Assembly: GCA_016792625.1 (NCBI GenBank) | Contig: JAEUKK010000027.1 | Location: 78,424 to 142,423 of the forward strand | Source: Deltaproteobacteria bacterium | GTDB lineage: Bacteria; Myxococcota_A; UBA796; UBA2385 | DNA length: 64,000 nt | Direction of reading: 5' to 3' | Shown: one piece after another, positions 1 through 64,000 of the stretch | Layout of the letters: every line of letters starts with the position of its first letter | Position numbering within the stretch: position 1 is the stretch's first letter | The notes under the pieces: model-generated | Database searches by the model: none | What the model was told of the DNA's origin: nothing | The model's input: only the letters and a program-made list of their open reading frames with translations | Position numbers and translations under genes: made by a program

Positions 1-1373
1 AGCAGCTTCAGCTTCTCCTGATCCATGTCGCTGAGCACGTTCTCGACGATGGGCGTGCCCGCGGCCAGGGCAGTCCACAGGCTGCCCAGGCGCTCTTCGG
101 CGGCGGCCAAACGGGCGGCCTCGGTCGGGGCGAGGTCGGCCCGCTCGCCGGGGTCGGCCCGCAGATCGTAGAGCTTGCGGGTGTCGACCAGGCCGTCGTA
201 GCTCTTCTCGATGTGAATGAGGTGCAGGTCACCATCCAAGAGGCCCCGGGCCACCGTGCGCTTGGGCCACTGCAGGTCGAGCACCAGCGGGCGGGGCGGC
301 AAGACCCCCTCTTTGGCCGCCGACCGCAGGTCGACCCCGTCAAAAGTACCCTCAGGCAGGCCCTTGTCGAGCCCGAGCGTGGCGAGCACAGTGGGCGTGA
401 TGTCCATCAAGGAGGCTGGGCCCTTGACCACCGCCCCCTCGGTCTGGCCCGGGTACTTGATGATCAGCGGCACCTGCACGACCTCGCGGTGCAGCGTGTA
501 GCCGTGCGAGAAGCCGCCGTGCTCGAACATCTCTTCGCCGTGGTCGGCGGTGACGATGATCAGCGCGTTGTCGTAGCGGCCGGTCGAGCGCAGGTGGCTG
601 AGCAGCTTGCCGACCTCGTCGGTGGCGTAGCGCACCGCGGTGAGCTGCTGCTCGCGCGCGCTCTGCAGGTAGCGCGAGCCCACCCGGTCGCGGGCCTCGA
701 GCTGCCGCTGGGTCATGATCTCGCCCATCGGGCCCTTGTAGTAGCGGAAGCCCATCAGCGGCCGGCGGCCATAGACCCGCTTGAGGGCTGATCTCGGCAC
801 GCGGTAGGGCCCGTGGCAGTTCATGGGCTGGAGCGCGGTGAACACCGGGCCCTCGGCCTCGCTGAGCCACTGCCGGGCGGCCTTGACCATGACGCTGGCG
901 TTCGGGTAGGCCACGGCCGGCTTGTCGCTGCTGGTGAAACGGTCGAAACCCTGGTGCAGCGCGTTCTTCTCACCAAAGTTCGCGTTATCAGACCAGCCGC
1001 CGGTGACCCAGCCGGCCGCGCCGAGGCGCTCGGCCAGGGTGAGCTGGGCCTCGGGCAGCTTGTCGCCGAAGGTGCGCAGGCCGTGGCGCAGCGGGTGCAG
1101 GCCGGTGTGGATGGTCGCTGTGCCCGGCAAGGTCCACGACGACGGCGCCCAGGCCGTCTCGTAGCGGGTCGCGTGGGCGGCCAGCGCGTCGATCGCCGGG
1201 CTGGTGGCGACCGTGGCCCCATAGGCCCCCAGCGAGTCGGGGCGCAGCGTGTCGAGCACGACGAGGATGACGTCAGGCGCGCCCGGCGGAGGGGCCGGCC
1301 GGTCGGCGCCGCAGCCCGCGAGAATGGCGCCGAGCAGGGCGGTCGGTGCATGGCGTACGGCGAAGCTCCACAT
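1..1373 (-). CDS. Sulfatase-like / alkaline-phosphatase-superfamily metalloenzyme (PF00884 or type I phosphodiesterase-like), lipoprotein; the 3' end runs off the window
   Basis: Manual minus-strand translation from ATG at 1373-1371 gives MWSFAVRHAPTALLGAILAGCGAD (signal peptide plus lipobox), then VILVVLDTLRPDSLGAYG ... IIVTADHGEEMFEHGGFSHGY, typical of sulfatase / nucleotide pyrophosphatase-like enzymes. No stop codon before the window edge. Absent from the ORF track, presumably because it is open-ended. Confidence 0.7.
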   Translation of the reverse strand, partial: MWSFAVRHAPTALLGAILAGCGADRPAPPPGAPDVILVVLDTLRPDSLGAYGATVATSPAIDALAAHATRYETAWAPSSWTLPGTATIHTGLHPLRHGLRTFGDKLPEAQLTLAERLGAAGWVTGGWSDNANFGEKNALHQGFDRFTSSDKPAVAYPNASVMVKAARQWLSEAEGPVFTALQPMNCHGPYRVPRSALKRVYGRRPLMGFRYYKGPMGEIMTQRQLEARDRVGSRYLQSAREQQLTAVRYATDEVGKLLSHLRSTGRYDNALIIVTADHGEEMFEHGGFSHGYTLHREVVQVPLIIKYPGQTEGAVVKGPASLMDITPTVLATLGLDKGLPEGTFDGVDLRSAAKEGVLPPRPLVLDLQWPKRTVARGLLDGDLHLIHIEKSYDGLVDTRKLYDLRADPGERADLAPTEAARLAAAEERLGSLWTALAAGTPIVENVLSDMDQEKLKL

Positions 1374-1555
1374 GACCGCCCCCTCTCGGGCGCGAGGCTA
1401 ATGCAGGCCGCCGCGGCCGACCACGAGCGCGGCGTTGGGGCGCGGTCAGGCGCCGCGGTGTGTGTGGGCGGCGCGCAGAGGGCGCGGCTGGCGTCTCCTT
1501 CGTGCTACATCCGCGAGGTTCCGGGCGGGGCGGCGTGCGCCCCGAGGGGGGCGCG

Positions 1556-2920
1556 GTGGGGCAGCGGCGCGGCAGCACAGGGGGCAGAGCGGGGCGCGGC
1601 GCGCGGGCCTGGGGTGTGGCGCTGGCCGCGGCGGCGCTGGCCGCCCCTGCCCCTGTTTGGGCCGAGATGCGCGACTATGACGTCACTGACCTTGAAGACA
1701 TCGGGGTCGGCGGCATGGTGATGGTCGACGCCCTGGGCGATGGGGTGCGGGTGCCCGTGGTGGTGGCCCGGGTGGCGGGTGTGCGCGGGCTCTTCCGCCT
1801 CGAGCTCGAGGCCCCGCCGGCCCTGCTCACCGGCCTGCCTGAAGTCGAGCTGACGCTGGCCCCTTGGCGCGCCGCGGCCGGCCCCGAAGAGCTGCTGCTG
1901 GCGGTCACGGGGAACCACTTCAACCTCGATCCGCTCTCGCCGAGCACTCCAGATGGCGCGCTCTACGTCATCCTCGACGTGGGCGGCGAAGCGCCGACGG
2001 TCAGCCAGGTCAGCCCGGTGCTGGGCACCGACCCGCGCGGGCGCCACATGGCCACCCGCGGCGACGGGGCTGTGGTGCTGAGCACCCCCGACGGGGTGGC
2101 GGCGGCGGTCTCCGACACCGACCCGACCCCCGTCCTAGCCCAGCGGGTGGACACTTGGGCCTACGGCGCCTATGGTCCGACCCACGCCCTGCTGCCCACC
2201 GCGGCCGCCCTGCTGCCGGTGGGCGAGACCGGCGCCTTCGCCGTCGGCGCCGATGATGTCGTGCGCTACCTACCGGCCAACCCCGACGCGCCCCTGGTCG
2301 CCACCCTCGGCCCGCTCGCCGGCGCCCTGCCCGCGCCGCTGGCGGTGGCCGGCCGCGGCGGGCCCTTCGTGACCACGATCACCGGCGCGCTGGTCGAGCT
2401 GCGGCCCGATGGCCCGGTGACCCTGCTCAGCACGCCCTTTGTGCGCGACGTGGCCGCGGGTGAGCGGGCCCTGGCCCTGCAGGTCGGCGGCGCGCTCTGG
2501 CTGGTGCCCGACCGCGGGGCCCTGGGCCTGCGGCAGATCGCCCCCTTCGGGATTGACGACAACGACGTCTTTTGGGTGCTCGGCGACACCGACGCCGACG
2601 GCTGCGAAGAGGTGGTCAGCACCGCCCGGGCCTCGGGGCGGGTGATCTGGTGGGAGGCCGGCTGCGAGGTCGGCCTCAGCCCGGCCAGCCCCGGCGCCTT
2701 GGCCGCGCCCGACGCGGCGGCGGCGCCCGCGGGCGTCGAGGTCGAGGGGGCCCCGCCCATTCGTGGTGCTGACCCGGCCGATCCGGCGCGGGACACCGGC
2801 GTTGCGCCCGAGGCCCTGGGCCCCTTGGAATTCGGCTGGGCCTGCGGCGGCGGAGGGGCGGGCGCGGCGCTGACCCTGCTCAGCGCGGGCCTCGTGGGGC
2901 TGCGGCGTCGGCGGCGTTGA
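1556..2920 (+). CDS. Secreted hypothetical protein with a C-terminal MYXO-CTERM-like sorting signal
   Basis: ORF 1460..2920. N-terminal signal-like RGARAWGVALAAAALAAPAPVWA. C-terminus GWACGGGGAGAALTLLSAGLVGLRRRRR is a Cys-containing motif followed by a hydrophobic helix and an Arg cluster, as in MYXO-CTERM. Start codon uncertain; the GTG at 1556 is chosen so the signal peptide is included. Confidence 0.65.
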   Translation: MGQRRGSTGGRAGRGARAWGVALAAAALAAPAPVWAEMRDYDVTDLEDIGVGGMVMVDALGDGVRVPVVVARVAGVRGLFRLELEAPPALLTGLPEVELTLAPWRAAAGPEELLLAVTGNHFNLDPLSPSTPDGALYVILDVGGEAPTVSQVSPVLGTDPRGRHMATRGDGAVVLSTPDGVAAAVSDTDPTPVLAQRVDTWAYGAYGPTHALLPTAAALLPVGETGAFAVGADDVVRYLPANPDAPLVATLGPLAGALPAPLAVAGRGGPFVTTITGALVELRPDGPVTLLSTPFVRDVAAGERALALQVGGALWLVPDRGALGLRQIAPFGIDDNDVFWVLGDTDADGCEEVVSTARASGRVIWWEAGCEVGLSPASPGALAAPDAAAAPAGVEVEGAPPIRGADPADPARDTGVAPEALGPLEFGWACGGGGAGAALTLLSAGLVGLRRRRR

Positions 2921-2924
2921 GGTG

Positions 2925-2975
2925 GGCGGGGGGCTCCGCCCCCCGCAACGCCCCCGGAGGCTTTTGTTTTTTTGG
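2925..2975 (+). terminator. Putative rho-independent terminator after the MYXO-CTERM gene
   Basis: GC stem cgggggg/ccccccg with loop ctccg at 2927-2945, then a T-run ttttgttttttt at 2962-2973, directly 3' of the stop at 2920. Confidence 0.35.
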
Positions 2976-3342
2976 TGTTCCCGCTGCGATGGAAGCGGCT
3001 CGTGCTCACGAGGCTTGGCCTCGTTGAGTTGACGAGGCTGTTCGCGCAGACCCTTCGGCTCGTTGTTGTCGATGCCGGGGGCCGCCGGCCCCCAGGCCCC
3101 CGGGCAAGGGGCCTGCGGGGCCCCTTGCATTCCCCGCCAAGGGGGGCAGCGGGCAGGCTTCGCGCGGCGCACGGTGGCGCCGCGCGCCAGCCCGCAAAGC
3201 CCCCCTTTGCCGGTTCTCCAAGACCGGGCCCCCAGGACCCGGCGCGACCCGCTGCTGCTGTGGGCGATGAGGGGGCTCGCCGCGAAGGCCTCGGCTGCTG
3301 CGGTTGGGGCGACGCCCGTGGCGCGGGGGCTTCGGAGCTGAA

Positions 3343-3963
3343 TCAGCCTTCGTCGGCAGAGGGGCGCGGCGTCGGGGGGGAGGGGCCGCCCGCTGCGCGC
3401 CAGGCGGCGCGCAGGGCGACGGCGGCGGGCCCGGGGTCGGGGGTGGCCAGGGCGCCGAGCACGGCTGCGCCCCAGGCGCCCGCGGCGGCGAGCTGGCCGA
3501 GGCGGGCGGCGTCGACGCCGCCCAAGGCGAGCACCGGTCGGCCGGCCGCGGCGGAGATCAGGGCCGCGGGCCCCAGCGGCGGGCGGGCGTCGCCGGGCTT
3601 GCTGCCCGGGGCCCAGATCGGCGAGAGCAGCGCGTAGCGCGCCCCTTCCGCGAAGGCGCGGTCGAGGGCGGCGGCGCTGTGGCAGCTGCGGCCCCAGGCC
3701 GCGGGGTGGTGGGGCCCGCCTGCGGGCAGGTGCAGGGGCCAGCCGCCCGGATCGGCCCGCGCGCCGGGGTTGTCGGCGTGCACGATGATCTGCAGGCCGA
3801 GCGCCGCGGCCCGCGCGGCGGCCGGGCGCCAAGCCTCGTCGAGATCGGCCTTCTCGCGCAGCAAGACGGCGGGCCAGCCGGCCGCGGCCAAGGCGTTGAG
3901 CCAGGGGCCCAGCGGGCGGCCGTCGCCGGGGCTGAGGGCGAGCAGGCGGGGGGGCGGCTCCAC
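3343..3963 (-). CDS. Thiamine-phosphate synthase family protein (ThiE/TenI-like)
   Basis: 206-aa ORF: AVLLREKAD ... IIVHAD ... YALLSPIWAPGSKPG ... PVLALGGVDAARLGQLAAAGAWGAAVLGAL matches the ThiE/TenI TIM-barrel motifs. Confidence 0.6.
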   Translation of the reverse strand: MEPPPRLLALSPGDGRPLGPWLNALAAAGWPAVLLREKADLDEAWRPAAARAAALGLQIIVHADNPGARADPGGWPLHLPAGGPHHPAAWGRSCHSAAALDRAFAEGARYALLSPIWAPGSKPGDARPPLGPAALISAAAGRPVLALGGVDAARLGQLAAAGAWGAAVLGALATPDPGPAAVALRAAWRAAGGPSPPTPRPSADEG

Positions 3964-4103
3964 GTGCGGCTCCTCGCGCGCGGGCGGGTGCGCGGCGCGG
4001 CGCCGGGGCTATGCTGGGGGTCGAACATCTGCGCGGGCAGCAGCTCTGCTGCCCCGCTGGTCCACCCCGCCGCGCCCTGCGCGGCCCCGCCCTGGAGCGC
4101 CCC

Positions 4104-4442
4104 ATGGTCCGCAGCCTCGCCCTCGCCGCCGCCCTGCTCTTCTCCTCGTCCGCGCTGGCCTGCCCGATGGCCGACGCCGCCGCCTTCACCGAAGCCGCCG
4201 CCAAGGTCGAGCAGGCCAGCGGCGCCAAGGCCACCTTCGCCGTGACCGGCATGCACTGCGGCTCTTGCTCCGACAAGGTCAGCAAGGCCCTGATCGCCGT
4301 CCCCGGCGTGACCGCCGCCGCCGTCGACTACCAGACCGGCAAGGTCGTGGTGGCCTACGACGCCCAGAAGGCCAACAAGGCCGCCATGCTCGAGGCGATC
4401 ACCAAGTCGGGCTTCAAGGCCACCGAAGCCACCAAGAACTGA
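4104..4442 (+). CDS. Periplasmic heavy-metal-associated (HMA) domain protein / metallochaperone
   Basis: MVRSLALAAALLFSSSALA signal peptide, then GMHCGSCSDKV (GMxCxxC HMA motif). The ORF 4011..4442 is trimmed to the ATG at 4104. Confidence 0.7.
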   Translation: MVRSLALAAALLFSSSALACPMADAAAFTEAAAKVEQASGAKATFAVTGMHCGSCSDKVSKALIAVPGVTAAAVDYQTGKVVVAYDAQKANKAAMLEAITKSGFKATEATKN

Positions 4443-4695
4443 GCCCGCCGGCCTCCGCGCCGCGCCATCGTCAAGGTGGTGCGGCGCGCGCCGTTTGGGC
4501 CCGGGTGCGGCCAAGCTCCGCGCCCGGCCGACCGGACCGCGCCGCGCAGCGGCGGCCCCCCCGGGGCCGAGCCCGCGCGCCCGGCGATCCCGCCGCAGGC
4601 GGAGCGCCGGGCGGGGCCGCGGGCGAGCGGGGAGGGCGGCCGCAGGCGCCCGTCTGCCCCCAGCGCCGGGCTAAGGTCCGCCCCTGGAGGCCTGC

Positions 4696-5946
4696 ATGGG
4701 CGCCCCCGCCGAACCCCTGATCTTCTCCTTTGACGTGGTCTGCCCCTACGCCTGCCTGGCGCTCTTCGAGGTCGAGGCGCTGGCCGCGCGGCTCGGGCTG
4801 CCGCTGGTGGTCGAGCCGGTGCTGCTCGGCGGCCTTTTTCGGGCCCAGTCGGCGCCCGATCAGCCCGCCGCGGGCTGGAGCGTGGCCAAGGCCCGGCACG
4901 GCGCGCTCGACGTCACCCGTCAGGCCCATGTGCGCGGCCAGGCGTGGCGGCTCGCCCCCGGGCACCCGCGCCGCAGCGTCGAGGCCATGCGCCTCGTGAT
5001 CGCCGCTGCGCCGGGCCAACGCCTGCCCCTGGCCCGCGCCTTGGCCCTGGCCTACCACGGCGAGGGTCAGGACCTCGCCGACCGCGCCGTGCTCGCGCCC
5101 ATCGGCGCGGCCTTCGGGGTCGACATCGCGCAGATTGACGTGGCTGAGGTCAAAGATGAGCTGCGCGCCAACACCGAGCGCGCGGCCGCCGCGGGCGCTT
5201 TTGGGGTGCCCACCCTGCGCCACGGCGAGCGCCTCTGGTGGGGCGTCGACCGTTTTGAGGCCGCCGCCCAGGCCATCGGCGGCCTGGCCCCCGCGCCGCT
5301 GCCCGCGCGCCCGGGCCACCGCCGGCGCCTGACCGTGGTCTTTGACCTCGCCAGCCCCTTCGCCCACATCGGGCTCAGCGTCGCGCAGGGCATCGCCGAG
5401 AAGCACGGCGTTGAGCTGGTGCTCTGGCCGGTGCTGCTCGGCGCGCTCTTCCGCAGCATCGGCACGCCCGACGTGCCGCTCTTCGCGATGGCCGAGGCCA
5501 AGCGCGCCTGGACGGGGCGCGACCTCTTCGAGCAGGCGGCCCAGCGCGGCGTTCCGCTTCAGTTTTCGAGCCACTTCCCCGTGCGCACCGTGCTGCCCCA
5601 GCGTGTGCTGCTCGACCGCCCCGACCTCGCCGTGGCCATGTCGGCGGCGGTCTGGTCCGAAGACCAAGACCTCGGCGACCCCGCGGCGCTGGCCGCCTGG
5701 CTGCGGGCCCGGGGCGAGGAGGCCGAGGCCCTGCTCGCCGCCGCCGAGGCGCCCGAGGTCAAGGCGCGCCTGCGGGATAGCAACACCCGCGCCGAAGAGG
5801 CCGGCGTCTTTGGTGTGCCCGCCTGGATCGTCGACGACGGCCCGCCCATTTGGGGCGTGGACCGCCTGCCCCTGGTCGAGCGCGTGCTCGCCGGCCTCGA
5901 GCTCGGTCCGGTCGACAGCTTCGCTGAGGGCGGCCCGCGGCCATGA
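4696..5946 (+). CDS. Tandem DsbA-like 2-hydroxychromene-2-carboxylate isomerase family protein (two fused thioredoxin-like domains)
   Basis: Two repeats of the HCCA-isomerase/DsbA-like pattern: FSFDVVCPYACLA ... GAFGVPTL and VVFDLASPFAHIG ... GVFGVPAWIVD. Confidence 0.7.
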   Translation: MGAPAEPLIFSFDVVCPYACLALFEVEALAARLGLPLVVEPVLLGGLFRAQSAPDQPAAGWSVAKARHGALDVTRQAHVRGQAWRLAPGHPRRSVEAMRLVIAAAPGQRLPLARALALAYHGEGQDLADRAVLAPIGAAFGVDIAQIDVAEVKDELRANTERAAAAGAFGVPTLRHGERLWWGVDRFEAAAQAIGGLAPAPLPARPGHRRRLTVVFDLASPFAHIGLSVAQGIAEKHGVELVLWPVLLGALFRSIGTPDVPLFAMAEAKRAWTGRDLFEQAAQRGVPLQFSSHFPVRTVLPQRVLLDRPDLAVAMSAAVWSEDQDLGDPAALAAWLRARGEEAEALLAAAEAPEVKARLRDSNTRAEEAGVFGVPAWIVDDGPPIWGVDRLPLVERVLAGLELGPVDSFAEGGPRP

Positions 5947-6704
5947 GCCGGCGCGCCGCTCCGCTCGATCACCTTGGAGCGCGCCTTGCGCTCGGGCTGC
6001 TGGGCCTCGCCCTGCTGGGCCTGCCGGCGGTGGCCGCCGATGGCCCGCCCGCGGCCCTGGTGCGCTGGGGGAATGGCCTCAAGCGCGCATTTCCGCACTA
6101 CCCCGAGGTGCGCGGCGGCTACGAAGAGGGCGGCGCGATCGGGGGCCGCTGCTTGCGCCCGGGTGAGCCCACGCCCCCGGCCGAGCGCCACCCGATGGAT
6201 CCGGCGCGGCGGGCGGCCCGGGCCGCCGACCCCGCCGCCGCCGAGGCCGCCTGCGTGGCCGCGCTGATCCCCGGCCCGCTGCTCAACGCCAGCTTGGAGC
6301 CCCAAGACCAGCGGATCTTCGCCCCCCTGGTGCTGCGCGTGGCCGCCGCCGCGGGCGGCGACGCCGACGCGGCCATCGCGGCCCTGCTCGCCCACGGCCC
6401 GCTGACCAACCGCAGCGAGCAGGCCTTGGTGCCGGTCGGGCCCTTCCTCATCGAGGTCGCCGCCCCCTGTCAGGTGGGCGGCCTCTTCGCCTATGACCTC
6501 TACGACGTCGTGCTCGCCGCGAAGCAGATCGCGCCCGAGCTGCCCCCGCCGGCCCGGGTGGCCTACAGCCCCTGCGCCAGCCTGAGCTACCAGTGGCTGT
6601 CGGTGGCCGAGCTGGCCGAGCGGGCCGCCCAGCCGCGTGAGCTGTGGGGCCTCGAGTTCCCCGAGGTGCGCGACCGCGCCAAGGCCCAGGCGGCGCCGCG
6701 CTGA
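5943..6704 (+). CDS. Hypothetical secreted protein
   Basis: Start overlaps the upstream stop (ATGA), so the two genes are translationally coupled. N-terminal signal peptide LALGLLGLALLGLPAVAADG. No recognisable domain. Confidence 0.5.
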   Translation: MSRRAAPLDHLGARLALGLLGLALLGLPAVAADGPPAALVRWGNGLKRAFPHYPEVRGGYEEGGAIGGRCLRPGEPTPPAERHPMDPARRAARAADPAAAEAACVAALIPGPLLNASLEPQDQRIFAPLVLRVAAAAGGDADAAIAALLAHGPLTNRSEQALVPVGPFLIEVAAPCQVGGLFAYDLYDVVLAAKQIAPELPPPARVAYSPCASLSYQWLSVAELAERAAQPRELWGLEFPEVRDRAKAQAAPR

Positions 6705-6750
6705 GCCGCGGGCCGGTGCTTGGGCCGATTTGGCGCCGGGATCTTGTGCT

Positions 6751-7950
6751 CTACGGCTTCGGTGACGCTGTTTTGGCCTTCTGGCGCTTCATCCACTCGA
6801 CGTAGCCATAGCACTGGCCGGCGGCCTCGCCCTTGAGCTGGGGGCAGGCCTTGTCGAGCAGGGGCTCGGCCTCGGGGATGCGCCCGGCGGTGACCAGGGC
6901 GCGGGCGAGGTTGGCCATGCTGGCCGGGCTGGCCTCGCCGCTGGCCGCGGCGGCCAGCGCCCCGCTCAGATCGCCGGCCTCGGTGGCCGCCCGCACGCGA
7001 ATGGTCTGGGCGAGGCCGCGCTCGTCGGCGTCGGCGGGCTGGGTGAGGCCGAGCAGCTTGACCGCGGTGCCCATGTCGCCGGCGTCGGCGATGAGGCGGG
7101 CGTGGCCGATCACCGCGCTCGACGGCAGGCCGCGGGCCTGCTGCGGCCCGACCTCTTTGAGCAGGGCGGTGGCGGCGCCGAGGTCTTCGGCCTGGACCGC
7201 GCAGGTGTAGCCGAGCGTGCGAAAGCGGGGCCGCTCGGCCTCGGGCAGCTCGGGCAAGGACTGGCGCACCACCTCGACGCAGGCCCGGGGCGCGCGGTCG
7301 TTGAGGTGGCGGGCCGCCCTGTTGAAGCGCGTGTCGGGTGAGCTGCGCACGGCCAGCACCTCGCGGGCGGCGGGCGTGATGCCGTCGGGGTCGAGGCTGG
7401 CCAGCTCGGCGGTGGCCCGCAGGTAGGCCAGCTCGTCGGGGGCGCCTTGGCGCAGCGCCCCGAGCTCGGCCCAGGCGCCGGGCCGGTCGCCGCCGTAGGC
7501 CCGCACCAGCACCGCCGCCCGCTGCAGGTGCGGGTCGGCCCCCACCGCCTTGCGCGCCCCCTCGAGCAGGGCCCGGGCCTCGCCCGCCCGATGGCCGTGG
7601 GCGAGCAGGATGGCGTAGAGCGCCAGCGCCTCGGCCCCGCGGGCCCCCAGCGGGCGGAAGGCCGCCGCGTCGGCCCCGCGCCAAGCCGCGTCGAGCGCCT
7701 CGCGCGCGACCTGGTAGCGGCCATTCTCGTAGAGGCAGTCGGCCACGGCGAAGCTCAGCGCGCGGTCGGTGGGCGCAGACGAGAGGCGCTGCTGCTGGGC
7801 GGGCAGGTCTTTGTCGCAGGCCTCGCGGGCGAGGCGGGCCGCGGCCAAGGTGTCGGCGGGGGTGCCGGCCACGGCCATGGGCGCCTGGCCGAGGGTGACG
7901 ACCAGCAGGGGAAGGAGGAGGGCAGGGGCGGAGGTGATCAGCGTGCGCAT
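6751..7950 (-). CDS. Secreted alpha-helical (TPR-like) hypothetical protein
   Basis: ORF 6751..8517 trimmed to MRTLITSAPALLLPLLVVTLGQAPMAVAG (signal peptide) at 7950. Helical repeats. C-terminal Cys pair CPQLKGEAAGQC. The upstream 189 aa of the ORF are Arg/Pro-rich junk. Confidence 0.5.
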   Translation of the reverse strand: MRTLITSAPALLLPLLVVTLGQAPMAVAGTPADTLAAARLAREACDKDLPAQQQRLSSAPTDRALSFAVADCLYENGRYQVAREALDAAWRGADAAAFRPLGARGAEALALYAILLAHGHRAGEARALLEGARKAVGADPHLQRAAVLVRAYGGDRPGAWAELGALRQGAPDELAYLRATAELASLDPDGITPAAREVLAVRSSPDTRFNRAARHLNDRAPRACVEVVRQSLPELPEAERPRFRTLGYTCAVQAEDLGAATALLKEVGPQQARGLPSSAVIGHARLIADAGDMGTAVKLLGLTQPADADERGLAQTIRVRAATEAGDLSGALAAAASGEASPASMANLARALVTAGRIPEAEPLLDKACPQLKGEAAGQCYGYVEWMKRQKAKTASPKP

Positions 7951-8338
7951 GGGCCGACCATAGCGCAGGCGGAGGCGCGGCTGGCGCTGGCCTGCGGGGC
8001 CGCGGCCTCGATCCGCCGGGGGCCTCGGGCCGTACCTACGCGCGTTGGCACGGGCCTTGCGTAGGGCCCTGCGTCGGCCCCCTGCGGGCCGCAGAGGAGT
8101 CCAGGATGAGCGGTGCGACGGTGACCCAGGCGGGGCCCTGGCCGGTGTCGGTGAGCTTGCTGCTGATGGGCGCGGTGGTCTGGGTGCCGCTGCTGCTCGC
8201 CTTCGCCCAGCGCGCGGGCGTGGTCGCCCTCTTCTGAGCCCCTGTGTCAGATCGCCCAGACCGCCTGTGCGCCCCGGCGCGCCGCCCGTGCGATGATGCG
8301 CGGCGCGCGCGGGCACCCGCCCGGCGGCAGAGGGTGGG

Positions 8339-9805
8339 ATGGACGCGAGCGCGGCGATGGAGCCTGGCTTTCTCTCGGTGGTGCCGGCGCTGGTCGCCAT
8401 CGCGCTGGCTTTTTGGACGAAGAACGTCCTGCCGGCGCTGTTCGCGGGCATCTTGACCGCCGGCTTGGTGATGTTCGCCCAGAGCGGCGAGGCCAAAGAC
8501 CTCAACGTGATCAGCAAGCTGCTGCTGCCGGCCCTGGGCAGCGAGGGCTATGCCAAGATCTTGCTCATCTACCTGTGGAGCCTCGGCGGCCTCATCGGGA
8601 TCTGGGAGAAGACCGGCGCCGCCCTGCACTTCGCCGAGGTGGTCGGCGGCAAGCTGGTCAAGGGCCCGCGCTCGGCCATGGTCTATGTCTGGGTGCTCGG
8701 CTGCGTCTTTCACCAGGGCGGGACGGTGAGCACCGTGCTCGCCGGCACCACCGCCCGGCCGGTGGCTGACAAGCACAAGATCAGCCACGAAGAGCTGTCC
8801 TACATCGTCGACAGCACCGCTTCGCCCGTGGCCACGGTGATCCCCTTCAACGCCTGGCCGACCTATGTCGCCGGCCTCATCGTCGGCGCGGTGCCCTTCC
8901 TCACCGACAGCGGGGCTGGGGTCACGCTGTTCTTCCAGTCCATCCCCTTCAACTTTTATGGGATCTTCGCGGTCTTCGGCACGCTGCTCTTCGCGCTGGG
9001 CTGGATGCCCTGGGTCGGCAAAGACATGGCGGCGGCCCGCACGCGCGCCCGCAGCACCGGCGTGCTCGACGCGCCGGGCGCCCGGCCGATGATGCCCTCG
9101 GCCGCCGACCTGAGCGCGGTGACCAGCACGGTGAAGGGCTACACCCCCTCGCTGCTCGACTTTGGCGTGCCGCTCGGCGTGCTCATCGGGCTCGCCGTCA
9201 TCCCCATCGCGCTGAGCAAAGCCGGGCTCATCAGCAACGGCAACTGGATCAACGAGGCCTTCCTCGCCTGCGTGCTCTCGGCCATGGTGGTCGCCGTGGC
9301 CCGCGGCATGAAGCTCGATGACGTGATGGACGGCTTTTTGGGCGGCTGCAAGTCCATGACCATCGGCGCGCTCATCCTCGGGCTCGCGGTCACCATGGGC
9401 GAGGCGGCCAAGGCCCTGCAGACCAGCGCCTACTTGGTCGGGCTGTTCGGTGACGCCCTGCCCGCCGTCGCTCTGCCTGCTGTGCTCACGCTCATCTGCA
9501 TGGGCATCGCGTTCGCTACGGGCACCAGCTTTGGCACCTACGCGGTGGTCATGCCCGTGGCCCTGCCCATGGCCTGGCACCTCGTGCCCGACCCGACCTA
9601 CCTCAAGGTCTGTTTTGGCGCGGTCATCGGCGGCGCGGTCTATGGCGACCAGTGCTCTCCGGTCTCGGACACGACCATCCTCAGCAGCATGTTCTCGGGC
9701 TGTGACCTGATGGACCACACCCGCACCCAGCTCCCTCTGGCCACGGTCTTCGCCGGCCTCGGCGCCCTGGCCAGCACCATCGCCGCGGCCCTGGTGCTCG
9801 CCTGA
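8339..9805 (+). CDS. nhaC: Na+/H+ antiporter NhaC family
   Basis: 488-aa polytopic membrane protein with NhaC-family architecture (about 12 hydrophobic segments with a central hydrophilic loop). Confidence 0.75.
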   Translation: MDASAAMEPGFLSVVPALVAIALAFWTKNVLPALFAGILTAGLVMFAQSGEAKDLNVISKLLLPALGSEGYAKILLIYLWSLGGLIGIWEKTGAALHFAEVVGGKLVKGPRSAMVYVWVLGCVFHQGGTVSTVLAGTTARPVADKHKISHEELSYIVDSTASPVATVIPFNAWPTYVAGLIVGAVPFLTDSGAGVTLFFQSIPFNFYGIFAVFGTLLFALGWMPWVGKDMAAARTRARSTGVLDAPGARPMMPSAADLSAVTSTVKGYTPSLLDFGVPLGVLIGLAVIPIALSKAGLISNGNWINEAFLACVLSAMVVAVARGMKLDDVMDGFLGGCKSMTIGALILGLAVTMGEAAKALQTSAYLVGLFGDALPAVALPAVLTLICMGIAFATGTSFGTYAVVMPVALPMAWHLVPDPTYLKVCFGAVIGGAVYGDQCSPVSDTTILSSMFSGCDLMDHTRTQLPLATVFAGLGALASTIAAALVLA

Positions 9806-9918
9806 GCGGGGCGGGCCCGCTGGCCCGGCTCTGGGCCGCCCTGGTCGGGCTGCTGCGCCCGCGCCCCACGATCCACCTGCCACCGCCCCCGCCGGGCGCC
9901 GCGGCGCTTTTTGACGCG

Positions 9919-11151
9919 GTGCGCTGGCTCTCGGCCGAGCAGACCCCCTGGGGCTGCCCGGTGCTCGACGTCGGGCCGGTCACGGGCGGGGTGGAGCCGC
10001 GGCTGCGCGCGGCGGTGCAGGCCATCGCCGATGGCTGGACCGGAGAGGACGGCGCCGGCCTCGGCCCCTTGCGCCCGCCCGAGGGGCCCGCCTTGCCGGG
10101 AGAGCTGCGGCTGCCGCTGTCTTCGGCCGATCCGGCGATGACGCCGGAGGGCGCGTTGTTCCGGCCCCAGCACCCCAGCGAGCGCCACGCGCTCTACCTG
10201 CGCGATGGGTGGGTCTGGGCGCTGGACGCCCACACCCGCGCCGTGCGGGCCGCCGCGCCGGCCAGCCGCGAGGGCGCGCTGCTCGTGATCGGCCCGCTGC
10301 ACGCTGGTCTGCTCGGCCCCGCGCCGGATGGGGGCCCACCCGCCGGCCTGGACTACGCCCAGAGCGGTGACCCGGCGATGGTCTGGGCGACCTTCACCTG
10401 GCTGCTGCGCAGCCACGCCTTGGGCGAGCTGCTGCCCGCGCCCCTGCCCGCCGCCCTCGCCGAAGAGCCCCGGGCCGCCGCCCTCTGGGCCAGCGGCTGG
10501 CTGGGCCGGCGCTGCCTCGGCCTCGCCGCGGCCCCGGCCCTGCCCCCGCCGACCCGCCCGCTGCGGGTGGACGGCGCCCTGCTCTTGGCCGCCCAGCGCG
10601 GTGATCTCGCGGGGCTTCAGGCCGCTTTGGCCGCCGGCGCGGCGCCGGCCGCCCCGGGCAGCTTCTTTGGCTACACCGCGCTGCACGCCGCGGCGGCGAT
10701 GGGCGAGGCGGGCTGCGTGGGCGCCCTGCTCGCCGCCGGCGCCCCGGTCGACGCGACCGCCGACGACGGGGCGACCCCCCTGCTCGCCGCCGCGGCCCAG
10801 CACGGGCCCGACACCAGCGCCGTGGTGGGCCTGCTCATCGCGGCGGGGGCGAAGCTCGACGCCCGGCTCGGGGCCCGGGGCGAGGCGGCGGTGCACCTCG
10901 CCGCCCAGGCGGGCCGCGGGCCCGTGCTCGCCCGCCTCATCGGCGCGGGGGCCGATATACACGCCGCCACCGACGGTGGTTTCACCGCCCTGCACATGGC
11001 GGCCGAGCTGGGGCGGGCCGATTTGGTGACCCTGCTGCGGGCGGCGGGGGCCGACCCGCGGGCGGCGGCGGGCGGCCTGCGCCCGGCCGATCTGGCCGAA
11101 GCCAAGGGGCACCTGACCCTGGCCGCCGCGCTGCGGGCCGCGGGCGGCTGA
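9919..11151 (+). CDS. Ankyrin-repeat protein
   Basis: C-terminal half has at least 4 canonical ankyrin repeats (TALHAAAAMGEAGCVGALLAAGAPVDA..., TPLLAAAAQHG..., AAVHLAAQAGRGPVLARLIGAGADIHA..., FTALHMAAELGRADLVTLLRAAGADP). Starts at a GTG. Confidence 0.75.
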   Translation: MRWLSAEQTPWGCPVLDVGPVTGGVEPRLRAAVQAIADGWTGEDGAGLGPLRPPEGPALPGELRLPLSSADPAMTPEGALFRPQHPSERHALYLRDGWVWALDAHTRAVRAAAPASREGALLVIGPLHAGLLGPAPDGGPPAGLDYAQSGDPAMVWATFTWLLRSHALGELLPAPLPAALAEEPRAAALWASGWLGRRCLGLAAAPALPPPTRPLRVDGALLLAAQRGDLAGLQAALAAGAAPAAPGSFFGYTALHAAAAMGEAGCVGALLAAGAPVDATADDGATPLLAAAAQHGPDTSAVVGLLIAAGAKLDARLGARGEAAVHLAAQAGRGPVLARLIGAGADIHAATDGGFTALHMAAELGRADLVTLLRAAGADPRAAAGGLRPADLAEAKGHLTLAAALRAAGG

Positions 11152-11253
11152 GCGCGGCGCCGGAGGGCGCTGCGCTGCCCTTTGGATCGGCGCGGCCCGG
11201 CCGATGGGGGGGAGCCGCGCGTGCACCCGTGCCCGCGCCCGGCCGAGGCCCCC

Positions 11254-12075
11254 ATGGACAACCGCCGCCGTCAGTACCGCGTCACCGCCGAGTTTGACCG
11301 CCTCGTGCAGGTCGAGCTGCTCGGCCCCAAGGTGCACGCCACCAACGTGCGCCTGCTCGATCTCTCGGCGGGCGGCGCGGGCATCGTGCTGCCCTCGCGC
11401 GCGAGCGGGGTGCTGCGCATGCGCGACCGCATCGAGCTGCGCTTGATCAGCGCCGCGTTGACCGAGCCGGTCCGCATGTTCGCCCGCATCAGCCACCTCG
11501 ACGAGCGTGAGCGCGAGCCCACGGTGGGCCTCGAGTTCGAGAGCTGGCGGGAGCACCGGGCCCTGCTCGACAGCGAGCTGAAGACCTTGTTCAACGAGCG
11601 CGAGGCCTTCCGGGTCGACCCAACCCACCGCGAGCCTGTCGAGCTGCGCATCGTCGGCCGGCCGAAGGATGGCCTGCTCGCCGCCACCCGGCCGGTGGGG
11701 GCGCGGCTGAGCGCGCCGGTTGAGGCGCAGCTGCGCGACATCTCGGTCACCGGCCTCGGCGTGAAGCTGCTCGGCCCGCTCACCGGCCCCTGGGGGGCCA
11801 CCGACGGGCTGCGGGTCGAGGCCCGCCTGCCCGGCGACAGCCAGGGGGTCACCCTCGAGGTCGAGCTGCGCTACCTGCGCCCCCACGCCGAGGGGGTGAC
11901 CCTGGCCGGCCTGCGCCTGACCGAGGACACGACCCCCCACGCCCGCCGGGCCCGCGCGGCGGTCACCCGCTACGTGATGGACCGCCAGCGCGCCATCCTG
12001 CGCGTGGGCCTGCGCGATGAAGAGCCGAGCCGCTCGATGGTCCGCCCCCTGCTCGAGGGCGCGGCCGCGCGCTGA
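11254..12075 (+). CDS. Tandem PilZ-domain protein (putative c-di-GMP receptor)
   Basis: MDNRRRQYRV ... DLSAGGAGI matches the RxxxR plus D/NxSxxG PilZ motifs. A second PilZ-like unit is EAFRVDPTHREP ... RDISVTGLGV. The ORF 11182..12075 is trimmed to the internal ATG at 11254. Confidence 0.7.
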   Translation: MDNRRRQYRVTAEFDRLVQVELLGPKVHATNVRLLDLSAGGAGIVLPSRASGVLRMRDRIELRLISAALTEPVRMFARISHLDEREREPTVGLEFESWREHRALLDSELKTLFNEREAFRVDPTHREPVELRIVGRPKDGLLAATRPVGARLSAPVEAQLRDISVTGLGVKLLGPLTGPWGATDGLRVEARLPGDSQGVTLEVELRYLRPHAEGVTLAGLRLTEDTTPHARRARAAVTRYVMDRQRAILRVGLRDEEPSRSMVRPLLEGAAAR

Positions 12076-12129
12076 AAAGCCCGCCCCGGGGCCCTGGTGG
12101 GCCCGCAGGCCGCGCGCTAGCCGGCGGCC

Positions 12130-12657
12130 ATGAGCACCCGCGCCGCCCCGCCGACCCCTGCGCCCGCCCCGCCGCGCGCGCCGTCCGCCCCCGCGCCCGC
12201 TGCCGCCGGCGGCCCCGCTGACGAGGCTGAGCTTTTCGGCGAAAACGACGCCGACGACGTCGAAGACGAGGCCCCTGGCCCGCCGCTCGACCCGCCGAGC
12301 CTCGAGCCGGTGCGCGTCGACAAGTGGCTCTGGGCCGCCCGCATGGTGAAGACCCGCACCCAGGCCAGCGACGCCTGCGCCGGCGGGCTCATCAAGGTCA
12401 ACGGCCTGACCGCCAAGGCCAGCCAAAAGGTCAAGCCGGGCGACCGGGTCGAGGGCGCGCTGCCCAGCGGCCGGCGGGTGCTCGAGGTGCGGGGCACGGC
12501 CGAGCGCCGCGGCAGCGCGCCGATCGCCCGCAGCCTCTACACCGACCTCGCCCCGCCTGAGCGCGCGCCCCGCCTGGGCTTCCTCGAGGTCGAGCGGGGT
12601 GAGGGCAGGCCGACCAAGGTCGACCGCCGCAAGATGGAGCGGGTGCGCGGATGGTAG
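12130..12657 (+). CDS. hslR: Ribosome-associated heat shock protein Hsp15 (S4 RNA-binding domain)
   Basis: VRVDKWLWAARMVKTRTQASDACAGGLIKVNG closely matches E. coli HslR RLDKWLWAARFYKTRALA. Has an N-terminal Ala/Pro-rich extension. Confidence 0.75.
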   Translation: MSTRAAPPTPAPAPPRAPSAPAPAAAGGPADEAELFGENDADDVEDEAPGPPLDPPSLEPVRVDKWLWAARMVKTRTQASDACAGGLIKVNGLTAKASQKVKPGDRVEGALPSGRRVLEVRGTAERRGSAPIARSLYTDLAPPERAPRLGFLEVERGEGRPTKVDRRKMERVRGW

Positions 12658-13544
12658 CCCCCCTGCGCTGGGGCGTGGTCGGGGTCGGCGTCGCCGGGAA
12701 GGCCCGCGCCCGCGCCATCGCCGACGACCCGCGGGCGGTCGGGGTCTGCGGCCTGCGCGGCGAGCCCGAGGCGGTGGGCCTGCGCCCGGTCAGCGCGCTC
12801 GACGCGCTGATCGCCGAGGTCGACGTCGTGGCGGTGTGCAGCCCCGACTCAACCCACCCCGCGGTGGTGCGGGCGGCGCTCGAGGCGGGCCGGCACGTGG
12901 TCTGCGAGTACCCGCTCGCGCCGAGCGCGCGTGAGGCCCGGGCCCTCTTCGCGCTCGCCGCCGAAAACGGCCTGCGCCTGCACGTCGAGCACATCGAGCT
13001 GCTCACCCCCCAGGCCCGCCACCTGCGCTTGGTCTGCCGGCCCGACCAGCTGCGCGGCGGGGCCCTGCGCTGGGTGGGGCCGCCCCGCGCCGATCAGCCG
13101 CGCTTGCCCCACGCCAACCTCGCCCGGCTGCACCGCCTGGTCGACACCATCGGCCTCCCCCGCCGGATTGACGTGCAACGCGCCGAAGCCGACGCCTACA
13201 TGGCCACGCTGCGCTTCGACAACGGCGCGACCGTCGAGCTCAGCCTGCAGGCCGAGGCCGGCGCCCGCCGCCACCTTGAGCTGACCCTGGTGATGGAGGC
13301 CGGGGTCGCCCTGCAGGTCGACCAGACCCTGCTCTGGCGCGGCGGCCCGGTCAGCCCGCCGCCCCAGGCGCTAGGGCTCTTCGCCCAAGACCAGCGGGCG
13401 GCCAGCGCGCTCATCCTCGACGACGCCCCGCCCTACGTCAATGAAGAGCGGGTGCTCGCCCTGCTCGAGCTGGCCGACAACCTCGAGCGGGCCGGTGAGC
13501 TGTGGCGGGGCCTCGAGGCCCGCGGGTCGCGCCGCTCGGGCTGA
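12651..13544 (+). CDS. Gfo/Idh/MocA-family NAD(P)-dependent oxidoreductase
   Basis: N-terminal Rossmann motif WGVVGVGVAGKARARAI and conserved EYPLA. The ATG overlaps the hslR stop (ATGGTAG). Confidence 0.7.
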   Translation: MVAPLRWGVVGVGVAGKARARAIADDPRAVGVCGLRGEPEAVGLRPVSALDALIAEVDVVAVCSPDSTHPAVVRAALEAGRHVVCEYPLAPSAREARALFALAAENGLRLHVEHIELLTPQARHLRLVCRPDQLRGGALRWVGPPRADQPRLPHANLARLHRLVDTIGLPRRIDVQRAEADAYMATLRFDNGATVELSLQAEAGARRHLELTLVMEAGVALQVDQTLLWRGGPVSPPPQALGLFAQDQRAASALILDDAPPYVNEERVLALLELADNLERAGELWRGLEARGSRRSG

Positions 13545-13599
13545 GGCCGCCGAGGGGCGGGGGCCTTGCCTGGGGCGCCCCCGCCGCCGGCCGCCGCGC

Positions 13600-15057
13600 T
13601 CAGGGCGCGAGCCACTCGAGGGTCAGCTCGTAGTCGACGCCGCCGACCGGGCCGCTCCAGGGCAGCAGGGTCAGCGTGTAGGTCGTGCCTGGCTCGAGCA
13701 CCACGCCGTAGTTGGCGATGGTGTCGAAGCGCTCGGGGTTGACGTCGCCCACGTCCCAGCCGGCGCCGAGGATGGTGCCGTCGGCCGCGTTCCAGTTCAT
13801 GTCGAGGTTGTAGGCGGTGTCGGCCCAGCTGAGCGTCGCCACCACGCCCATGCCCTCGGGCACCGAGAGGGTGAAGCTGTCGTTCTCGCCGGCCCAGCTC
13901 GGGTCGGCGGCGGGGAAGTCGACCCGGCCCCGCACGATGTCGACGAAGCCAGGGCCCGAGGCCGGGGGCAGGGCCTGGGGGCTGCCGCTGACCACGCTGT
14001 AGTTGGCGTCGACCTCGACGTTGTTGGGCTCGGTGTCGGTCTCTTCCCAGCCGACGACGATGGGCTGCACGGTGTCGACGCTGACCGTGAAGCGCGGGCG
14101 GATCTCGCGGTCGATCCACCGCAGGCGCACCTGACCCTCGACGTCGGCGTCGATCTCAACGGGCGTGCTCGAGAACATCGTGCCGGCGGTGATCCCCGCG
14201 TTGAGGTCGGGGAAGTTGCCCGCCCACACATAGGCCTTGGCCAGCTGCTCGCCCACCTCGGGCGTGTCGTCGACGCGGGTCACGGGGGTGGTGCCATAGG
14301 CCCGGAAGGGGGCCGAGCGGGTGCGTGTCGATGGGTCATCGACGAAGAGCTCGGCCGCCGCGCCGCCGAGGGGGGCGCCCCGGTCGTCGAGGGTCGCCCC
14401 GGCGTAGATGCCCGCCTTGAACCCGGCTGCGTTCGGGTCAAAGCCGTCGATCTGCAGCTCGTAGTCTGCGGCGCCCACCGTCGCGGCGCCGGCCTGCACG
14501 CCGATGAGCAGCTCGGCGCCGGCGGGCACCTCGATGGGCGCGACGAAGGCGCCGCCCGCCCCGTCGGTCGGACCCTCGAACAGCAGCGCGGGGATGCCGC
14601 TCTCGTCGAGCTGCGCCATGTCGTAGACCGAGAGCAGGTAGCGCTGGTCTTCGGGGCCAGCACCGCCGGTGTCGAGCGCGGCGGTGTCGCCCGAGGCGCC
14701 CGCCCCGGCGTCATAGAGCAGGGTCAGGTTGATCGGCCCGCTCGAGGTGGCCCGCAGCAGGTACCAGTCGGCGTCGCCGGTGGGCGTGCCGTTGGGCCGC
14801 TGGCGGAAGCAGAGGGCCCTGCCGAGCACCCGCAGGTTGGCGTAGCGCAGCTCGCCCAGATCGCTGAGCGCGCCGTTGAGCGGGTCGTCGTTGACGCCGA
14901 TGCCGGCCTCTTGCTCCGAGAAGATGACCGCGGGGATGTCGATCTGACCCTCGACCACCGTGCGGTCGACGCCCGCCTCGGGCGAGAGGCAGGCCGAGAG
15001 CAGCAGGGGGAGGAGGGCCGGCGCGCGCCAAGCCCGGCGCGGGAGGGGGCTGGACAT
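13600..15057 (-). CDS. Hypothetical lipoprotein (partner of the TonB-dependent receptor)
   Basis: ORF 13600..15114. Lipobox ALLPLLLSACLSPEAG. Begins 10 bp after the stop of the upstream TBDR gene. No recognisable catalytic motif. Confidence 0.55.
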   Translation of the reverse strand: MSSPLPRRAWRAPALLPLLLSACLSPEAGVDRTVVEGQIDIPAVIFSEQEAGIGVNDDPLNGALSDLGELRYANLRVLGRALCFRQRPNGTPTGDADWYLLRATSSGPINLTLLYDAGAGASGDTAALDTGGAGPEDQRYLLSVYDMAQLDESGIPALLFEGPTDGAGGAFVAPIEVPAGAELLIGVQAGAATVGAADYELQIDGFDPNAAGFKAGIYAGATLDDRGAPLGGAAAELFVDDPSTRTRSAPFRAYGTTPVTRVDDTPEVGEQLAKAYVWAGNFPDLNAGITAGTMFSSTPVEIDADVEGQVRLRWIDREIRPRFTVSVDTVQPIVVGWEETDTEPNNVEVDANYSVVSGSPQALPPASGPGFVDIVRGRVDFPAADPSWAGENDSFTLSVPEGMGVVATLSWADTAYNLDMNWNAADGTILGAGWDVGDVNPERFDTIANYGVVLEPGTTYTLTLLPWSGPVGGVDYELTLEWLAP

Positions 15058-15123
15058 GGGGGGCTCCGAGGCGAAGGGGGCGGGCGGGCCGACCAGGGTG
15101 CGGGGGGTGCTCATGGTGGCCTC

Positions 15124-17985
15124 TCAGAACTGACCGCGGAGGCCGAGCTGGAAGTAGCGCGGCGACTGCCGGGCGATCGGCTGGCCCTGCCAGGCGTTGC
15201 CGTCGGGGTCGAGGTAGGGGCCGCCCGCGGGGTCGTCGGCCTCGGTGGCCACGCCGGTCACCGTGCGGTCGTTAAAGACGTTGAAGCACTCGACGGTCAG
15301 CGCCCAGGCGGTGGGGCCGGCGCCAAAGCTCAGGCCGCCCTTCAGATCGGTCTGCGAGAAGGCGGGCAGGCGGTAGTCGCCGTCGATGGGCTCCTGCGCG
15401 TTGTTCCAGGCGCCGTAGTTGTCGTTCCAGTAGATGGGCCGCCAGGGGTAGCCCGAGCTGAAGTTGAAGTTCCAGCCGGCCAGCAGGCCCATGTTGGACT
15501 TGCCGACGCTCCACAGCGCGTCGTTGCGCCACGAGCCGGCGAACTTCACGTTGTGCGGCACGTCGTAGGGCATGAGGCCCACGTCGACGTTGTTCTGCTG
15601 GGGGATGTCCATGGCCGAGCTGGCGAGGCCCTGGCTCTGGTCGTCGCGCGCCCGCCCATAGGCCCGGCTGTAGGTGTAGCTGCCGAGCACACCCCAGCTG
15701 TCGCCAAACTGGCGCGAGGCGGCGACCTCCATCGAGTTGTAGCGGATGAAGGCCTCGTCGGGGGTCCGCAGGCGGAACAGCGCCTCGCCGCTGCCGTCGC
15801 GGCTGCCGATCACCTGCGTGCCGTCGGCGTTCCAGATGAGGTTGACCTCATCATCTTCGAACATGTTGCGGGTGAACTCGTGGGTGTAGTTGACGTCCAC
15901 CAGCCAGCCGCCGCCCAGATCGCGGGACACACCCACATCGAACTCGTCCGAGACGGGGGTCTGCAGGTCGGGGTGCTTGAGGAAGCTGTCGGCGAAGGCA
16001 TAGCTGGGCTCGGTCGACCAGTCGCCGGCCTGGCTGTCCCAGTTGTAGTAGCCGCCGCCGTTCAGCCCGCGGGCGAGGATGCTTGAGACCGACAAGAAGG
16101 CAGGGTCGTAGAAGCGGCCGTAGTAGGCGTGCAGGGCGGTGGTGCCCTTGCCGTCGAGGTCGGCCGCAAAACCCAGGCGCGGCGCCACGTTCACGCTCGA
16201 GTAGACCTTCTCGTCGACGTTGTTGTAAAAGGCGCTCTGGTCGAGGCGCACGCCCGGCCGCAGGGTGATGCGGGGCACGGGCTGCCAGACGTCTTGCAAA
16301 TAGACCCCGACCATGCTGCCGCGGAACTCGGCCTCGCTGTCGCTGTCGTACTTGATGAGCAGGGTGGGCTCATAGCCGGCGAGGTCTGAGGGGTCGCCGT
16401 TGTGGCTGTAGTACGGCATTCCCTGCGCGTAGCCGGGGTAGACCGTATAGGTCGAGACGAGGTCGGCCTGCACGCCCAGCTTGATCTGGTGCTCACCCAA
16501 GAAGCGCGCGAGCTGGGTGACCGAGAGGGTCAGGGCGTTGCGCTCGCGGCGGTCGATCGACGAGTCGGGGGTCATGCCGTACTGAAAGCCGTCGGCGTCA
16601 TAGGGCAAGAAGCTGTCGTAGTCCTGGGCGAAGCTGTCTTGGCACACGCCGACGTCGTTGTAGTTCTTGCAGTCCTTCCATTGCATGGGGCCGGTGATGA
16701 TGTAGCTGTGGTTGGTCGACAGCTGGGTGTCGATCACCGTGCTCGGCCCGGGCGTCCACTGGTGGCCCAGGCTGGCCAGCCAGCCGCCCTGTCGCCACCA
16801 GGTCTCTGCGTTGGGCAAGACATAGGGGTCGGCGGTCGCGTTGTCGATGTTGGTCGGGTCACCCTGGGCGTGCAGCCAGATCCGGTGGTTGGCCGAGGGC
16901 TTGTAGGTCAGCTTGCCGAAGAGGTAGCGGCTGCGCCAGTCGCGGGTCGCCAAGTCAAAGCCGGCGGGGCGGATGTCGCGGACCTCTTTGGTCATCACCG
17001 GGGTGTACAGGCTCTTGGTGAGCTGCAGGCCGGTAAAGAACCAGAGCTTGTCTTTGATGATCGGCCCGCCCACGTTGACCGCGAGCAGCTGGTCGGCGTT
17101 GTCGGGCTTGGGCACGCCCTTCTCTTCGGGCAGCGGCTGGTAGAGCTGGGTCTCGGTGCCGCTGTACAGCAGCTGCAGGTCGGCGGTGAATTTGTTGCCG
17201 CCCGAGCGGGTCACCACGTTGACCGCGCCGCCCATCGCTCGGCCATACTCGGCGTCCATGCCGCCGGTGATGACCTGGAACTCTTCGATGGCGTCATAGT
17301 TCATGTTCACAGAGAAGGTGTTGGTCACCGGGTCTGTGGTGTTCACGCCGTCGACGAAGTATTGGTTTCCAAACGAGAGGCCGCCGCGCATATTGGGGTT
17401 GCCCCCGCCGACCACGCCCGGCGCAAAACCCATCACCGACTGGTAGTCGCGGCCCGCGTTGGGGATGTCACGCAGCTGCTCGCGCGACATCACCGTGCCT
17501 GTGCGCGCGTTGGTCGCGTCGAGCGGCGGGCGCACGTCGGTGACCGTGATGGCCTCGCCGGCCTGGGCGAGGCTCAGCGGCACGTCGAGGCGGGCGGTCA
17601 GGCCCGAGCTGATGCGGGCGCGGGCCTTGGCGTCGTGGAAGCCCGGGGCCTGCACCAGCACGTCGTACTCGCCAACCGGCAGGGCCATGAAGCGGAAGTT
17701 GCCGTCGGCGTCGGCGCTGGCCTGCTTGGTGCCCTGCAGGGCGTCGGACTTGATCGTGATGAGCGCGGCGGGGACGGGCAGGCCCTCGGCGTCGCTGACC
17801 TTGCCGGCCAGCGCGCCGGTGAGCTCGACCGCGAAGGCGGGCAGGGCCGGCAGCAGGGTGAACAGGGTCAGGAGGGCCTGCAGCGACCAGCGCACGACCG
17901 GGAGGCGGCGCGCGGGCGGGGCGTGGAGTGGGCGACGGGACAAAGGGAGCTCCTCTCTCGGGCGGGCGAGCGCGGAGCCTACCAC
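15124..17985 (-). CDS. Oar-like TonB-dependent receptor (carboxypeptidase-regulatory-like N-domain, plug and beta-barrel)
   Basis: CarboxypepD_reg-like GKVSDAEGLPVPAALITIKS ... DGNFRFMALPVGEYDVLVQAPGF. Plug motifs NPNMRGG ... QYFVDGV ... DAIEEFQV ... AEYG ... GGAVNVVT. Terminal aromatic residue (...LGLRGQF). The true start is probably an internal GTG near 17898. Confidence 0.8.
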   Translation of the reverse strand: MVGSALARPREELPLSRRPLHAPPARRLPVVRWSLQALLTLFTLLPALPAFAVELTGALAGKVSDAEGLPVPAALITIKSDALQGTKQASADADGNFRFMALPVGEYDVLVQAPGFHDAKARARISSGLTARLDVPLSLAQAGEAITVTDVRPPLDATNARTGTVMSREQLRDIPNAGRDYQSVMGFAPGVVGGGNPNMRGGLSFGNQYFVDGVNTTDPVTNTFSVNMNYDAIEEFQVITGGMDAEYGRAMGGAVNVVTRSGGNKFTADLQLLYSGTETQLYQPLPEEKGVPKPDNADQLLAVNVGGPIIKDKLWFFTGLQLTKSLYTPVMTKEVRDIRPAGFDLATRDWRSRYLFGKLTYKPSANHRIWLHAQGDPTNIDNATADPYVLPNAETWWRQGGWLASLGHQWTPGPSTVIDTQLSTNHSYIITGPMQWKDCKNYNDVGVCQDSFAQDYDSFLPYDADGFQYGMTPDSSIDRRERNALTLSVTQLARFLGEHQIKLGVQADLVSTYTVYPGYAQGMPYYSHNGDPSDLAGYEPTLLIKYDSDSEAEFRGSMVGVYLQDVWQPVPRITLRPGVRLDQSAFYNNVDEKVYSSVNVAPRLGFAADLDGKGTTALHAYYGRFYDPAFLSVSSILARGLNGGGYYNWDSQAGDWSTEPSYAFADSFLKHPDLQTPVSDEFDVGVSRDLGGGWLVDVNYTHEFTRNMFEDDEVNLIWNADGTQVIGSRDGSGEALFRLRTPDEAFIRYNSMEVAASRQFGDSWGVLGSYTYSRAYGRARDDQSQGLASSAMDIPQQNNVDVGLMPYDVPHNVKFAGSWRNDALWSVGKSNMGLLAGWNFNFSSGYPWRPIYWNDNYGAWNNAQEPIDGDYRLPAFSQTDLKGGLSFGAGPTAWALTVECFNVFNDRTVTGVATEADDPAGGPYLDPDGNAWQGQPIARQSPRYFQLGLRGQF

Positions 17986-18050
17986 AAGGCGTTTGACGCA
18001 CAGGCTGTGCTCCGCGTGGATACGCAGCCAGCGACGCCCCGGAGCCCCCG

Positions 18051-19412
18051 ATGTCCACCCCCCGCTCTCCCTCCCCCTGGCCCCGCGCGCACCGCGCCCT
18101 CCCCCTGCTGCTCGGCCTGCTGGGCTGCGGGGCCGAGGGTGAAAAAGACGTCAGCGGTGATGAAGACGAGCAGGTCGCCGATGGCGGCGGCGCCGCCGAC
18201 GGGGGCGCGCCGACCACCGACCTGACCTGGCACCAAGACATCGCGCCGATCTTCTCGCAGAGCTGCGAAGGTTGCCACGGCGCGACCGGGGGCGGCGGTG
18301 GGCTCGACCTGTCGACCCCCGAGCGGGCGGCCGAGTGGGCCTTGCCGATCGCCGCGGCGGTCGAGGCCCGGCGCATGCCCCCGTGGACGGCGGCCGACGA
18401 CTGCAACAGCTACCAAGGCGACTTCTCGCTGAGCGCCGAGGACCGGGCCAAGGTCGTCGAGTGGGCCCGGGCCGGCGCGCCGGCGGGCGACCCAGCGACC
18501 GCGGCCGCGCTGCCGCCGGCCTACACGCCCCCGGTGCTGGACCGGGTCGACCTGCAGCTTGAGCTGCCGGTCGAGTACACGCCTGATCCTGGCCAGCCCG
18601 ATGATTACCGCTGCTTCTTGGTGGATTGGCCCTGGGCCGAAGACGCCTGGGTGACCGGCACGCACATCCGGCCGACCAACGAGGCGATCGCCCACCACGT
18701 CATCACCTTCCTCATCCCGCCCGAAGATGTGGCCACCTACGAGGCCCTCGACGCCGCCGACGCGGCCCCCGGCTACCCCTGCTATGGCGGGCCGGGCGGC
18801 GACATCGACTCGCTGCAGACCATGCGCTGGCTGGGTGCCTGGGCGCCGGGCGGCGGCGCGGCGGTCTACCCCGAGGGCACCGGCCTGCGGGTGCGGCCGG
18901 GCAGCAAGCTCGTGCAGCAGATGCACTACAATACGCTGGGCGGGCCCGGCGCCGACCGCACCGTGATGGACTTGCGGGTCGAGACCACCCCCCAGGGCTG
19001 GGCCGACATCCAACCCTGGACGGATGTGCGCTGGGTCCTGGGCGTGGGCATGGACATCCCCGCCAACACCGAGGGGGTCAGCCACGAGTTCCGCTACCGT
19101 GCGGGCGCGGGCGATCGCTTCGCCTTCCACAACGCCGCGCTGCACATGCACACCATGGGCGTGAGCGCCAGCTTGCACGTCGAGCACGCTGATGGCAGCG
19201 AGACCTGCCTGCTGCGCGAAGACAGCTGGGACTTCAACTGGCAGCGCACCTACGCGCTGACCACGCCGGTCAACGTGACCCCGGGCGACGAGATCGTGCT
19301 GCGCTGCACCTGGGACAACGAGAGCGACCAAAACGCGGCCTGGGGCGAGGGCACCGGCGACGAGATGTGCCTCGCGACCACCTACATCACCGACAGCTGG
19401 CCCGAGGACTGA
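18051..19412 (+). CDS. Lipoprotein with a cytochrome c (CxxCH) motif fused to a copper type II ascorbate-dependent monooxygenase-like (PHM/DBH-like) domain
   Basis: Lipobox LLGLLGCGAEG. SCEGCHG carries CxxCH. PHM-like motifs are present in order: DDYRCFLVDWP ... AIAHHVITFLI (HH), LVQQMHYNTL (H), AFHNAALHMHTMGV (HxH), GTGDEMCLATTYI (Met ligand). Confidence 0.7.
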   Translation: MSTPRSPSPWPRAHRALPLLLGLLGCGAEGEKDVSGDEDEQVADGGGAADGGAPTTDLTWHQDIAPIFSQSCEGCHGATGGGGGLDLSTPERAAEWALPIAAAVEARRMPPWTAADDCNSYQGDFSLSAEDRAKVVEWARAGAPAGDPATAAALPPAYTPPVLDRVDLQLELPVEYTPDPGQPDDYRCFLVDWPWAEDAWVTGTHIRPTNEAIAHHVITFLIPPEDVATYEALDAADAAPGYPCYGGPGGDIDSLQTMRWLGAWAPGGGAAVYPEGTGLRVRPGSKLVQQMHYNTLGGPGADRTVMDLRVETTPQGWADIQPWTDVRWVLGVGMDIPANTEGVSHEFRYRAGAGDRFAFHNAALHMHTMGVSASLHVEHADGSETCLLREDSWDFNWQRTYALTTPVNVTPGDEIVLRCTWDNESDQNAAWGEGTGDEMCLATTYITDSWPED

Positions 19413-19650
19413 GCCGCGTGGGCGCGGTGCGGCCGGCCGGCGCGCTCCGGGTCTGCGTCTTCGGCCCACGTTCACAATCAGACGGTTCCAACCTGGGGAG
19501 CATGGCGCCTGCGGCCCCCCTCTGCGCTCGCCGGGGCCCCGGGCGGCGCTCCGCCTGCGGCGGGATCGCCGCCCGCCCGGCTCGGCCCCTGCGGGGCCGC
19601 GGCTGCGCCGCGCGCGCCGGTCGGCCGGGCGCGGAGGGCGCGGCGAGGGT

Positions 19651-20919
19651 CTAGGCCCCGACCGGGCCGAGCAGCCGCAGGCCGATGCGCAGGCACTGCC
19701 AGCGCCCCGCCGCGGCGCGCGCGCGGTCGAGGCGGGCCTGGTCGAGGGGCTGGCCGCGCAGCTGGGCGATGTGCAGCAGCGCCAGATCACTGAGCAGCGG
19801 CCCCGCCTCGAGGTCGTTGACCGCCCGCGCCCGCTGGGCCCCCGCGCGGGCCAGGGCCTCGGCCTCGGACAGGCGGCCGAGCGCGGCCCTGGCGAAGGCC
19901 TCCCAGATCACGAGCTGGCCGTCGTACCAGGGGTCGGCGTCATCGAGCAGCGGGCCTTGCTGCAGCACGGCCAGCGCGGCCTCGGGCTCGCCGCGCAGCA
20001 GGCGCAAGCAGACCACGCCCTCGCGCGGGGCGGCGCTCGGGCGACCCGAGAGGGTGTGCTGGGCCAGCTCCCAGGCCTGCTGCAGCTGATCGGCGGCCTC
20101 GTCGAGCTCGTTGGCGTCGATGAGCGCCATGCCGAAGTTCGCGCGCAAGATCAGCTCGTGGCGCTTGGCGCCGGCCTCGCTCTGGACCCGCAAGGCGAAG
20201 CGGAAGCCCTTGATCGCCTCGTCGTGGCGGCCCTGCTCGCTGAGCAGGCTGGCGAGGTTGGCCGCGAGGGTGGCGGCGCGCATCGGGTTCGCGCGCGTGG
20301 AGGGCTGCTGCAGCGCGTGGACATAGGCGGCCTCGGCCTCGGCTTGGCGGCCGAGCCCCCACAGGTAGTTGCCGAGCAGCTGGGCCGCGGCGGCGCCCTC
20401 GGGCAGCTCGCAGGCGCGGCGCGCGTGGGCCACCGCCACCTCACCTTTGCCCTCTTGCCAGGCCGCTTGGGCGAGCAGGCGCACCGCGAGACCGACCAAA
20501 CGTGCGTCGCGCCGCCGCTCGGCCCGCTCGAGCACCGCGGCGGCCTCGTGCGCCCACTCGTAGCCCTCGCGCCGGCGCACGCCGTCGCGGGCGACCAGGA
20601 GGAGCACCTCGTCGGCCAGGGGAGGGGGCAGTCGGCTGCGGTAGCGGTCAAGGCCCAAGACAACGCGCCGGAGGGCGTCTTCGGCGCCGAGCACGCTCAG
20701 CGCCTCGGCGAGGCTGAGCCCGACCCGGGCGACCCCCACCGGGTCGGCGTCGAGCTGCTGGCCGAAGTTGCGCTCGACCGCGGCGAGCTGCGCGCCGATC
20801 CACCGCACGGCGGCGGGGCCCCCGGCCGTGTCGAGCGCGGAGAGCGCCCGCTGGAGCTCGGCCCAGACCTCGTGATCGCGCAGCGGCAGGGGCGGCGGCG
20901 GCGGCGCGGTGTGGGACAT
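19651..20919 (-). CDS. Hypothetical alpha-helical repeat (TPR-like) protein
   Basis: 422-aa ORF with repetitive Ala/Leu-rich helical pairs. No catalytic motif. Confidence 0.45.
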   Translation of the reverse strand: MSHTAPPPPPLPLRDHEVWAELQRALSALDTAGGPAAVRWIGAQLAAVERNFGQQLDADPVGVARVGLSLAEALSVLGAEDALRRVVLGLDRYRSRLPPPLADEVLLLVARDGVRRREGYEWAHEAAAVLERAERRRDARLVGLAVRLLAQAAWQEGKGEVAVAHARRACELPEGAAAAQLLGNYLWGLGRQAEAEAAYVHALQQPSTRANPMRAATLAANLASLLSEQGRHDEAIKGFRFALRVQSEAGAKRHELILRANFGMALIDANELDEAADQLQQAWELAQHTLSGRPSAAPREGVVCLRLLRGEPEAALAVLQQGPLLDDADPWYDGQLVIWEAFARAALGRLSEAEALARAGAQRARAVNDLEAGPLLSDLALLHIAQLRGQPLDQARLDRARAAAGRWQCLRIGLRLLGPVGA

Positions 20920-21033
20920 GGCGACCTCGGGCGGCTCTGTATCTTCGGCGGTGGCCGGCCCGCGCTGCGGGCTCGGCCCGTGGCGCGGCGCGTGAACTGC
21001 CCTGCCCCCGCAGCCCCGCCAGCGGCCCCAAGC

Positions 21034-22239
21034 TCAGGCCGGGGGCAGCGCCGCCCAAGCAGCGGCCAGCGCGCGCCCCGGCGCGGCCAGCGCCGCGTAG
21101 GCCCGGCCCGCCGCCGAGGCCGGGGTCAACCGCAGGGCCAGCGCCCGCAGGGCCCGCAGCGGAGCGGCCTGCCAGCCGGCGATCTGGCCCACCCGCCGAG
21201 AGCGGTCGGCCACCGTGCGCGCCCGCGCCGCCCGCGCCTGCACGTAGGCGGCGTGGGCCGCGGGCAGCGCCGCCTGCCCTTCGAGGGCCAGGGCCAGGGC
21301 CATCGCGTCTTCGATCGCCATGCCCGCGCCTTGGCCGAGGTTGGGGGTCATCCCGTGGGCGGCGTCGCCGAGCAGCCAGGCCGCGCCCGCCCCCCAGGCG
21401 TGGGTTCGGTGCTCGAGCAGGTCGTGGTGCAGCAGCGGACCCGCCCGCAGCGCCGGCCAGAGCGCCGCTGCCGCACCACCAAAGGCGCCGAAGATGGCGT
21501 CGAGAGCGGTGGGATCGAGGTCGGGCAGACCAGCGGCGCGGGCCCGGGTGAGGAAGACGTAGGCCCGTGCGCCGGAGAGCGGCACCACGCCGAAGCGGCA
21601 GCCCAGGCCCCAGTGCTCGACCGCGCCCCCGCCCTCGGTCACCATCGGGGGTGCGGGTACGACCGCGCGCCAGCAGGCCTCGCCGGCGGGTCGCAGCGCC
21701 TCTTCGCCCAGCAGCTGGCGGCGCACCGCGCTGCGCAGGCCGTCGGCGCCGATGATCAGCTCGGCCCGCAGCGGCGCGTCGCCGGCGAGGCGCACCGTCG
21801 GTTTGGCCCCGAGCTCGAGCGCCTCGACCGTCGCGCCCAGCCGCAGCTCGACGGTGGGCGGCAGGGCCGCGGCCAGGGCGGCGTGCAGCTCGGCCCGGTG
21901 CAGGGTCAGGGCGGGGCCCACGGTCGGGCGCAGCGCGGCCAGGTCGAGCCGCGAGGTCAGGGTGCCGTCGGCATCGGCGGTGTCCATTCGATCAAGGAGG
22001 GCGCCCGATGGGCGCAGATCGACGCCCAGCGCGTCAATCACCGCGATGGCGTTGGCGGCGAGCACGATGCCCGCGCCCACCGGCGCGAAGCGCGGCGCCC
22101 GCTCGAGCAGGGTGACCTCGTGCCCGCGCAGCCCGAGCGCGCGGGCGGCGACGAGCCCGCCGATGCCCCCGCCGACGATGATCACGCGCCGTCGGGGCGT
22201 GGGCCCCCCGCGCGGGCCGACCAGCGCCGCGCCGCTCAT
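21034..22239 (-). CDS. FAD-dependent aromatic-ring monooxygenase (UbiH / salicylate-hydroxylase family)
   Basis: MSGAAL ... RRVIIVGGGIGGLVAARALGLRGHEVTLLER (GxGxxG plus an acidic residue), GADGLRSAVR (DG motif), LLGDAAHGMTPNLGQGAGMAIEDA (GD motif). The ORF 21034..22977 is trimmed to the ATG at 22239. Confidence 0.8.
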   Translation of the reverse strand: MSGAALVGPRGGPTPRRRVIIVGGGIGGLVAARALGLRGHEVTLLERAPRFAPVGAGIVLAANAIAVIDALGVDLRPSGALLDRMDTADADGTLTSRLDLAALRPTVGPALTLHRAELHAALAAALPPTVELRLGATVEALELGAKPTVRLAGDAPLRAELIIGADGLRSAVRRQLLGEEALRPAGEACWRAVVPAPPMVTEGGGAVEHWGLGCRFGVVPLSGARAYVFLTRARAAGLPDLDPTALDAIFGAFGGAAAALWPALRAGPLLHHDLLEHRTHAWGAGAAWLLGDAAHGMTPNLGQGAGMAIEDAMALALALEGQAALPAAHAAYVQARAARARTVADRSRRVGQIAGWQAAPLRALRALALRLTPASAAGRAYAALAAPGRALAAAWAALPPA

Positions 22240-22907
22240 GGGCGCACCGCCTGGGCCGTCGGAGTCATCGGAGCCATCGGGGCCAGCAGGCGGTCGAGGG
22301 CCGCCCGCAGCAAGGGCCCGCGCGCGCCCGGGGGCAGCTCGCCCCGCAGCCCGCCCACCAACAAGCCGAAGTAGATCGAGAAGTAGGCGGTGAAGAAGCT
22401 CATCGGGTCGATGTCGTGCGGCGCGCCGCGGGCGGCGTCTGCGGTCAGCGCGCCGCCCACCCAGGCCCGGAAGCGGTCGAGCTGCGCGCTGAGCGGGCGG
22501 CCGGGTTCGGACAAGAACAGCGTCTGGCTCAGCAAGGCGCGCGCGAGGTCGGGGCGGGCGTCGTAGGTGGACCAGAGCGCCTCGGCCACTGCCACGAGCT
22601 GGGCGGCCAGCGGGGCCGCCGGGTCGGGGGGAAGCGCGTGGTCGAGGGCCGCCTCGATCTCGTCGTGCAGCAGCGCCTCGAACAGCGCGGCTTTGTCGGG
22701 GAAGTGCGAGAAGACCGCGCCGACCGAGACCCCGGCGACGGCGGCGACCGCGCGGGTGTGCGCGCCCTCGACCCCCTGGGCTTCGATGAGGCCGCGCGCG
22801 GCGGCGAGCACCCGCGCGCGGGTCTGCGCGGCCTGCTCGGCCCGCAGGCGGGAGCGGGGCGCGGCGCCACGGCCGGCGGCTGTCGTGGGCGCTGGAGGCG
22901 AGGTCAT
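22236..22907 (-). CDS. TetR-family transcriptional regulator
   Basis: N-terminal helix-turn-helix TRARVLAAARGLIEAQGVEGAHTRAVAAVAGVSVGAVFSHFPDKAALF. Its stop overlaps the monooxygenase start (ATGA), so the two form an operon. Confidence 0.75.
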   Translation of the reverse strand: MTSPPAPTTAAGRGAAPRSRLRAEQAAQTRARVLAAARGLIEAQGVEGAHTRAVAAVAGVSVGAVFSHFPDKAALFEALLHDEIEAALDHALPPDPAAPLAAQLVAVAEALWSTYDARPDLARALLSQTLFLSEPGRPLSAQLDRFRAWVGGALTADAARGAPHDIDPMSFFTAYFSIYFGLLVGGLRGELPPGARGPLLRAALDRLLAPMAPMTPTAQAVRP

Positions 22908-22999
22908 GGCGGGGCCCCGGGTGCGGGTGGGGTGAACGAGAGATGAGCGTGCTCGGTGATCGAGCGACACTGTTCACTGAGCATGTTCATTAACCGGAC

Positions 23000-24253
23000 G
23001 TGCTTAGCCTGTCCAGGGCCGACGCGCGCTCCGCTACACTCGCCGCGGAGGTGGGGATGGCGCGCGCGGTCTCGGGCATGGAGCGCCTCTGGTTGGCCGC
23101 GGGCCGGGTCGCGCCCCCCTTCGCGGTGCACGCGGTGGTCGAGCTGGACGCTGTCCCCGACGAGCGGGCGCTGGCTTTGGCCATCGGCGCCCTGCACGCC
23201 GCCTGGCCCGACCTGAGCCCCCGGCTCGCGGGGGTCTTGCGGGGCGCGCGCTGGGCGCCGGCGCCCGCGCCGCCCCTGGCCCTGTGCCCCGACCTGACCT
23301 GGGAGGATGGCGACATCAGCGCCGCGATCGCCGCTCTCGACGCGGCGGCCGCGCTCGACCCCGACGGCCCCAGCCTGCGCTGGCTGCTGGTCCCGGGGCC
23401 GCCGGCCCGGCTGGTGCTCTCGACCCTGCACGCGATCACCGATGGGCGCGGCGCCCTCACGATGTTGACCGCCCTCGCAGAGCTGCTGCGCGGGCAGGCG
23501 CCGCCGCCGCTGCCCAGCCAGCGGCACGAAGGCGACGAGGCCCTCGCCCGCGGCGGCCGGCCCGTGCCCCCGCCGCGGGCCGACGCCGCGGCGCCCTACG
23601 CCCCCGACGGAGATCCTGCTGATCGCGGGCGGCGCACCCTCCGCCGACGGGTCGCGCTCGCCCCGCGCGCCCCCCTGGCCCGCGCGCTGGCCGCGGCGGC
23701 GCGGGCCCGCCCGGGCGCGCGCCTGCGGGTGGACGTGCCGGTCGACCTGCGGCGCCCCGCGCTCGGCCCGCAGACCGGCAACCTCAGCGGCCTGCTGCGC
23801 GTCGAGCTGCCCGCAGAGGCGGGGGGCCCCGAGGGCGTGGCCGTCGTGGACGCCGCTCTGCGCGCGGCCATCGACGCCGGCGCCCACCTGCACACCACCG
23901 CCGAGGCCCAGCGCGTGCGCGCGTGGCCGCTGTGGCTGATCGCGGGCGAGGCGGAGCGCCGCGCCGCCGCCGAGCGCGCCCGCGGCGCTGTTCCGGTCTC
24001 GTTCACCTTTAGCAACTTAGGCCGGGTGCCCCTGCCTGCCCTGGATATGGGATCGGCGCGCTGTACGTCATTTTACCCGATTCCGCCCGCCGCGCCCGGC
24101 CTGCCCGCCCTCTGCACCCTGACCGGGGGTGACGATGGCGCGGGGCGCGTTCACCTTGAGCTGCTGGTCAGCGCGCCCGCCCGCTGGGCCAGCGCGCCCA
24201 CCCTGGCCGCTTGGGTCGAGGCGCTGGGCGCCGCGCTCGAGGCCCCGGTCTAA
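23000..24253 (+). CDS. Condensation-domain-like / WS-DGAT-like acyltransferase (HxxxDG motif)
   Basis: LVLSTLHAITDGRGALTML contains HxxxDG at the position expected for C-domain / wax-ester-synthase-like acyltransferases. About 417 aa, consistent with a standalone C-like fold. Confidence 0.5.
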   Translation: MLSLSRADARSATLAAEVGMARAVSGMERLWLAAGRVAPPFAVHAVVELDAVPDERALALAIGALHAAWPDLSPRLAGVLRGARWAPAPAPPLALCPDLTWEDGDISAAIAALDAAAALDPDGPSLRWLLVPGPPARLVLSTLHAITDGRGALTMLTALAELLRGQAPPPLPSQRHEGDEALARGGRPVPPPRADAAAPYAPDGDPADRGRRTLRRRVALAPRAPLARALAAAARARPGARLRVDVPVDLRRPALGPQTGNLSGLLRVELPAEAGGPEGVAVVDAALRAAIDAGAHLHTTAEAQRVRAWPLWLIAGEAERRAAAERARGAVPVSFTFSNLGRVPLPALDMGSARCTSFYPIPPAAPGLPALCTLTGGDDGAGRVHLELLVSAPARWASAPTLAAWVEALGAALEAPV

Positions 24254-24327
24254 GCGGCGCGCCGGGGGGCGTTGCGGGGGGGCGGCCAGCCCCCCCGCCC
24301 ATTGGACCGATCCCCTCTGCGGATTGC

Positions 24328-25161
24328 TCAGGGCTTGGGCGCGGAGAGCGAGTTGAGCTCGTCAAAGCCCGGCAGCGTCGAGAGGTCGGGCACCAGCACG
24401 ATCTCGATGCGGCGGTTGCGGGCCCGGGCGTCGACGTTGGTGTTGGGCACGGTGGGGCGGCTGTCGCCGAAGGCCGCGGCGCTCACGTTGCCTGGGGCCA
24501 TCCCGCCCTCGATCAGGGCCTTGAGCACGGTGATCGCGCGGGCGCTGCTCAGCTCCCAGTTGGAGGGGAAGGTCGCGCTTTTGATCGGCACGTCGTCGGT
24601 GTGGCCCTCGACCTGAAAGCGCCGGTCGCCCAGGGTGGCCAGGATGGCGCCGACCTCCATCACCGCCTGCTTCCCTTGGGGGGAGAGGGCCGCTTTGCCG
24701 CTGCCGAACAGGATGTCGGTGGCCATCTCGACCACGAGGCGCCCGTCGACCACCTTGACCCGCAGCTTGCCCGACTCGACCATGCCGGCGAAGCGGGCGA
24801 GAAGTGACTTGTACTCGGCGATCCGGTCGTCGGCCGCCTTCTTGCGCGCGGCCAGCTCGGCGAGGGCGCGGCTCATGTCCATCACCGAGTCGGTCAGCTG
24901 ACCCTTCTCGGACATCAGCCGGGCGACGTCTTCCCGCAGCTTGTCGGCCTCGGCGCCCAGCGTGGCCGTGCGGCGCTCTTCGGCGTCGAGTGAGGCCATC
25001 AGGGCCTCGGACTCGGCCTTGCGGTCGCGCAGCGCCTCGCGGGTCTTGTCGAGGACAGCGGCCTGCTCGTTGTACTTGCGCTTGCTAACGCAGCCGGTGC
25101 CCAGGGCGAGGGCCAGGGCCACCAGCAGCAGCGCACGGGGAGCGGAGGAGAGGAGGGGCAT
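24328..25161 (-). CDS. OmpA/MotB-family peptidoglycan-binding lipoprotein with a coiled-coil N-region
   Basis: Lipobox ALALGTGCVS. Coiled coil of about 120 aa. C-terminal OmpA domain FQVEGHTDDVPI ... NWELSSARA ... NRRIEIVL. Confidence 0.8.
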   Translation of the reverse strand: MPLLSSAPRALLLVALALALGTGCVSKRKYNEQAAVLDKTREALRDRKAESEALMASLDAEERRTATLGAEADKLREDVARLMSEKGQLTDSVMDMSRALAELAARKKAADDRIAEYKSLLARFAGMVESGKLRVKVVDGRLVVEMATDILFGSGKAALSPQGKQAVMEVGAILATLGDRRFQVEGHTDDVPIKSATFPSNWELSSARAITVLKALIEGGMAPGNVSAAAFGDSRPTVPNTNVDARARNRRIEIVLVPDLSTLPGFDELNSLSAPKP

Positions 25162-25184
25162 CGAACACCCGTGGACAGAGAGGG

Positions 25185-28100
25185 TCAGGTGGAGGTGGGC
25201 CGCTCAGAGGAAGGCGGATCAAGGGGGAGCTGCACCGCGGCCGGGTCGACCTGCTCGCCGGTCGCCTGCCCGAGCTGGCTGATCGCCTTGGCGATCCCGC
25301 GTCGCAGCTCGTCGAGGAAGGCCGCCTGCTCACCCGGCGGCAGGCGCTGGCGCACCTGCTCGGTGACCAGCGCGGCGAGGGCCTGCATGACCGGCAAGGC
25401 GCCGCTGAGCACATACTCGCCGGCCCGCAGCTGGCGCTGGGCGCCAGCCTGCATGCGCCCATAGGCCACCAAGGCGCGCTGCACCTCGGCGAGGATGGCG
25501 TGCCGCATGACCATATCGGCCTCTGCCCCCACCTCGAGGTCGGGGATGAGCCAGGGCGTCGATATGGGGGTTGTGCTTGTGTTGGCGGCAGCGGGGGCGG
25601 AAGACGGCGTGGGTACAACGCCCCGCAGCGCCTCGGCCAGGGCCTGGGGCAGGGCCCGGGCCAGGGCGGCGGCCTCAGCGCGGGCGGCGTCGAGCGCGGC
25701 GGTGAGGGGGGCCTGGGCTGCGGGGGCGGCGGCCCGCAGCGCGCCCACCTCGGCGCGCAGGGCGTCGAGGGGCGGGGTCAGCGCGGCGCCTAACGCGACG
25801 GCGGCGCGGTCGGCCCCGGGCGCGCGCAGGGCCTCGTCGATGCGGTCGAGGCTAGCCCCGAGGCCGGTCAGGGTGCCGGTGACCCGGGCGACCGGGTCTT
25901 GGTCGCTGCCGCCCATCAGCCGCTGCCGGGCGAATTCTTTGCAGATGGCGGCCCAGCGCTCTTGTTGGGCCGGCGTGGCCCGCCCGCGCAGCACGGCGAG
26001 CTTGAGCAGGTTGCTCTCGGCGCCGGTGGTCAGGGTCTGGGATTCGCCGACGTAGTGGTCGTCGACGAGGCGCTCGACCTCGTCGGGGGTCATCGCGCTG
26101 GCGATCTTTTCGCTGAGCTTGGCCATGTTGCGGTAGCTGCCCTGCAGCTTGAACGGCGGCTCGGTGCGGAATTTGTCGTCGACCCCCGCGCTGCGGATGT
26201 ACTCGGCGTTGACCTTGAGCAGGGTCTCGCGCACCCGCTCCATGCGCAGGAGCACCGCGCCGATCTCTTCTTGTTCCGCAGCCGAGGTGTCGGCGCTGAG
26301 CTTGGTCTGGTCAATCTCAACGCCGTGGGCCCGGTCGAGCAAGAAGTAGAGGTCGGCGAGAGGCCGGGCGGCGAGGGGGGCCAGCACGGGGTTGCTGGTG
26401 AGGCAGTTCTCAATGTAGGACAGGCCGAAGAGGTCTTGTCGGCCGCCGAGGATGTCGCCGAGGTTGTAGGTGTCGGCCCGGTTGGCCAACATGTCGGGGA
26501 TCTGAAAGCGGGCCCCGGTCTCGGTGTAGGGGTTCCCGGCCATGACCACGCAGAACTTCTTGCCCTTGAGATCGTAGGTGCGGCTCTTGCCCTTCCAAAT
26601 TCCTTCGACCCGACGGGTGCCGTCACAGAGCGAGATGAACTTTTGCAGCAGCTCGGGGTTGGTGTGCTGGATATCGTCGAGGTAGAGCATCACGTTCTCG
26701 CCCATCTCAAAGGCGAGGTTGATCTTCTCGACCTCTTGGCGGGCGGTCGCGTCGGGCGCCTGCTCGGGGTCGAGGCTGGTCACCGCGTGCCCGATGCTCG
26801 GGCCGTTGACCTTCATGAAAACGAGCCCCAGCACGTTGGCCACGTACTCCATGAGCGTGGTCTTGCCGTAGCCCGGCGGCGAGATGAGCAGCAGCAGGCC
26901 CATGGTGTCGGTGCGCTTGCCCGCGCCGGCCGCGCCGAGCTGCTTGGCGAGGTTGTTGCCGATGAGCGGCAGATACACCTCGTTGATCAACCGGTTGCGC
27001 ACAAATGAGGTCATCGGCTTGGGCTTGAGCTCATCGAGGCGCAGGGCCTTGCGGGCGCGCTCGACCACCCCGTGGCGGGCGGCCCGCAGCGCGGCGAAGC
27101 CGGGCACCTGCACCGCGCAGAAGCGCTCGAGGCGCGGGCCCAGCTCGTCGGCCCGCAGGCGCAGCTTCCCGCCCTGCACCCGCGCATGTTGGCCGAGCAG
27201 GCCGCTGATCTCGAGCTCGAGCGCCACCGCGCTGGGCGCCCGGTCGAGGCTGCGGTCGGTGATCAGGGCCACCGCCGCCTCGCGGGCGGCGAAGCTGTGC
27301 TCGATGAGCTTGGGGTCGCCGCCATAGCGCACCAGCGCGTCGAGCCAGCTCTCGACCAGCCCGAGGCGCGCGCCGAGATCGGCGTCGAGCGCGCGCAGGT
27401 CCTCTTCGAGGGCGGCGCGTTGGCGGGCGGCGTCGAGGCGGGCCTGCAGGGCGCTGAGCAGGGCGCTGGCGGCGGCGCTCAGCACGAAGCGGGGGCGCTC
27501 GGCGGCCAGCTCTTCGGCGAGGTAGGCCGCGGCCTCGGGCACCACCTCGGTCACCCAGGGGGTGCTGGGCAGGCGGTCGCGCGCCCAGGGGCCGATCACC
27601 CCGGCGAGGGCGGCGGTCAGGGCCCCGCGCGCCGGCGCTTGGGGGAAGGCGGCGATCAAGCGGGCGGCGGCGACGGCCTGGCGGTGCAGGGCGGCGCGCT
27701 GCTCACGGTCGCTGAGCGTGGCCCACCACAGGGCGCCCAGCGCCCGCGCGCTGGCCGAAAACCGCAGCAGGCCCACCGATCGACGCAGCCCGAGCAGCTT
27801 CTCGAGGATGGCCGCCGCGTCGGCGTCATGCACCCCCCGCTCGTAGCCCTCGTCGTAGCGGGTCGCCGCGAAGGCCCGCACCCGCTCGAGCAGGCCGCCC
27901 TCGACGAGCAGGGCCTCTTCGAGCGCGGCGACGCTGAGGCCGCCCGTGCCCGCCTCGGCCGCCCGCAGCAGGGCGTGGGCGAGGAACTCGGCGCGGTAGA
28001 CCTCGGCGTCTTCGCTGGCCACCGCCATCGACCAAAATGGCCGCGTGGACAGCAGCTCGGGGTCGGTCACCTCTTCGTAGTAGCCGGTTCCCGTGAGGTG

Positions 28101-30788
28101 CAGGGCCATACCCTCGCCGCGGGGCAGCAGGGTCAGCTCGACCGCGGCCTTGTTCACCGCGAAGCGGTGCTGGCCGAACTTGATGAGCTCGGCGCCCTCG
28201 TCGAAGAGGTCGAGCTTGTCGCGAATGACCCGCAGGGCGTTGGCCCGCACGGCGAGCAGGCGGCCAGCGAGGTCTTCGGACTTGACGCTGTCGCCGAGGG
28301 CGGCGAGCTGCTCGCTGATCTGGCGGACCTTCTGCACCATCGGGTCGCTGGCATACCAGGCAGCCAGCTCACGTTCGGCGGCAAAACCGCGGGCCCGCCG
28401 GTTGAGCCCCTCGAGGATGCGCGCCGCGGCGCTGATCAGGGCCTCGACCCGGCGCTGGCGCTCCTCGGTGAGCTGCTGGCGGCGGGCCTCAAATGCGTCG
28501 CTGACCTCTTCTCGTTTGTTGGCGATGTCAGCCAGGAAGGTGTCGAACTCGCCGAAGCGCCCCTCGAGCTCTTCGAGCTGCACCATGAGGCGGCCGCGTT
28601 GGGCGTCGCAGGCCTCGGGGGTGTCGGAGAGGCTGAGCGCGCTGCTGACCCCCTGGGCCAACAGCTTGAACTGGGCGGAGAACTCGGCCTGGGCCTCGAC
28701 CCGCCCGAGCTCACGTTTGCGGTTGTCGAGCAGGGCCCGCACCCGGTTGAGCTGGGCGAAGACCTCCGAGATGCGCTCGAGGATGGCCGTGCGCTGCACC
28801 GGGTCGCCGACCTCGAGCCCGCCGACCACCTCGGTGAGCAGGTTGAGGCCCTGGGCGGTGCGGTCGACGTCGGTGGCCACCTCTGCGCCCTCGGCGGCGC
28901 GCTTGAGCTGGGGCAGGCGGGCCTCGACGGCGCGGATCTGGTCGGTGATCCCGCTCAGGGCGGCGGGCTGCTGCAAGAAGCTGACGACCCCCACCGAGAG
29001 CGCGCCCTGGGCGGCGATGGTGGCCGCTTCGAGGGCGTCGAGGGCGGCCCGGTCGACCAAGCGCAGCTCTTTGAGGGTGATGAGCTTGCCCCTGTGCTCT
29101 CGCAGGCGGGCCATTCCGTCCATGAACGCGGGCAGGTCGGCCATGACCTCGGCGCGGCAGTCGAGCAACAGGCGGTCTTGTTCGGCGGTCGCACCTTCGA
29201 CCGCCTCTTTGGCCCGCCGCTGCAGGGCCTGCAGCTTCTCGAACTCGTCGATGATCAGCTCGGCGTTGCGCCGGGCCTGCTCGAGCCCGCGGCGGAGCTG
29301 GCCGTCGACCACCGCGCCGAGCCAGTGGAAGTGATCGATGACCCGGGTGGTCGCGCGGACCAAGTCCTCAAAAACGGGGCGGGAGGGGCTGAGGTTGCCC
29401 AGCTGGCGCGCGATGGCCAGCACCTCGCTCAGGCCGCGGACCAGATCGGCGTTCCCAATGCGGCCCAGCGGGCCGGCAGGTGCGGGCGTGTTCGCGTGGT
29501 GCTCGTCGCTGGTGAAGGGGGTCCGCCAGATTTGGAGCGGGTGCACCCGCGTCGGCTCTTCGGACTCGGCGCGGAAGATGACCAGCCGCCCGTCATCAAA
29601 GAGGCTGTAGCCGTGGCCGCCGATGGGTGTGGCGACCTCTTGCCGGATCAGGTTGTAGGGCAGGAGGACATAGACCCCCGTCTCTTCCCGGTGGAAGACA
29701 TAGAGGACGTCTTCGCCGTTGGGCGCCCGCACCATGCGCTTGAAGATGAGGCCCTCGGGCCGCTCATCGAAGATCCGAGAGACCCCCGACCGCAGGTAAT
29801 ATCCCCCGGGGAAGATGATGCCGTGGTCCTCGGGCAGCTGCACGCAGGCCTGGCCGATCGCGTCAATGCGGCGGACCTCACGGTTGCGGGTGTTGAACAA
29901 GAGGGTGCGGGTCTGCTCTTCGCCGAAGGGGCGGATACTGAGCAGCACGATGTTCCCGACCAGCGCGTACTTGATCTGCGCGTCGTCGAGGCTCTGGTGG
30001 GGGTCGTTGACCGGCTCGGCGTAGATGCCCTTGCCGGTCTTCGTGTTGTTCTCGACCTTGATGGTCAGGTCGCCGCCGATGGTCTCGACGAAGACCTTGT
30101 CGGCGATGTTGACGTGGGGGTGGTCGCCGAGCTCGTGGTCTTCGCGGGTGGTCGTGACCCAGTCGAAGTCGTGGGGCGGCGGGAAGGTGTGGTCCCGCTC
30201 GCCGCGGTTGTCGATGTAGCGCGGGCGGACGCCGGGCAGCATCTCCCAGCGGAAGACGCGCAGGTCGTCGGCCCGCTCGCCGATGCGAAAGACCGCCAGC
30301 AGCTTGTTGTCGAGCTTGCGAAGGGTGACCACCCGCGCGTCGCGGTAGTATTGGTAGAGCTCTTTAAATTGCGTGACGAAGCTCGGGTCGCTCAGCAGGC
30401 CCTCTTCGTCCTCGGCGGCGCCCAGATCCCAGCCCTCGGGCCCCTCGACGATGCGGTGCAGGCTGAACACGTCGCTGATCTGCACCTCGCGCTTGAGCGC
30501 GAAGCGCACGTTGTAGGCCAGCAGCAGCTTGCCGTTGACGTTCACGATGTTGCGCGGCACACACTTGTGCTCGGTGCGCACGCGCTCGTTGCCGATGACC
30601 ACTAGCTCTTGCCCGCCGAAGGTCTCTTTGCGCTGGGTGTTGAGCCCGTCGGCGAGCTGCAGCAGGGTCCGGGCGTCCTCTTCGAGGCGGGCACGCAGCA
30701 GGTCGTAGTTGCCGCCCTCGAGCTTCGGGGCGCCGCCCTGGGGGGCGGCGGCGGGCGCGGGTGCAGGGGGCGCGGGATCGGTGGCCAT
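25185..30788 (-). CDS. Giant (1867 aa) coiled-coil protein with a single MoxR/AAA_5-like AAA+ ATPase module; function unknown
   Basis: Uninterrupted ORF from the ATG at 30788. Walker A GLLLLISPPGYGKTTLMEY (near 26850-26880 on the minus strand). Walker B VMLYLDDIQHTNPE. FCVVMAGNPYTETG is typical of AAA_5/MoxR. Beta-rich N-terminal domain of about 480 aa; long helical/coiled-coil regions either side of the ATPase. No transmembrane segment. Confidence 0.8.
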   Translation of the reverse strand: MATDPAPPAPAPAAAPQGGAPKLEGGNYDLLRARLEEDARTLLQLADGLNTQRKETFGGQELVVIGNERVRTEHKCVPRNIVNVNGKLLLAYNVRFALKREVQISDVFSLHRIVEGPEGWDLGAAEDEEGLLSDPSFVTQFKELYQYYRDARVVTLRKLDNKLLAVFRIGERADDLRVFRWEMLPGVRPRYIDNRGERDHTFPPPHDFDWVTTTREDHELGDHPHVNIADKVFVETIGGDLTIKVENNTKTGKGIYAEPVNDPHQSLDDAQIKYALVGNIVLLSIRPFGEEQTRTLLFNTRNREVRRIDAIGQACVQLPEDHGIIFPGGYYLRSGVSRIFDERPEGLIFKRMVRAPNGEDVLYVFHREETGVYVLLPYNLIRQEVATPIGGHGYSLFDDGRLVIFRAESEEPTRVHPLQIWRTPFTSDEHHANTPAPAGPLGRIGNADLVRGLSEVLAIARQLGNLSPSRPVFEDLVRATTRVIDHFHWLGAVVDGQLRRGLEQARRNAELIIDEFEKLQALQRRAKEAVEGATAEQDRLLLDCRAEVMADLPAFMDGMARLREHRGKLITLKELRLVDRAALDALEAATIAAQGALSVGVVSFLQQPAALSGITDQIRAVEARLPQLKRAAEGAEVATDVDRTAQGLNLLTEVVGGLEVGDPVQRTAILERISEVFAQLNRVRALLDNRKRELGRVEAQAEFSAQFKLLAQGVSSALSLSDTPEACDAQRGRLMVQLEELEGRFGEFDTFLADIANKREEVSDAFEARRQQLTEERQRRVEALISAAARILEGLNRRARGFAAERELAAWYASDPMVQKVRQISEQLAALGDSVKSEDLAGRLLAVRANALRVIRDKLDLFDEGAELIKFGQHRFAVNKAAVELTLLPRGEGMALHLTGTGYYEEVTDPELLSTRPFWSMAVASEDAEVYRAEFLAHALLRAAEAGTGGLSVAALEEALLVEGGLLERVRAFAATRYDEGYERGVHDADAAAILEKLLGLRRSVGLLRFSASARALGALWWATLSDREQRAALHRQAVAAARLIAAFPQAPARGALTAALAGVIGPWARDRLPSTPWVTEVVPEAAAYLAEELAAERPRFVLSAAASALLSALQARLDAARQRAALEEDLRALDADLGARLGLVESWLDALVRYGGDPKLIEHSFAAREAAVALITDRSLDRAPSAVALELEISGLLGQHARVQGGKLRLRADELGPRLERFCAVQVPGFAALRAARHGVVERARKALRLDELKPKPMTSFVRNRLINEVYLPLIGNNLAKQLGAAGAGKRTDTMGLLLLISPPGYGKTTLMEYVANVLGLVFMKVNGPSIGHAVTSLDPEQAPDATARQEVEKINLAFEMGENVMLYLDDIQHTNPELLQKFISLCDGTRRVEGIWKGKSRTYDLKGKKFCVVMAGNPYTETGARFQIPDMLANRADTYNLGDILGGRQDLFGLSYIENCLTSNPVLAPLAARPLADLYFLLDRAHGVEIDQTKLSADTSAAEQEEIGAVLLRMERVRETLLKVNAEYIRSAGVDDKFRTEPPFKLQGSYRNMAKLSEKIASAMTPDEVERLVDDHYVGESQTLTTGAESNLLKLAVLRGRATPAQQERWAAICKEFARQRLMGGSDQDPVARVTGTLTGLGASLDRIDEALRAPGADRAAVALGAALTPPLDALRAEVGALRAAAPAAQAPLTAALDAARAEAAALARALPQALAEALRGVVPTPSSAPAAANTSTTPISTPWLIPDLEVGAEADMVMRHAILAEVQRALVAYGRMQAGAQRQLRAGEYVLSGALPVMQALAALVTEQVRQRLPPGEQAAFLDELRRGIAKAISQLGQATGEQVDPAAVQLPLDPPSSERPTST

Positions 30789-30922
30789 GGCACGCTCAAA
30801 GGCACGGGGATGGGCGCCGGCTGGCGCCGTGGGGCGCGCGGCTGCGGGGGGTCAAGCCCCCGCACGCGGGTGCGGACGCCACGGTCCGGGGTGGTCCGGC
30901 CGGGTGGGCGCCCGCGCAGACC

Positions 30923-33079
30923 TCAGCGCTGCTCGCCGAGGCCCAGGGCCTTGGCTTCGGCGAGCAGGCCGGCCAGCTTCTCTTTGGCCGGGCCCTCGGC
31001 GCGGTCCATCATGCGGGCGATGACCGCGGCCAGGGTGCTCTGGGTGACGAGGCCGGTGAGGTTGGTCTCGGTGCCGCTGGTGGCCGCCTCGAGCACCTTT
31101 TGCGCCGAGCCATTGCCGTCGACCAGGCCGTCGAAGGCCGCGCCGAGGCCAGCGGCCTGGGTGAAGCGCTCGATGAACTGGCTCTCGCCGCCGATGATCT
31201 TGATGTCGGCGCTCTTGAATGCCTCGGCGAGGATGCGGGACTGGCTCTCGGCGATGGCCTTCTGGGCGTCGAGCTTGGCGATGGTGACCGCCTTGGCCTG
31301 CTCGAGGCGCAGGCGGAACTCCTCGTGGTCGCGCGCGCTGCCCTCCATCGCCTTCATCGCGCTCAGCTTCTCGGCGAGGCCGGCCGCCTCGGCCGACATC
31401 TTGCTGCGAATGACCGCCGCCTCGGCCTGGCCGGCCTTCTCGATCGCCACCGCCTCGGCCTCGCGCGCCTGGACCTCGGCGAGGCGCCGGGCCTTGAGCG
31501 CGTCGGCCTCGGCCACGCCGAGCTCGCGGGTGGCCTCGGCTTTGGACCGCCCCTCGGCCTGAATGAGGCCGATGTGCAGCTCTTTGACCTTGACGTCGGC
31601 CACGCCGACCTTCTCGTTGCCGTCGGCCTCGGCGGCCATGCGCTCGCGGGTGACCCGGGCTTGGGCCATCCCGAGCTTCTCGGTGGCGAGGGCCTCGGCC
31701 TCTTTCACCCGGGCGCTGGCCAGACCGGCGGCGGCCTCTTGGGCCTGGGTGCCTTCGGCGGCGCGGATCTTGGCTTGGGTCTCTTTCTCGGCTGCTTCAA
31801 GGCTGGCCTGCGCGGCCACGAGGCGCTCGCGGGCCTTGAACTCGGCGACCTTCTCTTGGGCCTCGGCGCTCTTGATGTCTTTGACCAACTTCTCTTGGGC
31901 CTCACCCTCGGCGAGGGTGACCTTGACGTCGCGGGTGCGGCCGGCCTCGGCCATGGCGCGCATGGTCTTGATGCGCTCCTCTTCTTCGGCCACGGTCTTG
32001 TCGACGACGATGCGGCCGCGGATCACGTCGGCGATGTTCTTCTTCTCGACCTCGAGCGCCTTCTCCTTCTCGATGCGCTGCAGCTCGACCGCGCGCTCCC
32101 GGGCCAAGATCTCCAGCTGGCGCTCCTTGGCCACCTGCTCGGTCTTGATCGCGACCACGCGCTCCTTGTCCTTTTGGGCGACCTCGACCTGCCGGTCCTT
32201 GTTGACGTTGCCCAGCGCGATCTCCTCGGCGGCCTTGATCCGGGCCAGCTCCGACTTGCGGTGCTCCTCGGCCTGGATCTTCTCGGCTTCGGCCGACTCA
32301 CGCGCCTTGACGCTGGCGATCTCGCGCTGCTGGCGGGCCTCGGCGTCGGCCCGGCGGCGGCCGAGCTCCATCACCGCTTCGTCGGCCTCGAGGTTCTGGC
32401 GGCCTAGCTCTTTGCGCTCGGCTTGGCGCAGGTCATTGGTCTTGACGTTCTGCCCCGCGGTGATCTCGGTGATCTTGCGGATGCCCGAGGCGTCGAGGAT
32501 GTTGTTCTTGTCGAGCTTGTCGAGCGGCGTCTGCTCGAGGTAGTCGATGGCCGCGTCGGTGAGGATGTAGCCCTCGAGGTCACGCCCGATGACGTCGATG
32601 ATCTGGTCCTTGAACACATCGCGCTGGGTGTAGAGCTCTTCGAAGTCGAGGCGTTTGCCCACGGTCTTGAGCGCCTCAGAGAATTTGGCCACAAACAGCT
32701 CTTCGAGGGTGTTCTGGTCGCTGGCCCGCGCGCAGCCGATGCCCTGGGCGACCTTGAGCACGTCCTCGGTGGTCTTGTTCACCTTCACGAAGAAGGTGAC
32801 CTTGATGTCGGCGCGGATGTTGTCTTTGCAGATCAGGCCCTCGTTCCCGCGGCGCTCGATCTCGATGGCCTTGACCGAGATGTTCATCACCTCCCACCGG
32901 TGGAAGATGGGGAGCACGACCCCGCCGGTGAAGGTGACCACGGGCTGGTCCTGCATCTTGTTGATGATGAGGGCAGAGCCTTGGTCGACCTTGCGGTAGC
33001 AGCTCGCGACGAAGGCGAGGATGCCGCCCCCGATCAGCAGCGCGAAGACGACGATGACGATGATTGCGGTGGTTCCCAT
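30923..33079 (-). CDS. Flotillin / SPFH (band 7) family protein, YqiK/FloT-like
   Basis: N-terminal TM anchor IIVIVVFALLIGGGILAFVA, then an SPFH domain, then a very long Glu/Ala/Lys-rich coiled coil (EA repeats) typical of flotillins. RBS GAGGAG upstream of the ATG. Confidence 0.85.
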   Translation of the reverse strand: MGTTAIIVIVVFALLIGGGILAFVASCYRKVDQGSALIINKMQDQPVVTFTGGVVLPIFHRWEVMNISVKAIEIERRGNEGLICKDNIRADIKVTFFVKVNKTTEDVLKVAQGIGCARASDQNTLEELFVAKFSEALKTVGKRLDFEELYTQRDVFKDQIIDVIGRDLEGYILTDAAIDYLEQTPLDKLDKNNILDASGIRKITEITAGQNVKTNDLRQAERKELGRQNLEADEAVMELGRRRADAEARQQREIASVKARESAEAEKIQAEEHRKSELARIKAAEEIALGNVNKDRQVEVAQKDKERVVAIKTEQVAKERQLEILARERAVELQRIEKEKALEVEKKNIADVIRGRIVVDKTVAEEEERIKTMRAMAEAGRTRDVKVTLAEGEAQEKLVKDIKSAEAQEKVAEFKARERLVAAQASLEAAEKETQAKIRAAEGTQAQEAAAGLASARVKEAEALATEKLGMAQARVTRERMAAEADGNEKVGVADVKVKELHIGLIQAEGRSKAEATRELGVAEADALKARRLAEVQAREAEAVAIEKAGQAEAAVIRSKMSAEAAGLAEKLSAMKAMEGSARDHEEFRLRLEQAKAVTIAKLDAQKAIAESQSRILAEAFKSADIKIIGGESQFIERFTQAAGLGAAFDGLVDGNGSAQKVLEAATSGTETNLTGLVTQSTLAAVIARMMDRAEGPAKEKLAGLLAEAKALGLGEQR

Positions 33080-33150
33080 GGCTCCTCAGGGGTACGGGGC
33101 GGTGATCGAGGCGAAGGAGAAAATAGGGGGAGGGTGGCTCGGCGCGTGAC

Positions 33151-33882
33151 TCAGCGCGTGGTCTGCGCCGGGGTGGCCCGTCGGGCGGAGGTGCGGGGCG
33201 CCGGCCCGCCCGGGTGGAGGGGCTCGATGACGAAGGCCTCGCGGGCGGGGTCGAAGTGCACGAGCAGCGCCTCATCACCCTTCTGCAGGCTGTTTTCATG
33301 ATCGCAGCGCACCTGAACCACCAGCAGGCTGCCCCCGTCGTCGATCTCGGCCTGGCCGAAGCGGCCGTCGACGCGCAGGGTCGAGAGGCGGCAGGCGCGC
33401 CCGATGAGCTCAGCGCGGCGGCGGGCGGGGCGCTCAGCGAAGACCGGGCCCAGCGGGCGGGCGGCGAGCGACCCGAGGACGACCCCGACCGCGAGGCTGC
33501 CCAGGCTCACCAGCCCGGCGGTGAGGCCCGCGGGCAGCGCGCCCGCCAACAGGGGGGCCCCCCAGGCCATGCCGCAGAAGCTGGCGATCCAGCCGAAGAA
33601 GATGACGAAGCTCAGCGCGACGGTGAGGGGGACCTGGCGCAGGCCCAGCACCTGCAGCAGCTTGGCGAGGCCGCTGATCCCCTCGACCGCCCCCTCGTGG
33701 CCCTGGGCGCCGTCGAGGTGAACATCGATGTCGACGTCAATGTCGCCGCTGCCGTCGATGTGCCAGATGTCGATGTCGAGGGCCCCGGCGATGACCAGCA
33801 GCCAGTAGAGGCCCACCACGAGCAGCGCCGCGGACCAGACCGCGGTGGGCAGGGCGAAGGCGACGTTGAGGAAGTCCATCAT
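33151..33882 (-). CDS. NfeD/YqiJ-like membrane protein (flotillin partner, C-terminal OB-fold)
   Basis: Several TM helices, then a C-terminal beta domain (RLSTLRVDGRFGQAEIDDGGSLLVVQVRCD ... GDEALLVHFDPAREAFVIEPL). Lies directly upstream of flotillin, as in yqiJ-yqiK / nfeD-floT operons. Confidence 0.6.
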   Translation of the reverse strand: MMDFLNVAFALPTAVWSAALLVVGLYWLLVIAGALDIDIWHIDGSGDIDVDIDVHLDGAQGHEGAVEGISGLAKLLQVLGLRQVPLTVALSFVIFFGWIASFCGMAWGAPLLAGALPAGLTAGLVSLGSLAVGVVLGSLAARPLGPVFAERPARRRAELIGRACRLSTLRVDGRFGQAEIDDGGSLLVVQVRCDHENSLQKGDEALLVHFDPAREAFVIEPLHPGGPAPRTSARRATPAQTTR

Positions 33883-33959
33883 CGCGGGCGGCGCCTGGGG
33901 AGCGGGGCGGGTGCGGGCGGAGCGGCCGCGGGGGCAGGGTATTGCCGCACGCGGGCCGT

Positions 33960-34472
33960 CTATTGCCTTGGGTTGGCGGGTGTTGTCGTCGGGCGGAGCT
34001 GTTCGAGCAGGCCCCGGCCCGCCCGCAGGCAGAGGTCGTGGACGAGCGCGAAGCCCTCCGGGCCACCGTAGTAGGGGTCGGGGACCTCAGCCCCCGGCGG
34101 CGAGAGGGGGTCGAAGCTGCGCAGCAGGGCGAGCCGCGCGCGGGGCTTGGCCGGCGCGCGGGCCCGCAGCGCCTCGAGGTTGTGCGCGTCGAGCGCGATG
34201 ATCCAGTCGAAGCGCTGAAAGTCATCGGGCCGCAGCCCCCGGGCGCGGTGGCGCAGGGCGAGCCCGCGGCGGGCCGCTTCGGCCGCGCTGCGGGGGTCGG
34301 GCGCCTCGCCGGCGTGCAGGTCGATGGTGCCCGCGCTGTCGATGTCGAAGCGCGACCCGAGCCCTTCCGCGGCGACCAGGTCGGCGAAGATGGCCTCTGC
34401 GACGGGGCTTCGGCAGATGTTGCCCATGCACACGAAGAGCACGCCCAGGCGCTCGCCCGCTCCGCTCGTCAT
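33960..34472 (-). CDS. Low-molecular-weight protein tyrosine phosphatase
   Basis: P-loop VLFVCMGNICRSPVAE (CX5R) and the DPYYG motif. The ORF 33960..34517 is trimmed to MTSGAGERLGVLFV. Confidence 0.8.
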   Translation of the reverse strand: MTSGAGERLGVLFVCMGNICRSPVAEAIFADLVAAEGLGSRFDIDSAGTIDLHAGEAPDPRSAAEAARRGLALRHRARGLRPDDFQRFDWIIALDAHNLEALRARAPAKPRARLALLRSFDPLSPPGAEVPDPYYGGPEGFALVHDLCLRAGRGLLEQLRPTTTPANPRQ

Positions 34473-34549
34473 CCGGCCTCCTCGGCGCCGACCGGGCGCC
34501 CCCCGGCGCAATAGCATGGGGCGCCCGCCCGCCGCCCGGAGCTGCGACC

Positions 34550-35338
34550 ATGGCCCCGTCCCCGCGCGCCCAGCGCCGGCGCATCGTCGGCTTCGCCGTG
34601 CACTTCCTGGTGTTCACCGCGCTGCTGCTGCTCTCGCGCGGGCGCATCCCCGGGCCTGCCGCCGCGGCCTGGTGGGGTCTGGGCCTGGGCATCCACGGCG
34701 TGGTCGCGCTGTTGCCCGTGATCCTGAGCCAGCTCAGCCTGCGCGCCGCGGCCGTGCCCGAGCCGCAGCCCTCCGGGCCGATCGTCCGGCCGGCCCGCGG
34801 GGTGGCCCGGGGCTTCTGGGCCGAGGCCGGCGTGCTCATCGACGCCTTGGAACAGCAGCGCCGCGACGGCGGCCTGCACCCTCGGCTCGACTTCGCCGGG
34901 CTGCGCGAGGCCGTGCTCGACCTGCACCACCGGGCCGACGGCCTCGCCGGCCTGGGCGACGAGGGCGACCTGCTGCAGCTCAGCGTGCAACAAGAAGAGG
35001 CCGCCGAGCGGGCCCGGGCCGCCTCTGACGAGACCAGCGCCGAAGCTTTTGAGCAAGAGGCGCTGGCGATCGCCCACCGTAAAAGCAGTCTCGAGGCGGC
35101 GATCCGCACGCGGGTCAGGCTGCAGGCCCGGCAGCGCACCCTGCTGCACCAGCTGCAGTCGCTGCGGGCCTCGGGCGCCCACGCCTTGGCGGGCGCGGCC
35201 CAGGGGGCGGAGGAGGAGCTCAACGCCGAGGCGGAGCAGCTGCTCGAGGAGCTTCAGGCGAACCGCGAGGTCGAAGAGGAGCTCGCCCGCGGCCGCCGGA
35301 GCGCCAGCCGGGCCCGCCGCGCGCCCGAGGGCAGCTGA
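34550..35338 (+). CDS. Hypothetical membrane protein with a C-terminal coiled coil
   Basis: Two N-terminal hydrophobic helices (IVGFAVHFLVFTALLLL; WWGLGLGIHGVVALLPVIL), then about 130 aa of predicted coiled coil. Confidence 0.45.
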   Translation: MAPSPRAQRRRIVGFAVHFLVFTALLLLSRGRIPGPAAAAWWGLGLGIHGVVALLPVILSQLSLRAAAVPEPQPSGPIVRPARGVARGFWAEAGVLIDALEQQRRDGGLHPRLDFAGLREAVLDLHHRADGLAGLGDEGDLLQLSVQQEEAAERARAASDETSAEAFEQEALAIAHRKSSLEAAIRTRVRLQARQRTLLHQLQSLRASGAHALAGAAQGAEEELNAEAEQLLEELQANREVEEELARGRRSASRARRAPEGS

Positions 35339-35484
35339 GCGGCGCCCAACTCGGCTGACCCGACCGGTGCCACGGCCTGCGCTGGCGCAGCAGAACGGGA
35401 CCCTCGTGGTTCTAGCGCAACACCCGGCCTGGTGGCCCAAGACAGGCCGGCGCGCGTGGCATAGCCTCGGCGCGCGAGGTCCCC

Positions 35485-37662
35485 ATGTCCCTGCTCGTCG
35501 GCGCGCTCACCCTCCTCAGCCTGCCCGCGGCCCGCGCCGAAGAGCCAGCGGCGCCCGCCACCGCGCCCCTGTCCGCGCCCGCGCCGACCGACGCCGCTGC
35601 CGTCGCGCGTGAGGCCCAGGCGGCGATCGCCGTCGACCCGCTGGCCTCCCCCGAGCGCCGCCGCGCGGCCGTGCGGGCCCTGCTCGCCGAGGGCGCCCCG
35701 GCTCTGCCCTACCTGCGCGCGCTGGTCACCGGCCCCGACCCGGCGATGGCCGGCGCGGTGCTCGCGGGCCTCAGCGCCCTGCCCTCCGAGGCGGCCCTGC
35801 CCCTGGCCCGCTTGGCCGCCGCCGAGGCCCTTGAGCCCGATCTGCAGCTCGACGCCGTGCGCGCGGTCGAGGCGCTTGGGCGGCCCGAGGCGGGGGCCGC
35901 GCTCTGGGCCTGGGCGGGCGCCGCCCAGCTCGCGCCGGCCGTGCGCCGCGCCGCCGACGCCGCCCTGCGCCGCAGCTACCCCGAGGTGCTCAGCCGCAAG
36001 GGGCCGCCCGCCGCCACCACCGCGCCGGTGGCCCTGCTGTTGACCGCCGGCGCGGGGGCCACGACCGTCGGCGCGACCCTGGCTGGTGTGGGCCAACTCA
36101 CTGACAATGACGTAGCCACCGTTGTTGGCGGCGTGGGCGGGGCGGGTGTGGGCGGCACGCTGGGCGCGCTCTGGGGCCGGCAGGCGAACCTCAGCGTCGA
36201 CAGCGCGCTGGCGCTGCAGACCGGCAGCGGCTGGGGGCTCGCGGTCGGCGCGCTGGTGGGCGAGGGCCTCGGCCCGACCACCTGGGACCCCGGCGCCGCA
36301 GCGCTGCGCCGCCACCAGCGCCTGACCGGGCTCAGCCGCATGGCCGGCACGCTCGGCGGCGCGGGCGTCGCGGCCCTGCGCCTCGACGCGCCGCCGACCT
36401 GGCAGCACAGCCTGGCCACCTCGGTCGCCGGCGGCTTCGGCCTCGCCGCGGGCTTCGGCCTACACGAGCTGCGCTACCCCGACTGTGTGCCCGGCGACGT
36501 CGTGAAAGACGAGCTCATCGTCTACTCACCCTGTGATGAGTTCGTGGCCTGGCGCACCCGCGGCAACCTCTGGGGGGCCGCCGGCGCGGCGGCGGGCCTG
36601 GGCGCCGCCTGGGCGCTCGAGGGGCGGTGGAGCCCAGACACCGCCGCTGACCCCATTTTGTGGGCGGTCGGCGCCGGCGCGCTGGGCCGGGTCGGCGGCG
36701 AGATCGACGGGCTCCGGTCGTCTGCGCCTGACGGCAGCCGCACCCAGCCCGCCACCCCCGTCGGTGCCGCGGTGGGCTTCGCCGCGGGCGCGCTGACCGT
36801 CGAGCTGCTCGAGCCGGCGCCCCGGCAGGCGGCGCTGGCCGGCGCGGGTTTGGGCCTGGGCATGCTGGGCGGCGAAGGTGTCGAGCGCCTCGTCGGCCTC
36901 GACGAGCGGGGCGCGGCGGCGGGCTGGCTCGGGGCCGGTCTGGGCCTGGGCGGCGCAGCGGCCGGCCTGGGCCTGAGCCAGACCAGCACCTGGAGCGCCG
37001 GGGACCGCACCCTCGTCGCTGTGGGCAGCCCGGTGGTCTGGGCGTGGTCGGGCCTCTGGCAGGCCAGCCTCAGCGCCCAGGGCCTCGACGTCGACGGTCT
37101 CGCGCTGACCAGCGGCGCGGCGCTGAACACTGGCCTGCTCGGCCTCAGCCGGGGGGTCGAGCCCGAGGCCGGCGACGTCGCGCTGCTCGGGGCGGGCGCG
37201 GCCTGGGGGGCGACCCTGGGCGTCATGGGCCCGCTGGCCTTCGGCGCCGACGGGCAGGCGGTGCTCGCGACCTCCACCGTCGCGGGCTCGCAGCTGATCG
37301 CCGCGGGTGTGGCCGCCGCGGTCTACTCCCCGCTGCAGCTCGAGGCGCGGCGCACGCTGAAGCCGCAGCTCGGCGGGCTGCTCGGCCTGACCTCGGGCGC
37401 CCTCGTCGGCGCGCTGGTCCAGCCCTCGACCCAGGCGGTCAGCGTGGGCGGCCTGCTCGGCGCCGCGGCGGGCCTGGGTGGCGGCGTGGCTTGGGAGCGG
37501 GCGCGCCCGACCCAGGAGCGGGGCACCGCGCAGGCCGCCGCGCGGGTCGGGGGTGCGCGGGGCGCGGGGCCGCAGGGCCCGCTGCCGAGCTTCGTGGCGA
37601 CGCCCACGCTGATCGGCGATCAGGTGGGCGTCTCGGTGCAGGCGGGCCTGCACGGCTGGTGA
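35485..37662 (+). CDS. Secreted/membrane hypothetical protein: HEAT-like N-terminal repeats plus a long Gly/Ala-rich hydrophobic region
   Basis: Signal peptide MSLLVGALTLLSLPAARA. PBS-lyase/HEAT-like repeats (ALPYLRALV ... AVLAGL ...). About 500 aa of GxGxG-rich, low-complexity segments. Confidence 0.5.
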   Translation: MSLLVGALTLLSLPAARAEEPAAPATAPLSAPAPTDAAAVAREAQAAIAVDPLASPERRRAAVRALLAEGAPALPYLRALVTGPDPAMAGAVLAGLSALPSEAALPLARLAAAEALEPDLQLDAVRAVEALGRPEAGAALWAWAGAAQLAPAVRRAADAALRRSYPEVLSRKGPPAATTAPVALLLTAGAGATTVGATLAGVGQLTDNDVATVVGGVGGAGVGGTLGALWGRQANLSVDSALALQTGSGWGLAVGALVGEGLGPTTWDPGAAALRRHQRLTGLSRMAGTLGGAGVAALRLDAPPTWQHSLATSVAGGFGLAAGFGLHELRYPDCVPGDVVKDELIVYSPCDEFVAWRTRGNLWGAAGAAAGLGAAWALEGRWSPDTAADPILWAVGAGALGRVGGEIDGLRSSAPDGSRTQPATPVGAAVGFAAGALTVELLEPAPRQAALAGAGLGLGMLGGEGVERLVGLDERGAAAGWLGAGLGLGGAAAGLGLSQTSTWSAGDRTLVAVGSPVVWAWSGLWQASLSAQGLDVDGLALTSGAALNTGLLGLSRGVEPEAGDVALLGAGAAWGATLGVMGPLAFGADGQAVLATSTVAGSQLIAAGVAAAVYSPLQLEARRTLKPQLGGLLGLTSGALVGALVQPSTQAVSVGGLLGAAAGLGGGVAWERARPTQERGTAQAAARVGGARGAGPQGPLPSFVATPTLIGDQVGVSVQAGLHGW

Positions 37663-37726
37663 ACCGGCGGCCCGCGCGCGGCGGCTCGGGGGCGCCCGCC
37701 GTCACCAGCGGGGCCCCCGGGGCGCC

Positions 37727-39676
37727 TCAGCGGCTGGGGATGACCGCGATGTCGGCGTCGTCGGGATCACCGCAGTCCGCGGTGTAGCCGTCGCCGTCGG
37801 TGTCGGTGCCCAGCGTCGGGCAGAAGCTCAGCACCCGACCCTCGAGGTCGTAGGGGTCGGTCGAGCGGAAGACGTCGCCGCTGGAGCCGCTGTAGATGTA
37901 GCCGAAGCGCTCCCACATCAGGCGCTGGCGGCCGGTGCCGAGGCCCAGCGCGCCGGTGTAGGGCTCGGCGGCCGACATGTCGGTCTCGCGGTCGGCGGTC
38001 GTACCCGCGCCGCAGCTCCAGCCGACCACCGCGTCGGTCGCGTAGGTGCCGCCGATGTCGTAGACCTCGTCGTGGCGGATCTCGAAGCTGCCGTCGATGA
38101 ACAGCAGGGCCGAGAAGGTGTTGGGGCTGTACAGGTCGGAGCTGTTCCAGAAGCTGGTGTTCACCCAGTAGATGCCCACCGCGTCGTCAAATTCGACCGC
38201 GTAGACCGCGCCCTGCTCTTCGGGGATCTCGGTCAGCTCGGCGGCCATGTCATCCCACAGCACGGCGATCATGGGGTTCTTCGCCGAGGTGCCCGTGGCC
38301 GAGCTCAACATGTCGTTCGACGAGGGGCTGAGGTCGTAGCTGCCCAGGCCGAAGTGCAGGCGGCCGTTGGTGTCGACCCGCACGCCGGTCTGGCTCGTGC
38401 CGCAGAAGGGGAAGGTGAGGGTGGGGAAGCTCACCGTCGTGATGCCGTCGTCGGTGTCGGTGAAGGTGACCTCGAGCGCGTCGGTGTCGGCCGCGTCGAC
38501 GAGGCCGTCGCAGTCGTTGTCGAGCGTGTCGGTGTCGGTCGACAGCTCGAGCGCGTAGGGGCGGATGGCCGCGTCGGTGTCGTCGCAGTCATCGCCGCCG
38601 TAGGCGCTCGCCGCGAAACCATCGACGTCCGCGTCGTAGTCATCGCCGCCCGCGCAGTCCTGGTCGAAGCCGTCGTACCAGAGCTCAGCGGCGCCGGGGT
38701 AGGTGGCCGCGTCGCTGTCATTGCAGTCAGTGCCGCTGTACTCATCGCTGTCGACGCCGTCGAGGTCGGCGTCGAAGTCGCTGGTGGTCGAGCAGTCCTG
38801 GTCGACGCCGTCGTACCAGATCTCGGTGGCCGCGGTGTTGATCGCGCTGTCGGTGTCGTTGCAGTCGGTGCCGCCGTAGGCGCTCGCGTCGAAGCTGTCG
38901 AGGTCGGCGTCATAGTCGCTGCCGCCGCTGCAGTCGTTGTCGGCGCCGTCGTACCAGGTCTCGGTGTTGCCCGGGTAGGCCGCCTCGTTCGTGTCGTCGC
39001 AGTCGGTGTTGTCGTCGACGTGCTCGGTGGGCTGGCTGCAGGCCACCGCGGGGGTGGCGGGGTCGCCGTAGCCGTCGCCGTCGGCGTCCCAGTACCAGGT
39101 AAACGCGTCGACGCTGTCGCTGCCGTCGATCACCGTGTCGCAGTTGTCGTCGATGCCGTTGCAGGACTCGTCGGCGTCGGGCGCGATGGCCGAGTTGGCG
39201 TCATCACAGTCACCGGCTTCGGCGGCGAGGCCGGCGGCGGCGCCGCAGGTGGTCACCGGCAGCGACTCGTCGCCGAAGCCGTCGCTGTCGGCGTCGGTGT
39301 AGTAGGTGAGCGTGCCGGTGACGCTGTCGTCCTCCATGTCGATGAGGCCGTCGCAGTCGTTGTCGATGCCGTCGCAGGCCTCGGTCGCGCTGGGGTTGAC
39401 CGCGGGGTCGCTGTCATCGCAGTCCACGTCGGCGGTGGCGCCGTCTTCGTCGGCGTCGACCGGGCCGCCGTCGGTGCCATCGGCGCCGTCTGCGCCATCG
39501 GCGGTGCCGTCGTCTGCGGTGCCGTCATCAGCGGTGCCGTCGTCTGCGGTGCCGTCATCAGCGGTGCCGTCATCGGCGGCGCCGCCGCTGTCCTTGTCGC
39601 TGGTCGGTTCGCAGCCGGTCAGCAGGCCGCCCGCGAGGGCGAGGAGGAGGGAGGGGAACAGGCGCGACATGGTCAT
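37727..39676 (-). CDS. Lipoprotein with myxobacterial MopE-like 'putative metal-binding' Cys/Asp-rich repeats
   Basis: MTMSRLFPSLLLALAGGLLTGCEP lipobox. (GTADD)x5 low-complexity linker. At least 7 repeats of ...DADGDGYG ... DCDD ... NP ... E.C(D/N)G.D(N/Q)DC(D/S)G.D. The C-terminal 280 aa form a different, unknown domain. The ORF 37727..40060 is trimmed to the ATG at 39676. Confidence 0.7.
   Translation of the reverse strand: MTMSRLFPSLLLALAGGLLTGCEPTSDKDSGGAADDGTADDGTADDGTADDGTADDGTADGADGADGTDGGPVDADEDGATADVDCDDSDPAVNPSATEACDGIDNDCDGLIDMEDDSVTGTLTYYTDADSDGFGDESLPVTTCGAAAGLAAEAGDCDDANSAIAPDADESCNGIDDNCDTVIDGSDSVDAFTWYWDADGDGYGDPATPAVACSQPTEHVDDNTDCDDTNEAAYPGNTETWYDGADNDCSGGSDYDADLDSFDASAYGGTDCNDTDSAINTAATEIWYDGVDQDCSTTSDFDADLDGVDSDEYSGTDCNDSDAATYPGAAELWYDGFDQDCAGGDDYDADVDGFAASAYGGDDCDDTDAAIRPYALELSTDTDTLDNDCDGLVDAADTDALEVTFTDTDDGITTVSFPTLTFPFCGTSQTGVRVDTNGRLHFGLGSYDLSPSSNDMLSSATGTSAKNPMIAVLWDDMAAELTEIPEEQGAVYAVEFDDAVGIYWVNTSFWNSSDLYSPNTFSALLFIDGSFEIRHDEVYDIGGTYATDAVVGWSCGAGTTADRETDMSAAEPYTGALGLGTGRQRLMWERFGYIYSGSSGDVFRSTDPYDLEGRVLSFCPTLGTDTDGDGYTADCGDPDDADIAVIPSR
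39485..39590. repeat. Tandem 15-bp repeat (gcggtgccgtc[a/g]tc[a/t]) encoding (A/T)DDGT x5-6 within the MopE-like lipoprotein gene
   Basis: Direct head-to-tail near-identical 15-nt units visible at 39490-39590. Confidence 0.6.
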
Positions 39677-39792
39677 GGAGTGCTCCGGCGGCAGTGGGGA
39701 CGCGCGGGCAACCCGCGCGAGCAGCGGCGCGATACCACGCCGATGCGCCACTGTCCTGACACCAGCCTCACATCCGGCGCCCCGGAGCCTCC

Positions 39793-41430
39793 ATGCGCGC
39801 TTCGCTCCTCCTCCTGTTGGGCCTCGGTCTCGGCTGTGCCTCGTCGACCGAGAAGGTGGAGGAGGGAGCGGACGGCGCAGGTGAAGCGGACGGCGCCACC
39901 GGTGGGGCCGACGCCGCCGATGGTGCGGCCGACGCTGGGGGTGAGGGGCAGGAAGAGGGTGCGGATGGCGCGGATGGCGCCGACGGCGCCGCCGTCGACG
40001 CGGACGGGGATGGGAGCCCCGCGCCCGCCGACTGCGACGACGACGATCCCCTGCGGTCACCCGAGCTGGTCGAGCTGCCCGACGACGGCATCGACAATGA
40101 CTGCAACCCTGCCACCTGCCCCGGGCTCGGCTTCGCTGACCGCCCCGTCGACTACGCCCTGCCTGAGGGCTACCCCGCGCTCTCGTTCATCGTGCAGCAG
40201 CGCGAGGCCCGCTGCGCCGACGGGCTGCGCGCCCACAGCCTGCGCGAGCTCGACGGCGACGGCTGGCTCGATCTGGTGGTCACCGCCAGCCCCTGCGGTG
40301 GCGAAGAGCCCGGCCTCGCCGCTTGGTGGCTGCACCGGGGTGGTCCCGATGGCTTCTCCGCCGTTGCCAGCCCCTGGGCTTTGCCCTCCGCCTTCCCCGC
40401 CGGCTCCCTCTCCGCGCCGACCGGGGTCGCTGACTGTGGGCTGGGCCGTCCGCGCTATGGTCTGCTCGATGTGAACGGCGACGGCGCCGACGATCTGGTG
40501 GCCTTCTCCGCCGCTTGCGGTGAAGGGGAGCCCGGCCTCTCCTCATGGCTGGTCGCTCCGAGCGACGGCGCGGCTGGCTTCGGCGCCGCCGCCGACTGGG
40601 CCCTGCCGGCCGACGCGCCGGCGGGTGGGCTGCGCGCGCCCTCCGCTCCCGCCGATTGTGGCGCAGGGCAGCCCGCCTACGCCTTGGTCGCGGCCCGCCG
40701 GGGCGCGGCGCCGGGGCTGATGTTCACCGGCGCGGCCTGCGGCGACGGCGCGCCCGGCGAGGGGAGCTGGACCTTCTCTGCCCCGGGCGCCGCGGGCTTC
40801 GCGGCGGGCGTGGAGTGGGCCTTGCCGGCGGGCCGTTGGGATGGGCTCACCGGCCTGCCCGACTGCGGCGCGGGCCGGCGCGGCTGGGCCACGCTCGACC
40901 TGACCGGCGATGGGCTGCTCGATCTGGTCGAGACCGAGGGCTGCGATGGCGGTGGGTGGACGCTCTTTGTCGGCGATGGTGCAGGCTTCTCCACCGAGGG
41001 GCGGCCGCTGAGCCTCCCCTCGGCCCTCGCTGGCCTGCTCCCCAGCCCCGGCGTGGCCGCCGACTGCGCGCTGGGGCGCCCGGCGGTCAGCCTGCTCAGC
41101 CTGCGCCCCGGCGCTGCGCCGGCCCTGGTGATCACCGCATCAGCCTGCGGAGACGACGCGCTGGGCACGAGCCTGTGGCGCGCCCACCTGCCGGTCGAGG
41201 GCGGCTGGGCGGAGGAGGCGGGGGAGCTGAACCTCCCGCCAGGCTTCTCGGCGGGCAGCTTCGCGGCGGTGGGCGGAGAGCGGGGCTGCGCCGCCGAGCG
41301 CCCCGGCTGGCTGCTGGCCGAGCTCACCGGGGATGGCCAGCTCGACGTCGTGATCACCGCGCTGCCCTGCCTCGAGGACGGCGTGGGCGCCGACCGCTGG
41401 CAGATCTACCCGGGGAGCTGCGCGCCCTAA
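39793..41430 (+). CDS. FG-GAP / VCBS-like repeat lipoprotein (integrin-alpha-like beta-propeller)
   Basis: Lipobox LLLLLGLGLGCASS. Acidic Gly/Ala/Asp linker. Repeated xDxxGDGxxDLV Ca-binding motifs (ELDGDGWLDLVV, LDVNGDGADDLV, DLTGDGLLDLVE, ELTGDGQLDVVI). One MopE-like DCDDDDP ... DGIDNDC unit near the N-terminus. Confidence 0.65.
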   Translation: MRASLLLLLGLGLGCASSTEKVEEGADGAGEADGATGGADAADGAADAGGEGQEEGADGADGADGAAVDADGDGSPAPADCDDDDPLRSPELVELPDDGIDNDCNPATCPGLGFADRPVDYALPEGYPALSFIVQQREARCADGLRAHSLRELDGDGWLDLVVTASPCGGEEPGLAAWWLHRGGPDGFSAVASPWALPSAFPAGSLSAPTGVADCGLGRPRYGLLDVNGDGADDLVAFSAACGEGEPGLSSWLVAPSDGAAGFGAAADWALPADAPAGGLRAPSAPADCGAGQPAYALVAARRGAAPGLMFTGAACGDGAPGEGSWTFSAPGAAGFAAGVEWALPAGRWDGLTGLPDCGAGRRGWATLDLTGDGLLDLVETEGCDGGGWTLFVGDGAGFSTEGRPLSLPSALAGLLPSPGVAADCALGRPAVSLLSLRPGAAPALVITASACGDDALGTSLWRAHLPVEGGWAEEAGELNLPPGFSAGSFAAVGGERGCAAERPGWLLAELTGDGQLDVVITALPCLEDGVGADRWQIYPGSCAP

Positions 41431-41506
41431 AATGCGCACAGACGCGTCGCTTCACCTTGGTGTCACGGACCTGCCACGCCCCGGTTAAGCTCCGGGTGGA
41501 GGTCTG

Positions 41507-44215
41507 ATGACCACGCCTGATCGTGCGCTGCGCCCCTCTCTCCTCTCCCCCACCGCCGCGCTGCTGCTCGCCGCCTGCGCGGGCGCGGGCAGCAAGCCGG
41601 GGGGCGCGCCTGACGCCGACGGGGGCGATGACGGCGAAGATGCCCTTCCTGACGTTGATCTGGTCAGCAAGCTGCCCGAGGGCGAGGCGCGCGCCGGCGT
41701 GGTCACCGACGAGCGGGCGCTCTTTGGGGGCACCGCCGCCTCGGGCCGGGTCGGCGACCTCAAGCTCTACAACCACGTCGCCCGCTTCGTGATCAGCGGC
41801 ATGCGGCCGGGCGACTACTACATCCGCCACGGCGGCGTGCTCATCGACGCCGACGCCGAGCGCCCCGAGGCTGAGGCGGGCCGCGACCTGCTCGACGAGC
41901 ACAGCCCCATGCTCGGGCTCGGCCGCATCGTCGAGGCCACCGCGGTCGAGGTGCTCGACGCGGGCGGCCCGGGCCGGGCGGCGGTGGTGCAGGTCCGCGG
42001 GGTGGGCGCGCCTTTTGAGCTGCTCACCGGGGCCACCGAGAGCCCAGACTTCGTGCCCGACATCGATGTCGAGGTGGTCACCACCTACACCCTCGAACCC
42101 GACAGCCCCCTGCTGCAGATCGAGACCACGCTCACCTGGAACGGCAGCCCCCAGCCCGTCCAGGTCGGTGATCTCGCGCTCTACGGCATCGAGGCCGGCC
42201 AGATCTTCGGCCCTGGCGTCGGTTTTGCCGAGGGCAGCGGCCGCGACCCGGGCTGGGTCGCCGTCGTCGCGCACGACGCTGACGTGGCGGTGGGCATCTT
42301 CGGCGAGGGCGAGGCCGACTTCCCCGGCTCGCCGATCGAGGCCCTGCTCGGCGACATCGGCCCGGTGCTCGCCGCTCTGCGGCCGAGCCTGACCTTGAGC
42401 ACCGGCCAGCAGCACAGCTGGCGGCGCAGCATCGGGGTGGCCCGTGACCTCGCGACGCTGACCGGGGCCTGGTTTACCGCCCGCGGCGTGGCGACCACCC
42501 CCGTCGGCGGCGTGGTCGAGGTCAGCGGCGCGCCGGTCGAGGGTGTGCGGGTGATCTTGCAGGACGATGCGGTGCGCCCGGCGACCCTGGCGCTGACCGG
42601 CCCCGATGGGCGCTGGTCGGCGCAGCTGCCGGCCACCGCGGGCTGGACGGCGCTCGGCGACGGGCGCGGCGATGGGCGCAGCGTAGACCTGCCGGCCGGC
42701 GCCCCCTGGTACCCGCCGCACGGCGCCGCCTTCACCCAGCAGCTCGCCCTCGACACGCTGCTGCTGCCGCGGGCCACCGCCTGGGCCGAGGGCCTCGGGC
42801 TCGCCGGCCCCGCGCCGGTCTCGGCCGAGACCCCGCTCAACTTCGTGGGCCCGGGCCGGTTGGTGGTCGAGCTGGGCGACGGCCGGCCGGCGGTGGTCCG
42901 GGTCGACTTCGCCGCGGGTGATCCGGTGGTGGCCGACAGCACCCGGGTCCGCCCGCGGGCCGATGGGCGGGCCGGGTGGCTCTACTTGCGCGACGGCGCG
43001 GGGGTGCTCCCCCTCGAGCCGGGCGACTACCTCGTGACCGTGCACCGGGGCCTGCGGTGGGAGGCCGAGACCCTCCCCGTCCGCGTCGAGAGCGGCGTCG
43101 ACACCCCGCTCTCGCTCAGCTTGGAACAGGCCTTTGAGACGCCCGGCCTCATCGCCATCGACCCCCACAGCCACGCCTCTCCTTCGCCCGATGGCCGGGT
43201 CGAGATGGCCGAGCGCCTGGTCACCTCGGCGGCCCACGGCGTCGATCTGCACATCGGCACCGATCATGAGCACGTCGCCGACTACCGGCCGCTGCTCGCC
43301 GCGCTCGGGCTCGACCGCTTCGGCGCCACGGTGCCTGCCACCGAGGTCAGCCCGGTGCTCAAGGGCCACACCAACGTCTGGCCGCTGGAGGTCGATCCCG
43401 CCGCCCAGGGCGGCGGCGGCCTGCGCTGGTGGGAGGTCGACATCGACACCGATACCCTCTACGCCGCCATTCACGAGGCCTATGGCGCGGGCGCCATGCT
43501 CCAGGTCAACCACCCCTCGGGCGGGGCGGGCATGTTCGGGGCGGCCGACCTGCGGCCCGATGGCAGCGCGGTCACCGCCCCCTCCCGCTGGTCGTCGAAC
43601 TTCGAGCTGGTCGAGGTGCTCAACGACGGCAGCTGGGTCGACTACAGCTCGGACTTCCTCGGCTTGGTCAACCACGGCGTGCTCGCCGTGCCGGTCGGGG
43701 TCAGCGACAGCCACGGCCACGAGAGCGGCATGGGGGCCAACCTCACCTGGCTCTACACCGGCGAAGATCACGCCGCGCTCACTGATCTCGCGGCGCTCAA
43801 GGCGGCGACCCTGGCCGGCGGCACGGTGCCCGCGCTCGGGCCCTACCTCGACCTGCGGGTGGGCGGCGCTTGGGCCGCGGGCCAGCGCTTCACCGGGCCC
43901 CAGGCCCTCGACGTGCAGGTGCGGGCGGCCCGCTGGTGCCGGGTCGACCGCGTGCAGCTGCTCCGCGACGGGGTGGTGGTCGACGAGCGGGCCGTGCTCC
44001 CCGAGGACGCCGGCGCGGGCGGCCTGCTCTGGTCGGGGCGCTTTGAGCTCGAGCCCGAAGATGACGCCAGCTACGTCATCATGGCCCACGGCAGCGCCGA
44101 TATGAGCCCGGCCTACCCGGGCAAGCGCCCCTGGGCGATGAGCGCGCCCCTGTTCATCGACCTCGACGGCGACGGCTGGTCGCCGCCTGGGGGCGCCTTC
44201 ACCGTCGGCGGCTGA
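41507..44215 (+). CDS. Large lipoprotein with a C-terminal PHP-like (polymerase/histidinol-phosphatase-type) metal-dependent phosphoesterase domain
   Basis: Lipobox LLLAACAGAG. His-rich metal-ligand motifs IAIDPHSHASPSPDG, DLHIGTDHEH, VNHPSGG, VSDSHGHESG resemble PHP / CehA-McbA metallohydrolases. Confidence 0.55.
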   Translation: MTTPDRALRPSLLSPTAALLLAACAGAGSKPGGAPDADGGDDGEDALPDVDLVSKLPEGEARAGVVTDERALFGGTAASGRVGDLKLYNHVARFVISGMRPGDYYIRHGGVLIDADAERPEAEAGRDLLDEHSPMLGLGRIVEATAVEVLDAGGPGRAAVVQVRGVGAPFELLTGATESPDFVPDIDVEVVTTYTLEPDSPLLQIETTLTWNGSPQPVQVGDLALYGIEAGQIFGPGVGFAEGSGRDPGWVAVVAHDADVAVGIFGEGEADFPGSPIEALLGDIGPVLAALRPSLTLSTGQQHSWRRSIGVARDLATLTGAWFTARGVATTPVGGVVEVSGAPVEGVRVILQDDAVRPATLALTGPDGRWSAQLPATAGWTALGDGRGDGRSVDLPAGAPWYPPHGAAFTQQLALDTLLLPRATAWAEGLGLAGPAPVSAETPLNFVGPGRLVVELGDGRPAVVRVDFAAGDPVVADSTRVRPRADGRAGWLYLRDGAGVLPLEPGDYLVTVHRGLRWEAETLPVRVESGVDTPLSLSLEQAFETPGLIAIDPHSHASPSPDGRVEMAERLVTSAAHGVDLHIGTDHEHVADYRPLLAALGLDRFGATVPATEVSPVLKGHTNVWPLEVDPAAQGGGGLRWWEVDIDTDTLYAAIHEAYGAGAMLQVNHPSGGAGMFGAADLRPDGSAVTAPSRWSSNFELVEVLNDGSWVDYSSDFLGLVNHGVLAVPVGVSDSHGHESGMGANLTWLYTGEDHAALTDLAALKAATLAGGTVPALGPYLDLRVGGAWAAGQRFTGPQALDVQVRAARWCRVDRVQLLRDGVVVDERAVLPEDAGAGGLLWSGRFELEPEDDASYVIMAHGSADMSPAYPGKRPWAMSAPLFIDLDGDGWSPPGGAFTVGG

Positions 44216-44242
44216 TCGGCGGGCGGGCCGCGGTGGCCGCGC

Positions 44243-46234
44243 TCAGGGCAGCGGGATGGCGTCGCTGCAGCGCAGCTTGCCCACGGTGTTCCCGCGCAGG
44301 CAGATCACCGACTTGTTGCGGTCGGCGGAGAAGGTGCCCGTCCAGGCGCCCTCGGGGAAGACCACGCTCACCTCGCAGGTGCCGCTGGGGGCCTGCTCGG
44401 CGAGGATGCGCTCCTTCGCGGTCACCCCGCGCGAGAAGCCCTGCCCGCAGCGCAGCTCGACCGCGCGGGCCAGGGGGGCGCGCAGCTCGATGTCCACCGC
44501 CGCGCCGGGCGCCGCGGCGGGCGTGGGGGCCGGCGCGCGGCCGTGCTCACGTTGGGCGCAGCGCAGCTGGCCGGGGAGCGCGATGCGGCAGATCATGTCC
44601 ATCGACCTGTCGACCATGACCTGCGCGCGGGCGTCTTCGTCGGGCGGGAAGGTGGCCGAGACGGTGCAGCGCCCAGCGGGGATCTGCATCATCGCCACCC
44701 GCTCCGGGCTGCGACCGGCCTGCGAGAGGCCGTTGTCGCAGGCCAGGGCCACGCTGCGGGCCAGGGCCACCTCGACGAAGAGGTCGTGCGGGCCGAGCGT
44801 GCCCTCGGGGCGCGGCCAGGGCGGTGGGCCCTCTTTGGGGGTGATCGGGGTGGGCGCGGCGGCCCCCTCGGCCCCGGGCGGCGGCGCGCCGGGCTGGATC
44901 GGGTCGTCGGTGAGGGCGAGGGCGCGATCAGGGCGAGGCGCTGCGCCATCGTCGGTGGGGGTGAGCCCCTCCTCCTCGGGGAGGACGGTGACCGGGCCGG
45001 CGGGAGGGGCCTCGGCCACGCCGTCCCCCGGCACATCTCCACCCCCGCGCACGGTCACCGGGCCGGCGTTGGCGGCTTGGTTGGGGCCCGCTTGGTCGGT
45101 GGCCACGTCGGGGCCGTCCATCGGACCGAAGTAGGGCAGCCAGAACCGGCGGAGCACAAAACCGCCCGAGAGGGTGAGGAGGACCGCCCCCGCGATCACC
45201 CCCGCCGCGATCTTCGCCCGGCGCTGGGCCCGGGCGTCGGCCTCGATCTCGGCCTTGGCCTTTTTGAGAGGGCGCAGCAGGCCGTCGTTGTCGAACTTGG
45301 CCTCGCCGTGGTCAGCCTCGCCGCTGGCGCTCGGGCCGCGCGGATCTTTGGCCACCGCGGTGGTCGCCGCGCCGACCGGGGCCGGCCGCTCGCGGGGCGC
45401 GCCCCCGACCCGCTCGTCGGCCCAGGTCGACAGCCAGGCGCCAGGAAGGTTGGGGATGATCATGCGCAGCTGGCGGGCCACGTCGCGGGCCGGCGGGCGC
45501 ATGTCGGGGTTGGCGGCGAAGCAGCCGCGCAGCAGGTCGCCGAGCTCGGCGGGCAGGGCTGGGTCGAGCTGGCCCACCGCCGCGTGAATGGCGGCGTCGA
45601 CGTCGTCGGGCCCGCTGGCGGCCAGCTGCGGGTTGGACCCGAGCAGACAGGCGTAGAGCAGGCAGCCGAGGTTCAGCACGTCGTTGGCCGGCGTCTCGGT
45701 CGGGTGCAGGGCGCGGTGCAGGCCATAGTCGGTCAGCACCACCTCGCCCGCGCCGGTCACTAGCACGTGGTCGGGCACCACCGCGCCGTGGGCCAGCTCG
45801 AGCGGCCGGATGCTGTCGGGGCTCAGCGCCCCGTGCGCGGCGTGCAGGGCCCAGGCCAGCTCGAGCGCGAGCTCGGCGGCGGCCCGCGGCGGCATCGGGC
45901 CGGTCTGCAGCAGGTCGCGCAGGCTTCGCCCGCTCACCTCGGGGCTGACCGCGGCGGGCACACCCCCGACCGGGATCATCGCTTCGATGTGGCCGATGTT
46001 CGGGTTCTTGAGGCCCTCGAGGATGGCCATGTCTTTGCGCACGCGCTCGAGGAAGGGCGCCTCGCGCGCGGCCCGTGTGTCGAGCACGGTGACCACGACA
46101 GCCCGCTGGACCCCCTCGGGGTCGGTCGCCGTGCCTCGCCACTGGGTGCCAAAGGCGCTGGCGCCGAGCTTCTCGTGCAGCTCGTAGCTGGAGCTCGGCG
46201 CGTCTGTCGGGCCGCTCATGCGGTCTGCCCCCAC
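44243..46234 (-). CDS. Membrane-anchored protein-kinase-like protein (probable pseudokinase) with an extracytoplasmic Cys-rich domain
   Basis: Kinase-like N-domain: Gly-loop-like LGASAFGTQW. The beta3 Lys is replaced (VVVTVLD). The HRD motif is degenerate (LAHGAVVPDHVLV). DYG stands in place of DFG. Single TM helix IAAGVIAGAVLLTLSGGFVL. C-terminal region of about 270 aa with at least 8 Cys. Confidence 0.6.
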   Translation of the reverse strand: MGADRMSGPTDAPSSSYELHEKLGASAFGTQWRGTATDPEGVQRAVVVTVLDTRAAREAPFLERVRKDMAILEGLKNPNIGHIEAMIPVGGVPAAVSPEVSGRSLRDLLQTGPMPPRAAAELALELAWALHAAHGALSPDSIRPLELAHGAVVPDHVLVTGAGEVVLTDYGLHRALHPTETPANDVLNLGCLLYACLLGSNPQLAASGPDDVDAAIHAAVGQLDPALPAELGDLLRGCFAANPDMRPPARDVARQLRMIIPNLPGAWLSTWADERVGGAPRERPAPVGAATTAVAKDPRGPSASGEADHGEAKFDNDGLLRPLKKAKAEIEADARAQRRAKIAAGVIAGAVLLTLSGGFVLRRFWLPYFGPMDGPDVATDQAGPNQAANAGPVTVRGGGDVPGDGVAEAPPAGPVTVLPEEEGLTPTDDGAAPRPDRALALTDDPIQPGAPPPGAEGAAAPTPITPKEGPPPWPRPEGTLGPHDLFVEVALARSVALACDNGLSQAGRSPERVAMMQIPAGRCTVSATFPPDEDARAQVMVDRSMDMICRIALPGQLRCAQREHGRAPAPTPAAAPGAAVDIELRAPLARAVELRCGQGFSRGVTAKERILAEQAPSGTCEVSVVFPEGAWTGTFSADRNKSVICLRGNTVGKLRCSDAIPLP

Positions 46235-46347
46235 CTGCGGCCCGCCCGAGGGGGGATTGACGCAGCCGAGGCCAATCCGCCGCCCGTGTCTGGCCGCCGC
46301 AGCACCATCCCACCTGCGGAGGCCCGCGGGCAGGGGTTACCGGAAAA

Positions 46348-47325
46348 TTACGTAGCCGTCGTGATCTTCGGCGCAGTTTGGGTGGAGGAGGCCGGGCCCG
46401 GGTGGAGCGCGGTCATGCCCAGCCAGACCACCGAGAGCCAGACCGCGTCGGCGAGGAGCAGGTGGACCAGCTGCGCCCAGACCGGGGCCAGCAGCGCGAG
46501 GTTGATGACACCCACAGTGATCTGGGTGAGGAAGAGGCCAAGCACCACCAGCGCCGACCGCCGCGCCGCGGCCCCGCGGCCAAAACCCACCGCCACCGCG
46601 ACCACCGCGGTGAAGCCGCCGACCAGCACCGCGCCGAGCGGATGGAAGACCCGCAGGCGGATGAGCAGGTGGGCGGTGGGGGAGAGGTCCTGCGCGATCC
46701 CCTCGGCGAGGCTGCCCGCGGGGAAGAGCGTGTCGCCGAGCGCGGTCACCGCCCCGCTGGCCCCGAGCACCAGCAAGAGGCCGAGGTTGACGGCCAGCAG
46801 CACCAAGGGAGCGCCTTGGCCCCGCAGCTGCACCGCCGGCGCGCCCGTGGCCCAGCGGGCGGCGATGAGGTTGCTGGCCAGCAGCAAGAAGGTGTTGCCC
46901 AGGTGCACGGCCATGATGACCGCCCGGCCGATGCTGTCGTCTTGGCCGACCTTCTTGAGCAGCACGATCGCCGCGCCCACCCCCGCCTCGGCCAGCATGA
47001 AGCCCATGGTCACCAGGGCTGCCCGCCGCACCCGGTGCCCGGCCGGCCAGGCGCGCCAGCCCAAGATCAGCGTGGCGAGGGTCATCAAGAGCACCACCCC
47101 GCTGGTGAGCCGGTGGGTGAGCTCGATGAGGGTCTCGACCGCCGGCGCGCGCGGCACCAGCTCGCCGTTGCACATCGGCCAGTGATCACCGCAGCCGGCG
47201 CCCGAGCCCGAGGCCCGCACAAAGGCCCCCCAGGCGATCACGAAGAAGTTGACCAGCAGGGTGGCCCAGGCGAGGCGGGCGGCGCGCTGCTGCGCAGGCG
47301 AAGCGGCGGGGTCGGCGAAGAGCAT
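46348..47325 (-). CDS. ctaA: Heme A synthase (CtaA/COX15 family)
   Basis: GAFVRASGSGAGCGDHWPMCNG plus multiple TM helices and conserved His residues. The ORF 46348..48156 is trimmed to the ATG at 47325. Confidence 0.8.
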   Translation of the reverse strand: MLFADPAASPAQQRAARLAWATLLVNFFVIAWGAFVRASGSGAGCGDHWPMCNGELVPRAPAVETLIELTHRLTSGVVLLMTLATLILGWRAWPAGHRVRRAALVTMGFMLAEAGVGAAIVLLKKVGQDDSIGRAVIMAVHLGNTFLLLASNLIAARWATGAPAVQLRGQGAPLVLLAVNLGLLLVLGASGAVTALGDTLFPAGSLAEGIAQDLSPTAHLLIRLRVFHPLGAVLVGGFTAVVAVAVGFGRGAAARRSALVVLGLFLTQITVGVINLALLAPVWAQLVHLLLADAVWLSVVWLGMTALHPGPASSTQTAPKITTAT

Positions 47326-47584
47326 CGGGCGCCTCGACAGGGCGAGGCCCGGGCAGCGGAGGGCGCCGCGGCGCGGGCAAGGTGCCGCTCTAATCGGGGC
47401 GGAGGGGCGCGCCCCGGGCGGTGGTGGGCGGCGCGCCCAGATCAGCGCGCGGCAGGCAGGACACCGCGCTGCAATCGACGCAGCTTGCGCCGGTCCGGTA
47501 CAAGAGCTGCGGGAGGGCCTGCGTGGGCCGTACCGGGGCCGCCGTCGCCCCTGCACCCGCGCCCCCTTCCTCCTGGAGGAGCCT

Positions 47585-50119
47585 GTGTCCGAGAAGCGCA
47601 ACGCCGCCCCGTCTCCCTCCCTCGCCCCGGCCCGTGGGGGCGCGCCCGCCCGCGGCGGCGCGGGCTCCGCAGGCCCGACCGCTGCGCCGGTGATCGGCGC
47701 CGCGATGAACCAAGAGGTGGTCGAGGCCATCGGTTTTGCGCAGTCCGGCGACACCGTCGTGCTCCAAGAGATGATGGCGCGCGGCGTCGATGTCACCGCG
47801 GTGATGGGCGATATGTGGGCCCGCAGCAGCAGCCGCGAGAGCGAGAGCACCGTCGCCCAGGCCCACGCCGAGCCGACCGGCGCGATGTGGGCCGACGTCA
47901 CCCACCGCACCGAAGAGGCCGAAGAGCTGCGCGCAGGTATGGGCCGGCCCCCCGAGGTCGCCCCGGTGGCCGAGGTCGCGGTGCCCGAGGCCAAGCTGCC
48001 GCCGGCGGTCGAGATCCACGACATGGGCCCCGCCCAGCGCTGGGACAGCGTGGGCTCCGACATGGCCACCAGCGAAGAGGCGGGCGACTCCGACCGCATC
48101 GCCGAGATTCTGGTGACCGACTTGGGCACCGACCTCTCGGGCATGCCCATCCACATGGATCGGCCGGCTTGGCGGGTGGCCTCGACCTACAACGCCGAGG
48201 CGGTGATCGTCGACGAAGAGGTCTACCTCCACCGCAACGTCGAGGAGCGCATCTCTGGCGAGCTGGCTGGGCCCGAGCTGGGCGCCTCGCTCGACACCGA
48301 CGGCAGCCGCCTGGGCGGCCTCGTCTCCCCCTCCTGGCGCCCGCCCTTCCTGCGCCACTCGGGCTCGGCCGTGGTCATCACCGATGGCGGCTACACCATC
48401 GAGATGAAGAACGAAGAGGTCATCGTCTTTGACGAGACCGGCGAGCAGATCACCCACATCTGGGGCGACCCGCACGTCAACGAGGGCAAGGGCGGCGACG
48501 ACTGGCACTTCGGCGAAGACAGCACCTTCATCCTCCCCGATGGCACCAAGATCTGCCTCGACACCGAGCCCAACTCGGCCGGTGAGTGGTACGTCGTCGG
48601 CGTCGATGTTTTGGGCGGCAGCCAGCGCTACCACTACGGCGTGGGCGGCAAGCAGGGCATGACCCAAGACGCCGAAGAGTTCGACCTCGCCCACGAAGAC
48701 GCGAGCAAAGACAAGTCGGCCGGCGTCTTCGCCCTGGCCGCGGGCAACCAGTGGGCCAAGATGGGCGCCGACGGCGAGTTCTACGACGTCAATGATGAGA
48801 GCTGGGGCGGCTACCTGGCCACCCGCGACGTCACCGGCGGCGCCAAGGCCGAGGTGAACGACCGCCAAAAGGCCGTCGCTGGCGACAAAGACCTCAAGGC
48901 CCAAGCCAAGCAGAAAAAGGGCAAGGGCGCGGCTGACGACAGCTTGATCTCGAGCCACCGCGAGAGCACCGAGACCAAGGCCTGGGTCGCGGCCCAGCAG
49001 GTCGAGGTCGACGCCCAGACCGGCAAGGTGATCGACCCGCTGCGCTACATGCCCCAGGCCGTCGAGATCGACGACCGCGGCGAGCCCAACTACATCCCGG
49101 GCATCGAGCGCGAGATGGCGGTCAGCCAGCCCCACGGCGACTCCGCGCGCGCGGGCCAGCTGCTCAAGCCGAAGCTGGGCATCGACTTCTCCCGCTACGA
49201 CGTGCACATCGACGACGAGGCGCAGAAGGTCGCCTGGGCCTACAACGCCAACGCGGTCCTCTTTGGCCAGAGCCTGTATGTGCACGCCGATCTGGTCAAC
49301 CAGATCGAGGTCGAGCTCGCCGCGCCGGCGGTCGAGACCCGGGGCGCGGGCGCCGAAGAGACCACCCGCGACGGCTTCCTCATCGCGCCGAAGTGGCGGC
49401 CGCCCTTCGCCCGCCTCGCTGGCTCCGAGATCGTGATCACGCCCTCGGGCTACACCATCGAGATGAAGGGCGCTGACGTCATCGTCTTCGACGAGACCGG
49501 CGAGCAGATCACCCACATCTGGGGCGACCCCCACGTCAACGAGGGCAAGGGCGGCGACAACTGGCACTTCGGCCAGGACAGCACCTTCATCCTCCCCGAC
49601 GGCAGCAAGCTCTGCCTCGACACCGAGCAGAACGCGGGCGGCGAGTGGTACGTGGTCGGCGTCGACGTGCTCTGCGGCCGCGAGCGCTACCACTACGGGG
49701 TGGGCGACAAGGGCGGCATGACCGAGGACGCCCTCGACTGGGACAAGGACCACAAAGACGCCGCCGCCGACGCCTCGGCCGGTGTCTTCGCGCTCCAAGA
49801 GAACGGCCAGTGGGCCATTATGGCCAAGGACGGCAAGTTCTACGACGTGCGCGACGAGTCCTGGCAGTCCTACCTCAAGGACAAGGACGTCGACTTCGAC
49901 CCCAACAGCATGGCCAAGGGCCTGACCGAGAAGCAGATCGCGGTGGCTGACGACCGCGACCTCGCCCGCCAAGAGGCGGCCCAAGACAATGGCTGGGGTC
50001 GCTCCCGCCCGGTGACCAGCGGCGGCAAGCGCTACCACCGCTTTGAGAGCATGAAGATCGAGGCCGAGCTGATGATGCTCCTGCGCGACGACAAGATCGT
50101 CCAGCGCCGCATCGGCTGA
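47585..50119 (+). CDS. Hypothetical cytoplasmic protein built from a tandem duplication of a ~350-aa module containing GDPH motifs
   Basis: RBS ggagga upstream of the GTG at 47585. No signal peptide. Two modules share near-identical segments: GYTIEMK..VIVFDETGEQITHIWGDPHVNEGKGGD(D/N)WHFG(E/Q)DSTFILPDG.K.CLDTE ... GEWYVVGVDVL.G..RYHYGVG.K.GMT.DA. The ORF 47249..50119 is trimmed. Confidence 0.6.
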   Translation: MSEKRNAAPSPSLAPARGGAPARGGAGSAGPTAAPVIGAAMNQEVVEAIGFAQSGDTVVLQEMMARGVDVTAVMGDMWARSSSRESESTVAQAHAEPTGAMWADVTHRTEEAEELRAGMGRPPEVAPVAEVAVPEAKLPPAVEIHDMGPAQRWDSVGSDMATSEEAGDSDRIAEILVTDLGTDLSGMPIHMDRPAWRVASTYNAEAVIVDEEVYLHRNVEERISGELAGPELGASLDTDGSRLGGLVSPSWRPPFLRHSGSAVVITDGGYTIEMKNEEVIVFDETGEQITHIWGDPHVNEGKGGDDWHFGEDSTFILPDGTKICLDTEPNSAGEWYVVGVDVLGGSQRYHYGVGGKQGMTQDAEEFDLAHEDASKDKSAGVFALAAGNQWAKMGADGEFYDVNDESWGGYLATRDVTGGAKAEVNDRQKAVAGDKDLKAQAKQKKGKGAADDSLISSHRESTETKAWVAAQQVEVDAQTGKVIDPLRYMPQAVEIDDRGEPNYIPGIEREMAVSQPHGDSARAGQLLKPKLGIDFSRYDVHIDDEAQKVAWAYNANAVLFGQSLYVHADLVNQIEVELAAPAVETRGAGAEETTRDGFLIAPKWRPPFARLAGSEIVITPSGYTIEMKGADVIVFDETGEQITHIWGDPHVNEGKGGDNWHFGQDSTFILPDGSKLCLDTEQNAGGEWYVVGVDVLCGRERYHYGVGDKGGMTEDALDWDKDHKDAAADASAGVFALQENGQWAIMAKDGKFYDVRDESWQSYLKDKDVDFDPNSMAKGLTEKQIAVADDRDLARQEAAQDNGWGRSRPVTSGGKRYHRFESMKIEAELMMLLRDDKIVQRRIG
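48389..48840. repeat. Intragenic direct repeat, copy 1 (about 85-90% nt identity to copy 2)
   Basis: ggctacaccatcgagatgaag ... shared with 49448 onward. Long runs of identical nucleotides. Confidence 0.7.
49448..49900. repeat. Intragenic direct repeat, copy 2
   Basis: See copy 1. The copies lie 1059 bp apart in the same frame. Confidence 0.7.
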
Positions 50120-50259
50120 GGCTGCCCGTGGCGCGTCCTCCGCTCCGCTTGCAGCTTCTCCGACCCGCTTCTCCGACGAACCTCTCGCCGCCCTGGCCCT
50201 TGTGGCCCGGGCGGCGTAGTTGTGCGCGCCCACCCGAATCGGCGGCGGTCGACCCGCGC

Positions 50260-50787
50260 TCAGCGCACCGCGGCCCGCAGGCGCTCGGCGGCGACGAGCA
50301 GCGCGTCGATGATCTCGCGCTCGCGCACCTCGTCGAGGCGGTCGAGCAGGGTCGCCTCGAGGCGCCGGCGCCAGGGGACCTCGCCCTCCCACCAGCCGCG
50401 GCGGAGCCACAGGTCGAGCGTGACCGGGCGCGCCGCCGGGCGGATCGCACGCGCGCCTTCGGCCTGCAGCGCGTCAACCTCGGCGCCATAGAGCAGGGCG
50501 GTGTCGCGGGCGAGGCCGGCCACGCACAGGTCGAGCCGGCGCCGGGCGTGCTGGTAAAACATGGCGTGCACGGGCACCCGCAGGCCGTTCCAGACGAGGC
50601 GCCACCAGCCGATCCGCGGGGCGCTCTCGACCGCGTCTTGGCGCAGGCCCTCGGCCCAGGTGCGGGTCTCGGCGCGCAGGCGCACAGCCGCCGCCTCGAC
50701 GAGGGCGGTAAACGCTTGCTCACGCGCGGCCTCGCCAAGGACGGGCGGGGCGAAGAGCGCGGGCGTGGGGTGCAGCGCGATGGTCAT
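50260..50787 (-). CDS. Hypothetical protein (175 aa)
   Basis: ORF 50260..51213 trimmed to MTIALHPTPALF at 50787. The upstream part of the ORF is compositional junk and overlaps the 3' end of the rumA-like gene. No recognisable domain. Confidence 0.4.
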   Translation of the reverse strand: MTIALHPTPALFAPPVLGEAAREQAFTALVEAAAVRLRAETRTWAEGLRQDAVESAPRIGWWRLVWNGLRVPVHAMFYQHARRRLDLCVAGLARDTALLYGAEVDALQAEGARAIRPAARPVTLDLWLRRGWWEGEVPWRRRLEATLLDRLDEVREREIIDALLVAAERLRAAVR

Positions 50788-50881
50788 GGGGGGCTCCGGG
50801 CGGCCAGCGCCGCTCTGTCGCTCTATGCCCCGCTGGACCGGGCCCGTCGCGCCAAAGGGCCTTGCAGCGGCTTTCCGCGGC

Positions 50882-52045
50882 TTAGGCCCGCGGCCGCAAG
50901 GTGCAGAGCAGCTCGAGGTGCGGCGTGCCCGGGAACATGTCGAAGGCCACCAGCTCGGTCGGCGCGTAGCCAGCGGCCGCGGCCAGGGCGAGGTCGCGGG
51001 CCAGCGCGTGCGGGTTGCACGAGACGTAGAGCATGGCGCTCGGCCGGGTGAGGGCCAGCTCGGACAGCACCGCGCCCGCGCCGATGCGCGGCGGGTCGAG
51101 CAGCACCAGATCGAAGAAGGCGTCGCCGCAGCGGTAGCGGTGGGCATCGCCCCGGCGCAGGTCGACCTGGCTTGTGGGCAGCCCCCACTCCTCAGCCACC
51201 TTCTGCGCGTCATTGACCGCGCCCGGGGCGCTCTCGATGAGCGTGAGGCCCATGCCCTCTTTGGCCAGCCCGAGGCTCAGGTTGCCCACCCCGCCGTAGA
51301 GGTCGAGCAGGCGGCTCGGCTGCAGGGCCCGCACCCGCGCCTGCACAGCGTCGACCAGCAGGGCGTTGAGCTCGAGGTTGACCTGAAAGAAGCTGTTGGG
51401 CCCGAGGCGCAGGCGTTGGCCGGCGACCAGGGGGCGCAGCACCGGGTCGCCCCGCACCGCCCGGCCGTCGATGGCCGCGCCGACCGCCGCGCCGGCCTCG
51501 CCCATGGCGTCGAGAGCGGCGCCGAGGCGGCGGGCGAGGGTGCTGCGGTCCTCGGGGCCGCGGCGGCCGCGCTGGTTGCCCGCCCGGGCGGTCGAGCTGG
51601 CGCAGACCACGAGGCGCTCGCCGTCGGTGCGCAGCTCGATTGAGGCGAAGCCGGGCAGGGGGCCCAGCGCCGCGGCGAGGGCGTGCAGCTCGGGGCGGGC
51701 GAGCGGGTTGCTCGACAGGGGGGCTGGGCGGTGGCTGCCTGGCTGGGTGTAGCCGAGGCGGCCATCGGGCCCTGGGCGGAGCAAGATCCGCGCGCGGTAG
51801 CCGGTCTGCTTGGGTGAGGGCACGACGCCGTCGACACCGCGGCCGAGCAGGGCCTCGACCGCCGCCACCTTGGCCTCGAGGCCCGGCGCGTCGGGAGCAG
51901 CGTGCCCGTCAGGCTCTTCGTCGTCGACCTCGACCGATTTGGCCGGCGCGCTGGGCGGGCGCAGGGCGGCGGGCGGCTGGTGGGCGAGGTCACGGTGCAC
52001 GCCGGGGCGGGCAGCGGGCTGGGAGGCGAGCAGGCGGCGGGACAT
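50882..52045 (-). CDS. 23S rRNA (uracil-C5)-methyltransferase, RumA/RlmD (TrmA) family
   Basis: SAM-binding motif LLDLYGGVGNLSL, LLDPPRIGAG, and the catalytic Cys region MLYVSCNPHALARDL. N-terminal TRAM-like region. Confidence 0.75.
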   Translation of the reverse strand: MSRRLLASQPAARPGVHRDLAHQPPAALRPPSAPAKSVEVDDEEPDGHAAPDAPGLEAKVAAVEALLGRGVDGVVPSPKQTGYRARILLRPGPDGRLGYTQPGSHRPAPLSSNPLARPELHALAAALGPLPGFASIELRTDGERLVVCASSTARAGNQRGRRGPEDRSTLARRLGAALDAMGEAGAAVGAAIDGRAVRGDPVLRPLVAGQRLRLGPNSFFQVNLELNALLVDAVQARVRALQPSRLLDLYGGVGNLSLGLAKEGMGLTLIESAPGAVNDAQKVAEEWGLPTSQVDLRRGDAHRYRCGDAFFDLVLLDPPRIGAGAVLSELALTRPSAMLYVSCNPHALARDLALAAAAGYAPTELVAFDMFPGTPHLELLCTLRPRA

Positions 52046-52147
52046 GGGGGGGACTATCCAGGCTGCGCCTCGGTCGACCGCGGCGGCGCGGCGGGGTGCC
52101 GGGATATGCGCGAGGGCCCGCCTCCACCGCCCGCCCCGGGGTCTTGA

Positions 52148-52822
52148 ATGCGCCGCTCAGGCTTCCACCCCACCGCTGCGCTCAGCGCCCTGCTCTTCGT
52201 GGCCTGCGAGCCGATGCCGCCCTCGGGCGCGCCCTTCGCTCCGGTCGCTGACCGCGCGGCCAGCGCCGCCGGCGGCGCCGAAGACCCGCGCTTCGACCGG
52301 CCCGAGCCCAAGGTCTGGACGAGCGAAGAGCTGCACGCCGCCGCCAAAGTTGAGGCCCCCGCGGCCGGCGGCCCGGTGGTGGTCAGCAGCGGCGCGCCGC
52401 TGGGCGGGCCCGCCACCCCCGCCGCTGCGGCGGCCAGCGGCGCCGCCCCGACCCCGGGCCCTGGTGGCGCGGCCAGCCCCCCTGCGCCGAGCCCTGCGCC
52501 CGCGCCGGCCAGCGTGGCGACCGCGACCCCGAGCGCCGCCTCGGCCGCCTCGCCCGCTCCGTCGGCGCCCGGGTCCTCCACGCCCGCGGTCAGCGGCGCC
52601 TGGCCGCTGCGCTTGGTGCGCGCGCTGCCCGACACCATCCCGCCGCGGGCGATCCTCGGCCTGCCCGATGGGCGTGAGGTCGTGGTCAGCCCGGGCACCA
52701 TGCTCCCCGAGGTCGGGGTGGTCGTGATGGCGGTCGGCCGCGAGCGCCTGCAGGTCGCCAAGATCGCCGCGGTCGGCGATCACGCCGCGGTGCAAGAGAT
52801 CACGCTGAGCAGCCAGTACTGA
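52148..52822 (+). CDS. Hypothetical lipoprotein with a Pro/Ala/Ser-rich linker
   Basis: Lipobox ALLFVACEP. Low-complexity PAPSPAPAPAS linker. Small C-terminal beta domain of about 70 aa. Confidence 0.5.
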   Translation: MRRSGFHPTAALSALLFVACEPMPPSGAPFAPVADRAASAAGGAEDPRFDRPEPKVWTSEELHAAAKVEAPAAGGPVVVSSGAPLGGPATPAAAAASGAAPTPGPGGAASPPAPSPAPAPASVATATPSAASAASPAPSAPGSSTPAVSGAWPLRLVRALPDTIPPRAILGLPDGREVVVSPGTMLPEVGVVVMAVGRERLQVAKIAAVGDHAAVQEITLSSQY

Positions 52823-52931
52823 GCGGCGGCGCTCCGTCTTTGCCTGCGGCGCTCCGTCTTTGCCTGCGGCGCTCCGCATTGACCGGCGGCCCGCGGAATG
52901 AGGCGCGGCGCGACCCTCCGCTCTCTCCGGC

Positions 52932-53813
52932 TCAGCTGGGCTCCGCTCCCTCGGGGCCCTCTTCATCGTCCCACCCGTCGTTCTCCCCCTCGGCCTCGAA
53001 GCCGGGCACGGGGTAGCCGAGGGCGGCGGCGGTCTGGGCCGCTTCGGCCGCCCCGGGCAGATCGATGGGTCCGCCCTCTCCGTTGCGCCGCATGCGGGCG
53101 AGGTTCTGCGCGGCCAGCCCGCTGCCTGCCGCGGCGGCCACGGCGTAGCGGGCCCGGGCCTCGGCGAGGTCGACCGGGCGCCCCTCGCCGATCGCCGCGA
53201 AGACCCCGAGGTTGTACAGCGCGCGGGGGTGGCCCAGGGCGGCGGCTTTGGCGCACCAAGCGGTCGACTGGTCGGTGGGCGCGCCGCTGCTGCGCAAGAG
53301 CACGTGCACCTCGAACATGCCCTCTGGTGCGCCACTTTCGGCCGAGACCATCGCCAGCCGCAGCGCGAGCGCGGGGTCCGCTTCGACGCCGAGCCGGCGG
53401 GTGCAGAGGAAGGACGCGAAGAGGCTCGCCCGCGGCTCACCTGCCGCCACCGCCGGCTGCAGCGCCGCCCAGGCCGCGGGGCCCGCCTCGGGCCAGCCGC
53501 GCAGGGCCAGCCGGGCCAGGGCCTCGGGCGCGCCGGGGTCACCGGCTGCCTGGGCGCGGGTGTAGCAGTCCAGCGCCGCCTCGGGCTGATAGCCGAGCAC
53601 GTCGATGCCCTCGGCCCAGCAGTCGCCGAGCTCCCGCCAGGCCTCGGTGGCCCCGGCGGCGGCCGCGGCGGCGTAGAGGCCGGGCAGGCGCTCGGCCTCT
53701 TCGACCGACAGCAGGCCGATCATCGCCTCGGCGCGCAGCAGGGCGTCGCGCAGGGCGCGGGCCTGCTCGAGCGGGCTGCGCGGATCATCCTCCAGCTCGG
53801 TGGGCTCGGTCAT
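52932..53813 (-). CDS. Sel1-like (TPR-like) repeat protein
   Basis: Repeats of A..W..KAAA.G...A.YNLG..Y..G type (WCAKAAALGHPRALYNLGVFAAIGEG ...). Trimmed to the ATG at 53813. Confidence 0.6.
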   Translation of the reverse strand: MTEPTELEDDPRSPLEQARALRDALLRAEAMIGLLSVEEAERLPGLYAAAAAAGATEAWRELGDCWAEGIDVLGYQPEAALDCYTRAQAAGDPGAPEALARLALRGWPEAGPAAWAALQPAVAAGEPRASLFASFLCTRRLGVEADPALALRLAMVSAESGAPEGMFEVHVLLRSSGAPTDQSTAWCAKAAALGHPRALYNLGVFAAIGEGRPVDLAEARARYAVAAAAGSGLAAQNLARMRRNGEGGPIDLPGAAEAAQTAAALGYPVPGFEAEGENDGWDDEEGPEGAEPS

Positions 53814-53830
53814 CACAACCTCCGCGGGGC

Positions 53831-54739
53831 TCAAGAGATGAGGAGCTCGGCCACCCGGCCGCGGCTCGAGGCCCGGCTGTTGATCGCCCGGCCGCACAGC
53901 ACGGTGCGGTGGTGGAAGCTGCCCTGGTAGAGCTCCCGCACGGTCGCCGTGTCGGAATTGCTGAGCAGCACGTGCACCCCGCGGTCTTTGAGCGCGGCGG
54001 CCACGTCGCGCAGCCGCGCTTGGTCGGCCATGCTGAAGCCGTCGGCGGTGTAGCTGGTGAAGTCGGCCGTGTGGCTGACCGGCACATAGGGCGGGTCGAA
54101 GTACACGAAGTCGCCGGGCAGGGCGCGGTCGAGCACGCTGTCGAAGGGCGCGTGCTCGATGTGGGCGCCGGCCAGGGCGCGGCTGGCCACGCGCAGCCCC
54201 TCGGCGTCGCAGATCTGCGGGTCGGCGTAGCGGCCGAGCGGCACGTTGAAGCCGCCGCTGCGGTTGACCCGGTAGAGGCCGTTGTAGGCCGTCTTGTTCA
54301 AGTAGATGAACCAGGCGGCCACGTCGGTGTCGTCGTCGAACTTGTCCACGTCGATGGCCCGCACGGCGTAGAACTGCTCCTCGTCGTGGGCCTCGGCGTA
54401 GTCTTTGAGGCGCAAGATCAGCCCCTCGACGTCATTTTGCACCGCGCGCCAAGTGCGCACGAGGCGAATGTTCACGTCCGACAGGCTGGCCCAGGCGCCC
54501 GGGCGCACAAAACGCCCCGCCAGCGCGAAGAAGAGCGCGCCGCCGCCCACAAATGGCTCGTGGTAGCGCCGAAAGCCCGCCGGTGCGCCCTCGAGCAGCT
54601 CGTCGATCAGGCGGCGCTTGCCGCCGGCCCACTTCACGAAGGGGCGGGCCTGGGCGGGGGGCTGCGCGGGGAGCAGGCCAGGGTGGGCGAGCTGCTGCGC
54701 GCCGGGCCGGGGCAGGGCACGGAGGGAGGGTGCGGGCAT
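53831..54739 (-). CDS. DNA adenine methyltransferase (Dam / D12 class N6-adenine MTase)
   Basis: N-terminal FVKWAGGKRRL, the FxGxG SAM motif EPFVGGGALFF, and catalytic DPPY (VYFDPPYVPVS). Confidence 0.8.
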   Translation of the reverse strand: MPAPSLRALPRPGAQQLAHPGLLPAQPPAQARPFVKWAGGKRRLIDELLEGAPAGFRRYHEPFVGGGALFFALAGRFVRPGAWASLSDVNIRLVRTWRAVQNDVEGLILRLKDYAEAHDEEQFYAVRAIDVDKFDDDTDVAAWFIYLNKTAYNGLYRVNRSGGFNVPLGRYADPQICDAEGLRVASRALAGAHIEHAPFDSVLDRALPGDFVYFDPPYVPVSHTADFTSYTADGFSMADQARLRDVAAALKDRGVHVLLSNSDTATVRELYQGSFHHRTVLCGRAINSRASSRGRVAELLIS

Positions 54740-55179
54740 GGCGGTCCAAGGCCGTGTGGCCGTCGGCGGAGAGCAGGGGGAGGGGTTGACATGCCAACCC
54801 TACTGCTCGACGTGACCTCAGACCAGCCCCGAGACCGCTGATGACGACGACATCTTCGTCGACCCGTGGAACGGCAGCCCCCCGTGCGGGGAACGCCAGG
54901 GCTGGACCGACCCTCGCAGGGGCGGCCCCGGCGCCCGCGCCTGTTCCCCGGGGGGCAGCGGCGCGTGGAACCAACCGGCGATCGGCCCGGCCTCTTGGGC
55001 GCAGCGCCGCGGGGCGGATCGGGGCCCGTGGCGCGCGCGGCGCCGATCCGGCGCAGGACGCCCTCAGAAACCGGTCGCTGGGCCGATGCTCAGCGGCGCG
55101 GCTCGGCTACGCTCGGGCCGTCGCACGGGCGGGCTCCCCCCGCTGCCCTCCGCTGTGTCCCCAAAGAGGGAGGTTGTCG

Positions 55180-58029
55180 ATGTCCCGCCGCTCCGTGCTC
55201 CCCCTGGCCGCGCTGCCCCTCCTCCTCCCCCTGGCCCTCGGCGCGGCCCCCGCCCGCGCCCAAGAGCTGCCCGACGACTTCGTCCTCGAGACGGTGGCCG
55301 GCGGCTTCTTCCTCCCCATCACCTTTGACCTCGCCTGGGATGGCACACCTTTTGTCGCCACCAAAGACGGCAAGGTCTGGTCGGTCGATGAAGACGGCGA
55401 CAAGCGCGTGGTCCTCGACCTCAGCGCCGAGGTCAACGGCCAGGGTGACCGCGGCATGGTCGGCCTCGCCCTGCACCCCGACTTCGAGGTCAACGGCTGG
55501 TTCTACGTCGTCTACACCGTCGATCCCATCGAGGGTGAGCCGGATGAGGCCGCCACCGCCGCCTCGTGGGGCCGCCTCGAGCGGTGGACCTTGACCCGCC
55601 GCCCCGGCGCCGCGCCGGCCGACTGGGCCCTCGACCCGGCCAGCCGCTTCGTCATCATCGGCGAGACCCCCGAGGCCGGCTTCCCCAGCTGCTCGGTCAC
55701 CCACCACGTCGGCTCGGTGCGTTTTGGCCCCGACGGCGCGCTCTACGTCTCGGCCGGCGAGGGCGCACACTTCGACTACTACGCCGATCTGGGCCAAGAC
55801 CTCACCGCCGACGATGAGCAGTGCTCGGCTTGGTTCACCGACGATGACGTGGGCGCCCTGCGCGCCCAGGCCCTCTGGTCGCTCGGCGGCAAGGTGCTGC
55901 GCCTCGACCCCGAGACCGGCCTCGGCCTGCCCGACAACCCGCACTACACGGGCAACCCGAGCGACATCGAGTCGATGGTCTGGGTCAACGGCCTGCGCAA
56001 CCCCTGGCGCTTCTCGATCGACCCGGTCGACGGCTGGGTGTGGATCGGCGACGTCGGCGAAGACCGCTGGGAAGAGCTCAACTTCGCCCCCGGCGGCGAG
56101 AACTTCGGCTGGCCCTGCTACGAGGGCATCTCTGACAACCCGCAGTACCTCGAGGCCGACGCACCGTTGGCCGGCTGCGAGACCATCGAGACCAGCCTCA
56201 ACCCCGGCGATCTGACCTCGCCGCTGATGACCTGGAACCACTACGTCGACACCCTGCTCAGCCCGAGCGGGGTCAGCGACACGCTGTTCACCGGGGCGAC
56301 GGCCCTGGCCGGCCCGACCTACGTCGGCGGCCTCTACCCCGAAGAATACGTCGGCCGCGTCTTTTTCGGCGACTTCACCGCCGGCTGGCTGCGCACCGCC
56401 GAGGTGAACATCACCGGCAGCGGCCACTTCGCCGAGGCCGAGCTGCTCAGCGTCGAGACCTTCGGCACCGATCTCATCGGCTTGGTCGACATGGGCGCCC
56501 ACCCGGTCACCGGCGACCTCTACCTGCTCAACATTTACAACGGCGGGCTCTTCCGGCTGAAGTACGACGGCGGCGGCGACCGCGCGCCGATCCCGGTGCT
56601 CGAGCTCAGCGCCAACGCCGGCTCGGCCCCCTTCGCCGTCTCAGCCGACGCCAGCGCCAGCCTCGACCCCGAGGGTGCGCCGCTCAGCTTCACCTGGCTG
56701 TGGGGCGATGGTGCCACCTCGACCGGCCCGACGGCCACCCACACCTACACCGCGGGCGGCACCTACCTGCTGACCCTGCGGGTGAGCGACGCGACGGGCA
56801 ACGTCAGCTCGACCGCCCAGCGCATCCTCGTCGACCGCAGCGCGCCGACCGCGACGATCACCGCGCCGGTCGACGGCCTGCGCTTCACCCTGCCCAACAC
56901 GTTTACGCTCAGCGGGGTGGGCACCGACGCCGAAGACGCGCCCGCCGCCCTGCAGTATCGCTGGTCGATCGACCTCTACCACAACACCCACTACCACCCC
57001 TCCTACCGGGTGCTGACCGGGGCCAACGCCAGCCTGCCCGTGGCGGCGATCGACGAAAACGGCTTCATGGAGGTGAACCTCACCGTCACCGACAGCGACG
57101 GCCTGACCGCCACCGACAGCGTGCGCATCTACCCGAGCAACCGCCCGCCCGCGGCCAGCGTGCCGGCGGGCCAGGTCGGCCGGGCCGGCGCGCCCATGCT
57201 CATCCCGCTGACCATCGTCGATCCCGAGGGTGACGACATCACCATCGAGGCCCTCGACCTGCCCGCTGGGGTGAGCCTCGACGTCGCGGGGCGTCGCCTG
57301 CTGTGGACGCCGACGACCGCCCAGGTCGGCACGCACACCTTCCGCCTGCTGGTCGGTGACCGCAACCCTGCGCCGATGACCCGCGAGCTCATCTTTGACG
57401 TCGAGGTGCTGCCCAGCAGCAGCCAGGTGCTCGCCCTGACCATGACCGAGGACTGGGGCGGCGGCTACTGCGGCGACATCGAGTGGACCAACGACACCGG
57501 CGCGCCCGTGCGCGACTGGGCCATCCTGATGGGCCTGACCGCCGAGGTCTTCGCGTCTTGGTCGGGCGTGTTCAGCGAGGTGGCCGGCGGCTACCTCATT
57601 GAGCCGGTCTGGTACAACGAAGAGCTGCCGCCTGGCGCCACCCTCCTGGTCGGTTTCTGTGCGGCGGGCCCGGCCCCGAGCAGCGTCGAGCTCATCCTGC
57701 CCGACACCGAGACCGGCGAGGGCGCCGATGTGTTGGTCAGCTACACCGAGTGGGGCCGCTGGGGCGCGGCCAGCTGCGGCGACGTGTCCATCCGCAACAA
57801 CGAGCCGCTGCCGATCATCGGCTGGACGGTCAGCTTCGACCTGCCGATCACCCACGATCTCAGCAGCTTCTGGTTGGCCAACATCACCGAGCCGCTGCCC
57901 GGCCAGTGGCAGGCCAGCGACGAGGGCTGGAACGCCTGGCTCACCGAAGCGGGCGGCGAGCCGCAGGTCTTCGGCATCTGCATCGCCGGCGCCTCGGCCC
58001 CGACCAACCTGAGCTGGGGGCCGATCTAA
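55180..58029 (+). CDS. Secreted GSDH/PQQ-dependent sugar-dehydrogenase-like beta-propeller enzyme with one PKD domain, Ig-like domain(s) and two C-terminal CBM2-like carbohydrate-binding modules
   Basis: RBS agagggagg, then the ATG at 55180. Signal peptide MSRRSVLPLAALPLLLPLALGAAPARA. GSDH-family motifs (LETVAGGFFLPITFDLAWDGTPFVATKDGKVW ... MVGLALHPDF ... GWFYVVYT). PKD (FTWLWGDGATSTGPTATHTYTAGGTYLLTLRVSDATGN). Two CBM2-like units, each with a Cys pair (GGYCGDIEWTN ... GFCAAG; ASCGDVSIRNN ... GICIAG). The ORF 54841 start is rejected. Confidence 0.75.
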   Translation: MSRRSVLPLAALPLLLPLALGAAPARAQELPDDFVLETVAGGFFLPITFDLAWDGTPFVATKDGKVWSVDEDGDKRVVLDLSAEVNGQGDRGMVGLALHPDFEVNGWFYVVYTVDPIEGEPDEAATAASWGRLERWTLTRRPGAAPADWALDPASRFVIIGETPEAGFPSCSVTHHVGSVRFGPDGALYVSAGEGAHFDYYADLGQDLTADDEQCSAWFTDDDVGALRAQALWSLGGKVLRLDPETGLGLPDNPHYTGNPSDIESMVWVNGLRNPWRFSIDPVDGWVWIGDVGEDRWEELNFAPGGENFGWPCYEGISDNPQYLEADAPLAGCETIETSLNPGDLTSPLMTWNHYVDTLLSPSGVSDTLFTGATALAGPTYVGGLYPEEYVGRVFFGDFTAGWLRTAEVNITGSGHFAEAELLSVETFGTDLIGLVDMGAHPVTGDLYLLNIYNGGLFRLKYDGGGDRAPIPVLELSANAGSAPFAVSADASASLDPEGAPLSFTWLWGDGATSTGPTATHTYTAGGTYLLTLRVSDATGNVSSTAQRILVDRSAPTATITAPVDGLRFTLPNTFTLSGVGTDAEDAPAALQYRWSIDLYHNTHYHPSYRVLTGANASLPVAAIDENGFMEVNLTVTDSDGLTATDSVRIYPSNRPPAASVPAGQVGRAGAPMLIPLTIVDPEGDDITIEALDLPAGVSLDVAGRRLLWTPTTAQVGTHTFRLLVGDRNPAPMTRELIFDVEVLPSSSQVLALTMTEDWGGGYCGDIEWTNDTGAPVRDWAILMGLTAEVFASWSGVFSEVAGGYLIEPVWYNEELPPGATLLVGFCAAGPAPSSVELILPDTETGEGADVLVSYTEWGRWGAASCGDVSIRNNEPLPIIGWTVSFDLPITHDLSSFWLANITEPLPGQWQASDEGWNAWLTEAGGEPQVFGICIAGASAPTNLSWGPI

Positions 58030-58180
58030 GGTCGGGCGCCCGGGCGGGCCCTGCGGGGGTCGCGGGGGCCCACCGCCGCGGCGCAGGGCGCCGCGGCGCC
58101 CCGCTCCGCCCCGGTCCGCTGTGCGGCCCGGGGCCCGCTGCGCGGCCCCTGCGGTCCCTGGCGCGGCCCATGGCCCTCTT

Positions 58181-59860
58181 CTACTTGATGCGGAAGCCCC
58201 GCAGCTCGTTGTTGAAGACCCATGCCACCACCTCGCCGATCTCGAAGCCGGCGGCCGAGTAGGTGTGGGTGCTGGCCGCGGCCGAGCCGGCCTCGCGCAG
58301 GTCGGCGCGGGTCTGCAGCATGGCCCGGAAGCGCCCGATCCAGGTCTGGATGTTGCTCGGCCGCAGGTCGATCCAGCCCTTCTTGGCCCACTTGTCGAGC
58401 GCGTCTGGGTCGCCCAAGGGCACGCTGGCGCTGTGGCCGACCAGCTCGGGCACGTTGATCCGGGGCCCGCGCAGCACGGTCTGGCCGTCGGGCAGCAGCA
58501 CGGGGATGCCGATGCTCGGCGCGGTCTTCGCCACGCCCGACTTCTCCAAAATACCCTCCAGGCGCTTGCTCACCGCGGCTGGGTCGGCGCCGGCCTCGAT
58601 CGCCTTGGCCATCGTGCCGTAGGCCTGCTTGAACAGCTGGGCCTCGAAGAGCAGCTTGCTCAGCTCGGGCGGCCCGAGGCGGCCGAGCGCGATGCTCGGC
58701 ACGCCGGTCTCGAGCTCGACCGCCTCGAGGTCGTGCATGGCGGCGCTGCGCAGCAGGCCGGCCTTGTACGAGGGGTTGAGCACGCTGGCGTCGAGGCTCG
58801 ACACGATGTCCTGGCCGGTGTTCGCGCCGCGGATCTCGTGCACGACCGTGCGGGCGATCTCCTCAGGGGTGATGAACTCCATCTGGCCCAGCGCGGTGAT
58901 CGCCGCGAACTCTCCGCGGGTGAACACGCCGTTCTCGCCGGTGTCGACCAGCGGCACCTCGAGGCTGCCCACCTCTTTGTAGCCCTCGGCGCTCTGGCGC
59001 AGCTCCAGCGCCTTGTGCTCGCCGAGTTTTACCGCGACAGGGGCGTACAGCACGCTGTTCTCGTGCTTGTCGCGGGCACGGGCGACCTTGACCCCGCGGT
59101 AGCCGATCATGGCGGCGGGCTTGACCTCTTTGACGATCGGCGCGTCGGGCGTGCGGGCGAGCAAGAACAGCAGGCCGGTGTGGCCAAAAGCCGCCTCGTT
59201 CTTGGCCAAGAGCTTGTGGCTCGGGCGGTCTTCGCTGTGGGTGTAGGGGATGTTCAGCCCCATGCCGCCCGTGCCCGTCGTGCCCACCTTCAAGTAGACC
59301 TGGGTCTGGTACTCGGTGGTCGCGCGGTGCACGAAGCGCACGTGGCGCACGAGCTGGGGCACCGACTGGCTGAGCAAGAAGACCTCGAGGTCGGTCACGC
59401 CCTCGGGCGCGTAGCCGCCCTCGGCGCCGATCCACTCGCGCACCTTGGCGCTGCCGTCGAAGACGTCCTGGTAGGACAGGCCGGTGGCCGTGTTGACGCA
59501 GTCGACGATGACCTCGGGGCGGTGCTGGCGGATGAGCTGCACGAGGTGGTTGTCGCGGTAGGCCGCCTCAAAGTCGTCGTAGAGGGCCGCGAGCAGCTCT
59601 TTGCGCACGGCGCGGTCGGCGAGCAGCTCTTTGCGCTTGCGGTCGGCGTGGCGGGCCGGCAGGAAGAGGTCACCCCAGGCGGGCACAAAAGCGACCCGGT
59701 CGCCAAACTCGCGCTCGAGCTTGAGCGCGGCCTCTTCGGCCTCGGCCCGCAGCAGCGAGGCCACCACGATGCGCCGGGGCTGCAGGCGCTGCACGATGTG
59801 CCGGCAGACCTGCAGGCCGACCAGGCCCGCGCCGCCGAGGATGAGAAAGTCGTGGTACAT
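58181..59860 (-). CDS. Hypothetical NAD(P)-binding Rossmann-fold protein (559 aa)
   Basis: MYHDFLILGGAGLVGLQVCRHIV (GxGxxG) at the trimmed N-terminus (ATG at 59860). The upstream 160 aa of the ORF 58181..60349 are Arg-rich junk. The rest has no confident family assignment. Confidence 0.5.
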   Translation of the reverse strand: MYHDFLILGGAGLVGLQVCRHIVQRLQPRRIVVASLLRAEAEEAALKLEREFGDRVAFVPAWGDLFLPARHADRKRKELLADRAVRKELLAALYDDFEAAYRDNHLVQLIRQHRPEVIVDCVNTATGLSYQDVFDGSAKVREWIGAEGGYAPEGVTDLEVFLLSQSVPQLVRHVRFVHRATTEYQTQVYLKVGTTGTGGMGLNIPYTHSEDRPSHKLLAKNEAAFGHTGLLFLLARTPDAPIVKEVKPAAMIGYRGVKVARARDKHENSVLYAPVAVKLGEHKALELRQSAEGYKEVGSLEVPLVDTGENGVFTRGEFAAITALGQMEFITPEEIARTVVHEIRGANTGQDIVSSLDASVLNPSYKAGLLRSAAMHDLEAVELETGVPSIALGRLGPPELSKLLFEAQLFKQAYGTMAKAIEAGADPAAVSKRLEGILEKSGVAKTAPSIGIPVLLPDGQTVLRGPRINVPELVGHSASVPLGDPDALDKWAKKGWIDLRPSNIQTWIGRFRAMLQTRADLREAGSAAASTHTYSAAGFEIGEVVAWVFNNELRGFRIK

Positions 59861-59895
59861 GCTGTCCTCGCGAAGGTGAGGGGAGGGTGAGGGGC

Positions 59896-60684
59896 TCAGC
59901 GGCGCCGGTCGGCGGCCAGCGCGGCGCCGAGCAGCAGCAGGTCGGCCGGGCCGAGCCCGCCGGGGGGCGGCGGCAGGGCCACGCCGGCCCGGGCCGCCAC
60001 GGCGAAGGCCAGCCCGCGGGCCCCGGGCGGGCCCCGGCGGCTGGCCGCGGCCTTGCGCAAGGCGGCCAGCAGGGCGCGATCGTCGAGGAAGCTGGTGATC
60101 GGCCAGAACCACAGGCCCAGCGCCTCCTGGTCGGCGGGCAGGGCATCGGCCATCCAGCCGGCGAGCTTGCGCATCCAGTCGACGTGCAGGGCGGTGAAGA
60201 CCACGTCGGCCGAGGCCAGGGCGTCGACCAACAGGGGGTGCAGGTCGCCGGGAAAGACGTAGGGCAGGTCTTGTTCGCTGAGCGCCATGCGGCTCGCCCG
60301 CACACGCGCGGGTGAGGCGGCGTGGTGCAGGCGGGCGGCGGGCACCCACCAGCGCAGGTCACCCTGGGCAGCGGCCTCGAGCGCGGCGGCCCAGGGCGCG
60401 GGCAGGGCGGCCCCGGCCTCGACGTGGCTCAGCCCCGCGTGCACCGCGGCCTGCAGGTCTGCGGCCGGGTCGGGCAGGGGAGTTGGGGGCGAGATGCCCG
60501 CCAGCGCGTTGATCTCATCGGGCAGGCCCAGCTGGGCCAGCGCGGCCTGCAGCGGCGGCGCGCGCCGGGCCAAGCGGGCCACCGCCGCGGCGAGGCGCGG
60601 CTCGGCGAGGGCGTCGGCGTCGGGGGCGGCGCAGAAGTGCGCGAGGGCGGCGTCGGCCGCCTCACGCGGCGGGGGCAGGGGCAC
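59896..60684 (-). CDS. Hypothetical protein
   Basis: 262-aa ORF with reasonable composition and GC3 bias. No motif recognised. Confidence 0.35.
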   Translation of the reverse strand: MPLPPPREAADAALAHFCAAPDADALAEPRLAAAVARLARRAPPLQAALAQLGLPDEINALAGISPPTPLPDPAADLQAAVHAGLSHVEAGAALPAPWAAALEAAAQGDLRWWVPAARLHHAASPARVRASRMALSEQDLPYVFPGDLHPLLVDALASADVVFTALHVDWMRKLAGWMADALPADQEALGLWFWPITSFLDDRALLAALRKAAASRRGPPGARGLAFAVAARAGVALPPPPGGLGPADLLLLGAALAADRRR

Positions 60685-60790
60685 CGGAGCTCCGCGGCGG
60701 CAGGGGCGGGGACTCTACCAGCCGGCGGGGCCCCGCTGGGCCGCCGGCCCCGGGGCTGCGGGGCAGCGCCCCCGCGCGATAACCGCGGCC

Positions 60791-61828
60791 ATGCCCGACG
60801 CCCTGACCCTGCCCCGCCCCGACGACTGGCACCTGCACCTGCGCGACGGCGCGGCGCTGGCCGCGGTGCTCCCCCACACCGCCCGCCAGTTCGCCCGGGC
60901 GGTGGTGATGCCCAACCTGAGCCCGCCCGTGGTGCGCCTCGCCGATGCCCGCGCCTACCAGGCCCGCATCGAGGCGGCCCTGCCGCCGGGCGCGGCTTTT
61001 CAGCCGCTGATGACGCTGTACTTGACCGAGGCCACCCCGCCCGAGGCCCTCATCGAGGCCGCCGAGAGCGGCGCGGTGGTGGGCGTCAAGCTCTATCCGG
61101 CGGGGGCGACGACCAACTCCGACAGCGGGGTGCGCGAGGTGAGCGCCGTGCTGCCGCAGCTCGAGGTGATGGCCGCGGCCGGCCTCCCCCTGCTGGTGCA
61201 TGGCGAGGTCACCGACCCGGCGGTCGACATCTTTGACCGCGAGGCGGTCTTTTTGGAGCGCACCTTGGGCCCGCTGCTCGAGCGGCTGCCCACCCTGCGC
61301 GTGGTGCTCGAGCACATCACCACCGCCGCCGCGGTGCGCTTCGTCGACGCCGCCGGGCCCCAGCTCGGGGCCACGATCACCGCCCACCACCTGCTCGCGA
61401 CGCGCAACGACATGCTGGTGGGCGCCATCCGGCCCCACTACTTCTGCCTGCCGGTGCTCAAGCGCGCCCGCGACCGCGAGGCCCTGCTCGAGGCCGCAGC
61501 GCGGGGCCCGAGCCGCTACTTCTTGGGCACCGACTCGGCGCCGCACGCCGTCGACAAGAAGGAGTGCCCGGCGGGCTGCGCGGGCAGTTTTACCGCCCAC
61601 GCCGCGCTCGAGCTCTACGCCGAGGCCTTTGACGAGGTCGGCGCCCTCGACCGGCTGGCCGACTTCGCCAGCCGCAACGGGCCGCGCTGGTATGGCCTGC
61701 CCGAGAATGACGGTGAGGTCACGCTCCTGCGCGAGGAGTGGGCGCCGCCAGCCGCCTACCCCTTTGGTGCGGGCGCGCTGCGGCCCTGGCGCCACGACAA
61801 GCCGCTGCGCTGGCGCTTCGTCGGCTGA
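60791..61828 (+). CDS. pyrC: Dihydroorotase (class II, E. coli type)
   Basis: MPDALTLPRPDDWHLHLRDG ... VVMPNL ... KLYPAGATTNS ... PLLVHGEV ... FLGTDSAPH is near-colinear with E. coli PyrC. The ORF 60287 start is trimmed to the ATG at 60791. Confidence 0.85.
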   Translation: MPDALTLPRPDDWHLHLRDGAALAAVLPHTARQFARAVVMPNLSPPVVRLADARAYQARIEAALPPGAAFQPLMTLYLTEATPPEALIEAAESGAVVGVKLYPAGATTNSDSGVREVSAVLPQLEVMAAAGLPLLVHGEVTDPAVDIFDREAVFLERTLGPLLERLPTLRVVLEHITTAAAVRFVDAAGPQLGATITAHHLLATRNDMLVGAIRPHYFCLPVLKRARDREALLEAAARGPSRYFLGTDSAPHAVDKKECPAGCAGSFTAHAALELYAEAFDEVGALDRLADFASRNGPRWYGLPENDGEVTLLREEWAPPAAYPFGAGALRPWRHDKPLRWRFVG

Positions 61829-61835
61829 GGGCGGC

Positions 61836-63215
<1,380 letters not shown>

Positions 63216-63252
63216 GCACCGCCCCCGTTGGCCCAGCGGGGCCGCGGCGGGC

Positions 63253-64000
63253 CTATCGCGGCGCCCCGGCGCTGGCGGGGGGCTCGACCCGCTGCAGCAG
63301 CAGCTCGAAGCGCGCGCCCGGCCCGCCCTCGGCGAGGCGCAGCTGCCCGCCGTGCTCGCTGACGATGGTGGCCGAGATGCCCAAGCCGAGCCCGGTGCCC
63401 TCACCCAGCGCCTTGGTGGTGAAGAAGGGCTCGAAGATCTGCTTGCGAATGGCCTCGGGCACGCCCGGCCCCTCATCCTGTACGGCCAGGCAGACCGCCG
63501 GCCCGGGCGCGCCGCCCAGCTCACAGGCGAAGGTGCCCGCCTCGACGCTGACCGTGATGGCCCGGCCGCGCGGGCTCACCGAGACCGCGTTGATGAGCAG
63601 GTTCACCAAGGCCTGCTCGATGAGCACGGGGTCGACCAGAACATGCGCGCCGCCGCTGGTGTCGATGACCAGCAGCTCGAGCTCATTGGTGCGGGCCAGC
63701 GTCTCGACCATGCCCACCGCGGCCTCGGCCAGCCGCACCGCGGGCAGGGCCTCGCGGGCGCCCTCGCGGCGGCTGTAGTCGAGCATCCGGCGGATCACGA
63801 GGCTGATCCGGTCGGTCTGCTCGGCGGCGATGCGGGCGTGCTCGCGGGCCTGCTCCCCCTCGGCCTGCCCCCGCGCGATCTTCCGCACCCGCGCGCTGAT
63901 CACGTTGAGCGGCGTGCCGATCTCGTGGGCGACCCGGCTCATCATCATGCCGATCGCGCCGAGGCGGTCGGCGTGGCGCAGCTGCTCGCGCAGGCGGCTG
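63253..64000 (-). CDS. Sensor histidine kinase (HisKA + HATPase_c), 5'-truncated by the window edge
   Basis: H-box VAHEIGTPLN, N-box LVNLLINAV, G-boxes DEGPGVP / GTGLGL. Lies directly upstream of the NtrC-like regulator (two-component pair). Confidence 0.75.
   Translation of the reverse strand, partial: SRLREQLRHADRLGAIGMMMSRVAHEIGTPLNVISARVRKIARGQAEGEQAREHARIAAEQTDRISLVIRRMLDYSRREGAREALPAVRLAEAAVGMVETLARTNELELLVIDTSGGAHVLVDPVLIEQALVNLLINAVSVSPRGRAITVSVEAGTFACELGGAPGPAVCLAVQDEGPGVPEAIRKQIFEPFFTTKALGEGTGLGLGISATIVSEHGGQLRLAEGGPGARFELLLQRVEPPASAGAPR

Follow-up and report, generated by a model that had tools for sequence, protein, structure and literature searches.

The closest described systems are NopE1 and NopE2 of Bradyrhizobium diazoefficiens USDA110, which are T3SS effectors of the PF07481 family. 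Schirrmeister et al. 2011 (J Bacteriol 193:3733) reportedly found that the NopE1 domain is duplicated, that each copy cleaves independently, and, from EF-hand mutants, that an EF-hand-like loop is required. The domain concerned, DUF1521, is the MIIA domain; it cleaves after the Asp of a GDPH motif on Ca2+ binding, and an Asp-to-Ala substitution blocks the cleavage (PMC6506597). The conserved motif of the domain is GD'PHV (PMC9185962). A non-cleavable form of NopE1 is inactive in planta (PMC8367979). The MIIA domain of VIC_001052 from Vibrio coralliilyticus is disordered and inactive without Ca2+, and folded and self-cleaving with it (PMC6506597). The same tetrapeptide occurs in the VWD/RGM proteins MUC2, FCGBP, RGMb and hemojuvelin, where the Asp-Pro bond is hydrolysed without an external protease, and in VWD-like ITIH domains GDPH lies between the first two strands (PMC10880436). 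Another relevant domain is DUF4157 (eCIS_core), whose HExxH is a zinc-metallopeptidase motif (PMC8213781). It is an eCIS marker, and its role is debated.

The gene analysed here occupies 47585..50119 on the plus strand of a window of 64,000 nucleotides, the whole stretch of DNA that was analysed, and all features described below lie on that strand. It consists of 844 codons and a stop. The GTG start codon at 47585 has GGAGGAG 4 nt upstream, and the orthologue N-termini MSEKR/MSDKR support this start. The computed properties of the 844-aa product are a mass of 91 kDa, a pI of 4.6 and a net charge of -64, and it contains only 3 Cys. Neither a signal peptide nor a TM segment was found in it; the maximal 19-aa Kyte-Doolittle mean is 0.99, so a hydrophobic N-terminal segment is absent and the earlier statement that the protein lacks a signal peptide is borne out. 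Whole-gene dN/dS against the orthologue on L001, an independent MAG contig, is 0.089, which indicates purifying selection and rules out a pseudogene. The GC content of the gene is 68.8% vs ~75%. Since GC3 is 93%, this dip reflects amino-acid composition, and horizontal transfer as a reading of the lower GC was rejected. Pfam matches to Peptidase_M3 and Ricin_B were both below cut-off, with 0 significant stretches, and were discarded. NCBIfam gave no meaningful match for the protein, PADLOC returned nothing for the gene, and a promoter/terminator scan found nothing above shuffles.

The N-terminal region (aa 1-136, 47585..47992) is Ala/Gly/Pro-rich and predicted to be disordered, with pLDDT <50 at residues 1-57, 59-64 and 66-136 of the full-length AF2 model. 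Its first 122 residues matched no Pfam family, and its dN/dS of 0.047 indicates that it is kept under purifying selection. The C-terminal tail (aa 806-844, 50000..50116) is basic, with a pI of 10.9 and an end that is helical in the AF2 model. It is kept in orthologues as RFxxxxxEAExMxLL, with a dN of 0 against L001.

Between these ends lie two modules of ~353 aa, offset by 1059 nt (353 codons, in frame). A 1059-nt period exceeds the 500-nt limit of Tandem Repeats Finder, which returned nothing, and the repeat was found by repeat search and BLAST. Self-alignment of the protein pairs aa 126-448 with 477-805 at 53% identity (E 7e-119), which confirms the two modules of ~350 aa described in the first-pass annotation. 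At the DNA level, 48389..48688 is 86% identical to its copy 1059 nt further 3' at 49448..49747, while in-frame background identity at other offsets averages 36%, with a maximum of 44%. The 85-90% identity that had been given for 48389-48840 needs correction: over these 452 nt it is 78.5%. Module-to-module identity peaks at 98% in 48440-48499 and declines to ~50% by 48800. The two copies agree letter for letter over 41 nt (48431-48471) and again over 27 nt (48473-48499). The motif strings IWGDPHVNEGKGGD(D/N)WHFG..STFILPDG are present in both modules exactly as quoted earlier. The repeat is not an assembly artefact, as L001, which is collinear with 44286-50124 of the window and 90% identical to it in nucleotides, carries the same pair of modules.

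The high DNA identity had been read as the mark of a recent duplication, and this reading fails. All of ~20 full-length orthologues (50-96% identity) carry two GDPH modules, including those at 50-55% identity, and in an NJ tree the modules group by position, module 1 with module 1 across species, rather than by genome. Synonymous sites in the flanks are also saturated. The dS between the paralogous modules is 0.685 and 0.609 in the flanks and 0.158 in the core, and codon identity in the flanks is as high as codon bias predicts (36 vs 37.2 and 45 vs 44.3). On this sequence evidence, the duplication is placed before the split of orthologues that are now ~53% identical. Divergence is uneven along the module. 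In the eCIS_core-like part, which falls in the first halves of the modules, the two modules of this protein share 36% protein identity with each other, and 46% and 48% with the orthologous modules; in the N-part of the MIIA domain, the paralogues are 79.7% identical vs 63-66% for orthologous modules. A homogenised core of ~180 nt surrounds GDPH (~48395-48575, aa 271-330), and within it residues diagnostic of module 1 and module 2 form a mosaic. Identical codons in the core number 46/49 vs 38.3 expected (P~0.002), a synonymous excess that concerns ~49 codons in a window picked after viewing the data. These patterns point to homogenisation of the core by intragenic gene conversion between the modules. 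The strong DNA identity is thus explained by amino-acid constraint, by codon bias (GC3 is 93%) and by gene conversion over a short tract. More generally, in genomes with GC3 >90%, a DNA identity of 85-98% is insufficient evidence of a recent duplication when the paralogous segments are conserved. Conversion limited to the catalytic core was seen independently in two lineages and is a neat example of concerted evolution at a functional site. Copy-number variation by recombination had also been proposed. Unequal recombination between the modules is possible in principle, given the 41- and 27-nt exact runs and the existence of relatives with 1, 2 or 3 modules, but the closest relatives all have two.

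The GDPH-containing part of each module belongs to the DUF1521/MIIA family (PF07481, InterPro IPR011086). Against the whole protein, this model scores 80.7 bits (E 1.6e-22) in 2 stretches, and each copy alone exceeds the curated gathering cut-off of 23.6 bits. The matched core of module 1 (aa 269-335, 48389-48589) scores 47.1 bits over profile positions 17-86 of 169, and that of module 2 (aa 623-690, 49451-49654) scores 42.7 bits. In the broad sense, as drawn from the AF2 model, the domain extends over aa ~250-450 in module 1 (48332..48934), where its secondary structure is mostly beta, and over aa ~600-805 in module 2 (49382..49999), where pLDDT is mostly >90. Both regions are highly acidic, as is the MIIA domain, with net charges of -15 and -19. 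Coverage of the model is partial, with only profile positions ~17-88 of 169 aligned; the C-terminal half differs from that of classical MIIA, being longer and having another conserved region. From these sequence features, the two copies are filed as a divergent DUF1521 subfamily.

The first GDPH motif is G294 D295 P296 H297 (48464..48475) and the second is G647 D648 P649 H650 (49523..49534). The predicted scissile bonds, D295|P296 and D648|P649, are placed according to the MIIA literature (PMC6506597, PMC9185962). IWGDPHVNE occurs in both modules, and WGDPHVNE (W293-E300 in module 1) shows no variation in either module among 11 orthologues. Because of this invariance, the cleavage chemistry appears to be retained, and GDPH is most likely an autoproteolytic site here by analogy with described MIIA proteins. 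The loop that follows the motif reads VNEGKGGD(D/N)WHF in this protein, VDKDGDGKNDFDF in a homologue from Bosea vestrisii, and V[DN]E.DG..W[DH]F in other relatives, and the EF-hand-like acidic loop is present here with fewer Asp ligands. Since the EF-hand-like loop after GDPHV is weakened, Ca2+ dependence could be altered or lost.

Compared with NopE1/NopE2, the protein shares the family, the GD'PHV motif, an acidic domain and the lack of a Sec signal. It differs from them in phylum (the related loci are Myxococcota-type MAGs) and in having no T3SS neighbourhood, an alignment confined to the N-terminal half of the Pfam model, a DUF4157-like domain ahead of each MIIA copy, a repeat unit of 353 aa and a weaker EF-hand-like loop. 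VIC_001052 has the identical cleavage motif and predicted logic, but it is a 370-aa protein with a single MIIA domain, and it is encoded in a T3SS cluster. The Bosea protein, WP_284173160.1, was the only record found by a tblastn search of plasmids (Bosea vestrisii plasmid NZ_CP126308). It aligns to module 2 at 34% identity over 95 aa (E 5e-12), the alignment spanning YTI..WGDPHV..F..DG.K and centred on WGDPHV. It differs in having one domain that matches Pfam positions 1-163 at 219.6 bits, as opposed to ~17-88 here, and a canonical acidic loop, DKDGDGKNDFDF, in place of the weaker one. It also adjoins the rhizobial T3SS genes sctJ/L/N/Q/T/U.

The motif had been likened to the autoproteolytic site of VWD/RGM-type domains. 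The autoproteolytic part of that proposal probably stands, but the family is a different one, DUF1521/MIIA. No VWD (PF00094) or RGM model matched in Pfam at E<=1. In a confident AF2 model (pLDDT 83.7, and >90 over most of the MIIA domain), four strands precede GDPH, so the motif is at another strand position than in VWD-like domains. A Foldseek search of this model against the PDB gave no match at E<=1e-3, and MUC2 ranked 52nd, below unrelated folds. The structural comparison went against a VWD-like fold. The protein and the VWD/RGM family have the tetrapeptide in common; in contrast to that family, the protein shows no sequence or significant fold similarity to it and is neither disulfide-rich nor Sec-secreted. 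Convergence on an Asp-Pro bond that is labile would seem to account for the resemblance. The two modules have an identical two-domain secondary-structure pattern in AF2. PDB sequence searches with the single protein or an 11-sequence profile found no MIIA relative. The AF2 model can serve as a structural hypothesis of the cleavage site.

The domain that precedes each MIIA copy is a degenerate one that resembles eCIS_core (PF13699). The match in module 1 (aa 177-218, 48113..48238) lies in an alpha/beta domain at ~aa 140-228 and scores 18.3 bits over profile positions 11-52 of 79. That in module 2 (aa 526-569, 49160..49291) lies in an alpha/beta domain at ~aa 485-580 with a pLDDT of 85-98, and scores 21.2 bits over positions 9-52 of 79. 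The gathering cut-off is 22 bits, and the whole-protein score of 33.7 bits is reached only as the sum of two stretches, each copy alone being sub-cut-off. HExxH is missing from both copies: in the equivalent helix module 1 has HRNVEE, module 2 has HADLVN, and the orthologues have HRRVEE and HHDVYQ. H216, R217, E220 and E221 of module 1 are invariant in orthologues.

Taken together, the gene encodes a leaderless, strongly acidic protein of 844 aa in which a predicted disordered N-terminus is followed by two ancient DUF4157-like/MIIA modules that probably undergo Ca2+-triggered self-cleavage. The domain assignment, the architecture and its conservation, the age of the duplication, the conversion signal and the lack of a Sec signal and of neighbouring secretion genes come from the analysis itself. 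We infer Ca2+ dependence, cleavage, export and the biological role from what is described for related proteins. The protein is most likely a leaderless polyprotein that would self-cleave into pieces of ~31, 38 and 22 kDa. By homology with NopE1/NopE2 and VIC_001052, its MIIA domains would be inactive at low cytoplasmic Ca2+. Once released or injected into Ca2+-rich surroundings, they would bind metal, adopt their fold and cleave their own chain at the Asp-Pro bond. Cuts at D295|P296 and D648|P649 would give the three fragments, with computed masses of 31.1, 38.2 and 22.0 kDa. The earlier suggestion of an effector exported by a non-Sec route was right in spirit in that the protein resembles one.

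One alternative, which we regard as unlikely, is that the protein has no dedicated export and acts inside the cell or is freed by lysis or vesicles, with the MIIA domains serving as Ca2+/metal sensors or as cleavage-dead structural beta-domains. The neighbourhood has a housekeeping or regulatory character: the window carries CtaA and a Ser/Thr kinase upstream of the gene, and loci of the P0004/P0009 clade carry a large kinase/GAF/PAS/HisKA sensor downstream of it. The weakened EF-hand-like loop and the well-packed fold that AF2 predicts without metal also agree with it. The invariance of WGDPHVNE in both modules argues against cleavage-dead domains, and the literature searched holds no precedent for a cytoplasmic MIIA protein.

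The six other orthologue loci examined are all from Myxococcota-type MAGs. No T3SS, eCIS or T6SS gene was found among the ~45 ORFs scanned in the 64-kb window or within ~10 kb at these six loci, and searches of the window and the related loci likewise turned up no gene for a sheath, tube or baseplate and none of the Afp15 type. It is rather doubtful that the protein is an eCIS cargo or toxin (EAT), with the disordered N-terminus as loading signal, the DUF4157-like domain as marker, and MIIA as the device that would release fragments in the target. The order of domains, from a disordered N-terminus through a DUF4157-like domain to a C-terminal domain, is that of the AlgoCIS cargo Cgo1/Cgo2 (bioRxiv 10.64898/2026.05.27.728243) and the EATs of Geller et al. 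2021. DUF4157 is a strong predictor of EATs (PMC11297309; PMC8213781), and the whole-protein PF13699 score also favours this reading. In contrast to such cargo, however, the match here is partial, sub-cut-off in each copy and without HExxH. A further difference is that the unit occurs twice and that its C-terminal 'effector' part is a predicted self-cleaving domain in its own right. Furthermore, an eCIS operon is found within ten genes of 88% of known EATs (PMC11297309), whereas none is near this gene or the six other loci, and the eCIS domain tables in the supplements of Geller 2021 list neither DUF1521 nor PF07481. Equally doubtful is a T3SS substrate like NopE1 or VIC_001052, which in Myxococcota might travel by the needleless T3SS* of contact-dependent prey killing. 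All MIIA proteins characterised so far are secreted by a T3SS or encoded with one (PMC6506597), the Bosea homologue sits beside T3SS genes, and the protein is leaderless and acidic with a disordered N-terminus. Myxobacteria are known to assemble T3SS-like systems where they touch their prey (PMC10433427; PMC12075869). Against this stand the lack of T3SS genes in the window and at any related locus examined, the distance of the subfamily from NopE-type MIIA (34% over 95 aa), and a source organism known only as a MAG. Finally, a recent ~1.06-kb tandem duplication that produced two VWD/RGM-type GDPH autoproteolytic domains is very improbable: the 86% identity over 300 nt at in-frame 1059-nt spacing and the tetrapeptide cleaved in VWD/RGM proteins (PMC10880436) speak for it, but the position-wise clustering of modules in orthologues of 50-55% identity, the saturated flank synonymous sites, the lack of a VWD/RGM match in Pfam at E<=1 or a Foldseek match in the PDB, and the 3 Cys and missing signal peptide, unlike the disulfide-rich secreted VWD domains, speak against it.

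As a speculation to which we give little credence, a small family restricted to Myxococcota may have joined a catalytically dead DUF4157 'cargo' domain to a MIIA self-cleavage domain triggered by Ca2+ and doubled this unit. The outcome would be a polyprotein that dismantles itself after delivery by a contractile injection system or by the needleless T3SS*. If this is true, the fragments would be freed only outside the cell in Ca2+-rich surroundings or in the target cell, and MIIA would replace the lost HExxH protease function of DUF4157. Recurrent gene conversion would then keep the two cleavage sites identical, with both firing under equal conditions. MIIA has so far been known only from T3SS effectors of Proteobacteria. 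The family described here has it in another phylum, with no T3SS nearby and in fusion with a domain that resembles an eCIS marker, and it thus offers a second context for asking what purpose Ca2+-triggered self-cleavage serves.

The product of the gene at 47585-50119 on the plus strand contains two modules of about 353 aa, and each carries a GDPH motif within a MIIA domain (DUF1521, PF07481). The Pfam model matches two stretches of the whole protein (E 1.6e-22), and the single copies score 47.1 and 42.7 bits, both above the curated cut-off of 23.6. The MIIA domain of VIC_001052 is mostly disordered without metal and folds once it has bound two Ca2+ with low-micromolar Kd; cleavage occurs after the Asp of GDPH and is abolished by D116A (PMC6506597). 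The conserved MIIA site is GD'PHV (PMC9185962). NopE1 and NopE2 are translocated by a T3SS (PMC8367979; PMC9569860), a NopE1 variant without cleavage is inactive in planta (PMC8367979), and MIIA proteins in Bradyrhizobium are confined to T3SS-positive strains (PMC7643967). A plasmid tblastn search returned one DUF1521 protein, from Bosea, which adjoins sctJ/L/N/Q/T/U and aligns with module 2 (E 5e-12) across YTI..WGDPHV..F..TF.L.DG.K. The Bosea protein covers profile positions 1-163 of 169 (219.6 bits), whereas our modules match positions ~17-88. The C-terminal half of the new family is a distinct, longer and well-conserved region, the acidic loop after GDPHV is poorer in Asp than in classical MIIA, and the nearby T3SS of classical members is lacking. 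The self-cleavage at GDPH proposed in the first-pass annotation appears likely by homology, through a different and already characterised family.

The VWD/RGM resemblance that had suggested this cleavage is not supported. No VWD or RGM Pfam model matched even at E<=1. An AF2 model of module 2 (38-sequence alignment; mean pLDDT 83.7, most of the MIIA domain >90) found nothing in the PDB with Foldseek at E<=1e-3, the best matches having TM<=0.14. The model places four strands before GDPH, whereas in VWD-like ITIH domains the motif lies between the first two strands (PMC10880436). The tetrapeptide common to VWD/RGM and MIIA most plausibly reflects convergence, with a labile Asp-Pro bond arrived at separately.

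Ahead of each MIIA domain is an alpha/beta domain of ~90 aa that matches eCIS_core (DUF4157, PF13699). The score is 33.7 bits for the whole protein but only 18.3 and 21.2 for the single copies, against a cut-off of 22, with the match spanning only profile positions 9-52 of 79. The defining HExxH of DUF4157 is absent from both modules, which have HRNVEE (module 1) and HADLV (module 2) instead. DUF4157 marks eCIS toxins (PMC8213781; PMC11297309). AlgoCIS cargo carries it behind a disordered loading sequence and can be loaded without it (bioRxiv 10.64898/2026.05.27.728243). Since residues 1-136 have pLDDT <50 in the full-length AF2 model and precede the DUF4157-like domain, the predicted layout resembles that of AlgoCIS-type cargo. 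When 1.84 billion representatives were searched exhaustively with HMMER (E<=1e-3), 321 relatives emerged, among which the complete DUF4157-like plus MIIA module is present in only about seven clusters.

The repeat itself is real. A repeat search aligned 48389-48688 with 49448-49747 at 86% identity and an in-frame spacing of 1059 nt (353 codons), against a background at other in-frame offsets of 36% on average and 44% at most. An assembly artefact was rejected because L001, a contig from an independent MAG, aligns collinearly with 44286-50124 (90% nucleotide identity) and has both modules. Over the whole stretch for which 85-90% had been quoted, identity is 78.5%. Locally it is 98% at 48440-48499, 90% at 48500-48559 and ~50% around 48800. 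At the protein level, aa 126-448 align with 477-805 at 53% (E 7e-119), and the first halves of the modules at just 36%.

The duplication had been taken as recent, and comparison with orthologues indicates instead that it is ancient, older than their split. A search of 5.8 billion proteins gave 37 relatives, including one with three modules and a few with one. Some 20 of the 37 are orthologues over their full length (50-96% identity), and all of these carry two GDPH modules; the motif is invariant and the architecture conserved. In a neighbour-joining tree of GDPH domains, first modules cluster with first and second with second across genomes. In the N-terminal half, modules 1 and 2 are 46% and 48% identical to their orthologous counterparts and 36% identical to each other. 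Outside the core (aa 271-330, around the first GDPH), paralogue dS is 0.685 and 0.609, and at shared residues the modules agree in codon no more than expected from the usage of the gene itself (36 codons vs 37.2 expected in one flank, 45 vs 44.3 in the other). DNA identity is inflated wherever the protein is conserved because GC3 bias is extreme. In the core, 46 of 49 codons are identical vs 38.3 expected (P~0.002), and dS (0.158) is lower than the 0.20 between the gene and its 97%-identical orthologue. The two modules are 79.7% alike there, vs 63-66% for either against its orthologous module. Diagnostic residues form a mosaic: module 1 is module 2-type around ...VIVFDETGEQITHIWGDPHVNEGKGGD, and module 2 is module 1-type in TE.N..GEWYVVGVDV. 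We read this sequence pattern as intragenic gene conversion superimposed on the ancient duplication. In P0005, P0007 and P0008 (orthologues at loci L002, L003 and L048), the first MIIA domain is module 2-type over a longer stretch, and it therefore falls in the module 2 clade of the tree; this exchange is a separate conversion event in the same region.

The first-pass annotation also saw potential for copy-number variation. The number of GDPH motifs differs within the wider family: among 182 members fetched, 128 have one, 43 two and 2 three. The longest exact runs shared by the modules are 41 and 27 nt, and unequal recombination between them is possible, but the nearest relatives all retain two modules. 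The seemingly single-module P0040 (420 aa; locus L052, 10001-12227) is followed by two short ORFs, the second again matching DUF1521. Probably this is a two-module gene that frameshifts in a long-read assembly have broken up, and other apparent single-copy members may likewise be artefacts.

The plus-strand frame ending at 50119 is coding (GC3 93%). Translation most plausibly begins at the GTG at 47585, 4 bases 3' of GGAGGAG, a position with which the N-termini of close and distant orthologues coincide (MSEKR, MSDKR, MSEK...). The 844-aa product (91 kDa, pI 4.6, net charge -64, three Cys) lacks any stretch of sufficient hydrophobicity to form a signal peptide, as had been noted, or a membrane helix. 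Purifying selection is strong along the whole gene, N-terminal region included (dN/dS 0.089). Gene GC is 68.8% vs ~75% in neighbours, yet the high GC3 led us to reject foreign origin; the dip results from an Asp/Glu/Lys-rich composition. The gene is solitary, with a divergent COX15/CtaA gene upstream and a convergent small gene downstream. The latter (50260 to ~50790, minus strand; stop 141 nt past that of the target) is a genuine gene of ~175 aa by its frame-specific GC3 profile, with no Pfam family and no evident connection to the target. A Ser/Thr kinase gene (44243-46234) lies two genes upstream. In the P0009/P0004 clade (L047, L053/L054), genes for a ~2080-aa Ser/Thr kinase-AAA_16-GAF-PAS-HisKA protein and for a hybrid response regulator/histidine kinase come after the orthologue.

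The window (about 75% GC) encodes MopE repeats, FG-GAP repeats, Ser/Thr kinases and a sigma-54 activator, and its relatives are from Myxococcota MAGs. Two neighbouring genes at 37727-41430 encode six copies of a MopE-type putative Cu-binding repeat (E 5e-51) and FG-GAP repeats; Myxococcota surface proteins typically have such features, in support of this taxonomic placement. On the minus strand, a MotB/OmpA-like gene (24328-25203) matches PADLOC ZorB models (E 3.9e-28). Directly upstream are a DUF3686, DUF7902 and AAA ATPase gene (25185-30851; 1888 aa) and two large ORFs without Pfam matches (30923-33085, 33151-34086). These three partners match no PADLOC model, and 24328-34086 may encode a Zorya-like or motor-coupled system not yet characterised. 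A Dam-like D12 N6-adenine DNA methyltransferase (53831-54739, minus strand; Pfam E 3.5e-53, PADLOC type II/orphan MTase E 5e-85) has no recognisable restriction partner; the ORF beside it (52932-53897) is matched by neither Pfam nor PADLOC.

In all likelihood the target product is a polyprotein without a leader, and at cytoplasmic Ca2+ levels both of its MIIA domains would stay uncut. Once in a compartment rich in Ca2+, the two domains would fold and cleave between D295 and P296 and between D648 and P649, giving predicted fragments of 31.1, 38.2 and 22.0 kDa. Export through a T3SS (including T3SS*, the needleless myxobacterial form), export through an eCIS and no dedicated route each have some indirect support. 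Among about 45 ORFs of the 64-kb window scanned with Pfam, none is a T3SS, T6SS or contractile-injection gene; eCIS genes are absent within ~10 kb at the related loci examined elsewhere, and DUF1521 is not in published eCIS domain tables. The family extends MIIA to another phylum, and its fusion to a degenerate DUF4157-like domain, its 353-aa unit in duplicate and the gene conversion limited to the core are likewise new.

Follow-up and report, generated by a model that had tools for sequence, protein, structure and literature searches.

The described proteins most similar to the one analysed here belong to the Asd/sGDH set, which includes E. coli Asd/YliI (2G8S), the P. aerophilum (3A9G/3A9H), S. 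coelicolor (3DAS) and T. thermophilus (2ISM) proteins, and A. calcoaceticus sGDH (1C9U), all of them six-bladed, single-domain periplasmic PQQ/Ca2+ quinoproteins. Another point of reference is the fungal AA12 family, represented by CcPDH, with the domain order AA8-AA12-CBM1, and by TrAA12. CcPDH is a cellulose-binding enzyme that drives LPMOs (PMC5960967, PMC4332668), and AA12 is the precedent for cellulose binding together with LPMO activation (PMC4332668, PMC5960967, PMC6881789); the PQQ carboxylates in AA12 are held by a different set of residues, namely, a His and main-chain amides (PMC6881789). For bacteria, AA12-like PQQ propellers have been reported from 77 phyla (preprint 10.64898/2026.07.10.737718), and the full PQQ signature was found in only 483 of the 2,290 propellers with six blades that came from weathered granite (Voutsinos et al., preprint). 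Teredinibacter turnerae secretes CBM-bearing GSDH/cytochrome c proteins on cellulose, TERTU_2567 and TERTU_3803, proposed AA12 analogues that are uncharacterized (PMC12055684). The same fold is also present in HHIP, a eukaryotic non-catalytic ligand trap.

Here we analyse a gene from an uncultured MAG labelled Deltaproteobacteria, located in a window (the whole stretch of DNA that was analysed) of 64,000 nucleotides. The gene (55180-58029, forward strand, within an enclosing ORF at 54841..58029, forward strand) encodes a protein of 949 aa that consists of seven parts: signal peptide, GSDH-type propeller, PKD, PKD-like, and He_PIG/Big_9 domains, and two CBM2 modules. The protein is closest to the bacterial Asd/sGDH enzymes and HHIP, and is not a sequence-level member of AA12. 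The features of the locus are as follows:

54841..55179, forward strand: in-frame upstream extension (113 codons, 339 nt), non-coding
55166..55173, forward strand: Shine-Dalgarno-like site GAGGGAGG, 6 nt before the ATG at 55180, read directly
55180..55260, forward strand: Sec-type signal peptide, residues 1-27 (MSRRSVLPLAALPLLLPLALGAAPARA followed by QE), from the sequence, with cleavage placed by the AXA rule
55267..56583, forward strand: six-bladed GSDH-superfamily beta-propeller, residues ~30-468 (Pfam GSDH, AF2 model, Foldseek)
56584..56829, forward strand: canonical PKD domain, residues 469-550 (PKD_4 and PKD profiles)
56830..57138, forward strand: PKD-like Ig domain, residues 551-653 (weak K319L-like_PKD and Big_7 matches)
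57139..57399, forward strand: He_PIG/Big_9 cadherin-like Ig domain, residues 654-740 (He_PIG and Big_9 profiles)
57400..57714, forward strand: CBM2 module 1, residues 741-845 (CBM_2, 42.0 bits alone)
57715..58029, forward strand: CBM2 module 2, residues 846-949 and the stop codon (CBM_2, 34.6 bits alone)

Gene boundaries and export

The start codon at 55180 is confirmed by convergent evidence from the sequence, that is, the Shine-Dalgarno-like site (GAGGGAG in L001, an orthologue that is 94% identical), the signal peptide, the GC composition of the upstream region, the frame-breaking indels in L001 and the database records. The GC1/2/3 values of the upstream extension are 0.73/0.83/0.75, compared to GC3 of 0.90-0.96 within the gene, and the extension had no match in a Pfam scan. 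In L001, the upstream indels are not multiples of three, and the 949 codons are all collinear. NCBI record MBL8614622.1, named "PQQ-dependent sugar dehydrogenase", corresponds exactly to the 949-aa product, as does an independent Logan gene call; a 1062-aa version that would include the extension is absent from the sequence records. The earlier note, which considered the N-terminal 113-aa extension probably untranslated and pointed to a good RBS and signal peptide at the internal start, was right on both counts, as it was on export. The extension coincides with the intergenic region common to this gene and a divergent Dam methylase gene, and short blocks within it are kept at the orthologous locus. 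A scan of positions 54700-58300 yielded no sigma-70 promoters and a single terminator-like site (58189-58203), against 0.9 expected by chance.

The signal peptide is of the Sec type, with A-R-A followed by Q at residues 25-28, where the AXA rule predicts cleavage, and it contains no lipobox Cys. Tat export, suggested by 'SRR' in the signal peptide, is unlikely because the RR is not kept in L001, which has 'SRC' at this site. The eight Cys of the protein make up four within-domain pairs, which fits an oxidizing extracytoplasmic location, and the protein may be secreted past the periplasm.

Propeller and active site

The catalytic domain proposed in the earlier note is indeed a GSDH-family six-bladed propeller. 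Residues 47-385 match profile positions 5-278 of 332 of Pfam GSDH (PF07995), with a score of 97.8 bits where 25 is the cut-off, the AF2 model has a pLDDT of 90 and a pTM of 0.90, and Foldseek aligns the propeller with 3a9g, 1c9u, 3das and 2ism with E values between 1e-21 and 1e-18 (best matches 3a9g, E 1.3e-21, target TM 0.83, and 1c9u, E 1.9e-21). A HMMER search of the PDB with the family profile retrieved 2ism, 3a9g and 1c9u with E values between 1e-37 and 1e-30. HHIP comes close behind the enzymes (HMMER E 1e-24; Foldseek E 3e-19), but its sequence aligns only in the N-terminal half (query residues 33-195); six-bladed lactonases and hydrolases (7riz, PON1, DFPase) are weaker Foldseek matches (E 1e-7 to 1e-6). 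The likeness to the Asd/sGDH enzymes extends to the catalytic His, the Arg-Asn pair and the 'GWP' motif, along with, as judged by alignment, the position of the backbone Ca loop, whereas the sequence identity is only ~20%, the propeller exceeds theirs by ~100 residues and contains a long helical insertion (residues 193-237) in its third blade, two extra disulfides are predicted (C171-C215 and C313-C333), and five extra modules follow the propeller. At 73.3 bits, the match to NCBIfam TIGR03606 stays below the threshold of 434.55, with only profile positions 49-292 of 454 aligned, and both the Pfam GSDH and the TIGR03606 alignments end short of blades 5-6.

The description of this propeller as AA12-like, also put forward earlier, does not hold at the sequence level: the family profile recovered no AA12 structures from the PDB even at E<=10, and in Foldseek, TrAA12 and CcPDH (E 1.5e-11 to 5.5e-10, 10-13% identity) rank below Asd, sGDH and HHIP. 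The protein shares with fungal AA12 a secreted six-bladed PQQ-type propeller combined with a cellulose-binding module, as well as equivalents of the catalytic H363 and of R430 and N431, but lacks the AA8 cytochrome and carries two bacterial CBM2 modules in place of CBM1. Furthermore, R621 of CcPDH (sGDH R406; PMC6881789) corresponds to Gly434, and the AA12-specific PQQ ligands (R273, H560, the W563/N564 loop and R621) are absent or unmappable. The T. turnerae proteins are likewise bacterial and secreted, and combine GSDH with CBMs; by description, however, they contain cytochrome c with CBM5/CBM10, whereas the present protein has no haem domain, and has PKD, tri-His PKD, He_PIG and CBM2 modules.

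Across 46 relatives with 34-48% identity to the query, H175 (55702-55704), which corresponds to the catalytic general-base His of sGDH (H144), and R273-N274 (55996-56001), which correspond to the R228/N229 pair contacting the PQQ quinone, are invariant (46/46). Further residues invariant in the clade are D291-V292-G293, E298, W311-P312-C313, E315, C333, H354 and D398. In contrast, the PQQ-carboxylate ligands of sGDH/Asd, K377, R406 and R408, are replaced by T400, G434 and V436, and Lys or Arg occupies these columns in 1, 7 and 0 of the 46 relatives, respectively. These three positions were mapped via E. coli Asd, where the 'LK' and 'RxRD' motifs are the equivalents of the clamps (hmmalign left the C-terminal blades of full-length sGDH unaligned); the alignments to 2g8s, 7cdy and 3a9g are concordant. 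The invariant acidic D398 lies two residues ahead of the K377-equivalent position, and the clade-conserved H354, R91 and R/K405 could substitute for the carboxylate clamps. By sequence position only, the sGDH loop (E-Q-G247-P248) whose G247 and P248 coordinate the active-site Ca2+ via backbone carbonyls aligns with the invariant D291-V292-G293-(W/E)294, with an invariant Val in the place of His/Gln246; this motif matches none of those of the bacterial AA12-like clusters (NERD..D, HGRD..E, NQVD..G, NGRD..D). Of the catalytic His and the PQQ-binding residues, whose absence would refute the reading according to the earlier note, H175, R273 and N274 are kept and the clamps are lost. Because the three residues that normally hold PQQ are missing, the chemistry of the propeller is unproven; the protein may be a polysaccharide-targeted oxidoreductase.

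Ig-like modules and the CBM2 pair

Three Ig-like modules, rather than the one PKD listed earlier, connect the propeller to the CBM2 pair. The PKD domain already recognized is canonical (PKD_4, 71.8 bits, residues 472-546; PKD, 45.8 bits), and collagenase PKD structures match it. The next domain is PKD-like both by profile (K319L-like PKD, 30.3 bits, residues 570-650, above the gathering score) and by model, with a His cluster replacing the WDFGDG loop. The motif, W595-x-I-x-L-Y-H601-N-T-H604-Y-H606-P (His codons within 56980-56997), resides on a beta-hairpin (modelled with a pLDDT of 93, the His turn lying between strands 43-51 and 56-64), and H601, H604 and H606 are present in 58 of 60 relatives and show no variation in two further alignments. 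In place of a fourth His, kept in most relatives, the query has Ile624, a loss characteristic of its CBM2-tailed sub-clade. Most clade members carry a PKD-like module with an invariant three- or four-His cluster. In the PDB, only generic PKD/Ig folds match this module, and no solved or described counterpart was found. The third domain (He_PIG, 40.9 bits, residues 658-730; Big_9, 38.7 bits) is a spacer or stalk module. The PKD_4 and He_PIG scores likewise exceed the respective gathering cut-offs. All modules are under purifying selection, with dN/dS values of 0.05-0.25, the lowest (0.05) being that of He_PIG.

The two C-terminal CBM2 modules, which the earlier note identified and proposed to check against the profile threshold, each exceed the CBM_2 (PF00553) cut-off of 24 bits when scanned separately, with three planar-face Trp kept. 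The surface Trp of module 1 are in the motifs EDW, ASW and PVWYN, aligned to the CBM2 of 6bt9 (a chitinase) and 6f7e, and the RW, SFW and EGWN motifs of module 2 align with W17, W54 and W72 of Cex (1exg), and also with 3ndy and 2rtt. The modules are ~22% identical to each other (23/104). In both, the terminal Cys of the disulfide joining the N- and C-termini of CBM2 are absent; instead, there are internal Cys pairs in matching positions (C764/C827 and C866/C934) that probably form disulfides. The 86 nearest relatives, obtained by an exhaustive HMMER search (a 5-mer-prefilter word search caught only an orthologue fragment, the modules being too divergent), are all CBM_2 proteins, in which the module is attached to GH18 (10), GH5 (7), GH9, GH12, GH8 and LPMO_10 (AA10), that is, to GH18 chitinases, GH5/9/12/8 cellulases and one AA10 LPMO. 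The pair is predicted to be of type A, with crystalline cellulose or chitin as the likely ligand.

Distribution and genomic context

The GSDH-PKD-tri-His PKD core defines a widespread, uncharacterized clade (32-45% identity over residues 1-650) that is represented in Planctomycetota, Bacteroidota, Myxococcota, Actinomycetota, Acidobacteriota, Binatia and other phyla, and shares the invariant residues, the missing PQQ clamps and the tri-His module of the query; no characterized member was found in the searched literature. Lectin or CBM tails are usual in this clade (PA14, GLEYA, F5/8-type-C, Laminin_G_3, DUF1349, CBM96, legume-lectin and NPCBM, along with dockerin and Por_Secre_tail), suggesting that the clade is generally aimed at glycans. 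CBM2 tails, in contrast, are rare, with one among 60 GTDB representatives (the 94% orthologue) and two more among 1.84 billion representative proteins. Because the architecture recurs in L001, P0122 (947 aa) and P0125 (977 aa), and all modules show low dN/dS, it is no accident. Some clade members, encoded on long contigs, consist of the propeller only (~450-520 aa; e.g., P0002, P0006, P0010 and P0016).

No conserved neighbourhood was detected: among the 149 flanking ORFs at 45 related loci, no Pfam family occurs more than three times, and the Pfam scan found no pqq genes, cytochromes or CAZymes. In the window, where the larger ORFs were scanned, no pqq, PqqU-like, cytochrome, LPMO or CAZyme genes adjoin the gene. 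Genomic context thus offers no functional clue, and the oxidative biomass- or prey-degradation toolkit envisaged earlier finds no backing in the window, with no oxidative or CAZyme set around the gene. A neighbouring regulator is 55-57% identical to proteins from Myxococcota and Binatia; a predatory or saprophytic myxobacterium is a plausible host.

Proposed function and alternatives

The explanation that we favour, with a probability of about 45%, is that the protein is an exported, CBM2-tethered propeller enzyme dehydrogenating sugars at crystalline polysaccharide. The N-terminal propeller would be the catalytic module, held on a stalk made of the three Ig-like modules, with the C-terminal CBM2 pair tethering the protein to a crystalline beta-1,4 polysaccharide, chitin or cellulose. 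A sugar hemiacetal or hydroxyl would be dehydrogenated on the polymer surface or close to it, for instance, at reducing ends or in released oligosaccharides, with His175 acting as the general base, and Arg273 and Asn274 polarizing the carbonyls of a bound quinone cofactor. PQQ, taken up outside the cytoplasm, would be the default cofactor candidate, and the acceptor of the electrons might be an LPMO, a soluble redox partner or a metal bound by the tri-His module. Counting against this explanation are the three missing PQQ clamps, the alignments that end before blades 5-6, and the near-equal match to HHIP; the lack of a fused cytochrome or cupredoxin domain, unlike CcPDH and the T. turnerae proteins; and the absence of pqq, LPMO or CAZyme neighbours, of a recurrent neighbour family and of a characterized clade member.

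Possible, although we are inclined to doubt it, is that the propeller no longer uses PQQ and acts on glycans either without any cofactor or with a metal, for example, as a lyase, lactonase or epimerase, or else is an oxidoreductase that employs another cofactor; in each case, it would reuse the His/Arg/Asn triad and the acidic residues of the top face (D291, E298, E315 and D398), with CBM2 delivering it to chitin or cellulose. The clade-wide loss of all three clamps along with the gain of the invariant Asp398, the divergence of the C-terminal blades from the GSDH and TIGR03606 models, the weaker matches to propeller lactonases and hydrolases, and the rarity of the full PQQ signature among the granite propellers are all compatible with this scenario. 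Nevertheless, the three invariant residues are exactly the sGDH contacts to the reactive ortho-quinone and the substrate, the position of the backbone Ca-binding loop is kept in the sequence alignment, AA12 manages with different carboxylate ligands, such that H354, R91 and R/K405 could substitute here, and the searches revealed no resemblance to known families of lyases or hydrolases. It is improbable that the protein is not an enzyme at all but a surface or secreted adhesin or a lectin-like binder, an HHIP analogue that would attach, for example, to plant debris or to the cell walls of prey or fungi. The rank of HHIP, a binding protein of the same fold, among the best matches, the numerous Ig-like, He_PIG and PKD modules typical of surface proteins, and the lack of a redox partner domain or a conserved operon speak for such a role; however, a pure binder would be unlikely to retain His, Arg and Asn at the catalytic positions across many phyla, and the propeller-only members resemble a free-standing enzyme.

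Bacterial membership in CAZy AA12, as a true pyranose dehydrogenase, appears highly improbable. The common superfamily fold, the presence of CBM modules as in CcPDH and the spread of AA12-like propellers among bacteria would fit, but the family profile retrieved no AA12 structure, TrAA12 and CcPDH trail Asd/sGDH in Foldseek by about ten orders of magnitude, the D-V-G-(W/E) motif is unlike the AA12-like cluster motifs, and Gly takes the place of CcPDH R621.

Implications

Bacterial electron donors to LPMOs, or sugar oxidizers acting on insoluble chitin or cellulose, are poorly known, with the fungal CcPDH as the main precedent, and the propeller described here, with two type-A CBM2 modules as its predicted tether, is a direct bacterial candidate for such a role. 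Members of the clade bear the annotation 'PQQ-dependent sugar dehydrogenase' throughout, although they lack the carboxylate-holding residues of every solved bacterial counterpart, so that the correctness of thousands of such annotations is at stake. The tri-His PKD-like module may be a new metal-binding accessory domain. More speculatively, and with odds well against it, the GSDH-PKD clade, having lost the PQQ carboxylate clamps, might not be made up of canonical PQQ/Ca2+ quinoproteins, and the tri- or tetra-His module of most members might be a metal site, holding copper for instance, that acts as a built-in electron acceptor or co-catalyst. If so, the His-cluster module would fill the role of the cytochrome domain of CcPDH, and the clade would represent an unrecognized class of extracellular glycan-targeted redox enzymes, of which the protein described here would be a version tethered to chitin or cellulose.

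Gene model and domain architecture

The gene is contained in a mechanical open reading frame of 1062 codons (54841..58029, plus strand) and starts at the ATG at 55180, as the earlier note proposed when it took the 113-aa extension to be probably untranslated. This start is borne out by a Shine-Dalgarno-like site, GAGGGAGG, 6 nt 5' of the ATG; by the Sec-type signal peptide at the N-terminus of the product, MSRRSVLPLAALPLLLPLALGAAPARA, followed directly by QE; and by codon-position composition, the 339 nt preceding the ATG having GC1/2/3 of 0.73/0.83/0.75 and each later 339-nt block of the gene a GC3 of 0.90–0.96, except for the final block, which passes the stop codon. Across the 949 codons, no gap interrupts the collinearity of the gene with its orthologue at locus L001 (94% amino-acid identity); upstream of the ATG, 1-nt and other frame-breaking indels separate the two loci. 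The exact 949-aa protein is present in a Logan gene call and in NCBI record MBL8614622.1 ([quoted passage not shown], carried on a 179,846-bp contig); the Logan gene call and NCBI look-up yielded no record of a 1062-aa version. By exact look-up, the protein's own 90% cluster has 10 members, MBL8614622.1 among them. A word-indexed homologue search with the propeller listed no match above 46% identity by BLASTP; with its 8000-candidate prefilter, this search can miss near-identical sequences, the protein's own 90% cluster being in the same collection.

Modules of the product (residues numbered from the Met at 55180; calls by Pfam and two AlphaFold models)
1-27: signal peptide, from sequence
about 30-468: GSDH six-bladed propeller; PF07995, 97.8 bits; model pLDDT 90, pTM 0.90
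469-550: PKD; PKD_4, 71.8 bits
551-653: PKD-like Ig domain; K319L-like_PKD, 30.3 bits; model pLDDT 93
654-740: He_PIG/Big_9 Ig domain; He_PIG, 40.9 bits
741-845: CBM2 module 1; CBM_2, 42.0 bits scanned alone (cut-off 24)
846-949: CBM2 module 2; CBM_2, 34.6 bits scanned alone (cut-off 24)

Three Ig-like modules thus stand where the earlier note named a PKD, and its two CBM2-like modules each exceed the family cut-off. The eight cysteines form four within-domain pairs (171/215, 313/333, 764/827, 866/934), which fits an extracytoplasmic protein, and dN/dS against L001 is 0.05–0.25, indicating purifying selection on all modules.

Propeller family and cofactor site

A propeller profile built from 46 relatives was run against solved structures.

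Profile matches of the propeller
Thermus thermophilus 2ISM: E 9e-37
Pyrobaculum aerophilum soluble aldose sugar dehydrogenase (Asd) 3A9G: E 4e-36
Acinetobacter calcoaceticus soluble glucose dehydrogenase (sGDH) 1C9U: E 2.5e-30
Escherichia coli Asd 2G8S: E 1e-29
hedgehog-interacting protein (HHIP, non-enzymatic): E 1e-24

The Foldseek ranking agrees with that of the profile. The fungal AA12 structures (TrAA12 6I1Q/6H7T and CcPDH 6JT5) were reached by Foldseek at E 1.5e-11 to 5.5e-10, with only 10–13% identity, and were not recovered by the sequence-profile search at E≤10. These profile and model comparisons assign the propeller to the GSDH superfamily and, within it, to the side of Asd, sGDH and HHIP; at the sequence level it is not an AA12 member, and the AA12-like label that the earlier note attached to the protein is not sustained.

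Residues of the sGDH cofactor site, their counterparts here and their conservation in the clade
H144, general base: H175; 46/46
R228 and N229, on quinone O5/O4: R273 and N274; 46/46
G247/P248 loop, backbone Ca2+ ligands: D291-V292-G293; invariant
K377, PQQ carboxylate ligand: T400; K+R 1/46
R406, PQQ carboxylate ligand: G434; K+R 7/46
R408, PQQ carboxylate ligand: V436; K+R 0/46, V 38/46

The sGDH reference sequence used for the mapping scores 108.1 bits, exactly the score of the PDB match, and all literature-numbered residues fall in the correct place. The Pfam GSDH and TIGR03606 alignments end short of the blades with the carboxylate ligands, and K377, R406 and R408 were mapped via three concordant alignments, to 2G8S (ALKDK, QRIRDV), 7CDY (ERIREV) and 3A9G (CLRGS, GRLRDV). 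Two residues N-terminal of the K377 position, D398 is invariant. The catalytic His and the PQQ-binding residues, whose absence the earlier note had named as a refuting result, give a divided answer: H175, R273 and N274 are invariant, but T400, G434 and V436 replace the carboxylate ligands, so that, judging from the alignments, the site is canonical in the half that contacts the quinone but not in the half that binds the carboxylates. H354 (H in 40/46, R in 6/46), R91 (37/46) and R/K405 (34/46) might, by analogy, substitute for the lost ligands; AA12 enzymes provide a case in which His and main-chain amides hold PQQ (PMC6881789).

A tri-His module in a widespread clade

Residues 551–653 (window 56830–57138) adopt a PKD-like fold according to both profile and model; in place of the WDFGDG loop of the usual PKD, this module carries W-x-[VIL]-x-L-H-H-(N-x or C-P-S-N-C)-H-x-H-P. 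The resulting H-x-x-H-x-H cluster, with His codons within window 56980–56997 and often HHCPSNCHxH in relatives, comprises H601, H604 and H606, which are present in 58/60 relatives, are invariant in two further alignments, and are placed by the model on a tight beta-hairpin (strands 43–51 and 56–64 of the 108-residue model). Of the 60 relatives, 54 have a fourth His, in the motif APDH; the position is Ile624 in the present protein and is replaced, with the motif IDENG, in L001 and in P0122 and P0125, two relatives from protein collections. The tri-His module follows the GSDH-PKD pair in 58 of the 60 relatives, across more than 10 phyla (loci L003–L080, proteins P0024–P0118), and structure and profile searches found the motif in no solved structure and no Pfam model. 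The His cluster looks like a candidate metal site.

Relatives are encoded at 492 loci when each GTDB species is represented by a single genome. The 80 best, which show 32–45% identity across residues 1 to roughly 650, are drawn from Planctomycetota, Bacteroidota/Rhodothermales, Myxococcota, Actinomycetota, Acidobacteriota, Binatia, Eisenbacteria, Chloroflexota and others. Among 60 complete members, 59 have a PKD domain, and the C-terminal tails vary: Por_Secre_tail (9), PA14, Laminin_G_3, DUF1349 and GLEYA (4 each), F5/8-type-C (3), CBM96 (1) and legume lectin (1), with CBM_2 only in the 94% orthologue. Dockerin and NPCBM tails also occur in metagenomic members, and propeller-only members of about 450–520 aa are found on long contigs. 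The GSDH-PKD-PKD-He_PIG-CBM2-CBM2 order recurs in P0122 (947 aa; CBM2 pair 61% identical) and P0125 (977 aa; 38%), and CBM2-tailed members, as judged from these architectures, form a small but stable sub-clade. The parts of such a protein are ordinary; the combination is rare. The gene neighbourhood is not shared: across 45 loci with 149 flanking ORFs in all, no Pfam family appeared more than 3 times.

The CBM2 pair

For module 2, alignments to the Cex CBM2a of C. fimi (1EXG), to ChiC of S. coelicolor (2RTT) and to EngD of C. cellulovorans (3NDY) put Trp where Cex has W17, W54 and W72; module 1 keeps the three aromatic positions in alignments to a chitinase CBM2 (6BT9) and to that of a Streptomyces cellulose-binding protein (6F7E). 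The two modules share only ~22% identity and, unlike CBM2 with a terminal disulfide, both have, unusually, a Cys pair inside the module. When 1.84 billion representative proteins were searched exhaustively with HMMER, 1,215 relatives of the two modules emerged; 86 of the best 150 were scanned, and all 86 are CBM_2 proteins, with GH18 (10), GH5 (7), GH9 (2), GH12 (2), GH8 (1) and LPMO_10 (1) as catalytic partners. The Trp positions, structure alignments and scanned CBM_2 relatives identify both modules, at the level of sequence, as bona fide type-A CBM2; the predicted ligand is likely crystalline chitin or cellulose, between which sequence does not discriminate.

Genomic context

The gene is unaccompanied, between a divergent upstream and a convergent downstream neighbour.

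Neighbours and other features of the window
15124-18150, minus: TonB-dependent receptor (Plug, CarboxypepD_reg, OMP beta-barrel)
17997-19412, plus: 471-aa protein, copper type II ascorbate-dependent monooxygenase C-terminal domain and weak cytochrome c (cbb3-type)
24328-25203, minus: OmpA-family gene, flanking the DUF3686 gene
25185-30851, minus: 1,888-aa protein, DUF3686 (“ATPase involved in DNA repair”, 647.8 bits), DUF7902 and AAA
30923-33085, minus: 720-aa gene without Pfam match, flanking the DUF3686 gene
37727-40186, minus: 819-aa MopE-repeat protein, six “putative metal-binding motif” copies (PF11617, 170.9 bits)
47186-50119, plus: 977-aa protein, DUF1521 (80.2 bits) and eCIS core domain (PF13699)
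53831-54739, minus, divergent: D12-class N6-adenine DNA methyltransferase (Dam methylase; PF02086, 181.7 bits)
58181-59800, minus: gene converging on the 3' end; strong coding statistics, no Pfam match at E≤0.001

The methylase could be an orphan or half of a restriction-modification pair; on a Logan contig, a 293-aa gene without Pfam match lies directly past it (L081, 523–1404). The extension of the converging ORF to 60349, with its Arg/Pro/Gly-rich N-terminus, is probably not translated. Comparison of the non-coding leader that separates the methylase gene from the dehydrogenase-like gene (54900–55170) with L001 (2290–2575) reveals short near-identical blocks, such as GATCCGGCGCAGGA, GCCGATGCTCAGC and GCCCTCCGCTGTGTCCC, separated by divergent, indel-rich stretches; the conserved blocks may be regulatory sites, and a scan covering the leader found no sigma-70-like promoter.

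Elsewhere, the window encodes kinases and sigma-54 regulators. The TonB-dependent receptor adjoins the 471-aa protein, in which the redox pairing is unusual; the OmpA-family, DUF3686 and 720-aa genes may form one operon; and the DUF1521/eCIS protein is reminiscent of toxin/effector cargo. A Pfam scan of the larger ORFs of the 64-kb window detected neither pqq genes nor any LPMO or glycoside hydrolase gene. An NCBI MAG protein matches the NtrC-like regulator at 100% identity and, among the matches listed, the named proteins from Myxococcota, Polyangiaceae, Nannocystaceae and Binatia do so at 53–57%; from this comparison, a myxobacterial affiliation of the uncultured MAG, labelled Deltaproteobacteria, is plausible.

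Possible function

Our leading, still tentative reading (probability about 0.45) is a secreted enzyme held on chitin or cellulose, with a GSDH-type propeller that oxidises sugars using a quinone cofactor. The two CBM2 modules would hold the enzyme on the crystalline polysaccharide, and in the propeller His175 would serve as the base for the oxidation of sugar hemiacetals or hydroxyls, the quinone being polarised by Arg273 and Asn274. There are precedents for such a design in CcPDH (AA8-AA12-CBM1; PMC4332668, PMC5960967) and in the GSDH-CBM proteins of Teredinibacter turnerae (PMC12055684).

In the main rival reading, the clade, with its carboxylate ligands lost and its triad retained, would have given up PQQ and would combine the same triad with acidic or metal ligands to carry out a different reaction; we consider this less likely than the leading reading, though it ranks ahead of the other alternatives. 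Lower in probability is a non-catalytic binder: HHIP is among the matched structures, but the triad is invariant in all 46 members. True membership in AA12 is highly improbable: bacterial AA12-like PQQ propellers have been described in carbohydrate loci in a recent preprint, but the clade matches none of their metal motifs (10.64898/2026.07.10.737718). The absent PQQ clamps and the tri-His module are the two points that most merit experiment.
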